The notes beneath the pieces were generated by a model. It saw only the letters and a program-made list of their open reading frames with translations, did no database searches and had not been told where the DNA came from. From Candidatus Moraniibacteriota bacterium (GTDB lineage: Bacteria; Patescibacteriota; Minisyncoccia; Moranbacterales; UBA1568): a stretch of 64,000 nucleotides of DNA. The position numbers and the translations under genes were made by a program. Below are positions 1 to 64,000 of this stretch, piece after piece. Where the stretch lies: NCBI GenBank assembly GCA_018061645.1, contig JAGOTT010000001.1, positions 1,090 through 65,089 of the forward strand. Direction: 5' to 3'. Numbering within the stretch: position 1 is the first letter of the stretch; every line of letters begins with the position of its first letter.

Positions 1-59
1 TGGATGACGGAAGCGATGTGCCCGGTGAGTCCGGGACTAAAAAATAAACACGGATCGTT

Positions 60-1157
60 ATGGCGGACGGATCGGAAATACTGCATGCCGAACAACGCGT
101 GAAGAATCTGCTCCTGCTCGTCGGGCAGCAGGGCGCGTCGGATCTTCATCTCGCGGTCGGTCGGTATCCGACACTCCGCATAAACGGGAAACTGCACCCC
201 ATCACGCAGGAGAAGGTGCTGACGCCGGCGGATACGAAAGCTCTGTCGGATATCCTGCTTTCGGACGACCGGAAGGAGGAACTGCTCGCGTCCGGGCAGA
301 CGGACTTCTCGTACAACTTCGAGAACCGGATGCGGTTCCGCACGAACGTCTTCTTCCAGAAAGGCTTCGTCTCGGTGACCATGCGGTTCGTCATGGATCA
401 CGTGCGGAACCTCGAGGAACTCAATCTTCCGACCGCACTCTATAATTTCGCGAACTATTCCCAGGGGCTCGTGCTCGTGACCGGTCCCGTCGGGCATGGG
501 AAATCGACGACACTTGCCGCGATCATCGAGCATATCAACCATAACCAGGAGAAGCACATCGTGACGATCGAGGATCCGATCGAATTCGTCTACAATCAGG
601 ACCGGTGCATCATCAACCAGCGCGAGGTCGGCCGCGACGCGAAGAGCTTTCCGCTCGCCTTGCGGGCGGTGTTCCGCGAGGACGCGAACGTGGTGCTCTG
701 CGGCGAGCTCCGCGACCTGGAGACGATCGCGACGGCAATGACCGCCGCCGAGACCGGGCACCTCATCTTCGCGACGGTGCACACGAACGACGCCGCGCAA
801 ACCATCGACCGCGTCATCGACGTGTTCCCCGCACACCAGCAGAATCAGATCCGTTCCCAGCTCGCGAGCGTCCTTCTCGGGGTCGTTTCCCAGCGCCTCA
901 TCCCGAAGATGGACGGTTCCGGCCGCGTGCCGGCGATAGAGATCATGCTCAAGAATCACGCCATCGAGAATCTCATCCGCGAGAACAAGACGCATCAGCT
1001 CGACTCGGTCATCGAGACGAGCCTCAAGGAAGGCATGACATCGCTCGATCGGTCGCTGTCTGATCTTGTCCGACGCGGGATGATTTCCGTGAACGATGCC
1101 ATGATGTACGCGAAGAACCGGCAGTACCTCGAGATGCTTATCGCCAAGGAACAATAA
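60..1157 (+). CDS. pilT: Type IV pilus retraction ATPase PilT (twitching motility)
   Basis: 365 aa. Walker A GPVGHGKSTTLAAII. PilT/GspE-type ATPase core without the long N-terminal GspE domain. Followed immediately by pilC. Confidence 0.85.
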   Translation: MADGSEILHAEQRVKNLLLLVGQQGASDLHLAVGRYPTLRINGKLHPITQEKVLTPADTKALSDILLSDDRKEELLASGQTDFSYNFENRMRFRTNVFFQKGFVSVTMRFVMDHVRNLEELNLPTALYNFANYSQGLVLVTGPVGHGKSTTLAAIIEHINHNQEKHIVTIEDPIEFVYNQDRCIINQREVGRDAKSFPLALRAVFREDANVVLCGELRDLETIATAMTAAETGHLIFATVHTNDAAQTIDRVIDVFPAHQQNQIRSQLASVLLGVVSQRLIPKMDGSGRVPAIEIMLKNHAIENLIRENKTHQLDSVIETSLKEGMTSLDRSLSDLVRRGMISVNDAMMYAKNRQYLEMLIAKEQ

Positions 1158-1161
1158 CGTT

Positions 1162-2373
1162 ATGAAATTCATATTCAAGGCGAAGAATACGGAGGGGATG
1201 CTCAAGGAGGGGATCGTCGAAGCCGACACCCGTGATGCCGCGAGCCTCATTCTCCAGAAAAACGGCCTCGTTCCGCTGTCCGTCCGGGAGGAAACGCAGG
1301 TATCCGCCGCGATGAAGGAGATTTCGCGCATGTGGGAAGGCGTTTCCACGAAGGAGCTCGTGGCGTTTTTTCGCCAACTTTCCGTGCTCATCGAGGCAAA
1401 GGTTCCGGTGACTTCCTCGCTCATCGCCATCGCCGAAGAGACCGAGAACTCCTACTTCCGCATCATCCTCAAGGAGATCAAGGACGACGTGGACGACGGT
1501 ATGGCGCTTTCGGAGGCGTTCGCGAAGCACCCGACCGTCTTTACGACGATGATGGTGAACCTCATCCGCGCCGGCGAGATTTCCGGCGGGCTCCAGCGGG
1601 CGATCAACTTCGTTGCGGACAGTATCGAGAAGGATTATCACCTTACCGGGCAAATACGGGGCGCGCTCTATTATCCGGCGTTCATTCTCAGCGCCGCCTT
1701 GATCGTCGGTTTTCTCGTCATCGTCTTCATCATTCCGAAGATAACGACCATTCTTAAGGACTTTGCAGGTCAACTTCCGTGGTACACCAAGGCGATCATC
1801 GGGACATCGGATTTTCTGGCCGTCTACTGGTGGGTCGTCATCCTTCTTTTCGTGGTGGTCGGCGCCGCGTTCTACTACTATATCCGCACGCCGGACGGGA
1901 AGCGCGAATGGGAAGCGCAGATTCTCGATATTCCCGTCGTCGGCAAGATCGCTCAGTACGTCTTTCTTACGCGTCTCACCGAAAATCTCGGCGTACTCCT
2001 GAACGGCGGCATTCCGGTCGTCCGATCGCTTACCATCGTTTCGACCATCATCGGGAACGAATCCTTCAAACGGATCACGCTCCAGGCCGCGGAGGAGGTG
2101 AAGACCGGCGGGAACATGAGCACCGTCTTCTTCCAGTCCAAGGAGATACCCCATCTCGTCTCCCAGATGGTGAAGATCGGCGAGGAGTCCGGAACGCTTT
2201 CGAACATACTGAAAAGCACCGCGGATTTCTATTCGGCGGAGGTCGACGGTATGACACGGAACCTGACGGCGCTCCTCGAGCCGGCACTTATCGTCATTCT
2301 CGGTATCGGTGTCGGTATCCTCGTTGTCGGTATCCTGCTTCCGATATACAACGTCGTCGGGAATTTCGCGTAA
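1162..2373 (+). CDS. pilC: Type IV pilus inner-membrane platform protein PilC (GspF family)
   Basis: 403 aa. Duplicated GspF-type domains and TM segments. Starts 5 nt after pilT. Confidence 0.85.
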   Translation: MKFIFKAKNTEGMLKEGIVEADTRDAASLILQKNGLVPLSVREETQVSAAMKEISRMWEGVSTKELVAFFRQLSVLIEAKVPVTSSLIAIAEETENSYFRIILKEIKDDVDDGMALSEAFAKHPTVFTTMMVNLIRAGEISGGLQRAINFVADSIEKDYHLTGQIRGALYYPAFILSAALIVGFLVIVFIIPKITTILKDFAGQLPWYTKAIIGTSDFLAVYWWVVILLFVVVGAAFYYYIRTPDGKREWEAQILDIPVVGKIAQYVFLTRLTENLGVLLNGGIPVVRSLTIVSTIIGNESFKRITLQAAEEVKTGGNMSTVFFQSKEIPHLVSQMVKIGEESGTLSNILKSTADFYSAEVDGMTRNLTALLEPALIVILGIGVGILVVGILLPIYNVVGNFA

Positions 2374-2378
2374 CCCTG

Positions 2379-2493
2379 GTCATTGCGAGAGAGCGAAGTG
2401 ACCGTGGCAATCCAGAAAGCGAGCACCATTCCGAGTCCCGACCGTAACACTTCGTGTAGCGATCCGGGCAAGGAGTCTGCGAGTCGAGGAATC
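2379..2493. repeat. Composite of dispersed repeat families R2 (GTCATTGCGAG..AGCGAA, 2379-2398) and R1 (CCATTCCGAGT..GAGTCTGCGAGTCGAGGAATC, 2426-2493, interrupted by a 36-nt insert)
   Basis: R1 recurs nearly identically at 10561-10592 and, reverse-complemented, at 37846-37880. R2 recurs at 29828-29853 and, reverse-complemented, at 29878-29903. Confidence 0.6.
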
Positions 2494-2525
2494 CCGTCGA
2501 AAAAGGACTCTTGACTCGATATGGA

Positions 2526-2554
2526 TTGTCCGAAATTCGGAAAAGGAGTATACT
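2526..2554 (+). promoter_or_regulatory. Candidate sigma70-like promoter for the pilin operon (TTGTCC-17-TATACT)
   Basis: -35-like and -10-like hexamers with 17-nt spacer about 50 nt upstream of pilin 1. Strong RBS AGGAGG at 2592. Confidence 0.3.
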
Positions 2555-2603
2555 GGAGACGTCGGAACAAGAAATAAAAACATAAAAGGAAAGGAGGTGC
2601 GAT

Positions 2604-3032
2604 ATGGCAAAAAACATGAAAAAAGGATTTACCCTCATCGAACTTCTCATCGTCATCGCGATTATCGGTATTCTCGCGTCGATCGTGCTTGTGAGTCTCT
2701 CGAGTGCGCGTGAGAAGGCGAATATCGCCGCGTACAAGGCACAGGTGAGCTCTCTGAAAGCGGCAGTTCAAGTTGAATGCGACACGCAGGTTCTGGACTT
2801 CGCGAACGTAAATGCATTGAAAGCTGGTGCGGATCGGATAGCCGATCTCACGGACAACGCAGATATATCAACAGGAACCGCGGCGTCTGATTGCGGAACA
2901 ACCGGAAATGGATCATACGATATTGCTGTCGAATCCGTTGATCTTGGTGGTTCTGCTGCGGCTACGGCTTGTGAAACTGCAAATGGGACTCATATCCTTC
3001 AAACAGGTGCGACGTTCCCTGGCGGATGTTAG
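2604..3032 (+). CDS. Type IV major pilin, paralogue 1 (prepilin N-terminal cleavage/methylation domain)
   Basis: [26 protein letters not shown] class-III leader with G-1, F+1, E+5. Four Cys. C-terminal GC. Confidence 0.85.
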
Positions 3033-3057
3033 TCGATATTTACCCAATAAAAAAATT

Positions 3058-3501
3058 ATGAAAAAAGGATTTACCCTCATCGAACTTCTTATTGTCATCG
3101 CGATCATCGGTATTCTCGCGTCGATCGTGCTTGTGAGTCTCTCGAGTGCGCGTGAGAAGGCGAATGTCGCCTCTTTTAAAGCACAAGCGAGTTCTCTTAA
3201 TGCTGCTATCATGATAGCATGTGACGGTGCAGTGCTTTCAGGCGCCATTGTTGAAGCGCTGCTTCCGGCTGGTGGAGGAAAAATTGATGGAGGCGCCGCT
3301 TCGGCTGCCCACTCCGCGATAGTGGACGCTGATGTAACATTGGGAACACTTGCGGCAAACTGTGGTACCACTGGAAATGGCGCCTACACGGTAACCGTTC
3401 AGTCGGTAGATCTTGGATCATCTCCCGCGGCCGTTGCTTGTGAAGCAGTTGATAGCGTGACCCTCCAGCAAACTGGTGTAACGTTTGCAGCCGGATGCTA
3501 G
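3058..3501 (+). CDS. Type IV major pilin, paralogue 2
   Basis: Internal ATG at 3058 gives [36 protein letters not shown]. First 35 aa are identical to paralogue 1; C-terminal half is divergent. Four Cys, ends AGC. Confidence 0.85.
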
Positions 3502-3523
3502 CTCAGTATTTTCGGCCTCAGGA

Positions 3524-3557
3524 AAGACAGAAGCCAGAAATGGCTTCTGTCTTTTTA
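3524..3557 (+). terminator. Rho-independent terminator after pilin 2
   Basis: AAAGACAGAAGCC-AGAAAT-GGCTTCTGTCTTTTT: 11-bp stem plus T-run. Confidence 0.6.
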
Positions 3558-3609
3558 TCGGATAGTGTATACTTTCCTCAGTGGATGAAAATAAAAACAG
3601 CATGATGAT

Positions 3610-3996
3610 ATGAAAAGCATAAAAAAAGGATTTACCCTCATCGAACTTCTTATTGTCATCGCGATTATCGGTATTCTCGCCTCAATCGTGCTTGTGAGTC
3701 TCTCGAGTGCGCGTGAACGTGCCTACGTCGCAAAATTCAAATCCGTAATCCGATCGATACAGGTGCAGGCCGTTTCCGCGTGCGATGATGGAATTATCGA
3801 TTATACTGATATCACCGGATCGTTCGGGGATATCCCGGACGATACTATCGATGTGGCGGGCATCCAGGATAATGGGCAGTCCTGTGGATTGTCGAACATC
3901 CAGTCCTTTAGTGCCGATATTCCTTCCTCTAATCTTGATGTTTCGTGTACCGCTGTCATTGAAGAGACTGGTGTGACAAGCTTTTCCGGTTGTTAA
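3610..3996 (+). CDS. Type IV major pilin, paralogue 3
   Basis: [36 protein letters not shown]. Four Cys, ends SGC. Has its own upstream TATACT box. Confidence 0.85.
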
Positions 3997-4003
3997 ACTC
4001 TAT

Positions 4004-4336
4004 ATGAATTTGTTTTTGAAGCACGGAATACTTCTTTTTTCCGCAGTTCTTCTTGCTGTTTCCACCGTCCTTGTTCCGATCGTATTGGTTCACGATAAAG
4101 AGAGCGCTCGAGTGGTCTGGTATGGTTTCCCGTTCCAATTTATCGCTCAGGATTTTAGCGGTATCGCTGAGAAATCATTTTTTCCGAGATATATCGATTT
4201 TTTTGAGAATTGGGAAAATATTCGTATTGCGGATTATTCAGTGTGGAATTTTATTTTCTCATTATTCATATTTGCTGTTTTACTTGAGTCCACTATTTTA
4301 TTCTTGGAGTGGTTGAAGCGAGTCGTAAAAGGGTGA
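4004..4336 (+). CDS. Hypothetical small membrane protein (AT-rich gene)
   Basis: 110 aa with two hydrophobic segments. GC clearly lower than the neighbouring genes. Lies between pilin 3 and the pilD fragment. Confidence 0.4.
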   Translation: MNLFLKHGILLFSAVLLAVSTVLVPIVLVHDKESARVVWYGFPFQFIAQDFSGIAEKSFFPRYIDFFENWENIRIADYSVWNFIFSLFIFAVLLESTILFLEWLKRVVKG

Positions 4337-4340
4337 CCAC

Positions 4341-4478
4341 ATGATATTCCTTCTCTTCATCTTCGGGCTCGTACTCGGGAGCTTCCTCAATGTCATACTG
4401 TTCCGATTCGGAACGGGAAAGTTAGTGACTCGAATTGAACATGGATTTCTTGACATAATATCCAAATTAGTATATATT
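4341..4478 (+). pseudogene. Truncated 5' fragment of prepilin peptidase gene (duplicate of pilD start)
   Basis: 4341-4421 encodes MIFLLFIFGLVLGSFLNVILFRFGTG. This is about 88% identical at nucleotide level to pilD 5690-5770, then diverges into AT-rich sequence and stops at 4476. Confidence 0.6.
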
Positions 4479-4508
4479 TAGGTCATATTAATAACCTTTA
4501 TAGTACTT

Positions 4509-5636
4509 ATGTTCGTCAGAAGAGATATCCAAGATGAAGTGCAGAAGTCCCTTTTCAAAGGGAAAATAATCGTTTTGTACGGAGCGCGGCAGGTCGGAAA
4601 GACGACTCTGGTTCAAGAAATCTTGCGGGAATCCGGTTCTGATTCCGTGTATCTGAATTGCGATGAGCCCGACATCAGGATGGCGCTGACGGATAAGACT
4701 TCGACGGAATTGAAATCATTTATCGGCTCAAAACGTCTCGTGGTCATCGACGAGGCGCAGCGCGTGGAGAATATCGGGCTGACATTGAAATTGATCGCGG
4801 ACACTTTCCCTGAGACGCAGATCATTGCGACGGGGTCTTCGTCGTTCGAATTGTCCGGAAAAATCGCGGAGCCGTTGACCGGACGGAAACGGGAATTTTT
4901 TCTCTATCCGTTTTCTGTCGGCGAGCTTCTCCGGACAGAAACACCGATCGAGGCGGATCGTCTTTTGGAAGATCGGCTGATATTCGGTATGTACCCCGGC
5001 GTGATGATGAGTGGAACCGAACGGGGGAACAGGGTGCGCGAACTCGCGACGAGTTATTCGTACAAGGATGTGCTTGCGTATCAGAATATCCGCAACCCGG
5101 AACTTCTGGAAAAACTTCTGCAGGCATTGGCGCTTCAGATCGGAAACGAGGTTTCCTATACCGAACTCGCGCAGACCGTGGGCGCGAACAAGGTTACCGT
5201 GGAGAACTATGTCCGTATTCTGGAGCAGGCGTATATCGTGTTCCGTGTCGGACCGTTCTCGCGGAATGTGAGAAACGAGCTCAAAAAGAAACGGAAAATC
5301 TATTTTTACGACCTTGGTATGCGAAATGCGCTTATCAACAATCTCAATCCGATCGCGCTCCGGCAGGATATAGGAGCTTTGTGGGAGAATTTTCTCGTGA
5401 GCGAGCGATTGAAGCGGAATAGCAATGCCGGTATCGCAGTGAATCGATATTTTTGGCGCACGACAAGCGGGAAGGAAATAGATTATCTCGAGGATGCCGG
5501 TGGTGCGCTTCGGGGCTATGAATTCAAATGGAGGAAAGAGAGATTTTCAATCCCGAAAGAATTTCTGATCGGATATCCGGGGAGCGATGTGTCGCTGGTA
5601 AATCGTGAGAATTATCGTGAATTCCTTACGCTGTGA
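4509..5636 (+). CDS. AAA-family ATPase with DUF4143-type C-terminal domain (COG1373-like ATP-binding protein)
   Basis: 375 aa. Walker A LYGARQVGKTTL, Walker B VVIDEAQ. Architecture typical of COG1373 ATPases. Sits inside the duplicated pilD-start boundaries. Confidence 0.75.
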   Translation: MFVRRDIQDEVQKSLFKGKIIVLYGARQVGKTTLVQEILRESGSDSVYLNCDEPDIRMALTDKTSTELKSFIGSKRLVVIDEAQRVENIGLTLKLIADTFPETQIIATGSSSFELSGKIAEPLTGRKREFFLYPFSVGELLRTETPIEADRLLEDRLIFGMYPGVMMSGTERGNRVRELATSYSYKDVLAYQNIRNPELLEKLLQALALQIGNEVSYTELAQTVGANKVTVENYVRILEQAYIVFRVGPFSRNVRNELKKKRKIYFYDLGMRNALINNLNPIALRQDIGALWENFLVSERLKRNSNAGIAVNRYFWRTTSGKEIDYLEDAGGALRGYEFKWRKERFSIPKEFLIGYPGSDVSLVNRENYREFLTL

Positions 5637-5689
5637 ATGTCGTATGCGCTGATGCGATCACTCCCTGTATTCCATGATACAATGTCCGC

Positions 5690-6481
5690 ATGGTATTCAT
5701 TCTCTTCATCTTCGGGCTCGTTCTCGGGAGTTTTCTCAATGTCGTGCTGTTCCGATTCGGAACGGGAGAAACGATGGTTTCGGGGCGGTCGCGGTGCAAC
5801 GCGTGTCGGGAGCCGATTGCGTGGTATGACAATATTCCGCTTCTCTCCTTTGTTTTTCTCCGTGGGAAGTGTCGGAAGTGCGGCGCGAAGATTTCTCTTC
5901 AATATCCGGCGGTCGAGCTTTCGACCGCGCTCCTGTTCGCGTTCGCAGGGGTGAGATTTTATGTGCCGGAAAGCGTGAATGCGGCGCTCGAGACGACTCT
6001 TGCATTGGGTCTTATCGCGACGCTCGTCGTCATCTTCGTCTACGACCTCCGGCACATGGAGATTCCCGTGTCCGCGCTCGGTTTCGGGATACTCTGGACA
6101 ATGTTCTCGCTTTTTTTCCTGTGGTGGCTCGCGTTGCCGCGGGAAGCGTTTCTCGATTCCCGGTTCTTCGACGGTCTGGTCGGCGGAGCGATCGCCTTTT
6201 CGCTCTTCTATGCGATCGTCTTTTTTTCGAAAGAGACATGGATGGGGGAGGGGGATGCATGGCTCGCGCTCCTTCTCGGCCTCGCCGTCGGATGGAAACT
6301 GCTCCTGCCTGCGCTCACGCTCGCGTTCGGGTCGGGGGCGATCGTCGGTATCGCGCTCATCGCGATGAAACGGAAGGAGATGCAAAGCCGGATTCCTTTC
6401 GGACCGTTCCTCGCAGCCTCCGTGCTTTTCATGTTGTTTTTTGGTACAATGGTGAAGCGATACTTTTTCTTCGGAATGTGA
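5690..6481 (+). CDS. pilD: Prepilin peptidase PilD (A24 family)
   Basis: 263 aa. N-terminal Zn-binding CNAC...CRKC. Multiple TM helices. Confidence 0.85.
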   Translation: MVFILFIFGLVLGSFLNVVLFRFGTGETMVSGRSRCNACREPIAWYDNIPLLSFVFLRGKCRKCGAKISLQYPAVELSTALLFAFAGVRFYVPESVNAALETTLALGLIATLVVIFVYDLRHMEIPVSALGFGILWTMFSLFFLWWLALPREAFLDSRFFDGLVGGAIAFSLFYAIVFFSKETWMGEGDAWLALLLGLAVGWKLLLPALTLAFGSGAIVGIALIAMKRKEMQSRIPFGPFLAASVLFMLFFGTMVKRYFFFGM

Positions 6482-7056
6482 ACGATCGAATCAGGAATCA
6501 GGAATCAGGAATCAGGAATCATGCTCGAAGGAGTAATGGATTCACGCTTGTCGAACTCGTGGTTTCCATGGCGATCCTTTCGACTATGGCGGCGGTGACC
6601 ATCATCTCGATGGGAGGATCGAAGACGAGGCAGGAGGTCGAAGGCGCGGCGCGCCAGCTTGCCGCAGCGATCCGCGAGACTCAGAATTATGCGCTTACCG
6701 GGAAGAATATCGGTGCGGCAGGGGACGTGCCGTGCCAGTTCCGCGTGAATGTGAATATCGGTACGTCGGTCTCCGATTTCACGGTGCAACAGATCAGGTT
6801 CGTATCCGGAACATGCGATACGAATTCTGGCGCACCGATGACGTATTCTCTTCCAAGCGGAGTCCAATTTTCCGCGGATGCCCATGTCAGGTTCGATGTC
6901 CCGCGCGGCGAACCGAAAAATTCCGCCGGAACGGAAATCGGTACTTCCGGAGTGACGCATGTGGATTTCTCGTTCGCGAAGAACGGTTCGACCGCGCATG
7001 TGTGCGTGTATCCGCTCGGACGGGTGGAAGAGAAAATCGGAGTGAATTGCATTTGA
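6478..7056 (+). CDS. Minor pilin / pseudopilin (GspH-like), GTG start overlapping the pilD stop (ATGTGA)
   Basis: Frame 1 has no in-frame ATG. GTG at 6478 gives MNDRIRNQESGIRNHARRSN|GFTLVELVVSMAIL, a basic leader followed by a canonical G/FTLVE site. The alternative ATG at 6521 is in another frame. Start remains uncertain. Confidence 0.5.
   Translation: MNDRIRNQESGIRNHARRSNGFTLVELVVSMAILSTMAAVTIISMGGSKTRQEVEGAARQLAAAIRETQNYALTGKNIGAAGDVPCQFRVNVNIGTSVSDFTVQQIRFVSGTCDTNSGAPMTYSLPSGVQFSADAHVRFDVPRGEPKNSAGTEIGTSGVTHVDFSFAKNGSTAHVCVYPLGRVEEKIGVNCI
6488..6520 (+). repeat. Heptanucleotide tandem repeat (GAATCAG) x4.7
   Basis: Direct reading: gaatcag gaatcag gaatcag gaatcag gaatc. Lies inside the predicted leader-peptide coding region of the next gene. 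Confidence 0.9.
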
Positions 7057-7073
7057 TTTTTCCGTAAAGCAAC

Positions 7074-7640
7074 ATGCCGCATCAAAAACAAAAAACATTG
7101 AAAGGTTTCTCGCTCGGGGAAGTGATACTTTCCGTCGCGGTGCTCACCATCGGCTTGCTCCCGATACTCGGCGCGATGACCGGCGCTCTCAATACGTCGC
7201 AGGATAGCCAGGAAACCGTCATCGCCGCGGGTCTTGCTCAGGAGGGCGTGGAGCTTGTCGTGAATGTGAAGGATAACGGTGTGCTCGCTTCAAACGATGC
7301 CTTCGTCTCTTTTTCGTCTGGAAACCGGACGTGTCGGATCGATTATAATGATGCCGCACTTACGACTCCCGCTATAGACGATATCGACTGTACCGCAGCA
7401 GGAGGCGACGGGACTTTTTATGATCTCATTTTATCTGGTGGTTTCTATGTTCATGACAGCAACGCAGGCACAGTCGGGAAATTCAAGCGAAAAGTGTTCA
7501 TAGACTACAATGTCGGTCAACAGACTGCTTCGATTGCGAGCGCCGTGTATTGGAGCGCGCATGTTCCGAATGATAAATCGACCTGTACTACCGCGAACAG
7601 CTGCGTATATTCGGAGGCGACGCTTCGGCCGTGGAAATAG
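7074..7640 (+). CDS. Minor pilin (prepilin-type N-terminal domain)
   Basis: MPHQKQKTLKGFSLGEVILSVAVLTIGLLP, with G-1/F+1/E+5 pattern and a hydrophobic helix. Confidence 0.6.
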   Translation: MPHQKQKTLKGFSLGEVILSVAVLTIGLLPILGAMTGALNTSQDSQETVIAAGLAQEGVELVVNVKDNGVLASNDAFVSFSSGNRTCRIDYNDAALTTPAIDDIDCTAAGGDGTFYDLILSGGFYVHDSNAGTVGKFKRKVFIDYNVGQQTASIASAVYWSAHVPNDKSTCTTANSCVYSEATLRPWK

Positions 7641-7672
7641 TTTCGGATGTGAACATGATGTAACGAACCGAT

Positions 7673-8221
7673 ATGAAAACAAAAAAAGGGTTTACATTGA
7701 TGGAGATGATCATCTCGATGGCGGTGCTCGTCATCATGTCGACCGCGCTCGCGGGAGCGTTTTCGTCGGGATTTTCGACATTCGGTTCCTCGCGCGAGCT
7801 CCAACGGAATCTCGAGAACGCCCAATATGCGCTGAACACGATCGAGAAGTTTCTCCGGACGAGCACGGTGCTGTCGGGGGACGGGACTGCCGGAAACCCG
7901 CTCGTCTTTTACGAGTATTCCTCGGGGCGGTGTTTCAGGTATCGGATCAATGCGGGTTCGCTGGAGGCAGGCTGGTATCCGTCTCCGAACCCATCGAATC
8001 CGCCGGTTTGTGCCTCGGGGTCTTTCCCGGCATATTCGAGTGTTACCACCGGTCATGTAGCAGGCGGTTTTTCCGTGGTGCAATCCTCGCCATCGACGAC
8101 TCCGAAAAGGATGGGTCGGGTGACGGTGAATCTTTCCGTGAAAGAGAGCGCGACTGCGACCATGGAGTCCCGTATCCAGGCGACGGCGTCGCTGCGGGAC
8201 TACAGCTACGTCGGATTCTGA
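7673..8221 (+). CDS. Minor pilin (prepilin-type N-terminal domain)
   Basis: MKTKKGFTLMEMIISMAVLVIMSTALAG. Confidence 0.65.
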   Translation: MKTKKGFTLMEMIISMAVLVIMSTALAGAFSSGFSTFGSSRELQRNLENAQYALNTIEKFLRTSTVLSGDGTAGNPLVFYEYSSGRCFRYRINAGSLEAGWYPSPNPSNPPVCASGSFPAYSSVTTGHVAGGFSVVQSSPSTTPKRMGRVTVNLSVKESATATMESRIQATASLRDYSYVGF

Positions 8222-10492
<2,271 letters not shown>

Positions 10493-10496
10493 ATTT

Positions 10497-10650
10497 CAAA
10501 GTTCAAATGTCAAATGACAAATCAAGCTCAAATGATAAAAATCCAAAAACGCCTCCGCTACCATTCCGAGTGAGTCTGCGAGTCGAGGAATCTTTTTTGG
10601 AATTTCGATTTAGGATTTGATTTGATATTTGAAATTTGAGTTTTGACATT
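10497..10650. repeat. Intergenic AT-rich inverted arrays of 7-mer units (TCAAATG-like, then CATTTGA-like) flanking an R1 repeat copy (10561-10592) and a T-run
   Basis: Left arm ttcaaag ttcaaat gtcaaat gacaaat. Right arm gatttga tttgata tttgaaa tttgagt, its approximate reverse complement. R1 and TTTTTT lie between. Confidence 0.55.
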
Positions 10651-10657
10651 ACTTCGT

Positions 10658-10942
10658 ATGCTTTCGACCGAAGAAGTGAAACATATAGCGCTGCTCGCCC
10701 GCATCGGACTTTCCGATGCGGAGGTGGGTCGCCACCGCACCGACCTTTCCCAGGTTTTGGATTTTTTCAAGGAGCTTGAATCCTTGGATACGGGCGATGC
10801 GACGGATGCCGGGATCCCCGAGAAAGAGAACGATTATCGTGAGGATCGCGCCGAGGATTTCGGGGCACACGGCAGAAAGGCGATCATGGAAAACATACCG
10901 GAAACGAAGGATGGATACGTGAAGGTGAAATCCGTTTTTTAG
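10658..10942 (+). CDS. gatC: Asp/Glu-tRNA amidotransferase subunit C
   Basis: About 94 aa: MLSTEEVKHIALLARIGLSDAEV... The ORF-track start at 10643 is a TTG; the ATG at 10658 is preferred. Confidence 0.75.
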   Translation: MLSTEEVKHIALLARIGLSDAEVGRHRTDLSQVLDFFKELESLDTGDATDAGIPEKENDYREDRAEDFGAHGRKAIMENIPETKDGYVKVKSVF

Positions 10943-11042
10943 AAAATGGAAAATAAAAATCTCAAAATGAAAAATTCAGGAATCCGCCTCCGGCGGATAT
11001 GACAATTTTTTTTATCTTTGATTTTCCCGTTTTGATTTTTCT

Positions 11043-12488
11043 ATGATAAGAGAGCTTCACGAACAACTCAAGAATAAGGAAATTTCCGCGGTTTCGCTTG
11101 CGGAGAAGCATCTTGCGATCATCAAGGAAAAGGATGACGAGTTCGGCGCGTTCCTTACGGTGCTTCCGGATGAGGCGCTTCGGGCGGCGCGGTTCGTCGA
11201 CGAGAAGATTGCGCGCGGCGAGCCAATCGGACCGCTTGAGGGGATTCCGGGGGCGGTGAAGGACAATATGTGTATGGAGGGGACGCGGACGACCGCCGCT
11301 TCGAAAATTCTCGATAGCTACATCGCGCCCTACGACGCGACTGCAGTCCGGAAGCTTAAGGAGTGCGGTGCGGTCATACTCGGAAAGACGAACATGGACG
11401 AATTCGCCATGGGGTCGTCGACCGAATCGAGCGCGTATCGGAAGACGAAAAATCCGGTCGATCCGGAGCGTGTTCCCGGTGGCTCGTCCGGTGGTTCGGC
11501 AGTCGCGGTCGCGGCGGATATGGCGGTCTTCGCGCTCGGGAGCGATACGGGTGGATCGATCCGCCAGCCGGCGTCGTTCTGCGGTGTGGTCGGGCTCAAA
11601 CCGACGTATGGACGCGTGTCACGGTACGGGTTGCTCGCGATGGCATCGTCGCTCGATCAGATCGGCCCCTTCGCCTCATCCGTCGAGGACGTGGCGATCG
11701 TCTTTTCGGAAATCTACGGATACGACGGAATGGACGTGACGACGGCGGAAAGCGAAGGAAAACGGTTCGAGGACGGCCTTACGGGCGATATACGGGGACT
11801 TCGCATCGGCGTACCGAAGGAATATTTTTCCGAGAATCTCGATGCGAAGGTGCGGACGGTCGCGGAGGCGGCACTCGAGCGGTTCAGGGAGCTCGGCGCG
11901 GAAATCGTCGACATATCCCTTCCGCACGCCAAATACGCGCTTCCGGCGTACTATATCATCATGCCTTCGGAAGTGAGCTCGAACCTCGCCCGGTTCGATG
12001 GGATAAAATACGGGCTCTCGATCAACGACCAGGCGGAGCGCGTCCCCGGGTCCGGAACGCTGCTTGAAACGTATCTCGACAGCCGAGGATACGGATTCGG
12101 CGATGAAGTGAAGCGGCGCATCATGCTCGGGACATACACGCTCTCCGCCGGGTACTATGATGCGTATTACAAGAAAGCGCAGGCAGTCCGGAAGCTCATC
12201 AAGAAGGATTTCTCCGACGCGTTCAAGGATGTCGATGTCATCTTTTCGCCGACGGCGCCGGAGCCGGCGTTCAAATTCGGAGCGAAGACGGACGATCCGC
12301 TCAAGATGTATCTCTCGGATATCTATACCGTGACGGCGAACCTTGCCGGTGTTCCGGCGATTTCGTTCCCGATCGGAACGATCGAGGAAGAAGGGAAGAA
12401 ACTTCCGCTCGGTGGCCACCTGATGGGAGAATGGTTCGACGAGGAGACGCTTCTCCGTGCGGCGGACGCCTATGAAAAATCAAAATGA
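11043..12488 (+). CDS. gatA: Asp/Glu-tRNA amidotransferase subunit A (amidase signature family)
   Basis: 481 aa. GGSSGGSAVAVAA amidase signature with Ser-cisSer-Lys triad context. Confidence 0.9.
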   Translation: MIRELHEQLKNKEISAVSLAEKHLAIIKEKDDEFGAFLTVLPDEALRAARFVDEKIARGEPIGPLEGIPGAVKDNMCMEGTRTTAASKILDSYIAPYDATAVRKLKECGAVILGKTNMDEFAMGSSTESSAYRKTKNPVDPERVPGGSSGGSAVAVAADMAVFALGSDTGGSIRQPASFCGVVGLKPTYGRVSRYGLLAMASSLDQIGPFASSVEDVAIVFSEIYGYDGMDVTTAESEGKRFEDGLTGDIRGLRIGVPKEYFSENLDAKVRTVAEAALERFRELGAEIVDISLPHAKYALPAYYIIMPSEVSSNLARFDGIKYGLSINDQAERVPGSGTLLETYLDSRGYGFGDEVKRRIMLGTYTLSAGYYDAYYKKAQAVRKLIKKDFSDAFKDVDVIFSPTAPEPAFKFGAKTDDPLKMYLSDIYTVTANLAGVPAISFPIGTIEEEGKKLPLGGHLMGEWFDEETLLRAADAYEKSK

Positions 12489-12574
12489 AAGGGTCAAAAT
12501 GAAAAATAGCGGGATTTTCCGATAGCGGACTCGAAAAATTTTCCATTCTGATATTTTCCTTTTACACTATCATC

Positions 12575-13102
12575 ATGTCCCCCGATCATTCATCCACGAT
12601 CGCCACCGTCGTCGCGATGTTTCAGGCCATCCAATCATCCGCGCTTTTCACCGCGCTTGTCTGGTTTCTCGGGCTGTATACGCTCGTCCTGTTCGCGGAT
12701 ATCATCATGCTGCTCATTCTTCGTGATATTCCGAGCGATCTCAAGAAAACGCTTTACGGGGCGAAGCGGCCTATCGTGTCGCAGTCGAGATTTCAGAAGC
12801 GATGGAGCGGCATAGAGGCGCGTCTTTTGACGGAGAATCCGTCACAGTACAAGGCGGCGGTACTCGAGGCGGATGCGCTCGCCGAGGAAATGCTGGCCGG
12901 GATCGGGGTCGGGGGATCCAATATGGGAGAGCGGCTTGCGGCCGTCCGCGAAGGGCAGATCGTCAGGCTCGGGGAGCTTCGGGAGGGGCATATGATGCGG
13001 AACCGGATCATCCAGGATCCGGCATTCGCGCTTTCCCGGGAAGAAGCCGATACAACGCTCGAAAAATATCGGAAATTCTTTGATGAACTGGAGCTTTTTT
13101 GA
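12575..13102 (+). CDS. Hypothetical membrane protein
   Basis: 175 aa. Two N-terminal TM helices, then a soluble domain. No recognisable motif. Confidence 0.45.
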   Translation: MSPDHSSTIATVVAMFQAIQSSALFTALVWFLGLYTLVLFADIIMLLILRDIPSDLKKTLYGAKRPIVSQSRFQKRWSGIEARLLTENPSQYKAAVLEADALAEEMLAGIGVGGSNMGERLAAVREGQIVRLGELREGHMMRNRIIQDPAFALSREEADTTLEKYRKFFDELELF

Positions 13103-13192
13103 GACGGTCACTCAGGCAGAAACGATGTCGGACAGCCGTCCTGAAGGACGGCATTGACAGCAGCTGGAAATCCTGGTACTCTCGTGATATGC

Positions 13193-13219
13193 AAAAGCCC
13201 TGGAAAGGCTTTTTTTAAC
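13193..13219 (+). terminator. Candidate rho-independent terminator
   Basis: AAAAGCC-CTGGAAA-GGCTTTTTTT upstream of secE. Confidence 0.4.
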
Positions 13220-13230
13220 AGAGAAAGATT

Positions 13231-13416
13231 ATGTCGAAAGCGGTCGAATTTCTGAAGGAAGCGAAAGCGGAGCTTGAAAAGGTGAGTTGGCCGACGAAGG
13301 AACAGATCGTCAGGAACACGCTCATCGTCATCGGTATCTCGATCGCGACCGCACTGTTTCTCGGGACGCTTGACTACGTGTTCAGCCGTCTCGCGGAACG
13401 GTTCCTGTTCCAGTAA
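13231..13416 (+). CDS. secE: Preprotein translocase subunit SecE
   Basis: 61 aa with a single TM helix. Conserved secE-nusG-rplK-rplA order. Confidence 0.8.
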   Translation: MSKAVEFLKEAKAELEKVSWPTKEQIVRNTLIVIGISIATALFLGTLDYVFSRLAERFLFQ

Positions 13417-13434
13417 ATACTCATCATTTTTCGT

Positions 13435-13980
13435 ATGGCAAAGCAGACACAGCATCATGGGCGCGCGTGGTACGTCCTTCACACATATTCCGGATATGAG
13501 GACAATGTCTCACGGAATCTCAAACAGCGTATCGAATCGATGGATATGCAGGATTATATCTTCGATGTGCTTGTTCCGAAGGAGAAAAAAATAAAGATCA
13601 AGGCGGGGAAGCGCGTCGTCATCGAGGAGCGCATCTATCCAGGGTATGTCCTGGTCGATATGATGGTCACGGATGCCTCGTGGTACGTGGTTCGCAACAC
13701 CCCGAACGTGACGGGCTTCATCGGACTCGGAACGACTCCGACACCGGTCGACCCGAAGGAGATCGAGGCACTCAAGAAACGGATGGGAGTCGCGGAGCCG
13801 AAGTTCAAGGTGGACGTGAAACAGGGCGATGCCGTCCAGGTCATCGACGGACCCTTCAAGAATTTCGAAGGAAAAGTGGCTGAGGTCGACGAGGAGAAAG
13901 GGAAGCTCAAGGTGCTCGTTTCGCTCTTCGGTCGCGAGACTTCGGTGGAGCTGGATTTTCTTCAGATAAAGAAGGCATAA
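13435..13980 (+). CDS. nusG: Transcription termination/antitermination factor NusG
   Basis: 181 aa. NGN domain (WYVLHTYSGYE) and C-terminal KOW. Confidence 0.9.
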   Translation: MAKQTQHHGRAWYVLHTYSGYEDNVSRNLKQRIESMDMQDYIFDVLVPKEKKIKIKAGKRVVIEERIYPGYVLVDMMVTDASWYVVRNTPNVTGFIGLGTTPTPVDPKEIEALKKRMGVAEPKFKVDVKQGDAVQVIDGPFKNFEGKVAEVDEEKGKLKVLVSLFGRETSVELDFLQIKKA

Positions 13981-14074
13981 TCTTTCAGAATAACCAATAA
14001 CCAAGTGCCAATAACCAAGAAGACATTTTCCTGATTTGGATGTTGGATTTTGGTGATTGGTGATTCATACGAGT

Positions 14075-14497
14075 ATGGCAAAAGCGATAAAGACGGTCAT
14101 CAAGCTGCAGATCCCCGGAGGGAAGGCGAACCCGGCCCCGCCGGTCGGCCCCGCGCTCGGTCAGCACGGACTCAATATCCAGGGATTCTGCATGCAGTTC
14201 AACGAGGCGACGAAGGATCGCATGGGCGACATCATCCCGGCGGAGATCACCGTCTATGAGGATCGGACGTTCACGTTCGTGCTCAAGACGTCTCCTGCGG
14301 CGGAACTCCTGAAAAAGGCGGCGAAAACCGAGAAGGGTGCGGCGAATCCGCTCAAGGAAAAGGTGGGGACGGTGACGATGGCGCAGGTACGCGAGATCGC
14401 CGAGGCGAAGATGGAGGATCTCAACGCGAACGACATCGATGCTGCTGCGAAAATCATCGCCGGAACCGCCCGGTCGATGGGAATCAGAGTCGAGTAA
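14075..14497 (+). CDS. rplK: 50S ribosomal protein L11
   Basis: [35 protein letters not shown]. The ORF-track start at 14057 is a TTG. Confidence 0.9.
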
Positions 14498-14595
14498 TTG
14501 CAGAATGCGGATTTTTGATTGAAGATTTTTGAATCATAAGTCATTATTTGTGGGAGCCCGAGCGAAGTCGAAGGCGTTATCACCACGACAATCCT

Positions 14596-15285
14596 ATGAA
14601 GCACGGAAAGAAATATCGCGCGATAGCGGAAAAGATCGACCTTACGAAGGAGTATGAGCTTGCGGAAGCGATCGATGTTCTCAAGGCGAACGCCGGAGCG
14701 AAGTTCGATGAGTCGGTCGAAGTCCATATCAAGCTCGGTATCAACGCGAAGAAGACGAACGAGCAGGTACGCGCGACGGTGGTTTTGCCGCACGGTACAG
14801 GGAAAGGCAAGCGTGTCGCGGTCGTGACCGAATCCGCGGTGAAGGAAGCGGAGAAGGCGGGTGCGGTATTGGTCGGCGGCGAAGACATCATCACGGGAAT
14901 CAAGGAAGGAAAAATCGTCCCCGGATCCGCGTTCGATATCCTGCTTGCGACGCCGGACATGATGCCCAAGCTCGCATCGGTCGCGAAGATCCTCGGTCCG
15001 AAGGGGCTTATGCCGAGTCCGAAGAATGAGACGGTTACGATCAAGATCGCCGATGGCGTGGAGATGCTCTCCAAGGGAAAGAAGGCGAGTTTCAAGAACG
15101 ATGACGGCGGGAATATCCACCAGGTCATCGGGAAACTCTCGTTCGAGGCCGCGGCGCTGCTTGAGAATCATGCCGCTCTTTTCGAGACGGTTTCCCGACT
15201 GAAGCCTGAAGGCTTCAAGGGCCGATTCGTAAGATCAGTCACGCTCGCGTCGACGATGGGCACCGGAATCCGGGTCAAGGCATAG
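14596..15285 (+). CDS. rplA: 50S ribosomal protein L1
   Basis: MKHGKKYRAIAEKIDLTKEYELAEAIDVLK... L1 fold. Confidence 0.9.
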   Translation: MKHGKKYRAIAEKIDLTKEYELAEAIDVLKANAGAKFDESVEVHIKLGINAKKTNEQVRATVVLPHGTGKGKRVAVVTESAVKEAEKAGAVLVGGEDIITGIKEGKIVPGSAFDILLATPDMMPKLASVAKILGPKGLMPSPKNETVTIKIADGVEMLSKGKKASFKNDDGGNIHQVIGKLSFEAAALLENHAALFETVSRLKPEGFKGRFVRSVTLASTMGTGIRVKA

Positions 15286-15384
15286 CCGGAACTTCGAAAA
15301 ACAGGCTCTTATCGGCCTGTTTTTCATTTGAACGGAAGCCGGGGGCGTGATACAATGTCCGGAGAAGCGATCAATCAATATCCA

Positions 15385-16011
15385 ATGCATATGTCGGAAA
15401 AACAAGGGAAAATAATCATCGGCATCGCGGGAGAAATCGCTTCGGGGAAAGATACGGTATCCCGGTACTATCAGAAGAAACATGGGGCGAGCATGTACCG
15501 GTTTTCCGACGTGCTTCGGGATATCCTGAGGCGCCTTCATCTCGAGGAAAACAGGAAAAATCTCGCGGCGTCGTCGCTTATGCTCCGTGAAACGTTCGGA
15601 GAAGACATATTCGCCCGATCGATCGCGGAGGAGATTGAGAACGATGGAAACGACCTTATCGTGATAGACGGCGTGCGTCGGAGCTCGGATGTGAAAAGCA
15701 TCCAGGGGCTGCTCGGTTTCACACTCCTCTATATCAATGTGGACCCGAAGCGTCGGCATGAACGGATGACGAGCCGGGATCAGAACGCGGATGACACGAC
15801 CAAGACATTCGAGGAATTCCTTCAGGACAGCGAACTCGAATCCGAAACGGAAATCCGGAAGCTTGCGGAAGAGGCGGATTTCACGATTGACAACAACGGA
15901 TCACTTGATGAGCTCTATGTTCATGCGGACGCGCTTCTCGCGAAGCTGCGTGAGAGCGGACGGAAATCCTCAAGGCATGAGTGGTCATGGAAATCTCTGT
16001 GGAAGAAATGA
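15385..16011 (+). CDS. P-loop nucleoside/nucleotide kinase-like protein (dephospho-CoA kinase / dNK superfamily)
   Basis: IIIGIAGEIASGKDTVS P-loop, small kinase size. Precise family not resolved. Confidence 0.45.
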   Translation: MHMSEKQGKIIIGIAGEIASGKDTVSRYYQKKHGASMYRFSDVLRDILRRLHLEENRKNLAASSLMLRETFGEDIFARSIAEEIENDGNDLIVIDGVRRSSDVKSIQGLLGFTLLYINVDPKRRHERMTSRDQNADDTTKTFEEFLQDSELESETEIRKLAEEADFTIDNNGSLDELYVHADALLAKLRESGRKSSRHEWSWKSLWKK

Positions 16012-16012
16012 T

Positions 16013-16435
16013 ATGCATCTTCGGGTGAAAAAAATCGTTCCGGAGGCGAAGCTGCCGACCCGTGCCAAGGAAGGCGATGCCGGGGTCGATCTCTATTCGG
16101 TCGAGTCGTGTTCGATCGCTCCTTCGGAGCGTCGCGCAGTGCGGACCGGCGTCGCGATGGAAATCCCTCTCGGATTTGTCGGTCTCGTGTGGGACAAATC
16201 CGGTCTTGCGGCGAAAGGCGGAATAAAAACCATGGGTGGCGTGATCGATGCCGGGTATCGTGGGGAAATTCAGGTGATCCTTTCGAACCTTGGTGACGAA
16301 ACGCATGTGATCGCTGCCGGTGATAAGATTGCGCAGCTCCTTATCCAGCACGTCGAACTGTTTCCGGTCGAGGAGGTCTCGGATCTGTCGGATTCGGAGC
16401 GCGGCACGGACGGGTTTGGCAGCACCGGCAGGTAA
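16013..16435 (+). CDS. dut: dUTP diphosphatase
   Basis: About 140 aa. Motifs AGVDLYS, GLVWDKSGLA, IDAGYRGEI, RGTDGFGSTG. Confidence 0.85.
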   Translation: MHLRVKKIVPEAKLPTRAKEGDAGVDLYSVESCSIAPSERRAVRTGVAMEIPLGFVGLVWDKSGLAAKGGIKTMGGVIDAGYRGEIQVILSNLGDETHVIAAGDKIAQLLIQHVELFPVEEVSDLSDSERGTDGFGSTGR

Positions 16436-16438
16436 ATT

Positions 16439-16500
16439 GCTTCATTGTTATATGGTTGCATTGTTGGAAGAAACAAGTTCTTGTTTTCAACAATGAAGCA
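16439..16500. terminator. Long AT-rich hairpin between dut and gatB (GCTTCATTGTT...AACAATGAAGC with nested GAAACAAG/CTTGTTTC)
   Basis: 11-bp outer stem plus 8-bp inner stem. No clean T-run, so the terminator role is inferred. Confidence 0.4.
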
Positions 16501-16532
16501 GTGCGGCAATGTAACAATGTTATCATGGAGCC

Positions 16533-18005
16533 ATGAAATATCTACCAGTGATAGGAATGGAGGTGCATGTGGAGCTCCGGACGGAGTCCAAGATGTTCTG
16601 CTCATGCAAGAACGGTCGTGGTCTCGAAAAGGAGCCGAATATCAATATCTGTCCGGTGTGCACCGGACAGCCGGGGACGCTTCCGACGCCGAACCGCAAG
16701 GCGATCGAATCCGTCCAGCGAGCGGGACTGAGCTTAGGCTGCTCGCTTCGTCTCAAGTCCAAGTTCGACCGGAAGAACTACTTCTATCCGGACCTTCCGA
16801 AGGGATATCAGATTTCCCAATACGATGAGCCGTTCTGCGAGAAGGGGAAACTCGAAATCCGTCCCGGAAAGACCGTGGACATAACCCGTATCCACATGGA
16901 GGAGGACACGGGGAAATCGACGCATCCGCTCGGCGCGGACTATACGCTCGTCGATCTCAATCGTGCCGGAGTACCGCTCATGGAGCTCGTGACCGAACCG
17001 GATATCGAATCCGCCGATGACGCGAGGCTCTTCTGTCAGAAACTTCAGCAGATTCTCCGTTACATCGATATTTCCGATGCGGATATGGAGAAGGGACAGA
17101 TGCGGTGCGAAGTGAACATCTCGGTCCATCCGGAAGGAACAGAAAAACTTTCCGGCACCAAGGTGGAGGTGAAGAACCTCAATTCGTTCAAGTCGGTCGC
17201 GGGAGCGATCGACTATGAGATCAAACGGCAGACAGCCGCTCTCGAAACCGGAGAAGCGCTCGTGCAGGAGACCCGCGGGTGGGACGAAGGGCGACAGGCG
17301 ACCGTTTCCCAGCGCAAGAAGGAATCCGCGCATGACTATCGCTACTTCCCGGAGCCTGATATTCCACCGTTCTCGTTCACGCCGGAGTATGTCGAGGAAC
17401 TCCGCGGGGCGCTTCCGGAACTGCCGGATGCCAAGATGAGGCGATTCCGGGAGTCATTCGGTCTTTCGGAATCCGATGCGGCGCTACTGACCGCGGAACG
17501 CGAGTTCGCGGCGTACTATGAGGCGGTCGTGTCCGAGCTCGGCGAGAAGGGCGACGCGCACGAGGCGGACATGCCGGAAGGGAAGGCGGAGAAACTCGCC
17601 GCGAACTATATGATCACCGAGCTGCGTAAGCACTTCTCCAAGACCGGGGAGAATATTTCCCATATCCGGATCACGCCGGAAAATTTCGCGGAATTCATCG
17701 CGATCGTCGCGTCAGGAAAGATCAATTCGAGCGCTGCGCAGACGGTGCTTGAGGAGATGTATAAAGGCGGCGACAACGATCCGTCGCATGTCGTGGAACG
17801 GCTCAATCTCGCACAGGTGAGCGACGAGGGTGAGCTCGAGACAATCGTCGACACTATCCTTTCCGCGAACACTCAGTCCGTCACCGATTTCAAATCCGGG
17901 AAGCAGAACGCACTCCAGTTTCTCATGGGTCAGGTCATGTCGGCTACGAAGGGAAAAGCGAATCCGAAAATCGTTTCGGAAATCCTTACAAGGAAGCTTT
18001 CGTAA
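16533..18005 (+). CDS. gatB: Asp/Glu-tRNA amidotransferase subunit B
   Basis: 490 aa: MKYLPVIGMEVHVELRTESKMFCSC... Confidence 0.9.
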   Translation: MKYLPVIGMEVHVELRTESKMFCSCKNGRGLEKEPNINICPVCTGQPGTLPTPNRKAIESVQRAGLSLGCSLRLKSKFDRKNYFYPDLPKGYQISQYDEPFCEKGKLEIRPGKTVDITRIHMEEDTGKSTHPLGADYTLVDLNRAGVPLMELVTEPDIESADDARLFCQKLQQILRYIDISDADMEKGQMRCEVNISVHPEGTEKLSGTKVEVKNLNSFKSVAGAIDYEIKRQTAALETGEALVQETRGWDEGRQATVSQRKKESAHDYRYFPEPDIPPFSFTPEYVEELRGALPELPDAKMRRFRESFGLSESDAALLTAEREFAAYYEAVVSELGEKGDAHEADMPEGKAEKLAANYMITELRKHFSKTGENISHIRITPENFAEFIAIVASGKINSSAAQTVLEEMYKGGDNDPSHVVERLNLAQVSDEGELETIVDTILSANTQSVTDFKSGKQNALQFLMGQVMSATKGKANPKIVSEILTRKLS

Positions 18006-18990
18006 TCCATTCGATGCCAAGGCCGTTCCGCTCGAGGCGGCGGAGGAAGGTGAGTTGGCGTTTTGCGTAGTGTTTGGATTCCTTGAGGAGCTTCATTTCC
18101 ATGTCCTCGCGTGATATTTTCTCCTGGAGCAGGCGGGTGCACCACCGGTATTCGAGACCAAATCCTTCGAGTCTTTTCCAGGAAACGCCTTCGTTGTGGA
18201 GGCGTTTTACTTCTTCTACCATACCTTGTTTAAGCCTTTCTTTGAGTCTTTTTTCGATGCGGGCGTGAAGGATTTCCTTCGGGGGATTGAGAGCGATGAT
18301 ATGAATTTTGTCATCGCGAGTTTTTTGATTCTTATCAAAAGACGTGGCGATCCAGGAATTTCTGGATTGTTTCGTCGAAGACTCCTCGCAATGACGGCCG
18401 AGAGAGGGAACCTTTCCCAGAGTTTCTATGATTTCCAAGGCGCGGATGAGGCGGACCTTGTTTTTCGCGTCGATATTGGCGGTGCGCTCGTGGTCCTTTT
18501 CTTGGAGCATTTTGAACAATGTTTCGACGGAGAGCTTGCTGAGTTTCGCACGGAGCGCTTTGTCCGGTTTCACTTCGGGGAATGACGTGCCGAGGAGGAG
18601 TGCCTCGACCCAGAAAGTCGTGCCGCCACAGAGAATCGGAACCTTGCCGCGCTTCTCGATATCGGTGATCGCCTTTTTCGCGTCGCGGAGAAAGTGTGTG
18701 ACATTGTACTCGCGCTTCGGGCTCGCCACATCGAGCAGGTGATGCCGGATGCCTTCGGAAAAAAATAAGTCTTTATCCCGCCGTTTGGTATTTGTAATTT
18801 GTAATTTGTAATTTCCGGAAAAATCCCTCGGGATTTTTCCGGTACCTATATCCATTCCTCTGTACACCTGTCGTGAGTCGACGGAGATGATTTCGCTGTC
18901 AACCTCCCGCGCGAGCCGTATCGCGTAGTCGGATTTTCCGGAAGAAGTAGGACCAAGTACCGCGATCAATTTTTTTGAAGAGGTTTGCAT
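17986..18990 (-). CDS. miaA: tRNA dimethylallyltransferase MiaA
   Basis: Internal Met start MQTSSKKLIAVLGPTSSGKS (P-loop). Contains an in-frame (TTTGTAA)x3 tract at 18791-18811 encoding GNYKLQITNTK. Confidence 0.85.
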   Translation of the reverse strand: MQTSSKKLIAVLGPTSSGKSDYAIRLAREVDSEIISVDSRQVYRGMDIGTGKIPRDFSGNYKLQITNTKRRDKDLFFSEGIRHHLLDVASPKREYNVTHFLRDAKKAITDIEKRGKVPILCGGTTFWVEALLLGTSFPEVKPDKALRAKLSKLSVETLFKMLQEKDHERTANIDAKNKVRLIRALEIIETLGKVPSLGRHCEESSTKQSRNSWIATSFDKNQKTRDDKIHIIALNPPKEILHARIEKRLKERLKQGMVEEVKRLHNEGVSWKRLEGFGLEYRWCTRLLQEKISREDMEMKLLKESKHYAKRQLTFLRRLERNGLGIEWITKASL

Positions 18991-18994
18991 GCTT

Positions 18995-19130
18995 GGAAAG
19001 CACAAAATTACAAAACACAAAAATCCAAACAAATCACAACTTTCAAAACACAAACTCGATTTTTCTGCGTTTGTATTTTGTGATTTGTGCGCTGTGTTTT
19101 GTTTGGATTTTTGTGCTCTGAGCTTTGTGT
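18995..19130. repeat. Intergenic inverted array (CACAAAAATCCAAACAAA.. / ..TTTGTTTGGATTTTTGTG), roughly 50-bp imperfect arms
   Basis: Arm 19000-19050 versus 19085-19128, approximately reverse-complementary. AT-rich A/C-only, then T/G-only composition. Confidence 0.5.
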
Positions 19131-19132
19131 TT

Positions 19133-22100
19133 TCATGACGCTATTCGTTCCACTCCCTCGATATCCTTCAGGCGTTCCAATAGCGCATCATCGGGGCTGA
19201 CGGAAAACGATGTCCGTATTTTCGTGTCGTCGACGGAGACGAAGATTCTTGTGTCACCCGTCGGGGCATTCTTCAATATTTCGGAGATTTTGTCTATGGC
19301 TCCCGGTCCCTTTTCCGTATCAAGGAAAATCGTCATGATTTTTTCCGTTTGGCTTTCGATGTACTGTTTTTTGTTGACTGCTGGCTGCTGACTGTTTTTT
19401 CGCATCGCTTGCGCGTTCCGGAACCGGTTCACGTCCTCTTCGGAAAGTGGCGTGACGGAATCGGTGATGACTTTCGCTTCGCCGTCGCGACGGGAGATCT
19501 TTCCGTCCACGATGACGATACCGCCCTCCTTCCAGAATGCCTCGGTCTTTTCCGCGATGCGGGGAAAGATGACGAGCTCCGTCCGCCCCGTCAGATCCTC
19601 GAGCCCGATGAAGAACATCGGCGCTCCGTTTTTCGAGATGATTTTTTTTACGGTCGCGATGACGCCGCCGAGTCGCACCGATATCTCGTCGTCCTGGTTC
19701 GCGATTTCGCGGATCGGCAGGGTCGTTTCGGCGAGATAGGAGGCGTATCCGGAGAGCGGATGATCGGAGACATAGAGTCCGAGAAGCTCCTTCTCCCAGT
19801 CGAGCCGCGCCTTTTTCGTCGCCGGAATCGCCGGTTCGAGACGCACCTTCGGTTTTTCGAGCGAGAGTTCGCCGAAGAGGCTCACCGCGTGCGTTTCGCG
19901 GACTTTCTCGACGTTCTTGGAGAAGTAGAGGATATTGTCGAGGTTCGCGAGAAAGAGGCCGCGCTCACCGAACAGGTCGAGCGCGCCGACTTTCGCGAGC
20001 GCCTCGAGTGATTTCTTGTTGAGATCCTTCGTGCGGACGCGTTCGAGGAAATCCTCGAGATCGCGGTATCGCCCACCGGCTTTCCGCTCGCGGACGATCT
20101 CTTCCGCGGCGGGACGACCGACGTTCTTGATCGCGTTCAATCCGAAGCGGATGCGTTCCTTCCCGGCATCATCCGGGATGACGGCGAAATCCTCGAAACT
20201 TTCGTCGACGGAGGGCGGGAGGGTTTCGATGCCCATCTCCTTCGCCTCGGTCAATTCGATGGCGATGCGGTCGGTATCGTGTTGGTCGCTCGTGAGGAGT
20301 GCCGCCATAAATTCCGCCGGGTAGTGCGCCTTGAGATAGGCGGTCTGGTAACCGATGAGAGCATAGCAGGCGGCGTGGGATCGGTTGAACCCGTATCCGG
20401 CGAACGGTTCGATGAAGTCGAAGACCTTTTCCGCGACCTTCTGCGCGACACCCTCGCCCACGGCGCGGTCGATGAACTTGATGCGCTGTTCGGCGATGAG
20501 TTCCTTGATCTTCTTGCCCATCGCCTTGCGGAGCACGTCCGCTTCGCCGAGGGAGAACCCGGCGAGGTCGCGTGCGATCTGCATGACCTGCTCCTGGTAG
20601 ACGGCGACGCCGTAGGTGTTGCGGAGGATCGGCTCGAGTTTCGGATGGAGATATTTTACCGTCTTGCGGCCGTGCTTGCCGTCGATGAAGTCCGGGATCC
20701 AGTCCATCGGACCCGGGCGGTAGAGGGCGACCATCGCGATGATGTCCTCGAAGACGGTCGGCTGGAGCTGTTTCAGGTACCGTTTCATGCCGTTCGATTC
20801 AAGCTGGAAGACGCCGGTCGTCTTGGCTTCCTGGAGGAGACGATAGGTGTTCGGATCGTCAAGCGGGATGCGGTCGAGAACGTCGGACGGGGAGGCGTCT
20901 CCCGGGAGACCGAGCCGTTCCGCCAGTCCCGGGAACTTGCCGAGTGCGCGGATGATCCGGATCGCGTTCTGCATGATGGTGAGGTTCTTGAGTCCCAGGA
21001 AGTCCATCTTGAGGAGACCGATCTTCTCGACGACGCTCATTTTGGTCGACGAGGCATACTGCGTCACCATGCCGTCCCCGTGGCCGGAGACGTGCTGGAG
21101 GGGCGAGTAGGCAACGACGGGGTCCTTGGTCACGACGACGCCGCAGGCGTGGACGGAGGCGTGGCGCGCGTTGCCTTCGAGCTTTTTCGCGGTGTCGATG
21201 ATACGCTTCGCGTCCTTGTTCTCCTCGTAGAGTTTCTTGAGCTCCTGAACCTCCTCGACGGCTTTTTCGAGCGAGGTGAACATCGGGATCATCTTCGAGA
21301 TCTGGTCGCAGAAGGAATAGGGGAACCCGAGCGCGCGACCGGTGTCGCGGATCGCCGCTTTCGCCGCCATAGTCCCGAAGGTGATGATCTGCGCGACATG
21401 GTCCGCGCCGTATTTCTGCCGCACATAATCGAGCACGTCGTCGCGGCGGTCGTCGGCGAAGTCCATGTCGACGTCCGGCATGGAGATGCGTTCGGGATTC
21501 AGGAACCGCTCGAAGAGGAGGTCGTAGGCGATCGGGTCGAGGTTCGTGATTCCGGTGAGGTAGGCGACGAGCGATCCGGCCGCCGAGCCGCGGCCGGGAC
21601 CGACGACGACGCCGTTGTTCTTCGCCCAGTTCACGAAGTCCGCGACGATGAGGAAGTACGACGCGAAGCCGGTCGTCCTGATGACGTCGAGCTCATAGTC
21701 GAGGCGCTTCCGATACCCTTCATTGACAGAGGTGTTCCCGAAGCGTCGCGTGAGTCCCTTCTCGCAGAGCGTCCGCAGGTATTCCTCGGCGGAGAGTCCG
21801 TCCGGCACGTCGAAATGCGGAAGCTGTGTTTCGCCGAGATGGATCTCGACATTGCATCTATCGGCGATTTTCTTCGTGTTCTCTATGGCTCCGGGGAAAT
21901 CCTTGAAGAGCCGCTCCATCTCTTCGGGAGAGCGGAAGGAAAGGTCGAGATGCGTGAGTCGCGGGCGTCCCTCCTGCTCGACTGTCCAGTTGTTCTGAAT
22001 GCATATGAGGATATCATGCGTGTCGCGATCCTCCGGATGGAGGTAAAAGACATCGGCTGCGGCGACGAGGGGGATGCCGGTCTCCAGGCTCATCTCCCGG

Positions 22101-22684
22101 AGATTGCCGTTGATGTTGGCCTGGTTCTCGTATTCGATGTTCGGTCCGACCTCGAGATAGAAGCGGTCTTTTCCGAATATCTCCTGGTATTCGAGAGCGG
22201 TAGCTTTCGCGGCTTCGTAATTATCGTAGATGAGGTTCGCGGGGATCTCGCCGGTCATGTTTCCGGAAAGCGCAATCAGTCCCTCGTGGTGGAGTCTGAG
22301 AAGATTGCGGTCGATGCGCGCTTTGTAGTAGAATCCGTCGAGCTGGGCCTTGGACACGAGCTGCAGCAGGTTTTTGTACCCCGTCTCGTTTTCTGCGAGG
22401 AGAACGATGGTGTGCCGCGGACGGTCGTCCATCGACGACGTCTTGCTCGTGTGATCCTTCACGATATGGAGCTCGACACCGATGATCGGTTTCAGCCCCG
22501 CATACTTCGCCTTGATATAGAGCTCGACCGAACCGTACATGTTCGATGTGTCCGTGAGCGCGAGTGATGTCATCCCGTGCTTCTTCGCTTCGGCGACGAG
22601 GTCGTCAATCTTCGGAAGCGCGTTCAGGAGAGAATAGTGGCTGTGGACGTGGAGATGGACGAAAGGCATAAATCCAAATGTCAA
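19133..22684 (-). CDS. dnaE: DNA polymerase III alpha subunit DnaE
   Basis: 1183 aa. N-terminal PHP domain (HLHVHSHYSLL), polymerase core, OB domain. Confidence 0.95.
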   Translation of the reverse strand: MTFGFMPFVHLHVHSHYSLLNALPKIDDLVAEAKKHGMTSLALTDTSNMYGSVELYIKAKYAGLKPIIGVELHIVKDHTSKTSSMDDRPRHTIVLLAENETGYKNLLQLVSKAQLDGFYYKARIDRNLLRLHHEGLIALSGNMTGEIPANLIYDNYEAAKATALEYQEIFGKDRFYLEVGPNIEYENQANINGNLREMSLETGIPLVAAADVFYLHPEDRDTHDILICIQNNWTVEQEGRPRLTHLDLSFRSPEEMERLFKDFPGAIENTKKIADRCNVEIHLGETQLPHFDVPDGLSAEEYLRTLCEKGLTRRFGNTSVNEGYRKRLDYELDVIRTTGFASYFLIVADFVNWAKNNGVVVGPGRGSAAGSLVAYLTGITNLDPIAYDLLFERFLNPERISMPDVDMDFADDRRDDVLDYVRQKYGADHVAQIITFGTMAAKAAIRDTGRALGFPYSFCDQISKMIPMFTSLEKAVEEVQELKKLYEENKDAKRIIDTAKKLEGNARHASVHACGVVVTKDPVVAYSPLQHVSGHGDGMVTQYASSTKMSVVEKIGLLKMDFLGLKNLTIMQNAIRIIRALGKFPGLAERLGLPGDASPSDVLDRIPLDDPNTYRLLQEAKTTGVFQLESNGMKRYLKQLQPTVFEDIIAMVALYRPGPMDWIPDFIDGKHGRKTVKYLHPKLEPILRNTYGVAVYQEQVMQIARDLAGFSLGEADVLRKAMGKKIKELIAEQRIKFIDRAVGEGVAQKVAEKVFDFIEPFAGYGFNRSHAACYALIGYQTAYLKAHYPAEFMAALLTSDQHDTDRIAIELTEAKEMGIETLPPSVDESFEDFAVIPDDAGKERIRFGLNAIKNVGRPAAEEIVRERKAGGRYRDLEDFLERVRTKDLNKKSLEALAKVGALDLFGERGLFLANLDNILYFSKNVEKVRETHAVSLFGELSLEKPKVRLEPAIPATKKARLDWEKELLGLYVSDHPLSGYASYLAETTLPIREIANQDDEISVRLGGVIATVKKIISKNGAPMFFIGLEDLTGRTELVIFPRIAEKTEAFWKEGGIVIVDGKISRRDGEAKVITDSVTPLSEEDVNRFRNAQAMRKNSQQPAVNKKQYIESQTEKIMTIFLDTEKGPGAIDKISEILKNAPTGDTRIFVSVDDTKIRTSFSVSPDDALLERLKDIEGVERIAS

Positions 22685-22924
22685 ATATCAAATGTCAAAT
22701 CAAACTCAAATGTCGAAAACTCAAAATAAAAACCGCGCCGGAATGACGATGCGGAATTTGAAATTTGGCATTTGAAATTTGGCATTGTCTTGAGACTTCC
22801 TCCATATCCCGGCTCGCGCCTCGGGTTCTGCGGGGAAGGAATCTGATATGCCCCCAGTATATCGCCAACACGAGAAAAATGAAAGCCCGCCTCCGGTGTT
22901 CCGGATGGCGGGATGTGTTTCGGT

Positions 22925-23146
22925 CTAGGCGAGTCTCGCCTGCTCGCGGGTAATGGTTCTAGCTGGTGTGTCCGGAATCCTATTGCTGCGGACGAGAAAT
23001 CCGCCGCAATCCGGGCATTTTGCCTTCCCGATTTCCATCGTGAGAGGACGATTCCTTGCCCGCGGGACATTGAATGTGTGTCTGCAATTCCGGCACTGGC
23101 AGAGCCAATAGAGAATGGTTGTGCCTGATCCTTTTTTGCCTCGCAT
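22925..23146 (-). CDS. Small zinc-ribbon protein (CxxC...CxxC)
   Basis: 73 aa with CQCRNC and CPDCGG. No family assignment possible; could be spurious in this high-GC context. Confidence 0.3.
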   Translation of the reverse strand: MRGKKGSGTTILYWLCQCRNCRHTFNVPRARNRPLTMEIGKAKCPDCGGFLVRSNRIPDTPARTITREQARLA

Positions 23147-23200
23147 AGGGAGACTCCTTGTTTCAAAAGAACGCTCTAGTCTATACTGGAATCAAAACCT

Positions 23201-23911
23201 ATGCAAGAGCTGACATTCGATCGGGAGCGTGCGTACGAGGAAGCAGGCTTCGACGTGGTTGTCGGGGTCGACGAGGCGGGTCGCGGTCCTTTGGCTGGTT
23301 CTGTCGTTGCGGCTGCGGCAGCGTTGCGACAAGGAGCAATGAACGGGGAACAGGGAACAACAGATGGGGAGGAGAAAGAATGGAAATTGATTCGGGACTC
23401 GAAGACCTTGTCCGAGAAGCAGCGGGACCGAGCATTCGAGTTCGTCCATGAAAAATTCTTTGTCGGAGTCGGCATCGTGCACGCCGAGACGATCGATCGG
23501 ATCAATATACTCGAAGCGACGTTTCTGGCGATGAAATCAGCTCTTTCGGAGCTGAAGATACAGGATACAGGATATAAGATGCAAAAGACCATCGTATTGG
23601 TGGATGGGAATATGACGATACCGAATCTCTCGCTTCCGCAGGAGGCTGTCGTCGGAGGCGATGGAATCGTCCGTTCGATCGCGGCGGCGTCGATCATTGC
23701 CAAAGTGACGCGGGATAGGATGATGCTCGAGTATGACAAAGAGTATCCTCTGTACGGATTCGCGCAGCACAAGGGATACGGGACGAAGGGGCATATGGAC
23801 GCGTTGCGGAAGCATGGGGCATGTCCGATCCATCGGATGAGCTTCAAGCCGGTCTTCTACTCGATCCCCGAGAATGTGAATCGGAACCTGCTTTCAAGAA
23901 AGAGGAAGTAA
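23201..23911 (+). CDS. rnhB: Ribonuclease HII
   Basis: VVVGVDEAGRGPLAGSVVAAAA... DGN. Contains in-frame heptamer tracts at 23346-23359 and 23555-23582. Confidence 0.9.
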   Translation: MQELTFDRERAYEEAGFDVVVGVDEAGRGPLAGSVVAAAAALRQGAMNGEQGTTDGEEKEWKLIRDSKTLSEKQRDRAFEFVHEKFFVGVGIVHAETIDRINILEATFLAMKSALSELKIQDTGYKMQKTIVLVDGNMTIPNLSLPQEAVVGGDGIVRSIAAASIIAKVTRDRMMLEYDKEYPLYGFAQHKGYGTKGHMDALRKHGACPIHRMSFKPVFYSIPENVNRNLLSRKRK

Positions 23912-23929
23912 TCCACTCCGATATGAAGT

Positions 23930-24763
23930 ATGAAAAATATCTGCTACCTCAACGGAAGGGTTGTTCCTATCGAAAAAGCGACCCTGTCTGTCCGCGATCT
24001 CGGGTTTCTTCGCGGGTATGGGGTGTTCGATGTGCTTCCGGTGGTTAACGGAAAGCCATTTCTCTTCGAGGATCATTGGAGGCGTCTCGAGAATTCCGCC
24101 GCGTCGCTCGGATTGAGTGTTCCGATCGATATGGAAAAGGCGTTGGCGATAATGACCGATCTTATCGCGCGGCATACGTATCCGTACATGATCGTCCGAA
24201 CCGTGTTATCCGGTGGCCCGAGCGAAGGAGGTTTTCTTCCGGAAGGAAAAGAGACATTCTGTATCATGATCGAAGAAACGAAACCGCCGCAGGAATCGGA
24301 TCACGAGTGTGGCGTAAGCGTGATCATCCGCAGGCACGAACGTGAGATTCCGGAGTCGAAGACGACGAACTACATCTTTCCCATCAGTCTCCGGAAGGAG
24401 AAGGAAGACGCCGATGCCGCGGAAATCCTGTACGTGAAAGGCGGGCACGTTCTTGAGGCATCGACGAGCAACCTCTTCATCGTGAAGGACGGTGTGGTCA
24501 TCACTCCGAAAGAAGGCGTTCTTGGCGGCATCACGAGAAAACTCGTCATCCGGCTCGCTCGCGAATCCGGTATTCCCGTCGAGGAACGGGATATCGTCGA
24601 GGCAGAGCTCGCGGAGTGTGACGAATCGTTTCTGACCGCATCGAACAAACAAGTGCGTCCGGTCGTCCGTATCGACGATATCACTGTCGGAGATGGTTCG
24701 GTCGGCCCGATAACAAGAAAGCTTTTCCATGCCGTTCGAAAATTCATGGCGGAATATGCATAG
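23930..24763 (+). CDS. Class IV aminotransferase (D-amino-acid / branched-chain aminotransferase / ADC-lyase family)
   Basis: 277 aa. Fold-type IV pattern (NGRVVPIEKATLSVRDLGFLRGYGVFD ... EASTSNLFIV). Confidence 0.7.
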   Translation: MKNICYLNGRVVPIEKATLSVRDLGFLRGYGVFDVLPVVNGKPFLFEDHWRRLENSAASLGLSVPIDMEKALAIMTDLIARHTYPYMIVRTVLSGGPSEGGFLPEGKETFCIMIEETKPPQESDHECGVSVIIRRHEREIPESKTTNYIFPISLRKEKEDADAAEILYVKGGHVLEASTSNLFIVKDGVVITPKEGVLGGITRKLVIRLARESGIPVEERDIVEAELAECDESFLTASNKQVRPVVRIDDITVGDGSVGPITRKLFHAVRKFMAEYA

Positions 24764-24850
24764 TATGGAGTCTTGTCAAAAGACAGGAACGATGGTATGC
24801 TGGTGCCTGAAAGGGTTGAATTCCCGGATTAACTGTTTTATCGCACCGCT

Positions 24851-25051
24851 ATGGCACTTCCGAAGCAGAGGCATACCCATGAACGACGGGATCGCGCGCG
24901 TCGCGAGCTCGAGATGAAGCCGACCCAGACCCAAAGCTGTCCGAAATGCGCGGCGCCGGTCCTTTCGCACCGTGCATGCCCGAAGTGCGGTAACTATCGC
25001 GGTCGGCAGGTCATCACGAAAGCTGAACCGAAACTGACAAAAAAACACTAG
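24851..25051 (+). CDS. rpmF: 50S ribosomal protein L32
   Basis: 66 aa. MALPKQRHTHERRDRARR plus Zn ribbon CPKC...CPKCGNYRGRQV. Confidence 0.75.
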   Translation: MALPKQRHTHERRDRARRELEMKPTQTQSCPKCAAPVLSHRACPKCGNYRGRQVITKAEPKLTKKH

Positions 25052-25131
25052 TGTTTTTTTGTCATCCTGAACTTGTTTCAGGATCCCGTTCAACAAGCAG
25101 CATGTAACATAAAAGCGTAAGTTCCTTCGTT

Positions 25132-25713
25132 ATGGCTAATCGTCACCTCCAGCGCTCCGTCGCGATGCAGTCCCTGTACGAACTGGATTTTTCCGGTTTC
25201 AAACCGGAAACCGAGATCGGTGTCGTGAAACGCAACCTCGACGAGTTCGCACCGGGACTCGAGGGGGAGCATTTCGCGGAGAAGATCATCGAAGGCGCGG
25301 TCAAGGAACGCGAGACGATCGATCAGCTTATCGTCAAATGCGCGCCGGAATGGCCGCTTGATCAGATAGCGTCCGTCGACCGGGCGATTCTGCGGCTCGG
25401 TATCTACGAGCTTCTCTTCGGCGATTATGACGAGGTGCCGCCGAAAGTGGCGATAAACGAGGCTATCGAGCTCGCGAAATCCTTCGGTTCCGATAGTTCG
25501 CCGAAGTTCGTGAACGGCGTTCTCGGTACGATCTATCGTGAGATGGGCGAACCGATGAAGGATGACTCCTCGGAAAAGCACAAGGCGCGTCTGGGAGATG
25601 TCGAGGAAAAATCAGACGGACCGAAAACGGCAGTCGATGAGGAGGCTTCGGAAGAAGTCGTGGAAGAAAAGCCGAAAAAGGTGAAGGCGAAAAAGAAGGC
25701 GGTGAAAGAATAG
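25132..25713 (+). CDS. nusB: Transcription antitermination factor NusB with K/E-rich C-terminal tail
   Basis: NusB fold ([15 protein letters not shown]...). About 50-aa low-complexity tail. Confidence 0.8.
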
Positions 25714-25723
25714 ATTCTACGGT

Positions 25724-26419
25724 ATGGATGTCTTCAATGCGGAGGATTTTTCGAAGAAGCTCGGTATCCCGGTTCGGAATAGCGAACTCTTCCAAGAATC
25801 CATCACCCATCGGTCGTATCTCAACGAGCACCGTGGGTACAAGCTGAATCATAACGAGCGTCTCGAATTTCTCGGAGACGCGGTTTTGGAGCTTATCGTG
25901 ACGGAATATCTCTATCACACCTTTCCGAATCCGGAAGGGGAGTTGACGAGTTTCCGTGCAGCGCTGGTGAACGGCGAAATGCTCGCGAATATCGCCGGGC
26001 GGATGGGTATCGGAGAGTTTCTCCTCATGAGCCGAGGCGAGGCCAAGGATACCGGACGTGCGCGGATGTGGCTCCTCGCGAACGCGATGGAGTCCGTTAT
26101 CGGCGCGCTGTATCTCGATTCTGGGTACGAGGAAACGAAGGCGTTCATCGAGAAGAACATCCTTTCGGAGCTTCCGAAAGTGCTTGCGGACGGTTCATAT
26201 GCGGATCCGAAGAGCCGGTTCCAGGAACTGGCGCAGGAAAAGGCGGGGGTCACCCCGAATTATCGTATTCTTAAGGAGTGGGGGCCGGATCATGACCGGC
26301 ATTTCACCGCCGGTATCTTCATTGGCGAGGAGCTCGTCGCCGAAGGCGAAGGCGCGTCCAAACAGGAGGCTCAGCGTAAGGCTGCCGAAGCCGCGCTCGC
26401 CGCGAAGGGATGGGAGTAG
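25724..26419 (+). CDS. rnc: Ribonuclease III
   Basis: ERLEFLGDAVLELIV signature and C-terminal dsRBD. Confidence 0.9.
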   Translation: MDVFNAEDFSKKLGIPVRNSELFQESITHRSYLNEHRGYKLNHNERLEFLGDAVLELIVTEYLYHTFPNPEGELTSFRAALVNGEMLANIAGRMGIGEFLLMSRGEAKDTGRARMWLLANAMESVIGALYLDSGYEETKAFIEKNILSELPKVLADGSYADPKSRFQELAQEKAGVTPNYRILKEWGPDHDRHFTAGIFIGEELVAEGEGASKQEAQRKAAEAALAAKGWE

Positions 26420-26594
26420 GAGAAAATGGAAAACGTCTGCCCGCAATGCTATGTATGGCTTTGTAGGCTGACAAATCTCAAAATGTAAAATCGGAAGCTC
26501 TCGCGGGCTTTTTCTTTTTGTCCGGAATCCGATATACTGGAAAGAACTTGTAGAGGATAGTCGTTTATTGTTTTCTGTTATCTGTTGACTGATC

Positions 26595-28919
26595 ATGTTT
26601 CTCCGTCGCGTCGAAATTTCCGGATTCAAGTCGTTCGCCAGCCGGACGGTTCTTGATTTTGCCCCCGCCCGCAGCCGAAGCGGTAGCGAGGCGGGCAGGC
26701 CCGAAACTTCAAGCGGAGTCCGGGGTATCACCGCGATCGTCGGACCGAACGGGTCGGGAAAATCCAATGTCGCTGACGCTATCCGCTGGACGATCGGCGA
26801 GCAGTCGAGCAAGAATCTTCGCGGAAAAAAATCCGAGGACGTAATCTTCGCAGGGACGGCGAAACGATCCAAGATCGGCACTGCGTCTGTGACGCTTTTT
26901 TTCGAGAACCATGACCACCGCATCCCGCTCGAATATGACGAGGTGTCCATCACACGCAAGCTTCACCGGAGCGGAGAGAGCGAGTTTCTCATAAACGGTG
27001 CGAAGGTGCGTCTCCTCGATATCGCCGATCTCCTCGCGAAGGCGGGCATCGGCAAGGACAGCTACTCCGTCGTCACCCAGGGCATGTCCGACGCCGCACT
27101 CAACGCGACACCGGCGGATCGACGATCGATGTTCGAGGATGCCGCCGGTGTGAAGCAGTATCAGATACAGAAGGAGCGCGCGCTCCGGAAGCTCGTTTCC
27201 ACGAAGGAAAATCTCGTCCGTGTCGATTCGCTTCTCGCCGAAATCGAGCCGCATTTGAAGATGCTCAGGCGGCAGGCGGAACGTGCGGCGCAGGGCAGGG
27301 ATGTCGCCGAGAGGCTCCTCTCCAAGCAGGTCGATCTCTACGGATTCCTCTGGCACTCGTTCCAGTCCGAAAAGGGGACGCTCTCGGATGAGCGCGAGCG
27401 CATCGCACGCGAAGCGGCGCAGCTCGAGCAGGAAACTGACAGATTACGGGAGGATCTCGGGAAGCTTTCCGAGACGCTCGAGGAGGGCGGGAAGTCAGAC
27501 GAACTCCTCCGGGAGGCGTCAGTGTTCCGCGAACGCCTGAACGTGATCGAGCGCGAACTCGCCATCATCCACGGTCGCGCCCTGGTCGAGGAAGAGAAAC
27601 GGAAGGATCGCGAGGAGATACGGACCATTCCGGTCGATCTCGGATATATCCGAAAGGCGCTTGATTTGGTGCGCGCGAACCAGGTGACGCTCGTGGAGCG
27701 GCTCGGGAATGTGGAGAAACTCGAGGATATCCAGGATCTCCGCGAATTCGCCCGTGCCATCAACCAGGAGCTCGTCGATCTCGATGTGAAGGTCGAGGCG
27801 GGGACGGTGACGGAAAAGATCGTCATCTCGCTTCCGGAGGACGAGAAGCGCGAAAGCGATGCGAAACTCGCCGCGTACAAGGCGGAAAAGGATCGTCTCG
27901 AGGCCGAGATGGCAATTATCCGGAAAAACATCGACGAGAAGGAATCGGCCATCCGCGCGGAGCGGGAGAGGGGGCGCGAGGCGCGTGAACGGTATTTTCA
28001 TCTCGAGAAGGAATCCCGTGAGAAGGAACGGACACTTTCGACGCAGAAGGATACGCTGAACGAAGTGAAAGTGCGGCTCGCCCGTGTCGAGGTCCGCGAG
28101 GAGGATCTCATCAACGAGGTGCGTGATGAGTTGTCGATGGATGTCCGCGACCTGTCTTGGGACGGGACTCCGCGCGACAAGGATTCGCTCGTCCGCGACA
28201 TCATCCGGCTCAAGGGCGAGGCGGAGCGTGTCGGCGCGATCGACCCGATGATCGCCGAGGAATACGAGGAGACGAACAAGCGTTTCGAGTTCCTTTCGAC
28301 CGAATCGGCGGATCTTCGGAAGGCGATGGCGTCCCTGGAGACGGTCATTGTCGAGATGGACGGACGGATCGAGGCGGAATTCGGCAAAGCGTTCGATGAG
28401 ATCGCCAAGAAATTCTCACATTATTTCTCGCTCATTTTCAACGGGGGACATGCCGAACTGATCAAGACGAAACCGAAGCCGCGGAAGGTCGAGGGCGAGG
28501 ATGCCGACGCGGAAAACGAGATGCCGGAAGAGCCGACCGAGGAGGTCGCGGGTATCGATATTTCCGCCTGTCCGCCCGGCAAGAAGATCACGAACCTTTC
28601 CATGCTTTCCGGCGGGGAGCGGTCGCTCACCTCGCTTGCGCTCCTCTTCGCGATCATCTCGCATAATCCGCCGCCGTTTTCCGTGCTCGACGAAGTGGAG
28701 GCCGCGCTCGACGAGGCGAATTCCAAGCGGTTCGGCAAGGTCTTGAAGGAACTCGCTTCACGGACGCAATTCATCGTCATCACGCACAACCGCCAGACCA
28801 TGCGCGAAGCCTCGCTCCTCTACGGCGTCACCATGGGTGAGGACGGCGTCTCACAGATCCTCTCCCTTCACCTCGAGGAGGCGGAGAATATCCGGGGGAA
28901 GGGGAAGAAAGAGAAATGA
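26595..28919 (+). CDS. smc: Chromosome partition protein SMC, miniaturised (774 aa)
   Basis: N-terminal Walker A GPNGSGKSN, long coiled coil, hinge-like GYIRKALDLV, signature LSGGERSLTSLALLFA, Walker B FSVLDEVEAALD. Canonical rnc-smc synteny. Confidence 0.75.
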   Translation: MFLRRVEISGFKSFASRTVLDFAPARSRSGSEAGRPETSSGVRGITAIVGPNGSGKSNVADAIRWTIGEQSSKNLRGKKSEDVIFAGTAKRSKIGTASVTLFFENHDHRIPLEYDEVSITRKLHRSGESEFLINGAKVRLLDIADLLAKAGIGKDSYSVVTQGMSDAALNATPADRRSMFEDAAGVKQYQIQKERALRKLVSTKENLVRVDSLLAEIEPHLKMLRRQAERAAQGRDVAERLLSKQVDLYGFLWHSFQSEKGTLSDERERIAREAAQLEQETDRLREDLGKLSETLEEGGKSDELLREASVFRERLNVIERELAIIHGRALVEEEKRKDREEIRTIPVDLGYIRKALDLVRANQVTLVERLGNVEKLEDIQDLREFARAINQELVDLDVKVEAGTVTEKIVISLPEDEKRESDAKLAAYKAEKDRLEAEMAIIRKNIDEKESAIRAERERGREARERYFHLEKESREKERTLSTQKDTLNEVKVRLARVEVREEDLINEVRDELSMDVRDLSWDGTPRDKDSLVRDIIRLKGEAERVGAIDPMIAEEYEETNKRFEFLSTESADLRKAMASLETVIVEMDGRIEAEFGKAFDEIAKKFSHYFSLIFNGGHAELIKTKPKPRKVEGEDADAENEMPEEPTEEVAGIDISACPPGKKITNLSMLSGGERSLTSLALLFAIISHNPPPFSVLDEVEAALDEANSKRFGKVLKELASRTQFIVITHNRQTMREASLLYGVTMGEDGVSQILSLHLEEAENIRGKGKKEK

Positions 28920-29036
28920 AGAACGGTGGATGGAGAATAGTGAATAACCTGCTTCGGTGGGTTTTCTGTTTTTAGATGGATTTTCTGGCTTTACGGGCTT
29001 GAGAAACTTGATGCACTTTATGGACTCAACACGGTG

Positions 29037-29065
29037 TTGACAGAGTTCCGTTTTCACGGTACTAT
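29037..29065 (+). promoter_or_regulatory. Candidate sigma70 promoter (TTGACA-17-TACTAT) driving a roughly 190-nt leader upstream of rpsP
   Basis: Consensus -35 and near-consensus -10 with 17-nt spacing. No ORF in 28920-29254. Confidence 0.35.
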
Positions 29066-29254
29066 GATCTTCGATAGCCCGGAGTCTGTTGAAAAGCCTC
29101 TGTTCTGCTGCAAAACTGAAATTTCGGCTGCAAAATCCGGTAATTTCGTCGGGTTATATTCCTTATATAGCCTCTCCTCGATTTCCGAATTTTTCGCTCG
29201 AAATTTCAGCCTTTCGCGACGAACAAGACCTTCCAACAGACCCCTAGACTTTTT

Positions 29255-29704
29255 TTGATACTCTTTGCAGAAGAAATTATGCTTACTATCCGTTTCAGCC
29301 GTGTCGGGAAGAAGAACCGTGCCGCGTTCCGTATCGCGCTCCAGGAGAAGGCCAAGGCGCCGGGTCGGAAGCATGTGGAGATGCTCGGAAGCTATGATCC
29401 GCATTCCAAGGTAGCGGTGCTCAAGAAGGAGCGTATCCTCCACTGGATTTCCATGGGCGCCGAGACATCCGAATCGGTCCACAACCTGCTCGTGAAGGAG
29501 GGTGTGGTCGAGGGGAAGAAGCGCGCGATCAAGATGGAAAAGCCGGCCGTGAAGGAAGCTCCGGTTGCCGAGACTCCTGCCGAAGTTCCTGTCGCGGAAG
29601 CTGCTGTCGTTCCGGAAGCGCCGGTCGTCGCCGAAGAGGTCGTGAAAGCTGAGACGGCTCCGGTGGTGGAAGAAGCGAAGAAAGAGGAGGAAGTGAAGGC
29701 GTAG
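29255..29704 (+). CDS. rpsP: 30S ribosomal protein S16 with A/E/V/P-rich C-terminal extension
   Basis: MLTIRFSRVGKKNRAAFRIAL... about 60-aa low-complexity tail. Confidence 0.9.
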   Translation: MILFAEEIMLTIRFSRVGKKNRAAFRIALQEKAKAPGRKHVEMLGSYDPHSKVAVLKKERILHWISMGAETSESVHNLLVKEGVVEGKKRAIKMEKPAVKEAPVAETPAEVPVAEAAVVPEAPVVAEEVVKAETAPVVEEAKKEEEVKA

Positions 29705-29795
29705 AAGGGCTACAATAGAATATTCCGCAGACATGAGGCGATCCGAAAGGAGAGAAGTCCTCACGAGGAAATGTCGCTCCGAAAGGAGTTTTCTT

Positions 29796-29827
29796 GTCTG
29801 CGGGTTTCCGCAGACTTTTTGTTTTTT
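29796..29827 (+). terminator. Rho-independent terminator after rpsP
   Basis: GTCTGCGG-GTTT-CCGCAGAC followed by TTTTTGTTTTTT. Confidence 0.65.
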
Positions 29828-29903
29828 GTCATTGCGAGCGTAGCGAAACAATCAGGAAATCGTTTCTGGCATGTATGGATTGTCGCGCTTCGCTCGCAAT
29901 GAC
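29828..29903. repeat. R2-family inverted repeat (26-bp arms GTCATTGCGAGCGTAGCGAAACAATC / GATTGTCGCGCTTCGCTCGCAATGAC, 24-nt spacer)
   Basis: Arms are imperfectly reverse-complementary. Shares GTCATTGCGAG..AGCGAA with 2379-2398. Lies upstream of rplJ. Confidence 0.6.
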
Positions 29904-29962
29904 GGACTTCAGGAAAACAGGTCGATCCTGAAGCTGAGATTTATAGGTATCGATTCAAAAGT

Positions 29963-30481
29963 ATGATGAAACGGGCAGAAAAAGACGTCCTGATCAAGGA
30001 AGTCGCGGAGAGCGCGAAGGAAGCGAAAGCGCTCGTATTCTCGGATTTCAAGGGGGTGTCGGTGAAGGATATCTCCGCGATCCGTGGCGAGCTTCGGAAG
30101 AGCGGATCCCGGTTCCAGGTGCTGAAGAAGACGCTTCTTAACATCGCGCTTCGCGACGCGGGAATCGCGGTCGACGCGCGAAAACTCGAGGGGCAGGTCG
30201 GTGTCGCGTTTTCCACCGACGAAGTGTCGGCGGCGAAGGTGATCGCAGACTACATCAAGGCGAACAAGGATCTGAAACTGTCGATCGTCGGTGGCGCACT
30301 CGAGGGGAAGGCACTCTCGGCGGACGAGGTAAAGGCGCTCGCGAAGCTCCCGTCGAAAGACGAACTCCGCGGCATCCTCGCCGGGACGCTCCAGGCGCCG
30401 ATTGCCGGGTTCGTCCGGGCACTGTCCGGAAACCTTTCCGGATTGGTGCGGGTTCTCTCCGCGGTGGCGGAGAAAAAATAG
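29963..30481 (+). CDS. rplJ: 50S ribosomal protein L10
   Basis: 172 aa, L10 fold pattern, followed by rplL. Confidence 0.85.
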   Translation: MMKRAEKDVLIKEVAESAKEAKALVFSDFKGVSVKDISAIRGELRKSGSRFQVLKKTLLNIALRDAGIAVDARKLEGQVGVAFSTDEVSAAKVIADYIKANKDLKLSIVGGALEGKALSADEVKALAKLPSKDELRGILAGTLQAPIAGFVRALSGNLSGLVRVLSAVAEKK

Positions 30482-30646
30482 GACTTTCACATTTGCGCAT
30501 TTCTTCGTTGCAAGCTCCGGTGCTCGACACCGTATGTCACATACGGTTTACTCCGCTCCTCACTTGCACCTCGAACTTGCACTCAAATGCGTAAGTCCTA
30601 AAAAGCAGCTCTATTGGTTTATCAATAAGCAGTTAATGTCAACGTT

Positions 30647-31057
30647 ATGACCGAAGAAGTGAAGAAGGAAGAAGTCGTGGTGCCGGCGAAGTTCGATAAG
30701 CTTGTCGCGGAAATCGAGAAGATGAGTGTGCTCGACCTCTCGGAACTCGTGAAGGTGCTCGAGGAGAAATTCGGCGTGTCGGCGGCGGCTCCGATGATGA
30801 TGGGCGCGATGCCGGCGGCGGCCGGTGCGGCCGAAGCGGAAGAGAAGACCGACTTCGATGTCGAACTCACCGCGGCGGGCGATCAGAAAATCAACGTCAT
30901 CAAGGCGGTGCGCGAGGTGACGGGACTCGGCCTCAAGGAGGCGAAGGATCTCGTCGACGCGGCTCCGAAGGTCATCAAGGAGAAGGCTCCGAAGGCGGAT
31001 GCCGAGGAGATGAAGAAGAAACTCGAGGCCGTCGGTGCGACCGTGACCCTCAAGTAA
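30647..31057 (+). CDS. rplL: 50S ribosomal protein L7/L12
   Basis: N-terminal dimerisation domain, Ala/Gly hinge, [27 protein letters not shown]. Confidence 0.9.
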
Positions 31058-31076
31058 GGTCCGATCTGCATGTCCC

Positions 31077-31110
31077 GACCCCGCCCTTCGCGAAGGGCGG
31101 GGTTTTCGGT
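31077..31110 (+). terminator. Rho-independent terminator after rplL
   Basis: CCCCGCCCTTCG-CGAAGGGCGGGG plus TTTT. Confidence 0.7.
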
Positions 31111-31194
31111 ATTCGTTGTGTATTGACAATTTACATTTTTTAGTGTATAATGAAACGAGCGTACATTTGCGCTTGTCTGTCCAAGGAGGACAAT

Positions 31195-31719
31195 ATGAAA
31201 TCGCTTCTGTTGGTTCTTTTCAGTGTTGTTTTCTCGATTCCGGCGTTCGCCGCTTCCGCGTCGTTCACCATGGAGGGTCAGGTGACCCGGATCGAGCCGC
31301 GCGTCCGCCACAGCACCACGTACGAGCGTGAGTGCTGGACTGAAGAGGTGCCGGTCCAGCAATCGTCGTCAAGGGATCGTTCCTATGGTGGCGCCGCAAT
31401 CGGCGGTGTGACCGGCGGTATTCTTGGACACCAGATCGGGAAAGGAAGTGGTAAGACCGTGGCGACTGCGACCGGTGCGGTTATCGGGGCGCTCGTCGGC
31501 GACAACATCGACAACGACGGTTATCGGAGTGCTCCCCAAGTCCAGTATCGCTCCCAAGAGCGTTGCCGTTCCGTTCCGCAGTCCCGGGAAATTCCGGACG
31601 GATACGACGTGACTGTCCGTTTCCAGGGGCGGGATATGACGTTCCAGATGCGGGATGACCCCGGATATGGGACTATCCGTCTCAATTTCAGCGGCACCGT
31701 AACGCCGGCACGGTGGTAA
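31195..31719 (+). CDS. Secreted glycine-zipper domain protein
   Basis: Signal peptide MKSLLLVLFSVVFSIPAFA. Gly-zipper GGAAIGGVTGGILGHQIGKGSGKTVATATGAVIGALVG. Strong RBS AAGGAGGA. Confidence 0.5.
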   Translation: MKSLLLVLFSVVFSIPAFAASASFTMEGQVTRIEPRVRHSTTYERECWTEEVPVQQSSSRDRSYGGAAIGGVTGGILGHQIGKGSGKTVATATGAVIGALVGDNIDNDGYRSAPQVQYRSQERCRSVPQSREIPDGYDVTVRFQGRDMTFQMRDDPGYGTIRLNFSGTVTPARW

Positions 31720-31905
31720 CCCGGCCTTTTGCGGACCTGTTTCGGCAGGTCTGCTTTTCTTTGACAGGAATAAATTTCTTTGATATGAATTGATGTATCG
31801 TTTTGTTCATTGTAATGCGAATCGTCAGTTCCGATCCGGAGAGTTCTTTCCGGGTTTTCGTTTTTCCCGACCATTTTCGGTCGGTATCATTCATTAAAAG
31901 GAGAT

Positions 31906-32946
31906 ATGAATATGTCCATCAAGGAATTCATTCTTGATCTGAATAAGCAGCGGAGTGATGCGTTCTGCTCGCCGGAGGCGCAGGATGCGCTCCGTCTCTA
32001 CCGGAAGCAGCACCCGACGACTTTTCTTGTCTTCAAATGCATGGATGGGCGGATCAATATTCCGCTCATCGCGAATCTTCCGGAGGGAGCGCTCCAGCCA
32101 TTCCGCAATATCGGCGGGAAATTCGACCTCGGCTCACCGCTTCTCAACGACCTCGTGCTCAAGGCGAGACGGCAAGCCGGTCGCGAAGGGAACCGGATGC
32201 TGTCTTTGTGTACGTATCACTTCTCGGAAGGGGATATCCATCGCGGCTGCGCGGGTCACAATCATGACACGGACGCCGCCATCGCCGGCGCAAAGGCGCT
32301 CAAAGATCAGTTCGAGAGGATGTTCGGCCGGGAAAACCGGGTCGTTTCTGCGATCGTCGTCGGTATCGAGACGGACGAGGACGCGCTTATCTTCCATAAT
32401 GGGGGTGACGAGCGTTTGCTGATCGCGGAACACGTCGACGCGACCGACGATGAGATTGAGCGACTCCTGTCATCCTTATATGGGCAGATGCACCCGGACA
32501 TGCTTCGGGATCTCTTGCCGATCGCACTCGGGAACCGTGACCATGTACGGAACATTCGTCTCCAGAAACGGCCGGTTGCGGAACTTGTGCATGGCGAGAA
32601 TGTCATCGCGGTCGGTCGCGGGTTCGGTTGGCTCCATGTCCCGAACAAGGCGCTCATCATCGGTCCGTACGACTATGATTGGGGCGAGGCGGTGAAGGTT
32701 GCCGGAAAGATCGTTTCCGCGAACATCGCGGAAGGGCGTGTTCCGAAGGAGGATGGAGCATTGCTTCTCGTCCTTACCCCGTTCTGGGAGCTGGACGAGC
32801 GCGATGCGGTCGCGGAAAAATCCCGCTATATCGCCCGGGTGTCGAAACGAGTTCTCAACGAGTCGTTTCCGGGTCTCAAACTCGATGTGCTCGTCGGTGT
32901 GACGGACATGCGGACGAGGTTGATGCACGAGATTTCTCCGGAATAG
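31906..32946 (+). CDS. Beta-carbonic-anhydrase-like protein with about 150-aa C-terminal extension
   Basis: CxDxR (KCMDGR), FRNIGG, and HxxC (IHRGCAGH) motifs in beta-CA order and spacing. Confidence 0.4.
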   Translation: MNMSIKEFILDLNKQRSDAFCSPEAQDALRLYRKQHPTTFLVFKCMDGRINIPLIANLPEGALQPFRNIGGKFDLGSPLLNDLVLKARRQAGREGNRMLSLCTYHFSEGDIHRGCAGHNHDTDAAIAGAKALKDQFERMFGRENRVVSAIVVGIETDEDALIFHNGGDERLLIAEHVDATDDEIERLLSSLYGQMHPDMLRDLLPIALGNRDHVRNIRLQKRPVAELVHGENVIAVGRGFGWLHVPNKALIIGPYDYDWGEAVKVAGKIVSANIAEGRVPKEDGALLLVLTPFWELDERDAVAEKSRYIARVSKRVLNESFPGLKLDVLVGVTDMRTRLMHEISPE

Positions 32947-33059
32947 GTCGACGCCATATCGCGGGGTCACGCATACGTGATCCCGCTTTTCTTTTTCGTC
33001 GGTTTTGCCGTATACTTGAATGAAATGAGTCATCATTTCATTTTTTGGCGTGAAATACT

Positions 33060-33695
33060 ATGGAATATTTCGGAATCGATCTGGTCGAGACGATCAAGGT
33101 GATCGGATACGCGGGACTCGCGGTCATCGTGTTCGCGGAGACGGGACTTTTTCTCGGATTCTTCCTGCCAGGTGACAGCCTCCTGTTCGTCGCGGGATTC
33201 CTCGCGTCACAGGGATTTTTTTCCCCGTTTCTTCTCGCGTCACTGCTCTTCGTCTGTGCGACGCTCGGGAACATGGCAGGGTACGAATTCGGCCGTCGCG
33301 TCGGTCCGAAACTGTTCTCCCGTGAGGATTCCCTCCTATTCCGGAAACAGCACGTCGAGCGTACGAAGCGGTTCTATGACCGTTATGGAGGGAAGACGAT
33401 ATTCCTTGCGCGGTTCGTCCCGGTCGTCCGCACATTCGCGCCGATCCTGGCGGGGGTCGCGGGTATGCGATATGCGTCCTTTATGACATACAATGTCGTC
33501 GGAGGATTCGTCTGGTCGTTCGGGCTCGTATATCTCGGATATTCCTTGGGGAGTTTCGTCCCGGACGTCGACAGGTATCTTCTGCCGATCGTGCTCGCTA
33601 TCATCGTGATTTCGTTTTTGCCGGGAGCGGTACACCTGTATCAGGAACGTAAGGAAATGCGGGCCGCCGAAGACCCGGATAAATCTATCGGGTAG
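33060..33695 (+). CDS. DedA-family membrane protein
   Basis: ETGLFLGFFLPGDSLLFVAGFLAS DedA signature. Confidence 0.8.
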   Translation: MEYFGIDLVETIKVIGYAGLAVIVFAETGLFLGFFLPGDSLLFVAGFLASQGFFSPFLLASLLFVCATLGNMAGYEFGRRVGPKLFSREDSLLFRKQHVERTKRFYDRYGGKTIFLARFVPVVRTFAPILAGVAGMRYASFMTYNVVGGFVWSFGLVYLGYSLGSFVPDVDRYLLPIVLAIIVISFLPGAVHLYQERKEMRAAEDPDKSIG

Positions 33696-34074
33696 ATAAA
33701 AAAAGCCGGCAGGAATGGTTCATTCCGCCGGAAAGTTCCTTCGTCCGTCTTGCTGGAGATTCACCTTGTCGCCTCGGTGCGCCCAAGGGAGGGTGGTCGC
33801 TTGCTTCGTCCCGGCCGTTCGTTCTGATTCTGGCCGTTCGGGGGCGTCTTTTCGCGTAAGACTCCATGGAGGGGATGATCCATGCGGTGCCCACGCGAGA
33901 GCGGTGCCATCACTTTCTCCATCCGCAAGTACTGGACATCCGATCCGCTCTGATCGGATTTTTTCGTCCACGGTCCGCAGGAACATTTCGTATGGTGACG
34001 GGAAACGTGTTTTTTGTCAACCTCATTGCTGTCGTGTCGGGTCGCGATTTTTGGATTCTGCTATAATGTGAAAT

Positions 34075-35274
34075 ATGATGTCAAAACGGGCGGTTATCGT
34101 TTCACTTCTTTTGTTGTTCGGTCTGGCGACCGCTTATTTCGTTTACGCGAAACTGACGGATGGATCCGAAAAGGAACGTGCCGATCCGGAAACGATGCTG
34201 GAGACGGTTTCTTACTCCGCCCCACAGGAGGACCCTGTACCTGTTTCCCAGGAAATTCCGAAAAAGGTACTGCCGCCCCCACCGCCCCCACCGGATATGG
34301 ATCGTATGAAGCGTGAAGGATGCGTGACTGACGGTCTCCTGAACGGTGATTTCCCCGGTGACGGAAAGACGTTCAAACTCATGAACGATTCGGGGTGTTA
34401 TTATCTCCATCGTTCGATCGGGACATGGCTCGATCCTCCTGATTGGGAGGATATCGATCGGAACATGGCCGCGCTTCGCCCGGGATTTCTCCATGGCATG
34501 TTCATCGCGGAAGCGATCGATACGAAGGCGAAATATTTTTCCGACGATGAGGGGCGTCGACTCGATTTCGGAGAGATGTGCCGTAGCGGATCGAAAAATT
34601 TCTGGGGCGAGCATACGTGCAAGCCGTCGTTCCAACGGGAGGAATATCGGACATACATCCGCTCCATAACCCGTGAGGCGATGGATCGGAACGTGCAGGT
34701 GTTCATGTTCGGCCAGGTTTATCTTCAGGATGCGAGCGATCTTTCGGAGAGCGCCATCCCGGATATCATCCGGGAGATGCGGCAATATGCCGCGATACGC
34801 GATATGAGGATACTTGTCGGCGCACAGACGAACGATATTGCGGATCCCTCATATCTCGGGCTGTTCGACTTCATCGAAGGAGGAGTCGGGATCGACGCGG
34901 AGGGGGATATCGAAAACGGCCCGTGTCATTCGCGGTGGTGGAAAAGGCCGGGGGACTGGTGTTGGGGGCTTCTTTGGAATGAGCGGTTTTCGAAGCATGC
35001 ACGGAACGTCTTCCTGCATTACGATTGGAGCGGGAAGATCGGCGACGATATGAGTGTGTTCACGCGTATGAGCAAGGAAAAGCGCGAGGAGACGACGAGA
35101 CGGCTGCATACGTATTTCATCGGGAAAGACATGGGATTCCTCCTCCCGTATCTTGCGCGGCTCCATGTGGACAACGGCGGATGTACCGGCCCCGGAAAGC
35201 GGTACTATACGCCGGACGATCGGTATCACTGTGATGATGAGGCGGCGTGGAACAGGATCCTTCAGGGGAAGTAA
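34075..35274 (+). CDS. Secreted hypothetical protein with poly-Pro linker
   Basis: N-terminal anchor/signal, PPPPPPP linker, about 330-aa globular domain. No recognised motif. Confidence 0.45.
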   Translation: MMSKRAVIVSLLLLFGLATAYFVYAKLTDGSEKERADPETMLETVSYSAPQEDPVPVSQEIPKKVLPPPPPPPDMDRMKREGCVTDGLLNGDFPGDGKTFKLMNDSGCYYLHRSIGTWLDPPDWEDIDRNMAALRPGFLHGMFIAEAIDTKAKYFSDDEGRRLDFGEMCRSGSKNFWGEHTCKPSFQREEYRTYIRSITREAMDRNVQVFMFGQVYLQDASDLSESAIPDIIREMRQYAAIRDMRILVGAQTNDIADPSYLGLFDFIEGGVGIDAEGDIENGPCHSRWWKRPGDWCWGLLWNERFSKHARNVFLHYDWSGKIGDDMSVFTRMSKEKREETTRRLHTYFIGKDMGFLLPYLARLHVDNGGCTGPGKRYYTPDDRYHCDDEAAWNRILQGK

Positions 35275-35293
35275 ATAGCGACAAGCTCATCAA

Positions 35294-35521
35294 GTGCAGA
35301 TGAAAATTTCCGTGAAAGTGAGACCGAACGCGAAAAAGGAATCCGTCGAGCAGATGCATGACGGGTCGTTTTTCGTTTCAGTGAAGGCTCCCGCTACGGA
35401 GGGGAAGGCGAACGCTCGTCTCGTGAAAGTATTGGCGAAGCACTTCGATACCGCGCCGTCATGCGTCTCGATCGTTTCCGGAATATCATCCCGCGTGAAG
35501 CGGGTGGAGATACTAGAGTAG
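35294..35521 (+). CDS. DUF167 (YggU-like) small protein
   Basis: 75 aa. KISVKVRPNAKKESVEQ....KAPATEGKANARLVKVLAKHF pattern. Confidence 0.55.
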   Translation: MQMKISVKVRPNAKKESVEQMHDGSFFVSVKAPATEGKANARLVKVLAKHFDTAPSCVSIVSGISSRVKRVEILE

Positions 35522-35716
35522 TCCGGAATACGCTCCCGAGAGGGTCGAGAGGAGCCACGGGATGGCGATCATGATGCCGAGAAGAGGGAGGACGAACATC
35601 ACGATCGATCCGATCATCGTCCAAAGGAAATATTTCCGTGTCTTTTCGACCGATGCATATATCGCGTCGAGTTTTTTGTCCTGCGCGTCAAGTCGCGCCG
35701 AAAATTCCTGGTCCAT
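35513..35716 (-). CDS. Small membrane protein (hypothetical)
   Basis: 67 aa with one C-terminal TM helix. Confidence 0.3.
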   Translation of the reverse strand: MDQEFSARLDAQDKKLDAIYASVEKTRKYFLWTMIGSIVMFVLPLLGIMIAIPWLLSTLSGAYSGLL

Positions 35717-35802
35717 AATATCTCAATTATTTTTTTCAGTATGACAGAATTGGAGAAAACAAAAAAGACCCCTTACGGGGTCTTTTTTGTTCCTGGCCTT
35801 GA

Positions 35803-36000
35803 TTAGGCGCGGGAGACGTTCGTGGCGGACGGTCCCTTCTCCCCTTCGACGATTTCGAAAGAAACGGTATCGCCAACCTTGAGCTCGTCATACGTCACAC
35901 CGACGAGTTCCTTCGCATGGAAGAAAAGATCCTTCTCCTGTCCCTCGACGGCGATGAATCCGAACCCGCGATCCGTGAGCGTTTTGATGCTACCGGTCAT
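35803..36000 (-). CDS. cspA: Cold-shock protein CspA family
   Basis: 65 aa. GSIKTLTDRGFGFI RNP1 and FFHAKEL RNP2. Confidence 0.9.
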   Translation of the reverse strand: MTGSIKTLTDRGFGFIAVEGQEKDLFFHAKELVGVTYDELKVGDTVSFEIVEGEKGPSATNVSRA

Positions 36001-36153
36001 AGTGTTCTGCTTAGTGCTGCTTAGTTGCTACTTCGAAGAAATCCGACTACATTTCCCAAGTACGCTCCATATTGTAGCGCAATTTTCCGGTTCTGTCAAT
36101 ACGCAGCCAGTGAAAGAGAAAAGAGGCTCGAAAGAGCCTCTTTTCTATTCCTG

Positions 36154-36582
36154 TTATTTGGTGTCAGTCCATTCGCCTGAGTCCTTGTCGTAATGCGATA
36201 GGGTTTTTCCTCCTACGCATATGCCATCATCGATCGAGCCGAGAAAATACGCGACATCGATCAGGGTTGTGGTTGTTTTTGTTTCCTGATAGATTCCTGC
36301 TCGTCGATATGAGACGATGGCCGCGTCACCTTTTTCGTCTACCGTGACGACTTCATGCAGATAAACGCCATTTTCATCTTCAAGCGTCCTAAGCGCCTCC
36401 GGATTCTCCTGGCCGCTCAATCTTTCGATTTGCAATCTGATTTCTTCCAGGGACGGGAAATGTGTTTCCTGTTCGGCTGTCGGTATCGAATCCGCTTCCT
36501 GCTTCTGGGTCTGGCTCGGAAACTCGTGCATAGGGATTGGCTTATGGTTTTTACTGGGGAGGATGGGATCGAACCATCGCAT
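36154..36582 (-). CDS. Hypothetical protein (AT-rich gene downstream of tRNA-Gln)
   Basis: Start placed at MRWFD... to avoid overlap with the tRNA. No motif. Confidence 0.35.
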   Translation of the reverse strand: MRWFDPILPSKNHKPIPMHEFPSQTQKQEADSIPTAEQETHFPSLEEIRLQIERLSGQENPEALRTLEDENGVYLHEVVTVDEKGDAAIVSYRRAGIYQETKTTTTLIDVAYFLGSIDDGICVGGKTLSHYDKDSGEWTDTK

Positions 36583-36595
36583 GATTTGATATATG

Positions 36596-36667
36596 TTGCC
36601 CGGGCAGGATTCGGACCTGCGCATAGCGGAGTCAAAGTCCGCTGCCTTACCGCTTGGCTACCGGGCA
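36596..36667 (-). tRNA. tRNA-Gln (anticodon UUG)
   Basis: Cloverleaf read by hand: acceptor UGCCCGG/CCGGGCA, D-arm GCCAAGCGGUAAGGC, anticodon stem GCGGA/UCCGC with loop CUUUGAC, T-arm GCAGG-UCCGAAU-CCUGC. Discriminator A; CCA not encoded. Confidence 0.8.
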
Positions 36668-36676
36668 ATAATCAGT

Positions 36677-37360
36677 TTACGTTTCTATTTTCAGACTTTC
36701 GAGAATTCCCAGAACCCACCCTGAGATTTTCCTGTTCAGGTCCGTGCTGTTTCTTACATCTATGCGGAGTAGCCCGTGATAATCTTCGCTGTAGTTTTTC
36801 ATTTTCGTTTTCGGGTTGTGCGTTTTGAGATATACCTGCTTTATATCAGTCCTGACCAGATTACTCCAAAATTTCCGTGCGGATTCGATGTCAGCGGATC
36901 GATGAATGTAGATACTGTAATGCAGATCTTCCTTTTCTTTTCCGCAGATTTCTTGGAGCCAACGGTCGAAGAGGAGAATCATTCTTGGGTCGGAATTATT
37001 AAAGGTCGTTCGCTGGGAAACGTTGTGTTTCTTCTGCTTGCTGCCTTCCGCCCAGTAGAGCGCGATTCCGATGAGCCACAGCTCTTTCTTCGAGATGCTC
37101 TTTATTTCCTTCTTCGCTGACTCGATGGTGAGCCGCTCTCGCGCGATCCTTGCATTGCGACAAGACTCTTGTGCTTTGACTTGAGCGGCTTTTCTTTTGA
37201 GTGTGAGCCGTTGCCGTTGCTTTTTAGCGAGACCTATATCTTTTAGCCAGACGGAAAGTGTCGATTTTGCGATCGGTACTTCACGGAGGATCTCGTTATA
37301 AGACAGCCCTCGCTTTCGAAGGCTGATGGCGGCTTTTTTCTCACTTTCTTTTTTTGTCAT
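36677..37360 (-). CDS. HTH-domain protein with LAGLIDADG-like motif (possible homing-endonuclease-like / mobile-element protein)
   Basis: 227 aa, AT-rich. N-terminal resolvase-type HTH (ISLRKRGLSYNEILREVPIAKSTLSVWLK). Central LWLIGIALYWAEGSK resembles a LAGLIDADG block. Directly abuts tRNA-Gln. Confidence 0.4.
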   Translation of the reverse strand: MTKKESEKKAAISLRKRGLSYNEILREVPIAKSTLSVWLKDIGLAKKQRQRLTLKRKAAQVKAQESCRNARIARERLTIESAKKEIKSISKKELWLIGIALYWAEGSKQKKHNVSQRTTFNNSDPRMILLFDRWLQEICGKEKEDLHYSIYIHRSADIESARKFWSNLVRTDIKQVYLKTHNPKTKMKNYSEDYHGLLRIDVRNSTDLNRKISGWVLGILESLKIET

Positions 37361-37442
37361 GGAACTACAGTTAGTATATATGTAAATTATAACTGTAGTT
37401 CGGTCAAATTGTCAAAATGCAGCTTCAATCGAAAATCTGCGA

Positions 37443-39149
37443 TTACACCACACTTCCGCCGAAGGCGGCGAGGGCTTGGGAGATGAGGGGATTCCCGGGC
37501 TTTTCGTCCGGCTCGGCGACGACGACTGCAACCTTGGTTCTCGCGGAGAGAATGGTATCAAAAGCCTGAACAAGGGTCAATTGTGCCTTCGGTTCGGCGA
37601 GGCGATCCTTGTGGAAGGGAAACCTCACGGCGATCGTTATCTTGTTCCCCTCGGATTTTGCGGGGCGGGCGTTCGTGAGCGCGAGAGTGAGCGACGCGTT
37701 GATTTTTGTCGCTTCGCGGATGATATCGCGCCAGCGGTCTTTCACATCCTCGAAGGAGAAAGTGGCGGGCGTGGTATCTTTGGAATCTTCCTGCGCCGTT
37801 TCGATTGTGGTTTCTTCTGCTTTGTTTGTCACTTCGTCTGACCTCGGGATTCCTCGACTTGCAGACTCACTCGGAATGACAGTCGTGGTATCTTCAGTTT
37901 TTTCCGAATCTTGTTTCTTGTTTCTTGTTTCTTGAACCCCTTGTTTCTTGTCGCTTGTGTCTTGTATCTTTTCTTCCGTTTTTGATTCAGATTTTTTTGG
38001 CTCTGTGGATTTCGGTCCGGCAGTTTTTTCGGGTTCTTGTATCTTGTATCTTGTATCTTGTATCTTATCCATCATCGCTTTCACCGTCGCGATTTCGATC
38101 GGGAGTTCGGGGATGGAGGAATTCTTCAACTGCTCCGCCGCGACCGAGAAGAGCTCGATGATGCGGACGGCTTCGGTCGGGGAGAAGGAAGCGGCGAGCG
38201 CGAGGGTCGATGTGCGCTGCTCGTCGGTGAAGGATTCGAGGTCAGATGTAGCCGCTTTCTTGTCGATTGCGGCGAGGAGGATGACGCGGAGGTAACGGAG
38301 AAGCGAAGGAACGAACGCAGAAAAATTCTCACCGCGGTCGGAGAGTTCGCGGAGGTAGGCGAGCGCCTCGGGGAGGTCGTTCCCGCCGAGGAGTCGGGTG
38401 AACTGTTCGAGTTTCTCATGGCTCGTCACGCCGAGGATCGCCGCCGCATCCTCTTCGGTGATCGGGCTTTCCTGGAGGGTGGCGACCGCCGTGAAGAGCG
38501 ACTCGGCGTCGCGCATGCCGCCTTCGGCCGAGAGCGCGATGAGTCGGAGCGCCTCGGGCTGGATCTTGAGTTTCTCGCTCTTCGCGATCAGCTCCAGTTT
38601 CTCGATGATCTTCGCGACCGGGAAACGCGAAAGGTCGAATCGCTGGCATCGTGAAACGATGGTTTCCGGAACCTTGTGGAGCGCGGTGGTCGCAAGGATG
38701 AAGATCGCATGCGCCGGTGGCTCCTCAAGCGTTTTCAGAAAGGCGTTCCAAGCGCCGGGAGAGAGCATGTGCGCCTCGTCGATGATATAGATGCGGTAGG
38801 GACCGGATGCGGGCGGAGTCGGGACGCCTTCGAGGATTTCTCGCATCTTATCGACCTGGGTGTGGGTCGCGGCGTCGAATTCGATGAGATCCATCGAACG
38901 ACCATTCTGGATGGTCTTACAATTCTCGCATTTTCCGCAAGGCTCGGCGCCCTTGCGATCCTGACAGTTCGCCGCTTTCGCGAGGAGTCGCGCGAGTGTG
39001 GTTTTGCCGGTGCCGCGTGGTCCGGTGAAGAGATAGGCGTGGCTCAGTTTTCCGGTCTTGAGAGCGTTCTCCAGTGTCCGGACGATGTGTTCCTGGCCGA
39101 TGACCTCGGCGAAGGTCGATGGACGGTATGTACGGTAGAAAGCGGGCAT
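37443..39149 (-). CDS. dnaX: DNA polymerase III subunit gamma/tau DnaX with repeat-built low-complexity linker
   Basis: N-terminal AAA+ (LFTGPRGTGKTTLARLLA, CxxC Zn module). The linker contains heptamer tracts (38036-38063 TTGTATCx4; 37910-37936 CTTGTTTx3) and an in-frame R1 copy (37846-37880). Confidence 0.9.
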   Translation of the reverse strand: MPAFYRTYRPSTFAEVIGQEHIVRTLENALKTGKLSHAYLFTGPRGTGKTTLARLLAKAANCQDRKGAEPCGKCENCKTIQNGRSMDLIEFDAATHTQVDKMREILEGVPTPPASGPYRIYIIDEAHMLSPGAWNAFLKTLEEPPAHAIFILATTALHKVPETIVSRCQRFDLSRFPVAKIIEKLELIAKSEKLKIQPEALRLIALSAEGGMRDAESLFTAVATLQESPITEEDAAAILGVTSHEKLEQFTRLLGGNDLPEALAYLRELSDRGENFSAFVPSLLRYLRVILLAAIDKKAATSDLESFTDEQRTSTLALAASFSPTEAVRIIELFSVAAEQLKNSSIPELPIEIATVKAMMDKIQDTRYKIQEPEKTAGPKSTEPKKSESKTEEKIQDTSDKKQGVQETRNKKQDSEKTEDTTTVIPSESASRGIPRSDEVTNKAEETTIETAQEDSKDTTPATFSFEDVKDRWRDIIREATKINASLTLALTNARPAKSEGNKITIAVRFPFHKDRLAEPKAQLTLVQAFDTILSARTKVAVVVAEPDEKPGNPLISQALAAFGGSVV

Positions 39150-39357
39150 ACTCTCAAATGTAAAATGGAAAAATCAAAACGGAAAATGAATATGATGACG
39201 AACATCTGATAATAAGGGGAACGGTAAAACAAGAAACCCCTCCGTTTCCTTCGCACGATCGCTTTTCAAATGTTTCGATGCGGTTCCATCATACCAAAGA
39301 AAACGCTTCCCGGGAATGGGAAGCGCGGACGAAAAAAAACGCAGATCCGGAACCGTC

Positions 39358-39819
39358 TCATCTTCGGAAGACGAAGAGCTTGTAGCCGATGAAATTCCAG
39401 ACGAGCGACGCCCCGGTCGCGAGAAGTTTTCCGGCATTCGCCCAGAGATGCGATGAGAGGCCGAATGCCGGCGGGAAAACGGAGGTGAATGCCGCGACGA
39501 TACCGGAATTGATGCCGGCACCGACCAATGAGACCGCGATGAATTGGGTGAATTTGGTTTCTTCCCGGTTCTTCGTGATGTCCTGGAAGGTCCAGTACTT
39601 GTTCATGAAGTAGCTGTTGATGACCGCTATCGAGAAGGAAACCAGGTTAATGACCGCAAGACCGTATCCTTGGGTGATGCCCGTGATGAAAATGAGTGCG
39701 TTGAACACCGCGAAATCGATTCCGGTATTGACACCGCCGACGAGGATGAATTTCGAGAATTGTCGTATCAGACGCTCAAGGCGTGTCTCGGTCGCCGGAA
39801 CGGTGCTTTCTGGATTCAT
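39358..39819 (-). CDS. GtrA-family polysaccharide-biosynthesis membrane protein
   Basis: FSKFILVGGVNTGIDFAVFN ... YFMNKYWTF. Confidence 0.7.
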   Translation of the reverse strand: MNPESTVPATETRLERLIRQFSKFILVGGVNTGIDFAVFNALIFITGITQGYGLAVINLVSFSIAVINSYFMNKYWTFQDITKNREETKFTQFIAVSLVGAGINSGIVAAFTSVFPPAFGLSSHLWANAGKLLATGASLVWNFIGYKLFVFRR

Positions 39820-39835
39820 GTGGTGTTCTTTCGGT

Positions 39836-40660
39836 TTAAGCCTTCGCTTCCTCCTTCTTTTCTTCCTGAGCGGTTTCTTTTTCGAGCGCTTCCATGTCGC
39901 GGATCCATTCGTCGAGAACGTTTCCGGTAACTGCCGCTTCGGCATCGCTTTCGGGAAGTGCGGAATCGGCGATCGGGGACTGCTTATCCTCGGCGTTCAT
40001 CAGTTCGGTCTTCCACTGCTCCATGCGGGCCGTGTTCGCCGTGATGGCGCTTTTCGCGGCTTCGTGAGCCGCTTCGGCTACGAGCGCACCTTTTTGGAGT
40101 ACGTTCTCTATCGCTGCGAATGTCGCTTCCATGTCACGTGGGAGAAGTATGGCTACCTCGTCTCCCGGGGCGAGTTTGAAGTAGGTGACGGACGCGAGAA
40201 GGACACGATACAGCTTTCCGTCCGCGACGATCTGGTAATTCCCGCGATCATCCTGCGAGACAATCCCGATGGCATGGCGACGCTCGACCGGGCCGATCTG
40301 CTTGTAGAGGAAAGTTCCGTCCGGAGTAATGGTGAGCTTGAGCATGTCGCCTTCGACGAGTTTCGATTTCGATGCATAGTTCGCGGGAACCGGATACTGT
40401 TTTCCGTCCGCGCCCGACATGAACTGCCCGTCGAAGGTTCCCTGAACCACGGATCCGTCTCCTTGCTCCGCGTCTTTTCTGGGTCGGCCCGACTTCTTCT
40501 TTCCTTCGATCTGAAGAAGCATCGCTCGGGCGCTCTGAATCGTCCGTTCCGCGTTCATGATCATGTCGCGGAGCGCCTGTATTTTTCCGGCCTGGTCGCC
40601 GGAGGAGGCGGGTGCCTCGTCGTGTTCCCCTGATGACATACTTTTGTTTTGGTCCGCCAC
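39836..40660 (-). CDS. Hypothetical protein
   Basis: 274 aa, acidic/Lys-rich termini. No motif recognised. Confidence 0.45.
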   Translation of the reverse strand: MADQNKSMSSGEHDEAPASSGDQAGKIQALRDMIMNAERTIQSARAMLLQIEGKKKSGRPRKDAEQGDGSVVQGTFDGQFMSGADGKQYPVPANYASKSKLVEGDMLKLTITPDGTFLYKQIGPVERRHAIGIVSQDDRGNYQIVADGKLYRVLLASVTYFKLAPGDEVAILLPRDMEATFAAIENVLQKGALVAEAAHEAAKSAITANTARMEQWKTELMNAEDKQSPIADSALPESDAEAAVTGNVLDEWIRDMEALEKETAQEEKKEEAKA

Positions 40661-40768
40661 GCGTCTTCATGTCGCGAGGCGCCCCCCTGTTTTTGTTTAC
40701 GATCTCTACGAAAAGTATACCGTATTTTTTCGGATTTGCAAGCGCCGGAGCATGGAACCTGGTAACTC

Positions 40769-40798
40769 TTGACAAAATTTGATAATGTGCGATAGTAT
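40769..40798 (+). promoter_or_regulatory. Candidate sigma70 promoter (TTGACA-17/18-TAGTAT) in the divergent intergenic region
   Basis: Consensus -35. Would give a very short leader for the 40813 gene. Confidence 0.35.
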
Positions 40799-40812
40799 AT
40801 TCTGATATCTCA

Positions 40813-41901
40813 ATGCATACCATCATGGAACAGAATAAAGGGAAAAAGGGGCAGGAGGCCGTTTCGCGGGGAGAGGAGGTCTTTTCTTTCGCTCGGTCAC
40901 TCCGGGATTTCTCGGAGGTTCTTTTGCCGCGGACGAGGGAGATCGTCTCGTCAAGATTCGGTTTGTCAGGAGGGAAGACGAAGACTCTTGAGGAGATCGG
41001 AAAGGAGTATGGCATCACGCGGGAGCGCGTGCGGCAGATTCTCGCGAGCGCGTTCTCGCTCGTGAAACAGCGTCGGGACAATCCGTCCTATATCGGGGCC
41101 GCATCCCGCATAGAGGAATCACTCGCCGATCATAGCGGGATATTGGCGGCTGACGATCTTTTCGCCGTTCTCTCGGGCGGTGATAAGAGCGAGTATGGGG
41201 CTATCCGATTTTTTCTCGAATGTCTGAAGTCCGTGAAGGAAGAGAAGGAGACGCGGAACCGTCCGCGGACATTCGTGGTCGCCGGATTTCCGTTTTCGGA
41301 ATGGGAGAAGGTGTTTTCGACCGCGGAGTCGGTGCTTCGGGATGCCGGAACCACGCTTGATGCCGATGAATTCTACGACCAGGCGGTGAAACGCCGTCTT
41401 TCGGTCGACCGAAAGACTTTTTTCGATTATCTCATGGCATCTTCCGCTATCCGGAAGAACGCGTTCGGTCGCTTCGGCTTTTCGGATTCGAGCGAAGTCC
41501 GACCGAGGGGAACCAGGGAAAAAGCCTATCTTGTGTTGAAGATGAATTCCGCACCGCTCCATTTCAAGGACATCGCGGCTAGGATCGACGAGATCGGTCT
41601 CCAGCGAAAAGGGCGGAAGACGCATCCGCAGACGGTGCATAACGAGCTCATAAAGGACAAGAAATTCGTACTGGTCGGACGGGGTCTGTACGCGCTTTCC
41701 GAATGGGGGTACAGACGGGGAACGGTCCGTGAAGTGCTTGACGGGATCCTGTCCACATCCGGTGCGCCGATGAAGCGCGATCGGATTCTCGAGGAAGTCC
41801 TCCGTGTCCGGCAAGTCAAACGATCGACCATTATCATCAATCTGAACGCATTTTTTGAAAAAGTCGGCAAAGAAGAGTATACTGTGAAAACGAGGCGGTA
41901 A
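40813..41901 (+). CDS. Sigma-70 region-4-like HTH protein with large C-terminal domain
   Basis: SRFGLSGGKTKTLEEIGKEYGITRERVRQILASAF is a region-4-type HTH near the N-terminus. No region 2 recognised. Confidence 0.45.
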   Translation: MHTIMEQNKGKKGQEAVSRGEEVFSFARSLRDFSEVLLPRTREIVSSRFGLSGGKTKTLEEIGKEYGITRERVRQILASAFSLVKQRRDNPSYIGAASRIEESLADHSGILAADDLFAVLSGGDKSEYGAIRFFLECLKSVKEEKETRNRPRTFVVAGFPFSEWEKVFSTAESVLRDAGTTLDADEFYDQAVKRRLSVDRKTFFDYLMASSAIRKNAFGRFGFSDSSEVRPRGTREKAYLVLKMNSAPLHFKDIAARIDEIGLQRKGRKTHPQTVHNELIKDKKFVLVGRGLYALSEWGYRRGTVREVLDGILSTSGAPMKRDRILEEVLRVRQVKRSTIIINLNAFFEKVGKEEYTVKTRR

Positions 41902-41989
41902 AAGGTTTCGTGGTGTTTCCCTCTATACGAAGCAAGAAAGGTCGGGCGGTTTATGGCGCAACGACGCATCCGTTCCCTCCGTACATCAC

Positions 41990-43288
41990 ATGGACATCAT
42001 TCTTCTTTCTCTCGGAGATTTTTTCCGCGAAATAAACCGGGCGTTCTCGCTTCTCGGCGACGTCTGGTATTTCCTGTTTCCGCCCATCCTCTATCCGCTC
42101 TTCAAGATATTCTGGATGGATCATATCCAGAACCGGTACGTCGGTACCCTCTCCTACGTGCTGCTTGAGATCATCCCGCCGAAGGAGATGGAAAAGAGCC
42201 CGAAGCCCATGGAATCGGTTTTTTCGGGTCTTGTCGGTGTCGCAAAAGGCTACAGCGTCGTCGAACAATTCGTCCAGGGGCAGTTTCCGGCATCGTTCTC
42301 GCTCGAAATCGCGAGCGAGGGCGGGGAGGTGCACTTCTATGTCAGGACCCAGAAAGGATTCCGCAACCTTGTGGAAGCCCATTTTTATGCCCAGTATCCG
42401 GATATGGAAATCATGGAGGTTCCGGATTATATCGGCAATGTCCCGGTGACGGTTCCGAACAACGAATGGGATCTGTGGGGAACCGACTTCAAGTTGACGA
42501 AACCGGATCTGTATCCGATCCGGACATATCCGTCATTCGAGGAGGATGTGACGGGAAAGATGATCGACCCTTTGGCGGGTCTCATCGAATCAATGGGGCG
42601 GCTTTCGCCCGGTCAGAACATCTGGTTCCAGATGATCATCTCTCCGGAGGAGGATTCATGGTACAAGAAAGGCCAGGCGACCGTGGACGAATTCATCGGA
42701 AAACCGAAAAAGGAATCGACGAGCATGTTCGGGATGATATGGCACGATCTTCTTGATGTCCTTTCGAACATCATTCCCGGACTGATTTCCGGAACGGCGT
42801 TCTCGACGCTCGAGAAAAAGGCGGATGCCAAACAGGATCAGCCGCTCGAGTTCCGGCTTTCGCCGGGACAAAAGGATGTGCTGAAAGCGCTCGAACGCAA
42901 TCTCGGGAAACAGATGTACAGGACGAAGATGCGCATGCTCTATGTCGGGAAGCGGGACGGGTTCGATAAGTCGTTCGTCTCCATGTTCATGGGATCGCTC
43001 AAGCAGTTCAACGACATGAGTCTGAACGGATTCGCTCCGGAAGCCGACTCGAAGACCTATGCGCAGTATCTGTTCGTGAACGAGCGGCTGCGGTACCGCC
43101 AGAGGCGGATCTTCCGGCGGTACATATCACGCGATCCCGATCCGACAGGGAAGATGTTCGAGCTTTCCATCGAGGAGCTCGCGACACTGTTCCATATGCC
43201 GGACTTCTCCGTGATGGCGCCGGCTCTGGTCCGTGTCGCGGCGAAGCGGTCGAGTGCGCCTGCCAATCTTCCTATTCTTGAGGATTAA
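41990..43288 (+). CDS. Membrane-anchored partner protein of the downstream ATPase (hypothetical)
   Basis: 432 aa with an N-terminal TM hairpin. The downstream gene starts 10 nt after its stop. Confidence 0.5.
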   Translation: MDIILLSLGDFFREINRAFSLLGDVWYFLFPPILYPLFKIFWMDHIQNRYVGTLSYVLLEIIPPKEMEKSPKPMESVFSGLVGVAKGYSVVEQFVQGQFPASFSLEIASEGGEVHFYVRTQKGFRNLVEAHFYAQYPDMEIMEVPDYIGNVPVTVPNNEWDLWGTDFKLTKPDLYPIRTYPSFEEDVTGKMIDPLAGLIESMGRLSPGQNIWFQMIISPEEDSWYKKGQATVDEFIGKPKKESTSMFGMIWHDLLDVLSNIIPGLISGTAFSTLEKKADAKQDQPLEFRLSPGQKDVLKALERNLGKQMYRTKMRMLYVGKRDGFDKSFVSMFMGSLKQFNDMSLNGFAPEADSKTYAQYLFVNERLRYRQRRIFRRYISRDPDPTGKMFELSIEELATLFHMPDFSVMAPALVRVAAKRSSAPANLPILED

Positions 43289-43297
43289 CGAACGTTT

Positions 43298-45382
43298 ATG
43301 TCCGATCAGAACGATATCAGTTTCTTCGCACGAACGAACTTCCGGAACCAGGAACGGATTTTCGGCATCAAGGAGGACGATCGGCGCCGACACATGTACG
43401 TGATCGGAAAGACCGGCATGGGGAAGACGAACCTGCTCGAGAACCTCGCCATCCAGGACATCAAGCATGGCAAGGGGATCGCGTTCATCGATCCTCACGG
43501 AGATACCGCCGAGAAGCTCATCCGGGCGATTCCTTCGGACCGGATCAACGACGTCATCTATTTCAATCCGGCTGACCAGGATTTCCCGATCGCGTTCAAC
43601 GTCATGGAGAACGTGAACTCGGAGTACAAGCATCTCATCGCGTCCGGTCTCGTCGGCGTGTTCAAGAAACTCTGGGCGGATTCGTGGGGACCTCGGCTCG
43701 AATACATCCTCCGGAACGCGATCCTCGCGCTCCTCGAGTATCCGGGATCGACCCTGCTCGGAGTCACGCGCATCCTCGTCGACAAGGATTATCGCGAGAA
43801 GGTCGTCGCGAAAATCACGGATCCGGTCGTGCGTGCGTTCTGGGTGGACGAGTTCTCGAAGTGGAACGACCGCGTGCTTCAGGAAGTCATCTCTCCGATC
43901 CAGAACAAGGTCGGACAGTTCCTCTCGACTTCGCTTATCCGAAACATCGTCGGTCAGACGACGTCGTCGTTCGATGTGCGCGAAGCCATGGACAGCGGCA
44001 AGATCCTTATCATGAACCTGTCCAAGGGTCGCGTCGGCGAGGATGCGAGCGCGCTCATCGGAGCGATGATGATTACCAAGATCCAGCTTGCCGCCATGGA
44101 ACGCGTCGACATGCCGGAGGAGGAGCGGAAGGATTTTTATCTCTATGTCGACGAGTTTCAGAACTTCGCGACGGAGTCGTTCGCGAACATCCTCTCCGAG
44201 GCGCGGAAATACCGGCTCAGCCTCATCCTCGCGAACCAGTACATCACCCAGCTCGACGAGAAAGTGGCGGATGCGGTCTTCGGTAACGCGGGAACGATCA
44301 TTGCCTTCCGTGTCGGCGCGGCAGACGCGGAGATCCTCGAGAAGGAATTCGATCCGGTCTTTCTCATGAACGACATCGTCAACCTGCCGAAATACAACAT
44401 CTACCTCAAGCTCATGATAGACGGCATCGCCGGTGACGCGTTCTCCGCGACCGTGCTTCCCCCGATTTCCCTTCAGGAGACGGCTGAGAATGAGGAGAAG
44501 GTGATCCGCATCTCGCGGGAGCGGTATGCGTCTTCGAAAAAGGAAGTCGAAGACAAGATAAGGCGGTGGAGCGGTATGCTTACCGAAGACGAGCGTGCGG
44601 AACTTCTCCGAAAGAAGGCATTGCCGATATCACATCCCATCGTGTCGCAGAGGAGTCCGACAGTTGTGCCGAAGCAGCCGGTATCCTTGTCTGCGAAACC
44701 GATAGTCGCATCATCAAAACCGAAAAGTGCGTTCGCCATAAGATATCCCCGTGAGACGGAGGAGGAGCCGAAGTCGGCTGTCGCGGAGGATCCTGCGGAT
44801 GTTCCGGAACCGATCGTTGCGGCTCCGGTTCCGGCCGAAGTGACAGTTTCCGTTCCGGAATCCGTACCTATGGAAACACCGGAACCTCTTCGGGACGAAT
44901 CCGCACTCCAGACGGAATTCGAGCGGGCACTTTCCGTCGCGGAGCAGGTCGGGGACGAGGTATCCGAAAAAACGATGTCCCTACCGGAAGTGGAGCCGGA
45001 AGAACGTCCGACATACCCGTCGCTCTGTGATACCTGCGGCATGGAGATCCGCGTTCCGTTCCAACCGGACGGATCCCGTCCGACCTTCTGCAAGGAGTGT
45101 TTCAAGAGCCATCAACGGACGATGGCTCGCGCGCGTGAGGACCGTTCGAAACCGAAGACGGTTGCTTCCGGCGTTCAGAGGAAGTCGGGTTTCGAGCGGA
45201 AGCAGGATGTCCCGTATTCGCGCACGACTGAGGCACGTGTCTACGCTTCGGCCGACGAGCCGATCTCGCTTTCGCGGGCATCGCTCGTCGCTCCGAAAAA
45301 ATTCAAACCGCTGCATAAGCGTCCGGATCCGGACCTCGGTGCGGTCCGGGACATACTGAAAAACAGGAAACCGAAAAAATGA
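43298..45382 (+). CDS. FtsK/HerA-superfamily P-loop ATPase resembling type IV coupling proteins (TraD/VirD4-like), with disordered linker and C-terminal Zn-ribbon
   Basis: Walker A VIGKTGMGKTNLL closely followed by a DPHGD motif (compare DPKGE in VirD4/TrwB). Walker B LYVDEFQNF. No N-terminal TM helix. C-terminal CDTCG...(17)...CKEC. Confidence 0.5.
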   Translation: MSDQNDISFFARTNFRNQERIFGIKEDDRRRHMYVIGKTGMGKTNLLENLAIQDIKHGKGIAFIDPHGDTAEKLIRAIPSDRINDVIYFNPADQDFPIAFNVMENVNSEYKHLIASGLVGVFKKLWADSWGPRLEYILRNAILALLEYPGSTLLGVTRILVDKDYREKVVAKITDPVVRAFWVDEFSKWNDRVLQEVISPIQNKVGQFLSTSLIRNIVGQTTSSFDVREAMDSGKILIMNLSKGRVGEDASALIGAMMITKIQLAAMERVDMPEEERKDFYLYVDEFQNFATESFANILSEARKYRLSLILANQYITQLDEKVADAVFGNAGTIIAFRVGAADAEILEKEFDPVFLMNDIVNLPKYNIYLKLMIDGIAGDAFSATVLPPISLQETAENEEKVIRISRERYASSKKEVEDKIRRWSGMLTEDERAELLRKKALPISHPIVSQRSPTVVPKQPVSLSAKPIVASSKPKSAFAIRYPRETEEEPKSAVAEDPADVPEPIVAAPVPAEVTVSVPESVPMETPEPLRDESALQTEFERALSVAEQVGDEVSEKTMSLPEVEPEERPTYPSLCDTCGMEIRVPFQPDGSRPTFCKECFKSHQRTMARAREDRSKPKTVASGVQRKSGFERKQDVPYSRTTEARVYASADEPISLSRASLVAPKKFKPLHKRPDPDLGAVRDILKNRKPKK

Positions 45383-45388
45383 CAGACT

Positions 45389-46234
45389 ATGAACCGACGA
45401 TGGGGAGTATTTTTGTTCGTGATCCTGTTTTCAGGTGCCCTATTTTCATATCGCGATGCGCTGTCCGTCATGGCGGACGATTTTTCATTGTACGTGAAAT
45501 ACCGTGCGGGTGCGGATTTTTATCGTGATCATTCGGGAAACGACTTCAGAACGGACGAACGATGGCTTTCCGCGCTCCTTTTCGAATATCGTCGGACGAT
45601 TCTCTCGGGGGAGGTCGAACGCGTTTCGCATGACCCCTTCCTTCGCGTTCTCGGGGAGCGGAAACGCTCCTTCTCCGTGTTCGACTCCATGGATCCGGTA
45701 CGATCGGAATCCGGGTACGGGTATCGCGTTAGTTCGGAGTATCGCCGTTTCCTTGTCGATCCGTGGGATGAAATCCTGCTCAAGCCGCTGTATTGCGATG
45801 TGTACGGATATTCCGATCGCGATTTTTCCGCGCTTGCCTCGATCCCGCTTGATGGCGGGTATGCCGACACCCACAAACTCCTCGGTCTGCTGTTTCTCCG
45901 CGAGCAGGGATGCTACGATCGGGCGATGCTCGATCGGATGATCCGTCAGGGATCGGAACGTATCGCCGGTTCCGCCGAATCGGATGCCGGATGGAGCGAT
46001 CTTTCCTCGGAAAGGATCGTGTTTCTTTACTGGGCCGGTGAAGGATCTCTCGTGAAGCGCGAGTGGGTGGAGCGGATAGCCGATGCGCAGGGAAGCGACG
46101 GAGGATGGTCGGATCCGGACTTCGGCTCCGGGTCGAACGCTCATTCCACGGGGCTTTCCCTTCTCGCTATCCGGTATTTTCTTGAAGGGAAGACCCCCGT
46201 GTCATTCTTTGCCCCGCTTGATAGGGTGGAATGA
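45389..46234 (+). CDS. Secreted protein with prenyltransferase/squalene-oxidase-like repeat
   Basis: Signal/anchor WGVFLFVILFSGALF. SDGGWSDPDFGSGSNAHSTGLSLLAI matches the DGGW...T..ALLAL repeat signature. Confidence 0.35.
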   Translation: MNRRWGVFLFVILFSGALFSYRDALSVMADDFSLYVKYRAGADFYRDHSGNDFRTDERWLSALLFEYRRTILSGEVERVSHDPFLRVLGERKRSFSVFDSMDPVRSESGYGYRVSSEYRRFLVDPWDEILLKPLYCDVYGYSDRDFSALASIPLDGGYADTHKLLGLLFLREQGCYDRAMLDRMIRQGSERIAGSAESDAGWSDLSSERIVFLYWAGEGSLVKREWVERIADAQGSDGGWSDPDFGSGSNAHSTGLSLLAIRYFLEGKTPVSFFAPLDRVE

Positions 46235-46425
46235 CGATTGTTCGGAAGAGGATTTTCTGATATCATGGACGCGTACTATGGAATTCCGAAAGCGCCACAA
46301 AAAACTGTATCTGTTCTGGGTGATATCTTCGTTCCTGGTCGTTTTTTCCATGGTCGCGTTCCTGTTCGCGCCGCTCTTCTATTAGTGAGGATATCGAGTG
46401 TGTCATCCGATATTTCCGAGAGGGT

Positions 46426-46809
46426 ATGAAGGGTATTCCGATATTCGCGCGTTTTCTGGTAGTGGTGTTCGTCGTCGGTGTCGCGCTTGTCCTTTCGTCC
46501 GCCTGGGAAGAGATGGAGCGGTCGAAACGGATCGAGAGCGAAGTGGCGAAACTTCGTGCCGAAGCGGATCGGATACGCAACGAGAACAGCTCCATTTCCG
46601 AGAAACTGACATATTTCGCGACATCGGATTTCGAGGAGCGCGAGGCCAAGGAGAAGCTTGGGATGAAGAAGGATGACGAGTCGGTTGTTTCCGTCGAAGT
46701 CGGTTCCCCGAAGGCCATGCCGACGGATGGGGCGGAGGAACTTCCGACCGATCGGGATCCGATCCCGAATCATCGGAAGTGGATCCGGTATTTTTTCCCC
46801 GAGAAATAA
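46426..46809 (+). CDS. ftsB: Septum formation initiator (FtsB/DivIC family)
   Basis: TM helix plus coiled coil (ESEVAKLRAEADRIRNENSSISEKL). Confidence 0.6.
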   Translation: MKGIPIFARFLVVVFVVGVALVLSSAWEEMERSKRIESEVAKLRAEADRIRNENSSISEKLTYFATSDFEEREAKEKLGMKKDDESVVSVEVGSPKAMPTDGAEELPTDRDPIPNHRKWIRYFFPEK

Positions 46810-46827
46810 ATAATAGGTGAAAACGGT

Positions 46828-47892
46828 ATGAATATGGAAACAGTCAGACGCTATTGGGACGAGTTTCGCATCGGATCGTGGTTGCTCGGCATGGGGAGCG
46901 CGCTCGCGATCGCTGTCATCGTCGGGCTTCTGTTCGCGTATGTGCTGCCGGCTTCCTGGGGTATCACGGTGAAGGTGCGCGGAGCCCTTCCTTTTCCTGT
47001 GGCATCCATCGGGATGAATGCCGTCGCTTCTTTCGATGATGTCGCGGAAAATCTCGCATCCGTCCGTCGTTTCTACGAAGCCCAGGATTTTTCCTCGGTC
47101 GGAATGCGTGTCGATTTCTCGACGCCGGACGGGGAAAAGCGGCTCAAGATCCGCGAGAAGGAGATTTTGAACAAGATGATCGAGGACGAGGCTCTCCGGT
47201 TGATTGCCGCCCGATCCGGGATACGCGTTTCGGAAGAAGATGCGACTCGGGCCGTTTCGGAACATCTCCGATCGATCGGTGGAGAAGAGAAAGGTGCTGC
47301 GGAAAAACTTTCGCGGCTCTACGGATGGAACCTTTCCGAATTCGAGGAAAAAGTGGTACTTCCGAGCCTGTATGAGGAAGCATTGCGGAAGCGGTTCGAG
47401 GCTGACGCGAATCAGTTCGCGGCCGCGAAAAACAAGGCGGAACAGGGAAAGAAACTTCTCATCGACGGACGGAGCTTTGCGGATGCGGCAAGCGAGGTTT
47501 CCGAAGGACGAACCGCGAAGCAGGGCGGATCCATGGGATGGTTTTCCTATGAAAATCTCATCCTGCCGCTCCAGGAGCCGGCGAAGTCGCAGAAGATCGG
47601 CGAGCCCGGAGAAATCATGGAGAGTTCGCTCGGATTTCACATTCTTCAGGTCGACGAGCGGAAGACCGAGAAAGGGAAGGAACTCGTCCGGTTGAGTCAA
47701 ATTTTCGTCGCGAAAAAGACGTTCGGGGATTGGCTTGCCGATGAGATGAAGAATCTCGGAATAAGGGTGTTCGCCCCGGAATACGAATGGAACAACGATA
47801 CGGCGCGTGTCGATTTCAGGAACGCGGATTTCCGGAAATTCGAAAAGGAGATACTCGAGAAGTCCGAGGGTGACGCCTCGGTGATATTCTGA
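46828..47892 (+). CDS. PpiC-type peptidyl-prolyl isomerase (SurA/PrsA-like)
   Basis: N-terminal anchor. Parvulin domain GGSMGWFSYENLILPLQE...GFHILQV. Confidence 0.7.
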   Translation: MNMETVRRYWDEFRIGSWLLGMGSALAIAVIVGLLFAYVLPASWGITVKVRGALPFPVASIGMNAVASFDDVAENLASVRRFYEAQDFSSVGMRVDFSTPDGEKRLKIREKEILNKMIEDEALRLIAARSGIRVSEEDATRAVSEHLRSIGGEEKGAAEKLSRLYGWNLSEFEEKVVLPSLYEEALRKRFEADANQFAAAKNKAEQGKKLLIDGRSFADAASEVSEGRTAKQGGSMGWFSYENLILPLQEPAKSQKIGEPGEIMESSLGFHILQVDERKTEKGKELVRLSQIFVAKKTFGDWLADEMKNLGIRVFAPEYEWNNDTARVDFRNADFRKFEKEILEKSEGDASVIF

Positions 47893-47983
47893 AACATGTC
47901 GGTCGTCCGCTACGTCATATGATGTGTAATAAGTAAGCCGGACGATTTCCGAGCCATAGGCGCGGAGGTCGTTTCCAGTCCTT

Positions 47984-49291
47984 ATGGAAAACCAGGAAAA
48001 TGAAGTCGTGAAACCCGATGTTTCATCCGAAGAGAAGCCCGTCGGCGGATGCTGTGGGAACGGCAGACATCCCGTCTGTGGAAGGGCGCGATGCATGTTC
48101 CGGCTGCTCGGTATAGTGGTGATCGCTGCCGCCGCCGGCGTATTCGGGGCGGCGTATTCGCCGATGATCCTTTCGGGCGTGAATCTTCCTTTTTTGTCCG
48201 TTTCCGCTCCGGAGAGTATTGCGACGCGCGTCGTCGAGGAACGTGTCGTGCAGGAGGATTCGCTTATCATCGATCTCGTGGAGAAATCGTCCCCGGCGGT
48301 CGTTTCCATCGTCGCGACCAAGGACGTCCCGAAGGCTCGAAACTTCGGGCCGTTCGGTGGATTCTTTTTCTTCCAGGATCCGTATCAGTCGCAGGACGAG
48401 GACGGATCGCAGGATATGACCGAGAAGCGGCGGGTGGGGAGCGGTACCGGATTTCTCGTCTCGGAGGACGGCATGATCGTGACGAACAAGCATGTCGTGT
48501 CGGACGAGACCGCGGAGTATACTGTGCTGCTCGACGGAGGGAAGGAATACCAGGCTACGGTGCTTGCGCGCGATCCGGGACACGACCTCGCGGTCATCAA
48601 GATCGATGGGACGGGATTTCAGACGATCGGACTCGGGGATTCGGATTCCATAAAGGTCGGGCAGACGGTGATCGCGATCGGCAATTCGCTCGGTGAGTTC
48701 TCGAACTCTGTCTCGCGCGGCATCATCTCGGGGCTCGGACGGAGCGTGACCGCTGGAAGCGGATTCGGCGATGCCGAGACGCTGACCGATATCATCCAGA
48801 CCGACGCAGCAATCAACCCGGGGAATTCCGGCGGACCATTGCTCGATGTTTCCGGGAAGGTGATCGGTATCAATGTCGCGGTGGCGCAGGGCGCGCAGAG
48901 TGTCGGGTTCGCGATTCCGGTGAACCAGATAAGGCGGACGGTCGAGGATGTGAAAGCGACCGGGAGAATCTCGACGCCCTATATCGGTGTTCGTTACGCG
49001 ATCCTCGACGAGGCGGCGCAGAAGGAGAACAGCCTTCCCTTCGCGTACGGCGCGATCGTGCTTCGCGGGACGAAACCGACCGAGTTCGCCGTCATTCCGG
49101 GGTCTCCGGCGGACAAGGCGGGCATCGTGGAAAACGATATCATTCTCGAGATCGGCGGACAGAAAGTCGATACCGAACATCCGCTCGGAAACATTATCGC
49201 GGGTTACCGCCCCGGTGACGAGGTGACGCTCAAGCTCTGGCACAAGGGCGAAAACAAGGAGGTGAAGGTTACGCTCGAGGAACGGAAGTGA
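47984..49291 (+). CDS. htrA: HtrA/DegP-family serine protease with PDZ domain
   Basis: Catalytic motifs TNKHVV, D, GNSGGPLLD. C-terminal PDZ. N-terminal TM. Confidence 0.85.
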   Translation: MENQENEVVKPDVSSEEKPVGGCCGNGRHPVCGRARCMFRLLGIVVIAAAAGVFGAAYSPMILSGVNLPFLSVSAPESIATRVVEERVVQEDSLIIDLVEKSSPAVVSIVATKDVPKARNFGPFGGFFFFQDPYQSQDEDGSQDMTEKRRVGSGTGFLVSEDGMIVTNKHVVSDETAEYTVLLDGGKEYQATVLARDPGHDLAVIKIDGTGFQTIGLGDSDSIKVGQTVIAIGNSLGEFSNSVSRGIISGLGRSVTAGSGFGDAETLTDIIQTDAAINPGNSGGPLLDVSGKVIGINVAVAQGAQSVGFAIPVNQIRRTVEDVKATGRISTPYIGVRYAILDEAAQKENSLPFAYGAIVLRGTKPTEFAVIPGSPADKAGIVENDIILEIGGQKVDTEHPLGNIIAGYRPGDEVTLKLWHKGENKEVKVTLEERK

Positions 49292-49311
49292 AAAATGAAG
49301 AGCAAATCATC

Positions 49312-49347
49312 GAAGGGGATCCGCTTGGATCCCCTTTTTGTTTTTTG
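49312..49347 (+). terminator. Rho-independent terminator after htrA
   Basis: GAAGGGGATCC-GCTT-GGATCCCCTT plus TTTTGTTTTTTG. Confidence 0.7.
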
Positions 49348-49427
49348 TACGGAAAACCATTTTCAAATCGTTTTTTTTTTTGCTAAAATGAAGGGAAAGA
49401 ACCGATGCAAAACGAAAATGGCACCAT

Positions 49428-52400
49428 ATGGGAACTGGGAGATTGTTCGGTATAGCATCGTTATCTGCGGGAATCATTTTCGCGGTGTTTTTTCTTGTGC
49501 GGGATATCGTTCATGACGAAACCTTTTCGCCTGGGTCGGTGAATATCTCGGCGGCTCCGAGGACGAATGAAGCATCCGCCGGATCCGTGCTTTCGGAGAC
49601 GGATTCGCAGGAAGGTCGATCGGAGACTGCCGGTGATGAGGACTTCCTGCGCCGGTTACTGGGTGTGAGCGGGAACGGTATCGATATCCATATTGACGAG
49701 TTTCCCCGTCACGGCATCGAGGCCGAACACATTGATTCGAACTCCGTCACGAGCCGGACGATTCGCGACCGTACTATCGAGGGTATCGATATCGACAAGG
49801 GAGCTGATCTTGATATCGGTTCTTTGAATGTCTCCGGCGATGTGGATATCGCTGGTATCCTCGAGTCAGGCGGGCTTATCGTGTCCGGCGACGTGGATAT
49901 CCTCGGCGATCTCTCTGCGGTGGGACTCGATATCTCCGGCGATACGACTCTCCAAGGCGATCTCACGGTCGCGGGTTCCATTTCCGGTTCTTTCTCCGGT
50001 TCTTTCGCGCCGACCGGGGATGTGGATATGCTCGGGAATATCATGACGAATATCGGCGATAGCGGAACGGACTTCACTTCGTCCGGAGGTCTCACGCTTG
50101 CCGGTGCTCTCACGCTCACCCCGCTTACTCCGGGGTCGATTCCGTTTATCGGTATCGCAGGCGTCATGAGCCAGGACAACGCGAATCTTTTTTGGGACGA
50201 CACGAGCAATCGGCTGGGTATCGGCACGACAAGCCCCGAGGCAACCCTTGATGTCCGTGGTCCTCTAGGTGTTTTCAGGGATATAACTGGCACAGGCATA
50301 GTCTCTGATTATTATTACGGAGTTGATTATCTAACATCTGTTTTTCAAATAGATGCGAACATTCAATATGGGATAGCCTATGTCGGAGCAGGTAATAATC
50401 ATTATTCAGTATGGCAAGAATATATAAAAACTCGGTCAACTGATGGAACCACCTATGCCATCGTTCACGATGGCGACGAACTCGGAAGATTCAATTTTCA
50501 TGGTGACGACGGGAGTAATTTAGCACAGGGTGCCATGATACAGGTTAGTGTAGATGGAACGCCTGGGGAAGATGATATGCCAGGGAGGATAAAATTTTGG
50601 ACAACACCAGCCGGAGCAAACTTTCCCTTAGAAAGGATGACCATTAAAAGCACTGGCAACGTCGGCATCGGGACAGCGAGTCCGACGACAAAACTTGATG
50701 TTGTAGGAAACATAAGGACAAATGGATATTTCAACGCAGGGGATGTGACAATGTTAAATGGAACTGCGCTCTACAGTGCAAATGCACCAAGTTTTGATAT
50801 TTACGAAAGTAATGCCAGTAGCAAACTATATATATCAGCAAGTGGTGGACTAATCTTGGGGCTAAAAAGTGATGGGACGAATACCGGCAACGTCGGCATC
50901 GGGACGGCGAGCCCATCTACGAAACTTGAAATATCGGGGGATGTTATTGGTAGCGGTGTCGCTTTGACAGTAAAAAATCTGGCAACCAGCGCATCATATG
51001 CACGACTTAATCTGGTTGCAAATGGCAAAACATCAGACATATTCTTTGATGGTTCTGGAGGTTTTATTTCCGGAGGAGGTTTGATTTTCCGCTCGAATGG
51101 AGATCCGCTACATTTTTTCACGGGTTCAAATAATCGAGTTACCATCAACAGTCATGGCAAAGTCGGTATCGGTGACACCACTCCCGACGGACTGCTCGAC
51201 ATCGAACCGACCGGAGCGGCGACTGCCTCCTCCTATGGGATCAATCTCTCGAATCTTACCACTAACGCGACGACCGACGGTGTCAACAAATATGGTGCCT
51301 ACCTCACCTCGACTGGTGCCTGGACCGGAGGTGGCGGTACCGCGACCAACAACTACGGACTCTATGTCGATACTGTTTCCGGCGCAGACAACAACTACGG
51401 AGCCTATATAGCCGGCAACGTCGGTATCGGGACGACAAGTCCGGGGGCGAAGCTGGACGTCAGTGGAAATTTTCAACTTAGTGGAGACCTAGTTATGACC
51501 GGTGTCGCCTCAAAGATCTGGGGGGATACGGATTTCAGTTATTTGCAGTTATATAATGCTTTTGGACAAGGCGAGACACAAATTGGCAATGGACATACGA
51601 ATGGTGGAATAAGATTCTTCACAGCTCCGACAATTGCCAAAACTTATGTTGAAGCAATGAGAATAACGCCAACCGGCAACGTTGGTATCGGAACGACAAA
51701 TCCGGGGACTGCTTTAGATGTTGGTTCGGGTAATATACAAACTACAGGAACAATTAAAGGCGTATCGTTAATCGCTAACGGGACAAGCAATTTCAAACTT
51801 GTTACTGCAAACGCCCCTGCTTCTTGGAGTGGAAATGGTCCAGCCGGAGTGCTACAGCTTCAAGATATTAACGGAAATTACAGCACTACGATCAATTCCA
51901 ACTCAAGAGGATTGCAAACACTCGGATTGTATGTGGATGGCCTTGGCGTTAATAATTATATTGCAGGCAACGTCGGTATCGGCACGACGAGCCCAGGTTC
52001 AAAACTTTCGTTTGTGGCGGATACGATCGCGGCTGGCGGAATAACTTTTGGAAGTGATACCAATCTGTACCGCTCCTCCGCTGATATCCTTAAGACGGAT
52101 GACACTCTTTCGGTCGGAACGCAGTTGCTTACGAATGTGGTGAAGAAACTCGACAGCTCAAAATTCATGCTTGTCGGGAGCGGGAGTGATTTGTATGTAG
52201 GCGGAAGCAGCGGCGTGGGTCAATATGCGAACGCTATTTTTGATATATCCGGCAATGTTGGTATCGGCACGACAAGTCCATCGTATAAGCTTGATGTTGC
52301 AGGGTCGATTCGCACCGCATCGGGACAAGGAATATTTACCGGACTGTCAGCGTTAGCTCAAAATGCCAATGGTCTTATTGTGTTTGGTGGTGATAATGGT

Positions 52401-54035
52401 GGCACCGTGTACGCGAGGGGCGATGTCGCTGGCGCAGACAATAACTTAAATTTGCAAGCCTTTGATGATATTAATTTTGATACGTTTCCGAGCGGTTCTC
52501 CTGTGACTGGTATGGTCATAAAAAAGACCGGCAACGTCGGTATCGGGACGACGAGTCCGACGGCGTTATTGGATTTAAACTCAACAAATGGCGGTGATAC
52601 TGATATATTAAGAATTTCAAATCCTTCGGCAAGCGCCGGATCTATTTATGGATTAGCTTGGCGAGATACCGCAAATAACAAGACGTATGCTCGTATCGCC
52701 TCATCATACGGTGCTTCATATGTCAATTCCTATTTGTCCTTAAGCGTGGCGGATAGTACGGAGACGCTACAGGAAAGAATGAGAATTGATAAATCTGGCA
52801 ATGTCGGTATCGGCACGACAAGTCCGAGTGAAAAACTGGATGTAAATGGTCACATTAAGGTTAATAACTATATCAAGCTGGGTAATAATACGGGTGGTTT
52901 CGTTGATCCAAACGGAAATCCTTTCTTATATACGACTTCAAGCGGTCTCGAAACACGAGTAAATGCCTATTATACAGGCGGGTTTGTTTCACTTTATTCC
53001 GGTTCCCCGAATGCGGAAAGGATGAGAGTGACAAGCGCAGGCAACGTCGGTATCGGCACGACGAATCAATTCGGCTCCGGTTCCGGCGTGCTCGCGCTCG
53101 GCAATGCCACGACCAACCCGACCACGACCCTTACGAACGCCGCGCTCCTCTATGCTACCGGAGGGGAGATGTATGTCTACGACGCGGCGGGAAACGCGAC
53201 GCAGATCTCCCCGCATGATGATATGGGGTTGTGGCACTACAACTCCACGAACACGAGAATGGGGAAGACGCTCGAGGTGAGCATGGAGCTCCTTACTAAG
53301 GATCTCGATCGGATTCTCGGCGGCGGATACGTGTACGAGAACGGTGATCGTCTGTTCTCCGGAGAGAACCGGATCGATTCGCTCTCGCTTCGGACCGACG
53401 AATATGCGACGACCCTTGGTGCGTTCCGGGCATCCGTCGATGAGAATCTCCTTTCCGTGAGTGCGAGTCTGTCGGACTCCGGAAAGGATATTGACGAGCT
53501 TACCGAAAAGATCGAAGGCCTCGACGCAAAGATGGCGAGCACAGAGGAAAGCCTCGAAGATCGGATCGTCGTACTCGAGAACGGCGTGACGTCCCGAGAC
53601 ACGCAAATTTCCGCACTCATGGATTTCTATTCCGCACTCGACCTGGGGAACGTGCTTTTGCTTGATATCGACGGGAACCTCACGATTCCGTCAGGAGACC
53701 TCCTGATCCGGAATATCGAAGCACAGGGGACGATCCGTGCCGAGGACGTGGAGGCGGAAGACGGTATCACTGCCGGAGGCATCGTCGCGGGCGCCGCTAT
53801 CGCCGCGGGGGAGGAATCTTCCGGATCCGGGACGCTCAAGGCGGGGGACGACAGGACCGTCATCGATACGGAGTATGCCAACGAAGACGCCAAGATATTC
53901 ATCACGATCAAGGGTTCCCCACACGGGAAATCCCTTTATGTCGATGATATCGAGGAGGGCGAGAGCTTCACGGTGAAAGTGGACGGAGATGTCTCCGACA
54001 AGGATATCGATTTCTTCTGGTTCGTGCTTCGGTAG
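49428..54035 (+). CDS. Giant cell-surface protein with about 10 tail-fibre-like GNVGIGTTSP(S/G)xKLDV repeats and C-terminal coiled-coil/beta domain
   Basis: 1535 aa. N-terminal anchor FGIASLSAGIIFAVFFLV. The repeat motif is characteristic of phage tail-fibre and bacterial fibrous adhesin repeats. Confidence 0.8.
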   Translation: MGTGRLFGIASLSAGIIFAVFFLVRDIVHDETFSPGSVNISAAPRTNEASAGSVLSETDSQEGRSETAGDEDFLRRLLGVSGNGIDIHIDEFPRHGIEAEHIDSNSVTSRTIRDRTIEGIDIDKGADLDIGSLNVSGDVDIAGILESGGLIVSGDVDILGDLSAVGLDISGDTTLQGDLTVAGSISGSFSGSFAPTGDVDMLGNIMTNIGDSGTDFTSSGGLTLAGALTLTPLTPGSIPFIGIAGVMSQDNANLFWDDTSNRLGIGTTSPEATLDVRGPLGVFRDITGTGIVSDYYYGVDYLTSVFQIDANIQYGIAYVGAGNNHYSVWQEYIKTRSTDGTTYAIVHDGDELGRFNFHGDDGSNLAQGAMIQVSVDGTPGEDDMPGRIKFWTTPAGANFPLERMTIKSTGNVGIGTASPTTKLDVVGNIRTNGYFNAGDVTMLNGTALYSANAPSFDIYESNASSKLYISASGGLILGLKSDGTNTGNVGIGTASPSTKLEISGDVIGSGVALTVKNLATSASYARLNLVANGKTSDIFFDGSGGFISGGGLIFRSNGDPLHFFTGSNNRVTINSHGKVGIGDTTPDGLLDIEPTGAATASSYGINLSNLTTNATTDGVNKYGAYLTSTGAWTGGGGTATNNYGLYVDTVSGADNNYGAYIAGNVGIGTTSPGAKLDVSGNFQLSGDLVMTGVASKIWGDTDFSYLQLYNAFGQGETQIGNGHTNGGIRFFTAPTIAKTYVEAMRITPTGNVGIGTTNPGTALDVGSGNIQTTGTIKGVSLIANGTSNFKLVTANAPASWSGNGPAGVLQLQDINGNYSTTINSNSRGLQTLGLYVDGLGVNNYIAGNVGIGTTSPGSKLSFVADTIAAGGITFGSDTNLYRSSADILKTDDTLSVGTQLLTNVVKKLDSSKFMLVGSGSDLYVGGSSGVGQYANAIFDISGNVGIGTTSPSYKLDVAGSIRTASGQGIFTGLSALAQNANGLIVFGGDNGGTVYARGDVAGADNNLNLQAFDDINFDTFPSGSPVTGMVIKKTGNVGIGTTSPTALLDLNSTNGGDTDILRISNPSASAGSIYGLAWRDTANNKTYARIASSYGASYVNSYLSLSVADSTETLQERMRIDKSGNVGIGTTSPSEKLDVNGHIKVNNYIKLGNNTGGFVDPNGNPFLYTTSSGLETRVNAYYTGGFVSLYSGSPNAERMRVTSAGNVGIGTTNQFGSGSGVLALGNATTNPTTTLTNAALLYATGGEMYVYDAAGNATQISPHDDMGLWHYNSTNTRMGKTLEVSMELLTKDLDRILGGGYVYENGDRLFSGENRIDSLSLRTDEYATTLGAFRASVDENLLSVSASLSDSGKDIDELTEKIEGLDAKMASTEESLEDRIVVLENGVTSRDTQISALMDFYSALDLGNVLLLDIDGNLTIPSGDLLIRNIEAQGTIRAEDVEAEDGITAGGIVAGAAIAAGEESSGSGTLKAGDDRTVIDTEYANEDAKIFITIKGSPHGKSLYVDDIEEGESFTVKVDGDVSDKDIDFFWFVLR

Positions 54036-54063
54036 CTCTCTTTCGCTTGATCCGTATCTTGTC

Positions 54064-54097
54064 GAGTTACGTAACCGGTTACGTAACTCTTTTTTTG
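54064..54097 (+). terminator. Perfect 26-bp palindrome plus T-run (GAGTTACGTAACCGGTTACGTAACTC TTTTTTTG)
   Basis: Immediately downstream of the giant gene. Confidence 0.65.
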
Positions 54098-54106
54098 TAA
54101 CAAATG

Positions 54107-54142
54107 AGAAAAAGAAAAAGCCGACCCAGGGTTCGGATCGGC
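54107..54142 (-). terminator. Minus-strand rho-independent terminator (GCCGATCCGAACCCTGGGTCGGC followed by TTTTTCTTTTTC on the minus strand)
   Basis: Supports a minus-strand gene ending near 54159. Confidence 0.5.
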
Positions 54143-54158
54143 GAAAGCGATGGTTCCA

Positions 54159-54530
54159 TTACCCGATGGTCTCGATCTTGGTGATCGGGTCGGCGAAAGT
54201 CCGGGAAAAATAAGGATTCCGCCCATCGGGATCGCAGATGAAATTCCATTGCGTGCTATCCAGCCGGAACCCTGCCAGAATCCAGGTGACTGGTCGGTGT
54301 CCATACCATCCGGAAGGACGCCGCGTGTCATCGCCGGTCGTGTATCCGTCCGGATAACACGCGATATCGGTCCAGCCTTCCTGCCAGGCGCGGTGGACGG
54401 GGTGTGGTGCCTCGCGGAGCATCTGCGAGATTTTCTGGATGAGAGCGAATTTTTCATGTCGTACGAAATCTCTTTCCGTTCGCATCGATTTTCTCCTTGT
54501 GAAGGGGCGAAGACGACGAAATGGTGCCAT
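54159..54530 (-). CDS. Hypothetical protein
   Basis: 123 aa. Minus strand chosen over the overlapping plus-strand ORF because of the terminator orientation. No motif. Confidence 0.35.
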   Translation of the reverse strand: MAPFRRLRPFTRRKSMRTERDFVRHEKFALIQKISQMLREAPHPVHRAWQEGWTDIACYPDGYTTGDDTRRPSGWYGHRPVTWILAGFRLDSTQWNFICDPDGRNPYFSRTFADPITKIETIG

Positions 54531-54683
54531 TCCAAGGGGAAACTGTCAATTTTTTTCTGGCACTCTCAACATGAGATTGCCAACTTTTTCATTTTATGAT
54601 AACTTGAAGACAAGCGAGTCAGTCAAGTTCTTAAAGTCCATCAGGTTCGTAAAGTTTGAGACAGACCTCTTGTCTTTGCGGGC

Positions 54684-54719
54684 TTTATGAACTTTATAAA
54701 CTTGAAAAACTTTATAAAC
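54684..54719 (+). promoter_or_regulatory. 12-bp direct repeat AACTTTATAAAC x2 (6-nt gap) upstream of clpB; candidate promoter/operator
   Basis: Copies at 54690-54701 and 54708-54719, with a partial third copy upstream. Lies 9-45 nt upstream of the clpB ATG. Confidence 0.3.
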
Positions 54720-54727
54720 TCATTTGT

Positions 54728-57343
54728 ATGAATATCAATATCTTCACGCAGAAAAGCCAGGAAGCCCTGCGGCGGGCGCAGGAGAACGCGATGTCGCGGG
54801 GGAACCCGGAAATCCGTCCGGAGCATCTTCTCTACGCGCTTCTCATCCAGGAGGATTCCATCGTGCCGTCCGTGCTCGCGGCGATCGATGCGGACATTGA
54901 ACACCTGAAAGGAGGGGTGCTCGGCGCGATCGACGTCTTGCCCAAAGGTTCCGCCGGAGCACCGGGACAGACGTTCGTCGCGCCGTCGACCGCGAAGATC
55001 CTCGAGGCCGCGGAAAAGGAGATGGCGAAGATGGGCGATCGGTTCGTCTCGACCGAACATCTCCTCCTCGCGTTCCTCTCCGAGGCGGGATCGATGAAGG
55101 ACGCTCTCGGGAAGGTGGGAGCGACGTATGATGCCGTTCTCAAGGCGCTCTCGAAGCTTCGCGGATCCGCGCGGGTCGAGAGCGATACGCCCGAGGCATC
55201 GTACCAGGCACTCGAAAAGTATACGCTCAATCTCACGAAGCTCGCCCGCGAAGAGAAGCTCGACCCGGTCATCGGTCGCGACGAGGAGATCCGTCGGGTG
55301 ATGCAGGTCCTTTCGCGGCGGACGAAAAACAACCCGGTACTCATCGGCGAGGCGGGGACGGGAAAGACCGCCATCGCGGAGGGGCTCGCTCAGAGGATCG
55401 TCTCAGGCGACGTGCCGGAGACGCTCAAAGGGAAGGAAATCATCTCGCTCGACCTCGGAGCGCTCCTCGCGGGGGCGAAGTTCCGCGGGGAGTTCGAGGA
55501 GCGGCTCAAGGCGATCCTGAAGGAAGTGGAGTCGTCCGCGGATCGTTTCATCCTCTTCATCGACGAGATCCATACGCTCGTCGGCGCCGGGGCGACCGAG
55601 GGCGCGCTCGATGCGTCGAACATGCTCAAGCCCGCCTTGGCCCGGGGGAAGCTCCGTACCATCGGCGCGACGACGACCCGGGAATATCAGAAATACATCG
55701 AGAAGGACGCAGCGTTCGAGCGGCGGTTCCAGCCGGTGTATGTCTCCGAGCCGTCCGAGGACGACGCGCTCGCGATTCTTCGCGGCATCAAGGAGAAATA
55801 CGAATTGCATCACGGCGTGCGCATCGAGGACGACGCGCTTTCCGCCGCAGTGAAGCTTTCGAAGCGGTACATCACCGAGCGGTTTTTGCCGGACAAGGCG
55901 ATCGACCTCGTCGATGAGGCGGCGTCCCTGCGGAAGATGGAGATCGACTCCATGCCGACGGAACTCGATGCGCTCGAGCGGAGCATACGGCGGATGGAGA
56001 TCGAGAAACGCGCGCTCGAGAAGGACGATGACGTGAAATCGAAGAAAAAAGCCGGGGAGATCGATCGCGAACTCGCCGAACTTCGTGAGAAATCGGGGAA
56101 GCTTTCCGTCCAATGGAAAGGGGAGCGGGACCTGATCCAGGGACTCCGGAAGCACAAGGAGGAGATCGACCGGCTCCGCGGTCAGGCGGACGCCGCCGAG
56201 CGCGAGGGAAAACTTGACCTGGTCGCCGAAATCCGATATGGACGTATCCCGGAGACCGAGAAACTGCTCTCGACCGAAGGAAAGAAGCTCGCGAAGCTCC
56301 AGAAACAGGGATCCATCCTGCACGAGGAGATCACGGAGGAGGATATCGCGGCAGTCGTCTCGAAGTGGACCGGCGTCCCCGTCTCGAAGATGCTCGAGCG
56401 TGAGTCCGGAAAGCTCATCGCGATGGAAGATGAGCTCGGCAAGCGGGTCGTCGGCCAGTCCGATGCGATCCGGGCAGTGTCGAACGCGATCCGTCGGAGC
56501 CGCGCGGGTCTCGGGGAGGAGGGCCGTCCGATCGGCTCGTTCATCTTCCTCGGATCGACCGGCGTCGGGAAGACCGAACTCGCGAAGGCGCTCGCTGCGT
56601 TCCTGTTCGACGACGAGCGTTCGCTCGTCCGGGTGGACATGAGCGAATTCATGGAATCGCATTCGACTGCGAAGCTCATCGGATCGCCGCCGGGGTATGT
56701 CGGATACGATGAAGGGGGACAGCTTACGGAAAAGATCCGTCGCCGCCCGTACGCGGTCATCCTGTTCGACGAGATCGAGAAGGCGCACAGGGATGTTTCG
56801 AACATACTTCTGCAGATCCTCGACGATGGCCGGCTCACCGACGCGAAGGGGCGGACGGTATCGTTCAAGAACACGGTCATCATCATGACATCGAACGTCG
56901 GTTCGGACGTTCTCGCCAGAGCGGACGATCTCGGGTTCCGGGCGACGAAACGGAAAGGAGAGGAACTTCGGGAAGACGAGATGCGGACCAAGGTGATGGC
57001 GAGTCTCAAGGAATCGTTCCGGCCCGAATTTTTGAACCGCATCGACGAGATCGTCATCTTCCATCCGCTCGGGCGGGATATGATCCGCAGGATCGTCGAT
57101 ATCCAACTCGCGCTCGTTTCGGAACGGCTCTCAGTGAAGGAGATTTCCGTGGAGTTTTCCGAAGCGCTCCGGGAAGAGCTCGCGAAACGGGGGTTCGACC
57201 CGTTCTATGGTGCGCGACCTTTGAAGCGTGTCATCCAAAACGAGATACTCGATCCGCTTGCGCTCGAAATCATCGAAGGGAAGGCGGTTCCCGGGAAACC
57301 GATCGTTGTCGACGTGAAGAAAGGAAAAATCGTGTTCGGATGA
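54728..57343 (+). CDS. clpB: Chaperone ClpB (two AAA+ modules)
   Basis: Internal Met start [14 protein letters not shown]. Walker [16 protein letters not shown] and [14 protein letters not shown], plus middle coiled coil. Confidence 0.95.
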
Positions 57344-57410
57344 TGGGATATTGACGTATCGCCGAAGAAGTCATAGAGTTCGGGCAGTCCCTTTACCTGA
57401 GGAGAGTGTC

Positions 57411-57755
57411 ATGATGAAGGAATCGATTCCGGTGGTATTCCCTACCGGTGACGTGTTGGGCATGTATCTCGGAAATGGACATTTTTCCGTGACGCGTTTC
57501 AAGCGGATATTCCGGAACAGAGCCAGAAAAGTCCTTTCCGACCGGTATCGGGAGCTTCACGGGACGAGTATCGAGATCGGACGCGTGGCCGTGCGGGATA
57601 TCGACAGGATGATACCCAGGGACTTTCTGCTCGACGTCTCCTGCGTGTCCGGTGGGAAGACTCTGTGGCGACAGACATTCCGGTATGTCTTCAGCGATCC
57701 CGGAAAGAGCCTGCGCGGTTTCCTGATTCCCGGTCGGAGGCGTTATGCGGAATGA
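57411..57755 (+). CDS. Hypothetical small protein
   Basis: GGAG RBS before ATG. Preferred over the antisense ORF 57393-58022. Confidence 0.3.
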   Translation: MMKESIPVVFPTGDVLGMYLGNGHFSVTRFKRIFRNRARKVLSDRYRELHGTSIEIGRVAVRDIDRMIPRDFLLDVSCVSGGKTLWRQTFRYVFSDPGKSLRGFLIPGRRRYAE

Positions 57756-57789
57756 TGATCGGTATTTTCGGGCGGCGTGAGAAAATCTC

Positions 57790-58623
57790 ATGACCGCCCT
57801 TTCGTATCGCTTGAAAGGAATTCTCCGAACTGGTAAGCTCGAAGCGGTATATATTTCCTCTGCGCCCATGCTGTTCCATTTCTCCATATTCTTCTGGTCG
57901 GTCGCGTTCTTCTTCGGAATGTGGTCGGTCGCGTCCGACGACAGTATCCCGTTCTGGAGCGGATATCTGTTCTCGATCGGTGCGTTGTCCGTCATTTCAC
58001 TTGTCTCCGCGAAGCGCATCACGAAACGTCTCCGAAACAGCTTCGTGCCGCTTCTCCTGTCGTTTTCCGCACCGTCACTCCTTTCACTTATCGACGCCCC
58101 CGGAGAAAAATTCGCGTTCTCGCTTCTCGCCGCCCTGATGTTCTATGTCGCGTTCCTCGCGCTCTATCGGCTTCGCTTCGCTCCGACGGACCGGACGGCG
58201 AGATCGTTTCTCTCGATAGCCGGACTCGCTTCACTCTTCTTCTTTTATGCCGCGGCGTACGGGTTTTACCTCAATTTTTCCGTACCACTCGCATCATTGG
58301 TCGCCGTCTTCGCGATCGGCTCGTTCGGTGCCGCCTATCAGACGCTTTTCCCGATTCTCCCGAAGCATCGGACCAGGGTCGCGCTGTATTCGTCGGTGAT
58401 CGCCTTCGGTATGGGGGAGATATCATGGATGCTTTCCTTCTGGCCGTTCGGATATCTGACCGCGGGTTCCGCCGCGCTCGGATTCTTCTTCATTCTCTGG
58501 GATATGGCGGGGTCGCTTTTTTCGGGGACGCTTTCACGGAAAAGGACGATCGTATATCTCATCAGCGTGCTTGCGCTCGTCGGCCTGCTTGTCGGGACAT
58601 CCCCGTGGGATATCCGCGCATGA
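57790..58623 (+). CDS. Polytopic membrane protein (hypothetical)
   Basis: 277 aa with about 8 hydrophobic segments. Confidence 0.5.
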   Translation: MTALSYRLKGILRTGKLEAVYISSAPMLFHFSIFFWSVAFFFGMWSVASDDSIPFWSGYLFSIGALSVISLVSAKRITKRLRNSFVPLLLSFSAPSLLSLIDAPGEKFAFSLLAALMFYVAFLALYRLRFAPTDRTARSFLSIAGLASLFFFYAAAYGFYLNFSVPLASLVAVFAIGSFGAAYQTLFPILPKHRTRVALYSSVIAFGMGEISWMLSFWPFGYLTAGSAALGFFFILWDMAGSLFSGTLSRKRTIVYLISVLALVGLLVGTSPWDIRA

Positions 58624-58654
58624 CGGCCGGAAAAACTTCGGATCCTTGTCTTAA

Positions 58655-59878
58655 ATGTCGAAATATGGTATCCCTCTCTTGGAGGATTTTTTCTTTTTTT
58701 CTATGGAATTCGTCAAAAAAACGCTTCGGATCGGGCTTATCGTGATATTCGTCTTTCTGATCGGCGGTGTCGGCGGATTGTTCGTGCGCGAGCGTATCGT
58801 GCCCTCACTTTTGGCATCATTCCCGTCGCTTTCCCGCGTGCCGATGTTTCAAAATATCGCCGGGAACGTGACGGTCATCGAAAAGACCGAACAGTTGGTC
58901 GTTCGCGAGGATGCTTCCGTCGATGCGATTGTTTCCCAACCGTCGACCGCGGTCGTGAATATCATCGCTTCGGAAGCCGGAAAAGAAACCGCGGCGCTGT
59001 TTCAGCCGGGGAAAAGTCGGACGGGCGTGCTTCTTACGAACGATGGATTGATCGTGACATATGGAAACCCGTTCGCTGATTTCCGTCCCGCGAAAGAAGT
59101 CCTTATTTATAGGGCGCTTCTTTTCGACGGGACAAGCCATGAAGCGAAGCTCATCGGCGAGGACCCGCTTACGGATCTTTCATTTTTCCGTATCGACGGA
59201 GGAAATTTTCCCGCCATCGCGCTCGCGGATTCCGATGACTCCCGCCCGGGAACCAAGCTTGTCGCGATCGGGAATTCCTTCGAGGAATATCAGAACCGAT
59301 TCTCCATCGGCGTGCTTTCCCATCGGAACAAAACCTTCAATCTTTCCGGAAAGACCGTAGCCTCGACCGAGAAGTGGGAAGGCGTCCTCGAGATGGATCT
59401 CGCGAATGCGGGGGAGTATGTCGGCGGTCCGGCGGTGAATTTCCGGAGCGAGATGGTCGGTCTGTTCGGAAATCAGACGATCGACGGGAAGGAGACCTCT
59501 TTTCTCCTGCCGTCGAACACCGTCCGTGATGCGCTCCGGCTTGCGACCGAAGGTGCGCTCGACAAGCGGCCGTCTCTCGGCGCATATTATCTGACACTCA
59601 CGAAGGCATCCGCGTTCGGTTCCGGCGCCGAGGCCCGTGACCGTGGCGCGCTCATCTATTCGCCGTCCGGCAGGACCGGACTCGCCGTGCTTTCCGGCTC
59701 GTCCGCCGAAGAGGCTGGCCTCCGGGTCGGGGACGTGATCACGATGGTCGGCGGCCGGGAAGTGAATCTCGACAACCCGCTTTCGGTCGCGCTCGGACGG
59801 TTCCGGAAAGGCGATATGGCTGAACTTACGGTCGTCCGTTCCGGTAAAGAAATCCTGGTATCTGTAACACTGGAGTAG
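58655..59878 (+). CDS. HtrA-like trypsin-fold + PDZ protein, probably catalytically inactive
   Basis: N-terminal TM, trypsin-fold-like region, C-terminal PDZ. His and Ser motifs degenerate (TYGN and EYVGGPAV in place of HV and GNSGGP). Confidence 0.45.
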   Translation: MSKYGIPLLEDFFFFSMEFVKKTLRIGLIVIFVFLIGGVGGLFVRERIVPSLLASFPSLSRVPMFQNIAGNVTVIEKTEQLVVREDASVDAIVSQPSTAVVNIIASEAGKETAALFQPGKSRTGVLLTNDGLIVTYGNPFADFRPAKEVLIYRALLFDGTSHEAKLIGEDPLTDLSFFRIDGGNFPAIALADSDDSRPGTKLVAIGNSFEEYQNRFSIGVLSHRNKTFNLSGKTVASTEKWEGVLEMDLANAGEYVGGPAVNFRSEMVGLFGNQTIDGKETSFLLPSNTVRDALRLATEGALDKRPSLGAYYLTLTKASAFGSGAEARDRGALIYSPSGRTGLAVLSGSSAEEAGLRVGDVITMVGGREVNLDNPLSVALGRFRKGDMAELTVVRSGKEILVSVTLE

Positions 59879-59946
59879 CGGTATTGACGGAAATATCATT
59901 ACATGATATAATACTTGGTCGAAGTTTTTTTAAAAAAGGAGGCTCC

Positions 59947-60210
59947 ATGAGCCATGTTACTATATTGTACCGGAAGTATGGCGATCACGCTTCCGGGTCC
60001 GTCGTATCAAAAAACGGCGGAAACGAGAAGGAGATCATCCGTATTTTGGATGAATTTCTTCGGCGCTGGTGCAAGAAGCGCTGTTTCGGGGAACATGGGA
60101 TGCCAATATTTTTCGATGTTCCTGTTGCCGTCAAGGGACGACGTCTGATATGTCGGCTGTCTGCGGCATTCAGACGGGCGGGCTTCGAAGTTTCTCTCAA
60201 GCACACGTGA
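59947..60210 (+). CDS. Hypothetical small protein
   Basis: Strong RBS AAGGAGG 6 nt upstream of the ATG. Confidence 0.35.
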   Translation: MSHVTILYRKYGDHASGSVVSKNGGNEKEIIRILDEFLRRWCKKRCFGEHGMPIFFDVPVAVKGRRLICRLSAAFRRAGFEVSLKHT

Positions 60211-60300
60211 CGGGAAGGAGTGCTCCTTCCCGTTTTTTCTTTGCCAGGAAGCAGGAAATCGGATACTATGAAAAGGATTTTAGCGATAACCGAAGAAAAT

Positions 60301-61536
60301 ATGCGCCAGTCACATCTGTTCACGAAGACGCGCCGTGAGGCACCCAAGGACGAGGAAAGCAGAAACGCCCAGCTTCTCATCCGCGCCGGATATGTCCACA
60401 AGGAGATGGCGGGTGTCTATGCGTATCTGCCTCTCGGTCTCCGTGCGTTCGAGAAGATCGTCGGCATCATCCGCGAGGAGATGAACGCGATCGGCGGACA
60501 GGAAATATCGATGACCGCGCTTCAGAATCCGGAAATCTGGAAGACGACCGACCGGTGGGATGATGGCAAGGTCGACAATTGGTTCAAGACGAAACTCAAG
60601 AACGGATCCGAGCTCAGTCTTGGTTTTACGCATGAGGAGCCGATGACGAACATGATTCGACCGTTCATCCAGTCGTACCGCGACCTTCCGAAATACGCCT
60701 ACCAGTTCCAGACGAAGTTCAGAAACGAGACGCGCGCGAAATCCGGCATCATGCGCGGACGCGAGTTCGTCATGAAGGATCTCTACTCGTTCTCGCGTTC
60801 GCAGGAAGAGCTCGATGCGTTTTACGAGGAAGCCGCCGCGGCGTATTCGCGCATCTTCGAACGGGTCGGTATCGGTGAGCGGACATACAAGACCTTCGCG
60901 TCCGGCGGAGTGTTCGCGAAGTACAGTCACGAGTATCAGACGGTCTGCGACGCGGGCGAGGATATCATCTATGTCGATGAGGAAAAGAATATCGCGGTCA
61001 ACAAGGAAGTGTATACCGACGAGGTGATCGCCGATCTCGGTCTCGAAAAGTCTGTGCTCGTGGAGCGGAAATCCATCGAGGTCGGAAACATCTTCAAGCT
61101 AGGGGTCCGGTTTTCCGAACCGCTCAATCTGATGTTCAAGGACGAAGCGGGTGTCATGAAACCGGTCGTGATGGGGTCGTACGGCATCGGTCCGGGGCGG
61201 CTCATGGGGACGATCGTCGAACTGCTTTCCGATGACAAGGGGATCGTCTGGCCGGAAGCGGTGGCGCCGTTCCGTGTCCATCTGCTCTCGCTCGGTGCGG
61301 ACGAAAAGACGGAGGAAATCTATCGGATGCTTTCGGATGCAGGCATCGATGTCCTGTATGATGACCGCGATATGCGCGCCGGCGAGAAGTTCGCGGAGAG
61401 CGATCTGCTCGGTATCCCGTACCGCGTCGTCGTCGGAAGGAAATCGCTCGAGACCGGCGAAGCGGAAGTGAAGAAGCGGACGGGCGACGATGTCGAGATG
61501 GTGAAGTTCGAAAAGCTCGTCGGGTATTTCAAATAA
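60301..61536 (+). CDS. proS: Prolyl-tRNA synthetase (short form lacking INS editing domain)
   Basis: MRQSHLFTKTRREAPKDEESRNAQLLIRAGY conserved ProRS N-terminus. Class II motifs and C-terminal anticodon-binding domain. Confidence 0.9.
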   Translation: MRQSHLFTKTRREAPKDEESRNAQLLIRAGYVHKEMAGVYAYLPLGLRAFEKIVGIIREEMNAIGGQEISMTALQNPEIWKTTDRWDDGKVDNWFKTKLKNGSELSLGFTHEEPMTNMIRPFIQSYRDLPKYAYQFQTKFRNETRAKSGIMRGREFVMKDLYSFSRSQEELDAFYEEAAAAYSRIFERVGIGERTYKTFASGGVFAKYSHEYQTVCDAGEDIIYVDEEKNIAVNKEVYTDEVIADLGLEKSVLVERKSIEVGNIFKLGVRFSEPLNLMFKDEAGVMKPVVMGSYGIGPGRLMGTIVELLSDDKGIVWPEAVAPFRVHLLSLGADEKTEEIYRMLSDAGIDVLYDDRDMRAGEKFAESDLLGIPYRVVVGRKSLETGEAEVKKRTGDDVEMVKFEKLVGYFK

Positions 61537-61547
61537 ATATTTCCATC

Positions 61548-62243
61548 ATGAAAAAAGGACGCATCATCATCTCGCTCGGGGGATCGCTCATCGTGCCGGA
61601 CGGCATCGATTGGAAGTTTCTCAAGGGTTTCAAGGAACTCATCGACGGCGAGGTCGCGAAAGGGCGGACATTCATTCTCGTGACGGGCGGCGGTCGTACC
61701 GCACGTTCCTATATCGACGCGGCGAGCCTCGTCGCGCCGGTTTCGGACGAGGATCGTGATTGGCTCGGCATCCATTCGACGCGTCTCAACGCGCATCTCG
61801 TGCGGACGATCTTCCGCGACCACGCATATCCACGGATCAACACGAACCCGCACGACCTCGACGATTTCTATCTCGCGAAAGAGCCGATCCTTGTGGCTGC
61901 CGGATGGCGTCCCGGACATTCGACCGACTATGACGCGGTGCTTCTGGGGAAATATCTCGACGCGACCAAGATTGCGAATCTTTCGAACATCAGCTACGTC
62001 TACGACAAGGATCCGAAGGAGCATCCGGACGCGAAGCGCTTCGATGCGATGACCTGGAAGGAATTCCGCGGACTCGTCGGGGAGGAGTGGAGCCCGGGGC
62101 TCAACACGCCCTTCGACCCGATCGCGGCGCGACTCGCCGAGCAGGAAGGCATGGAAGTGGCCATCCTCGCGGGAACCGACCTCCCGAACCTGGGAGCCTA
62201 TCTCGACGAAAAACCGTTCCAAGGAACGGTAATCAGGGACTGA
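61548..62243 (+). CDS. pyrH: Uridylate kinase (amino-acid-kinase fold)
   Basis: 231 aa: RIIISLGGSLIV...ILVTGGG. Confidence 0.6.
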   Translation: MKKGRIIISLGGSLIVPDGIDWKFLKGFKELIDGEVAKGRTFILVTGGGRTARSYIDAASLVAPVSDEDRDWLGIHSTRLNAHLVRTIFRDHAYPRINTNPHDLDDFYLAKEPILVAAGWRPGHSTDYDAVLLGKYLDATKIANLSNISYVYDKDPKEHPDAKRFDAMTWKEFRGLVGEEWSPGLNTPFDPIAARLAEQEGMEVAILAGTDLPNLGAYLDEKPFQGTVIRD

Positions 62244-62267
62244 CCTGTTTCCTCTATTATCATCCGA

Positions 62268-63974
62268 TCACCACGTCACCCGGAACACCTCGTCGATGTT
62301 CGTCGTGCCGAGGATCGCTTTCGCGAGGCCGTCGATGCCGAGCGTCTTGAACCCGTCGTCTTCGAGGATTTTCTTGAAAGCGGCGTCATCTTTCCCGGTC
62401 GTGGTCGCCTGGCGGACCCGGTCGTTCATTTCGAGCACTTCGAAGATGCCGACCCGACCGGAGTATCCCGTGAAATCGCAACGCGAACAGCCCTTCTCTT
62501 TGAAGAGCGGTATCTCGCCGAACGATGAGATCTGCTCCGGGATGATGCCGTAGTCTTTGAGAACGCGGATGGCGTAGGTCTCGTCGGTGAAACTCCGCAT
62601 GTTCTCGAGAGCCTTCCCTTCCGGATAATACTGTTCCCGACAGTGCGGGCAGAGCTTCCGGACGAGGCGTTGTGCGATGACGAGTCGGAGGGTGGATGCG
62701 ACGAGATACGGTTCGACACCCATGTCGAGAAGCCGCGGTATGGTTCCGATGGCGTTGTTCGTGTGGAGCGAGGAAAAGAGCGGCCGTCCAGTGAGGGATG
62801 CACGTACGGCGGTCGATGCGGTTTCCCCGTCGCGGATCTCGCCGACCATGACGATATCCGGATCCTGGCGAAGGATGGCGCGGAGTCCCGCGGGGAAGGT
62901 GAATTCGACTCCGGGGTTGATCTGCATCTGGGTGATGCGGGGCATGGTGTATTCGATCGGGTCCTCGATAGTGCTGATGTTGAGGACGCTCGCGCTCTTC
63001 GAGCCGATTTCCTGGAGGAACGTGTAGAGGGTCGTGGTCTTTCCTGAACCGGTCGGCCCCGTGATGAGGATCATCCCGAACGGTTTCGCGATATATTCCT
63101 GGATGAGGGCGTAGTCCTGTTCGAGCAGTCCGATATGTGCGAGATTGAGGATGACATTATCCTTGAGGAGCACGCGCAAGACGGCTTTTTCTCCCCACAT
63201 GGTCGGAGCGAGCGAGATACGGAGGTCAATCGGCTGCTCGTCCTTCTTGATGCGGATGCGGCCTTCCTGCGGTGTCCGGCGTTCGTCGAGTTCGAGCGAA
63301 GCCAGTACCTTGAGATAGGATATGAAGCGTTGATAGACGGAAATCGGAAGCACCGCGATTTCCCGGAGGAATCCGTCGATGCGGAACCGGACGACGAAGT
63401 CGGTCTCATACGGTTCGAGGTGGATGTCCGAGACCTCGAACGTCTGCGCGAGATCGAGGAGCGATTCGAAAAGACCGACCCCGGACTGTTCGTTGTATTT
63501 GAGATCCGCCTCGCTGTCATCGGTGTAGATCTGGAAGTTCGAGAGGGCGCGTCCGACGATGTCCTGCGTCGTTCCCTGATACAGGATGAGCCCCCGTCGG
63601 ATGGCGTTCTCGAGCGCGACGAACGATTTTACGGGCATGTTCGTCATCCGTTCTATCTCGGTCACCGTTCCGGCGTTTCTCGGATCGGCGAATCCGACGC
63701 AGAGCTGCCCCTCCTCGATCGCGAAGGGGAGCGAGAGGTGTTCAGCGACGAATTTCTCCGGGAGAAGCGCGAGGGTCGATTTGTCGATCGCGCTCATCTT
63801 GAGGTCGATCGCGGGAATCCCGAAATGCTCCGAGAGGAGATCGAGAAAGTATTGCCGTGAAACGAGATGTTCTTCAGCGATGACCTTTTCCAGCGGAACG
63901 CCGGCATCTGCGGCTTTTTTCTCGGCTGCGGCGAATTCTTCCGCCGTCATGATTCTTCCTTGTCCGGCGAACAT
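62268..63974 (-). CDS. pilB: Type IV pilus assembly ATPase PilB (GspE family)
   Basis: 568 aa. N-terminal GspII_E domain. Walker A ILITGPTGSGKTTTLY. Tetracysteine CPHC...CSRC. Confidence 0.9.
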   Translation of the reverse strand: MFAGQGRIMTAEEFAAAEKKAADAGVPLEKVIAEEHLVSRQYFLDLLSEHFGIPAIDLKMSAIDKSTLALLPEKFVAEHLSLPFAIEEGQLCVGFADPRNAGTVTEIERMTNMPVKSFVALENAIRRGLILYQGTTQDIVGRALSNFQIYTDDSEADLKYNEQSGVGLFESLLDLAQTFEVSDIHLEPYETDFVVRFRIDGFLREIAVLPISVYQRFISYLKVLASLELDERRTPQEGRIRIKKDEQPIDLRISLAPTMWGEKAVLRVLLKDNVILNLAHIGLLEQDYALIQEYIAKPFGMILITGPTGSGKTTTLYTFLQEIGSKSASVLNISTIEDPIEYTMPRITQMQINPGVEFTFPAGLRAILRQDPDIVMVGEIRDGETASTAVRASLTGRPLFSSLHTNNAIGTIPRLLDMGVEPYLVASTLRLVIAQRLVRKLCPHCREQYYPEGKALENMRSFTDETYAIRVLKDYGIIPEQISSFGEIPLFKEKGCSRCDFTGYSGRVGIFEVLEMNDRVRQATTTGKDDAAFKKILEDDGFKTLGIDGLAKAILGTTNIDEVFRVTW

Positions 63975-64000
63975 CTGCCGGAGATCCTCGATCGGTAGTG

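Follow-up and report, generated by a model that had tools for sequence, protein, structure and literature searches.

A tail-fibre-like protein gene of a Moranbacteria genome with a codon-usage mosaic and breakpoints at a repeated capping-loop motif

The gene KBD19_00285 of a Candidatus Moranbacteria metagenome-assembled genome (MAG), annotated by NCBI as a hypothetical protein, probably encodes a chromosomal surface adhesin fibre of the mosaic adhesive trimer (MAT) type, which is akin to phage tail fibres and owes its diversity to the exchange of cassettes at a repeated motif. The protein is modular and homologous to known fibres, its codon composition is mosaic and its breakpoints with related loci are located in the codons of the motif.

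The window is the whole stretch of DNA that was analysed, 64,000 nucleotides in length. The fibre gene is a single open reading frame (Table 1) with the 1535 aa given in the preliminary description of this DNA, and its product is a 100% match to P0001. The organism is an ultrasmall bacterium of the candidate phyla radiation (CPR; Patescibacteria) with a high GC content. The gene is flanked by genes for a PPIase, htrA and clpB. Pfam searches with 20 ORFs of the window returned DnaE, DnaX, SMC, a sigma factor, PPIase, HtrA and ClpB, together with a class II aminoacyl-tRNA synthetase, an amino-acid-kinase family protein, PilB and a VirD4-like ATPase. Genes for phage structural proteins, integrases or lysis were absent from these 20 ORFs, so that the earlier view of surroundings devoid of phage structural genes was borne out. 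Since a promoter-like site of its own follows the htrA hairpin, the fibre gene might be a separate transcription unit.

Table 1. Features of the fibre gene and its borders (window coordinates)
Feature	Position	Strand	Basis
Terminator-like hairpin 3' of htrA	49312-49337	+	consensus scan only
Promoter-like site, TG-extended TAAAAT	49360-49389	+	consensus scan only
Fibre gene	49428..54035	+	single ATG ORF, 1535 aa (ORF list)
Predicted TM/signal-anchor segment, aa 6-24 (LFGIASLSAGIIFAVFFLV)	49443..49499	+	Kyte-Doolittle
N-terminal stalk, host-type codons, GC3 0.62, SGDxDIxG-type repeats	49500..50207	+	GC3, blastn, blastp
Junction J1, first motif copy (NRLGIGTTSP)	50208..50237	+	anchored ungapped alignment, 20-codon GC3
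Shaft, ten heterogeneous modules, 77-149 aa each	50238..53036	+	motif positions, GC3, homology
Module 4, host-like GC3 0.64	51186-51413	+	codon GC3
Module 7, GC3 0.52, partly host-like	51996-52250	+	codon GC3
Beta-rich domain, aa 1196-1313 (~110 aa; TNQFGSG...ISPHD...W.Y.S.N..G....ME.L.K)	53013..53366	+	AlphaFold2 pLDDT 83-92
Junction J2, last motif copy (GNVGIGTTNQ)	53037..53069	+	alignment, GC3
Long alpha-helix, aa 1315-1403 (~90 aa)	53370..53636	+	AlphaFold2 pLDDT 90-97
Beta-sandwich tip, aa 1463-1535	53814..54032	+	AlphaFold2 pLDDT 89-96 (aa 1465-1534)
Terminator-like hairpin and T-run, 29 nt past the fibre stop codon	54064..54089	+	sequence scan

Eleven copies of a GIG-type motif are present in the protein, at residues 264, 413, 490, 580, 666, 753, 850, 945, 1038, 1127 and 1208. 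Eight of them read GNVGIGT(T/A)(S/N)P and one GKVGIGDTTP; the first is RLGIGTTSP, and the last, GNVGIGTTNQ, is devoid of the PxxKLDV tail. The first interval measures 149 aa and the other nine 77-97 aa. Therefore, the announced number of about ten copies stood, while the announced spacing of 70-120 aa was slightly off. At the DNA level, the motif hardly varies over about 20-30 nt (GGCAACGTCGGTATCGGSACGAC). A degenerate DNA pattern, GGNAAYGTNGGNATHGGNAC, gave nine matches in the window, every one within the fibre gene, as compared to 0 expected from shuffles; the core motif starts are at 50655, 50886, 51156, 51414, 51675, 51966, 52251, 52530 and 52797. Exact tracts joining motif copies reach 28 nt inside the gene and 30 nt with the related locus L004. 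About 28-30 nt is the minimal length for RecA-type recombination. The first glycine of the motif is always encoded by GGC and the isoleucine by ATC. GC3 amounts to 0.68 in the motif codons as compared to 0.38 between motifs, in line with the GC-rich islands noticed earlier.

At the N-terminus, residues 6-24 form the sole 19-mer of the protein with a Kyte-Doolittle value above 1.6 (peak 2.5). This agrees with the membrane anchor proposed beforehand and suggests a topology with a single TM helix. A hydrophobic segment occurs in the first 100 aa of just 15 of the 120 best homologues, and such an anchor thus appears atypical of the family. Within the stalk, positions 49709-50236 are common with locus L001 (74.8% over 528 nt, blastn), and protein P0002 is 75% identical over 165 aa (blastp).

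Each shaft module begins with the capping-loop motif GNVGIGTTSPxxKLDV, and the closest relative differs from module to module, with a separate protein for every one. The only sequence relatives of the fibre in the PDB are Bdellovibrio MAT fibres. Bd2133 (8OND) matched with an E-value of 4.7e-8 using the protein and 2e-16 using a profile of the modules, its 'AGNVGIGATAPTAKLEV' being aligned with 'TGNVGIGTASPTTKLDV' of the fibre; 8OL4, 8OML, 8OJN and 8ON4 also matched, and the homology with Bd2133, 8OML, 8OL4 and 8OJN lies in the shaft. According to Caulton et al. (2024, Nat Microbiol, PMC10769870), this motif forms the loop that caps the trimeric beta-helix of MATs, which are fibres of the cell surface whose tips are swappable while one end is conserved. 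PHROG tail-fibre families 9942 and 18345 matched with values of 3.7e-60 and 1.7e-41. Together with the MAT matches and the single N-terminal TM segment, this supports the initial impression of a tail-fibre-like fibrous surface protein. The question whether the fold is beta-helical or collagen-like was answered in favour of a beta-helix/beta-meander like that of MAT and S74 fibres. A collagen-like fold was rejected.

The C-terminal region was modelled with AlphaFold2 as a monomer (mean pLDDT 84.4). The beta-rich domain is found in hundreds of cluster representatives and is the extreme C-terminus of most relatives; it gave no Pfam match and no PDB sequence relative. Its assignment as S74 was rejected (hhalign probability 1.3%). 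The S74 domain and its Ser-Lys motif are absent from the fibre protein; an S74-like SDxRxK motif ends 35 of the 120 best homologues. The following helix is presumably a trimeric coiled coil. As compared to P0002, identity is 96% in the beta-rich domain and only 44% in the helix. A low-confidence linker (aa 1404-1462) leads to the tip, for which Foldseek retrieved the tailspike/depolymerase C-terminal domains 7EEA and 9K4A from the PDB (weak, E about 0.01) and K1-lyase_C proteins from BFVD (E 4.9e-5). The tip scored 15.8 bits with Pfam PF24146, below the cut-off of 27; a PF24146 (K1-lyase_C) domain is carried by the gene downstream of homologue P0005. These matches hint at a K1-lyase_C-like tip resembling phage tailspike C-terminal domains. 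The C-terminal coiled coil and compact domain anticipated from the sequence correspond to the modelled helix and beta-sandwich.

Windowed GC of the fibre gene ranges from 0.42 to 0.50 in the centre and from 0.54 to 0.59 at both ends. GC3 is 0.61 for residues 1-285, 0.41 for 286-1190 and 0.72 for 1191-1535; at a finer scale, the 5' stalk has 0.62, most of the shaft modules have 0.30-0.40 and the 3' end has 0.67-0.78. The mosaic thus sits at synonymous sites. In 60-codon windows, 24 host genes of the window have a mean GC3 of 0.726 (sd 0.09), and 25 of the 50 fibre windows fall under the host 1st percentile. Codons rare in the host are frequent in the fibre centre (ATA, 0.33 vs 0.10; TTA, 0.21 vs 0.01). 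GC3 varies stepwise by module, with 0.30-0.32 in modules 1-3, 0.64 in module 4, 0.52 in module 7 and 0.32-0.40 in the others. Overall, GC is not uniform, the described GC-rich ends and AT-rich centre are real, and shaft codon usage looks foreign except in module 4 and partly in module 7.

Related loci were compared as metagenome contigs. L003 begins about 70 nt past the last motif and L004 inside a motif, so that these contigs offer no second complete close-strain allele. L001 has only the blocks 49709-50236 and 53039-53453 in common with the fibre gene. At J1, identity with L001 is 0.80-0.90 up to GGTATCGGCACGACAAGCCC and about 0.3 immediately past it, and GC3 declines from 0.7 to 0.3 at this point. 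At J2, identity with L004 rises from about 0.2 to 0.87 at 53043, L001 switches at 53039 and GC3 climbs from 0.35 to 0.78; 28 nt of the J2 sequence recur exactly at 51963. The helix contains a third junction, J3, near 53453, where the blastn block with L001 ends. The switches at 50236 and 53039-53043 span only a few nucleotides within motif codons; independent junction positions falling in a motif number just two. The block common with L004 covers the 3' 1035 nt (53043-54077, 96.3% nucleotide identity). The modules of L004 upstream of it are unrelated, and NAPRTase is found downstream in place of clpB; the 100%-identical tract stops at 54077, inside the terminator-like hairpin. In the syntenic L003, the linkage to clpB is kept, with ClpB 95% identical and the fibre C-terminus just 85%. 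L001, L003 and L004 have only host-codon ends in common with the fibre gene. The centre is therefore variable between related loci, as seen through fragmentary metagenome contigs only, and the sharp breakpoints and foreign-looking central codons support the suggestion that cassettes recombined or were acquired horizontally. Even without exchange driven by DNA homology, breakpoints at motifs would be expected from selection for intact modules.

These data may be accounted for as follows. The single N-terminal TM helix would anchor the fibre in the cell membrane. The stalk and about ten beta-helix/beta-meander modules, presumably trimeric and separated by the capping-loop motif GNVGIGTTSPxxKL, would extend outward, followed distally by the beta domain, the coiled coil of about 90 residues and, at the tip, a small beta-sandwich like that of tailspikes. 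This tip would most likely bind a surface polymer of another cell, for instance the host of the presumed episymbiont. The motif DNA would act as an in-frame recombination joint, through which the cassette of the shaft (50238 to 53040) would have been exchanged for DNA of lower-GC donors; the 3' unit (53043-54077) would likewise be mobile between loci. Searches for a donor of the central region returned none, the best match to the centre being P0005 with 40% protein identity, and IMG/VR contained nothing close.

It is unlikely that the mosaic is an assembly artefact, in which low-GC modules of co-occurring CPR bacteria were stitched between genuine ends via the 20-30-nt motif. Joins of this sort would leave the reading frame intact, since all fibre genes of this type carry the motif in frame. 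The exact 28-30-nt tracts between motif copies within and between loci, the GC3 steps falling exactly at motifs, host-like module 4 included, and the breaks of other assemblies at the fibre gene (L003 and L004) are in its favour. However, at least two and probably at least four compensating mis-joins returning to the same contig would be needed, yet the ORF is intact with a normal architecture. Final k-mers of common metagenome assemblers exceed exact repeats of ≤30 nt. The motif codons of the low-GC3 stretch are GC-rich (0.68; GGC, ATC), unlike the motif DNA of the genuinely low-GC genome L002. Moreover, a low-GC3 centre with host-like ends recurs in the independent JGI contig L001, and L004, which begins inside the gene, has low GC3 up to its last motif and host-like GC3 from there on. 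Rather improbable is also that the centre evolved in place, low shaft GC3 being intrinsic to repeat-rich fibre genes, for example because the beta-helix is selected to be translated and folded slowly or because selection on codons is relaxed. Shafts of the related high-GC organisms L001 and L004 (0.53 each) are also below host GC3, and the conserved residues of the motif are encoded by GC-ending codons that the host prefers, as would be expected from selection for translational accuracy. But only in high-GC loci does shaft GC3 lie well under that of the host (0.41 in the window; hosts 0.73-0.82). It follows the host in the low-GC CPR loci L002 (0.29) and L006 (0.33), and therefore there is no universal shaft optimum near 0.4. 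Host-like module 4 in mid-shaft, the abrupt ends of close-relative homology at motifs, with no gradual decay, and the 96% nucleotide identity of L004 downstream of the junction next to unrelated sequence upstream also argue against it.

It is very improbable that the gene is what remains of a prophage and encodes a phage or tailocin tail fibre instead of a cellular adhesin. The strong PHROG matches, the resemblance of the tip to tailspike C-terminal domains, the atypical central codons and distant relatives in cyanophages, pelagiphages and Thermus phages that carry the annotation tail fibre or 'chaperone of endosialidase' would fit this origin. However, these phage relatives are merely 25-32% identical, the S74 chaperone domain typical of the phage versions is absent, a TM anchor is unexpected in a virion fibre and both ends have host codons. 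The housekeeping context of the 20 tested ORFs, the promoter-like and terminator-like sites and the clpB linkage conserved in L003 also support the cellular fibre that the preliminary description had preferred.

The proposed adhesin fibre belongs to a kind of system already known, as kin of phage tail fibres and of Bdellovibrio prey-binding fibres. With S74 phage fibres and tailspikes (T5 L-shaped tail fibre pb1, 4UW8; K1F endosialidase, 3GW6; database entries under the names 'tail fiber domain-containing protein' or 'chaperone of endosialidase') it shares the fibre repeat family, and its tip fold resembles tailspike C-terminal domains; it differs by the absence of S74, of the Ser-Lys motif and of a phage context, and by its predicted TM anchor. 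The C-terminal helix and small beta-sandwich have their best BFVD Foldseek matches in PF24146 phage depolymerases (K1 capsule-specific polysaccharide lyase), whereas the Moranbacteria tip has neither a lyase nor a beta-helix catalytic domain in front of it and its Pfam score is sub-threshold. In T-even distal tail-fibre genes, short conserved motifs are recombination points that swap specificity segments (Tetart, Desplats and Krisch 1998, J Mol Biol 282:543, as cited in PMC1079782). The Moranbacteria breakpoints likewise fall in motif codons; the T-even case concerns a phage gene (gp37/gp38) with other motifs, whereas here the gene is cellular and exchange, by a putative mechanism, would have occurred across genomes of differing GC. 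Closest are the non-S74 MATs (Bd2133, Bd1334, Bd2439, Bd2734, Bd2740; PDB 8OND, 8OML, 8OL4, 8OJN, 8ON4), by shaft homology and the capping-loop motif. Like them, the fibre is long (about 1000-1500 aa), modular and without S74, with one end retained at the cell and the other exchangeable, and like the MAT genes of Bdellovibrio bacteriovorus its gene is chromosomal in a bacterium living on other bacteria, here a CPR bacterium, presumably an episymbiont, instead of a predator. Its anchor would be one N-terminal TM helix where MATs have a folded N-terminal domain, a contrast drawn indirectly, and its C-terminus (beta domain, 90-aa helix and tailspike-like beta-sandwich) matches none of the solved MAT tips. 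Finally, not the tip alone but the whole shaft was apparently swapped, with a codon-usage signature.

The open reading frame at 49428-54035 (+) is genuine and encodes a protein of 1535 residues. The product is identical to 'hypothetical protein KBD19_00285 [Candidatus Moranbacteria bacterium]' of NCBI, carried by a 130-kb MAG contig; NCBI places the Moranbacteria in the Patescibacteria/Parcubacteria group. Eleven GIG-type motifs were located in the fibre protein, at residues 264, 413, 490, 580, 666, 753, 850, 945, 1038, 1127 and 1208. A preliminary description, made from the sequence alone, had announced about ten copies spaced by 70-120 residues. The count holds but the spacing is slightly off: nine intervals measure 77-97 residues and the first one 149. 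A degenerate DNA pattern of the motif gave nine matches in the 64-kb window, all within the fibre gene, and none in shuffled sequences. Outside the motif, the shaft modules resemble one another only weakly and the best database relative differs from module to module. Therefore, the shaft is not the product of a recent tandem duplication.

Pfam and NCBIfam searches with the full protein returned nothing meaningful. PHROG tail-fibre families matched it strongly (3.7e-60 and 1.7e-41) and about 2900 related proteins were found in the databases, many of them 2000-2700 residues long and many carrying Peptidase_S74. Some of those from Kaiserbacteria, Gracilibacteria, Bacteriovoracaceae and Verrucomicrobia bear the name 'tail fiber domain-containing protein'. 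The N-terminal stalk has few relatives. Among PDB entries, sequence relatives are confined to the mosaic adhesive trimer (MAT) fibres of Bdellovibrio bacteriovorus (8OND/Bd2133, 8OML, 8ON4, 8OL4 and 8OJN, all of them chains of C-terminal fragments), with MyRF as a marginal sixth match. E-values with phmmer were 4.7e-8 for 8OND, 4.2e-7 for 8OML, 9e-5 for 8ON4 and 5e-4 for 8OL4; a profile of the 11 modules gave 2e-16 for 8OND, 2.4e-9 for 8OL4, 3.8e-7 for 8OML and 5.7e-7 for 8OJN. The shaft is homologous to the solved MAT shafts, and ten (N)VGIGTTSPxxKL copies align residue for residue with 'NVGIGATAPTAKL' of Bd2133 and 'NVGVGVGAPTAKM' of 8OML. As printed, the published MAT capping-loop consensus (V-G-G/N-pi-x-x-P-x-x-x-L) has one residue fewer from V to P than the Bd2133 or 8OML sequences, so that direct alignments were used for this match. 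The repeat first singled out in the preliminary description is indeed the capping-loop motif of Caulton et al., and the PHROG and PDB matches bear out the idea of a tail-fibre-like fibrous surface protein.

According to Caulton et al. 2024 (PMC10769870), MATs are trimeric phage-tail-fibre-like surface adhesins of mosaic construction, with one end conserved for cell retention and the other diversified; an S74 and a non-S74 group are distinguished. An S74 domain was sought in the fibre protein. There was no PF13884 match even at E<=10 and no S[DE]xRxK motif (the Ser-Lys dyad of S74), and the family of the aa 1196-1312 domain, compared with S74 domains by hhalign, matched them at a probability of 1.3%. 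On these grounds the S74 class (Peptidase_S74 / endosialidase chaperone) was rejected, and the fibre protein therefore corresponds to the non-S74 MAT type. A collagen-like trimer was rejected as well, because the protein lacks G-x-y repeats and its homology is to beta-helix fibres.

The sole hydrophobic segment of the fibre protein, aa 6-24, is read as a predicted N-terminal membrane anchor, in line with the preliminary description. The last 340 residues were modelled with AlphaFold2 as monomers. A first model, from a 16-sequence alignment, was too poor for use (pLDDT 59.6). With a 48-sequence alignment from a representative search, the model became confident (mean pLDDT 84.4); its helix and beta-sandwich match the C-terminal coiled coil and compact domain proposed earlier. 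The modelled helix would be compatible with a trimeric coiled coil, and the fibre presumably forms a trimer. The beta-sandwich resembles the C-terminal domains of the phage tailspikes/depolymerases 7EEA and 9K4A (E about 0.01) and viral proteins with a K1-lyase_C domain (E 4.9e-5). The latter likeness agrees with a Pfam K1-lyase_C (PF24146) match on the tip, which at 15.8 bits (E 0.019) is below the 27-bit gathering cut-off. A variable, independently folding C-terminal tip, as in MATs, is present: it is confidently modelled and is exchanged between loci.

An exhaustive HMMER search showed that the C-terminus consists of two separable units, found separately in other proteins; the whole 340-residue query retrieved 1866 cluster representatives at E<=1e-3, of which 460 reached E<=1e-10. 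The first unit, of about 110 residues, has the consensus GNVGIGTTNQFGxGxGVLSLGNAxTNP...YDAAGNATQISPHD..GEW.FYSKN..TGR...V.ME.L.K and sits at the very C-terminal end of a great many secreted or fibre proteins that are unrelated elsewhere. Pfam has no model for this domain, the PDB contains no sequence relative of it, and it is not S74. We flag it as a widespread C-terminal domain, with hundreds of cluster representatives. Besides the transmembrane (TM) anchor, the fibre protein has an unannotated combination of C-terminal domains. On a low-GC contig of the candidate phyla radiation (CPR; locus L006), adjacent giant surface-protein genes at 6500-11416 and 11640-17669 encode 1638 and 2009 residues. 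In the first product, a collagen-like G-x-y stretch occurs together with capping-loop motifs and the fibre's C-terminal beta domain, and the protein ends in repeated 'EGC.DS.A.NYN.EA..D.SCEY' cysteine modules.

The windowed GC content of the fibre gene falls from 0.54-0.59 at either end to 0.42-0.50 in the middle. This mosaic is a synonymous effect, visible in GC at third codon positions (GC3). Half of the 60-codon windows of the gene fall below the 1st percentile of the host. Ile-ATA reaches a fraction of 0.33 in the centre against 0.10 in the host and Leu-TTA 0.21 against 0.01, while Leu-CTC drops to 0.14 from 0.55; both ends use host-type codons. The steps of GC3 are in register with the motifs. 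Motif codons have a GC3 of 0.68, as compared to 0.38 for inter-motif codons, and are unusually uniform, the first Gly being GGC in 10/10 copies and Ile being ATC in 11/11. Outside the fibre gene, coding sequence of low GC3 occurs in the window only in a short dnaX linker. Host-like ends around an AT-richer centre, as well as GC-rich islands at the motif, had been noticed at the outset, and both are recovered in these measurements.

Coordinates and properties of the fibre gene, its product and the flanking genes
Feature	Fibre protein (aa)	Window (nt)	Property
PPIase gene		46828-47892	flank of fibre gene
HtrA gene		47984-49291	flank of fibre gene
ClpB gene		54728-57343	flank of fibre gene
N-terminal part	1-285		GC3 0.61
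Central part	286-1190		GC3 0.41
C-terminal part	1191-1535		GC3 0.72
Modules 1-3			GC3 0.30-0.32
Module 4			GC3 0.64
Module 5			GC3 0.39
Module 6			GC3 0.32
Module 7			GC3 0.52
Modules 8-10			GC3 0.35-0.40
After module 10			GC3 up to 0.78
24 host genes, 60-codon windows			GC3 mean 0.726, sd 0.09
Beta-rich domain	1196-1313	53013-53366	AlphaFold2 model
Single helix	1315-1403		AlphaFold2, pLDDT 90-97
Poorly defined linker	between helix and beta-sandwich		AlphaFold2
Six-stranded beta-sandwich	1465-1534		AlphaFold2
C-terminal unit 1	1196-1305		domain, usually at the very C-terminus of other proteins
C-terminal unit 2	1315-1535		coiled coil and tip

Cassette exchange was studied by comparing four related loci, including L001, L003 and L004. 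Scans of genome and metagenome contigs with the fibre C-terminus found only L003, L006 and a further locus, L007, and no complete close allele. The protein encoded at L001 (P0002; JGI contig, 54% GC) matches the fibre protein with an identity of about 75% in the N-terminal stalk and of 96% over aa 1205-1312, and is unrelated between; DNA homology is limited to 49709-50236 and 53039-53453. At L004 (P0121; Logan contig, sample SRR26425183), nucleotide identity over 53043-54077 is 96.3%, rising to 100% in the last 400 nt. The upstream modules of L004 are unrelated to those of the window, and the gene downstream is NAPRTase instead of clpB. L003 is syntenic with the window; its ClpB protein is 95% identical, its fibre C-terminus only 85%. 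The L003 contig (CAYRYX010000061.1) is labelled 'uncultured Bdellovibrionales bacterium' MAG and, because of this ClpB identity and synteny with a Moranbacteria window, is probably mis-binned. In the 1604-5795 stretch of L002 lies P0005 (1012 residues), the best relative of modules 1 and 4. It overlaps the start of the next ORF, which carries Peptidase_G2 and K1-lyase_C; a frameshift or an assembly error may have divided a single fibre gene into these two.

In anchored alignments, identity is about 0.85 on one side and about 0.25 on the other side of a few bases within motif codons, at 50236-50238 and 53039-53043. A third homology boundary lies near 53453. An exact 28-nt tract joins the motif copies at 51963 and 53037, and an exact 30-nt tract joins motif copies of the window and L004. 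Lengths of 28-30 nt are about the minimal substrate for homologous recombination, which would be the mechanism. Overall, exchange of shaft and tip at the capping-loop motif leaves a clear codon-usage footprint. Cassette recombination or horizontal acquisition of the variable middle had been suggested previously, and related loci do share ends and switch in motif codons. Neither a uniform GC content nor a centre constant between strains was found: GC is mosaic, and the centres of L001 and L004, as far as these fragmentary metagenome contigs show them, are unrelated to that of the window.

Farther out than the immediate flanks, the window encodes DnaE, DnaX, SMC, a sigma factor, a class II aminoacyl-tRNA synthetase and an amino-acid-kinase family protein. 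Pfam searches on 20 ORFs across 19-64 kb returned cellular functions only and no phage genes, as the preliminary description had stated for the flanks. A single tRNA, the sole Rfam family in the window, lies 13 kb from the fibre gene; the gene and its surroundings gave no Rfam match. The fibre gene is bracketed by sites resembling terminators and promoters. The 520-nt segment between the fibre gene and clpB (54037-54557) has no counterpart in L003, where 215 nt are found. It holds convergent terminator-like hairpins at 54064-54089 (+) and 54142-54120 (-), and a 123-aa ORF between the two genes (54159-54530, -) has no Pfam matches.

Other observations were made in the window. Tandem type IV pilin-like genes at 2908-3501 and 3610-3996 (+) share a 32-residue N-terminal prepilin segment and have unrelated C-terminal parts. 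The second one lies in the lowest-GC stretch of the window (0.38-0.45 at 3500-4500), so that the pair repeats the pattern of the fibre gene, a conserved end with a foreign-looking variable part. The gene at 62268-63974 (-) encodes a T2SSE ATPase of the PilB type that has an MshEN domain and would belong to type IV pilus assembly; it shares the window with the pilin and fibre genes. A VirD4/TrwB-type coupling ATPase with a C-terminal treble-clef zinc finger (43298-45382, +) lies 4-7 kb upstream of the fibre gene, between ORFs 41990-43288 and 45389-46234, neither of which has a Pfam match. Finally, 31906-32946 (+) gave a weak but above-threshold match to CsoSCA_cat (E 6e-8, 32.8 bits, cut-off 21.5), the catalytic domain of carboxysome shell carbonic anhydrase, unexpected in a CPR genome.

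The main technical rival to cassette exchange is a chimeric assembly through the motif, which would keep the reading frame and explain the stepwise GC3. However, it needs several compensating mis-joins via repeats of at most 30 nt and leaves the GC-rich, uniform motif codons within a low-GC stretch unexplained; we consider it unlikely. That a low shaft GC3 is an intrinsic, non-horizontal property appears quite unlikely, given how abruptly homology between close relatives ends and how low-GC loci behave. A prophage or tailocin remnant is very improbable, as it is contradicted by the genomic context, by the TM anchor and by the host-type ends. The purely cellular functions found among the 20 ORFs, together with the clpB synteny conserved in L003, likewise rule against a virion tail fibre among phage genes. 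The earlier preference for a cellular fibre is thereby strengthened; the observation as a whole stands and its interpretation is supported.

A shaft GC3 deficit was found only in high-GC loci (window 0.41, L001 and L004 0.53 each, with hosts at 0.73-0.82). In low-GC CPR loci the shaft follows its host (L002 0.29, L006 0.33). This speaks for import of the shaft from those members of the lineage, the majority, that have a lower GC content. Numbers of 33-45 in the names of many Moranbacteria MAGs at NCBI are taken by us, from the naming convention, to be GC values. After L006, a convergence of shafts on a GC3 of about 0.4, independent of the host, was considered; it was abandoned because in low-GC loci the inter-motif GC3 of the shaft remains close to that of the host. 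Searches for a donor of the centre yielded distant relatives only and no donor: identities were 25-32% in GenBank phages and at most 40% over aa 237-663 in a search of 5.8 billion proteins, and IMG/VR gave no relative. A tentative and rather doubtful extension is that CPR/Patescibacteria share a circulating pool of fibre cassettes. Shaft and tip cassettes would spread horizontally among them, and the motif DNA, of about 20-30 nt, would be preserved, synonymous sites included, in the role of a recombination joint that is universal and in frame. Modules of lower-GC relatives would then repeatedly re-tool the host-recognition fibre of the high-GC Moranbacteria lineage. If true, this would be a cellular counterpart of phage receptor-binding-protein swapping and a candidate determinant of the hosts open to episymbiont attachment.

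In the recognition and binding of host cells by ultrasmall CPR episymbionts, only type IV pili have so far been implicated experimentally (PMC12206443). A search of a literature library found no paper linking CPR bacteria with tail-fibre-like adhesins. The TM anchor and the homology suggest that the fibre is exposed at the cell surface and binds glycans of another cell's surface, and it may act as a host-binding adhesin. A membrane-anchored MAT-like fibre with shaft and tip (aa 1196-1535) visibly exchanged among related CPR genomes is a concrete candidate host-range determinant, trackable in metagenomes. It is of value chiefly as a tractable candidate for the way in which episymbiotic Patescibacteria recognize their hosts.

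Judged from its sequence, the fibre gene belongs to the MAT / tail-fibre-like adhesins, a known kind, and is carried here by a CPR bacterium; neither its protein family nor its fold is new, nor is the principle of mosaicism guided by motifs. Fibres of the MAT type in Bdellovibrio are the best-characterised cell-borne devices recognising other bacteria. They have a conserved N-terminal retention domain; at this end the fibre protein has a predicted TM helix, at aa 6-24. Its breakpoints within the motif follow the same logic as the motif-guided swapping in T-even tail-fibre genes, reportedly described by Tetart and colleagues in 1998.
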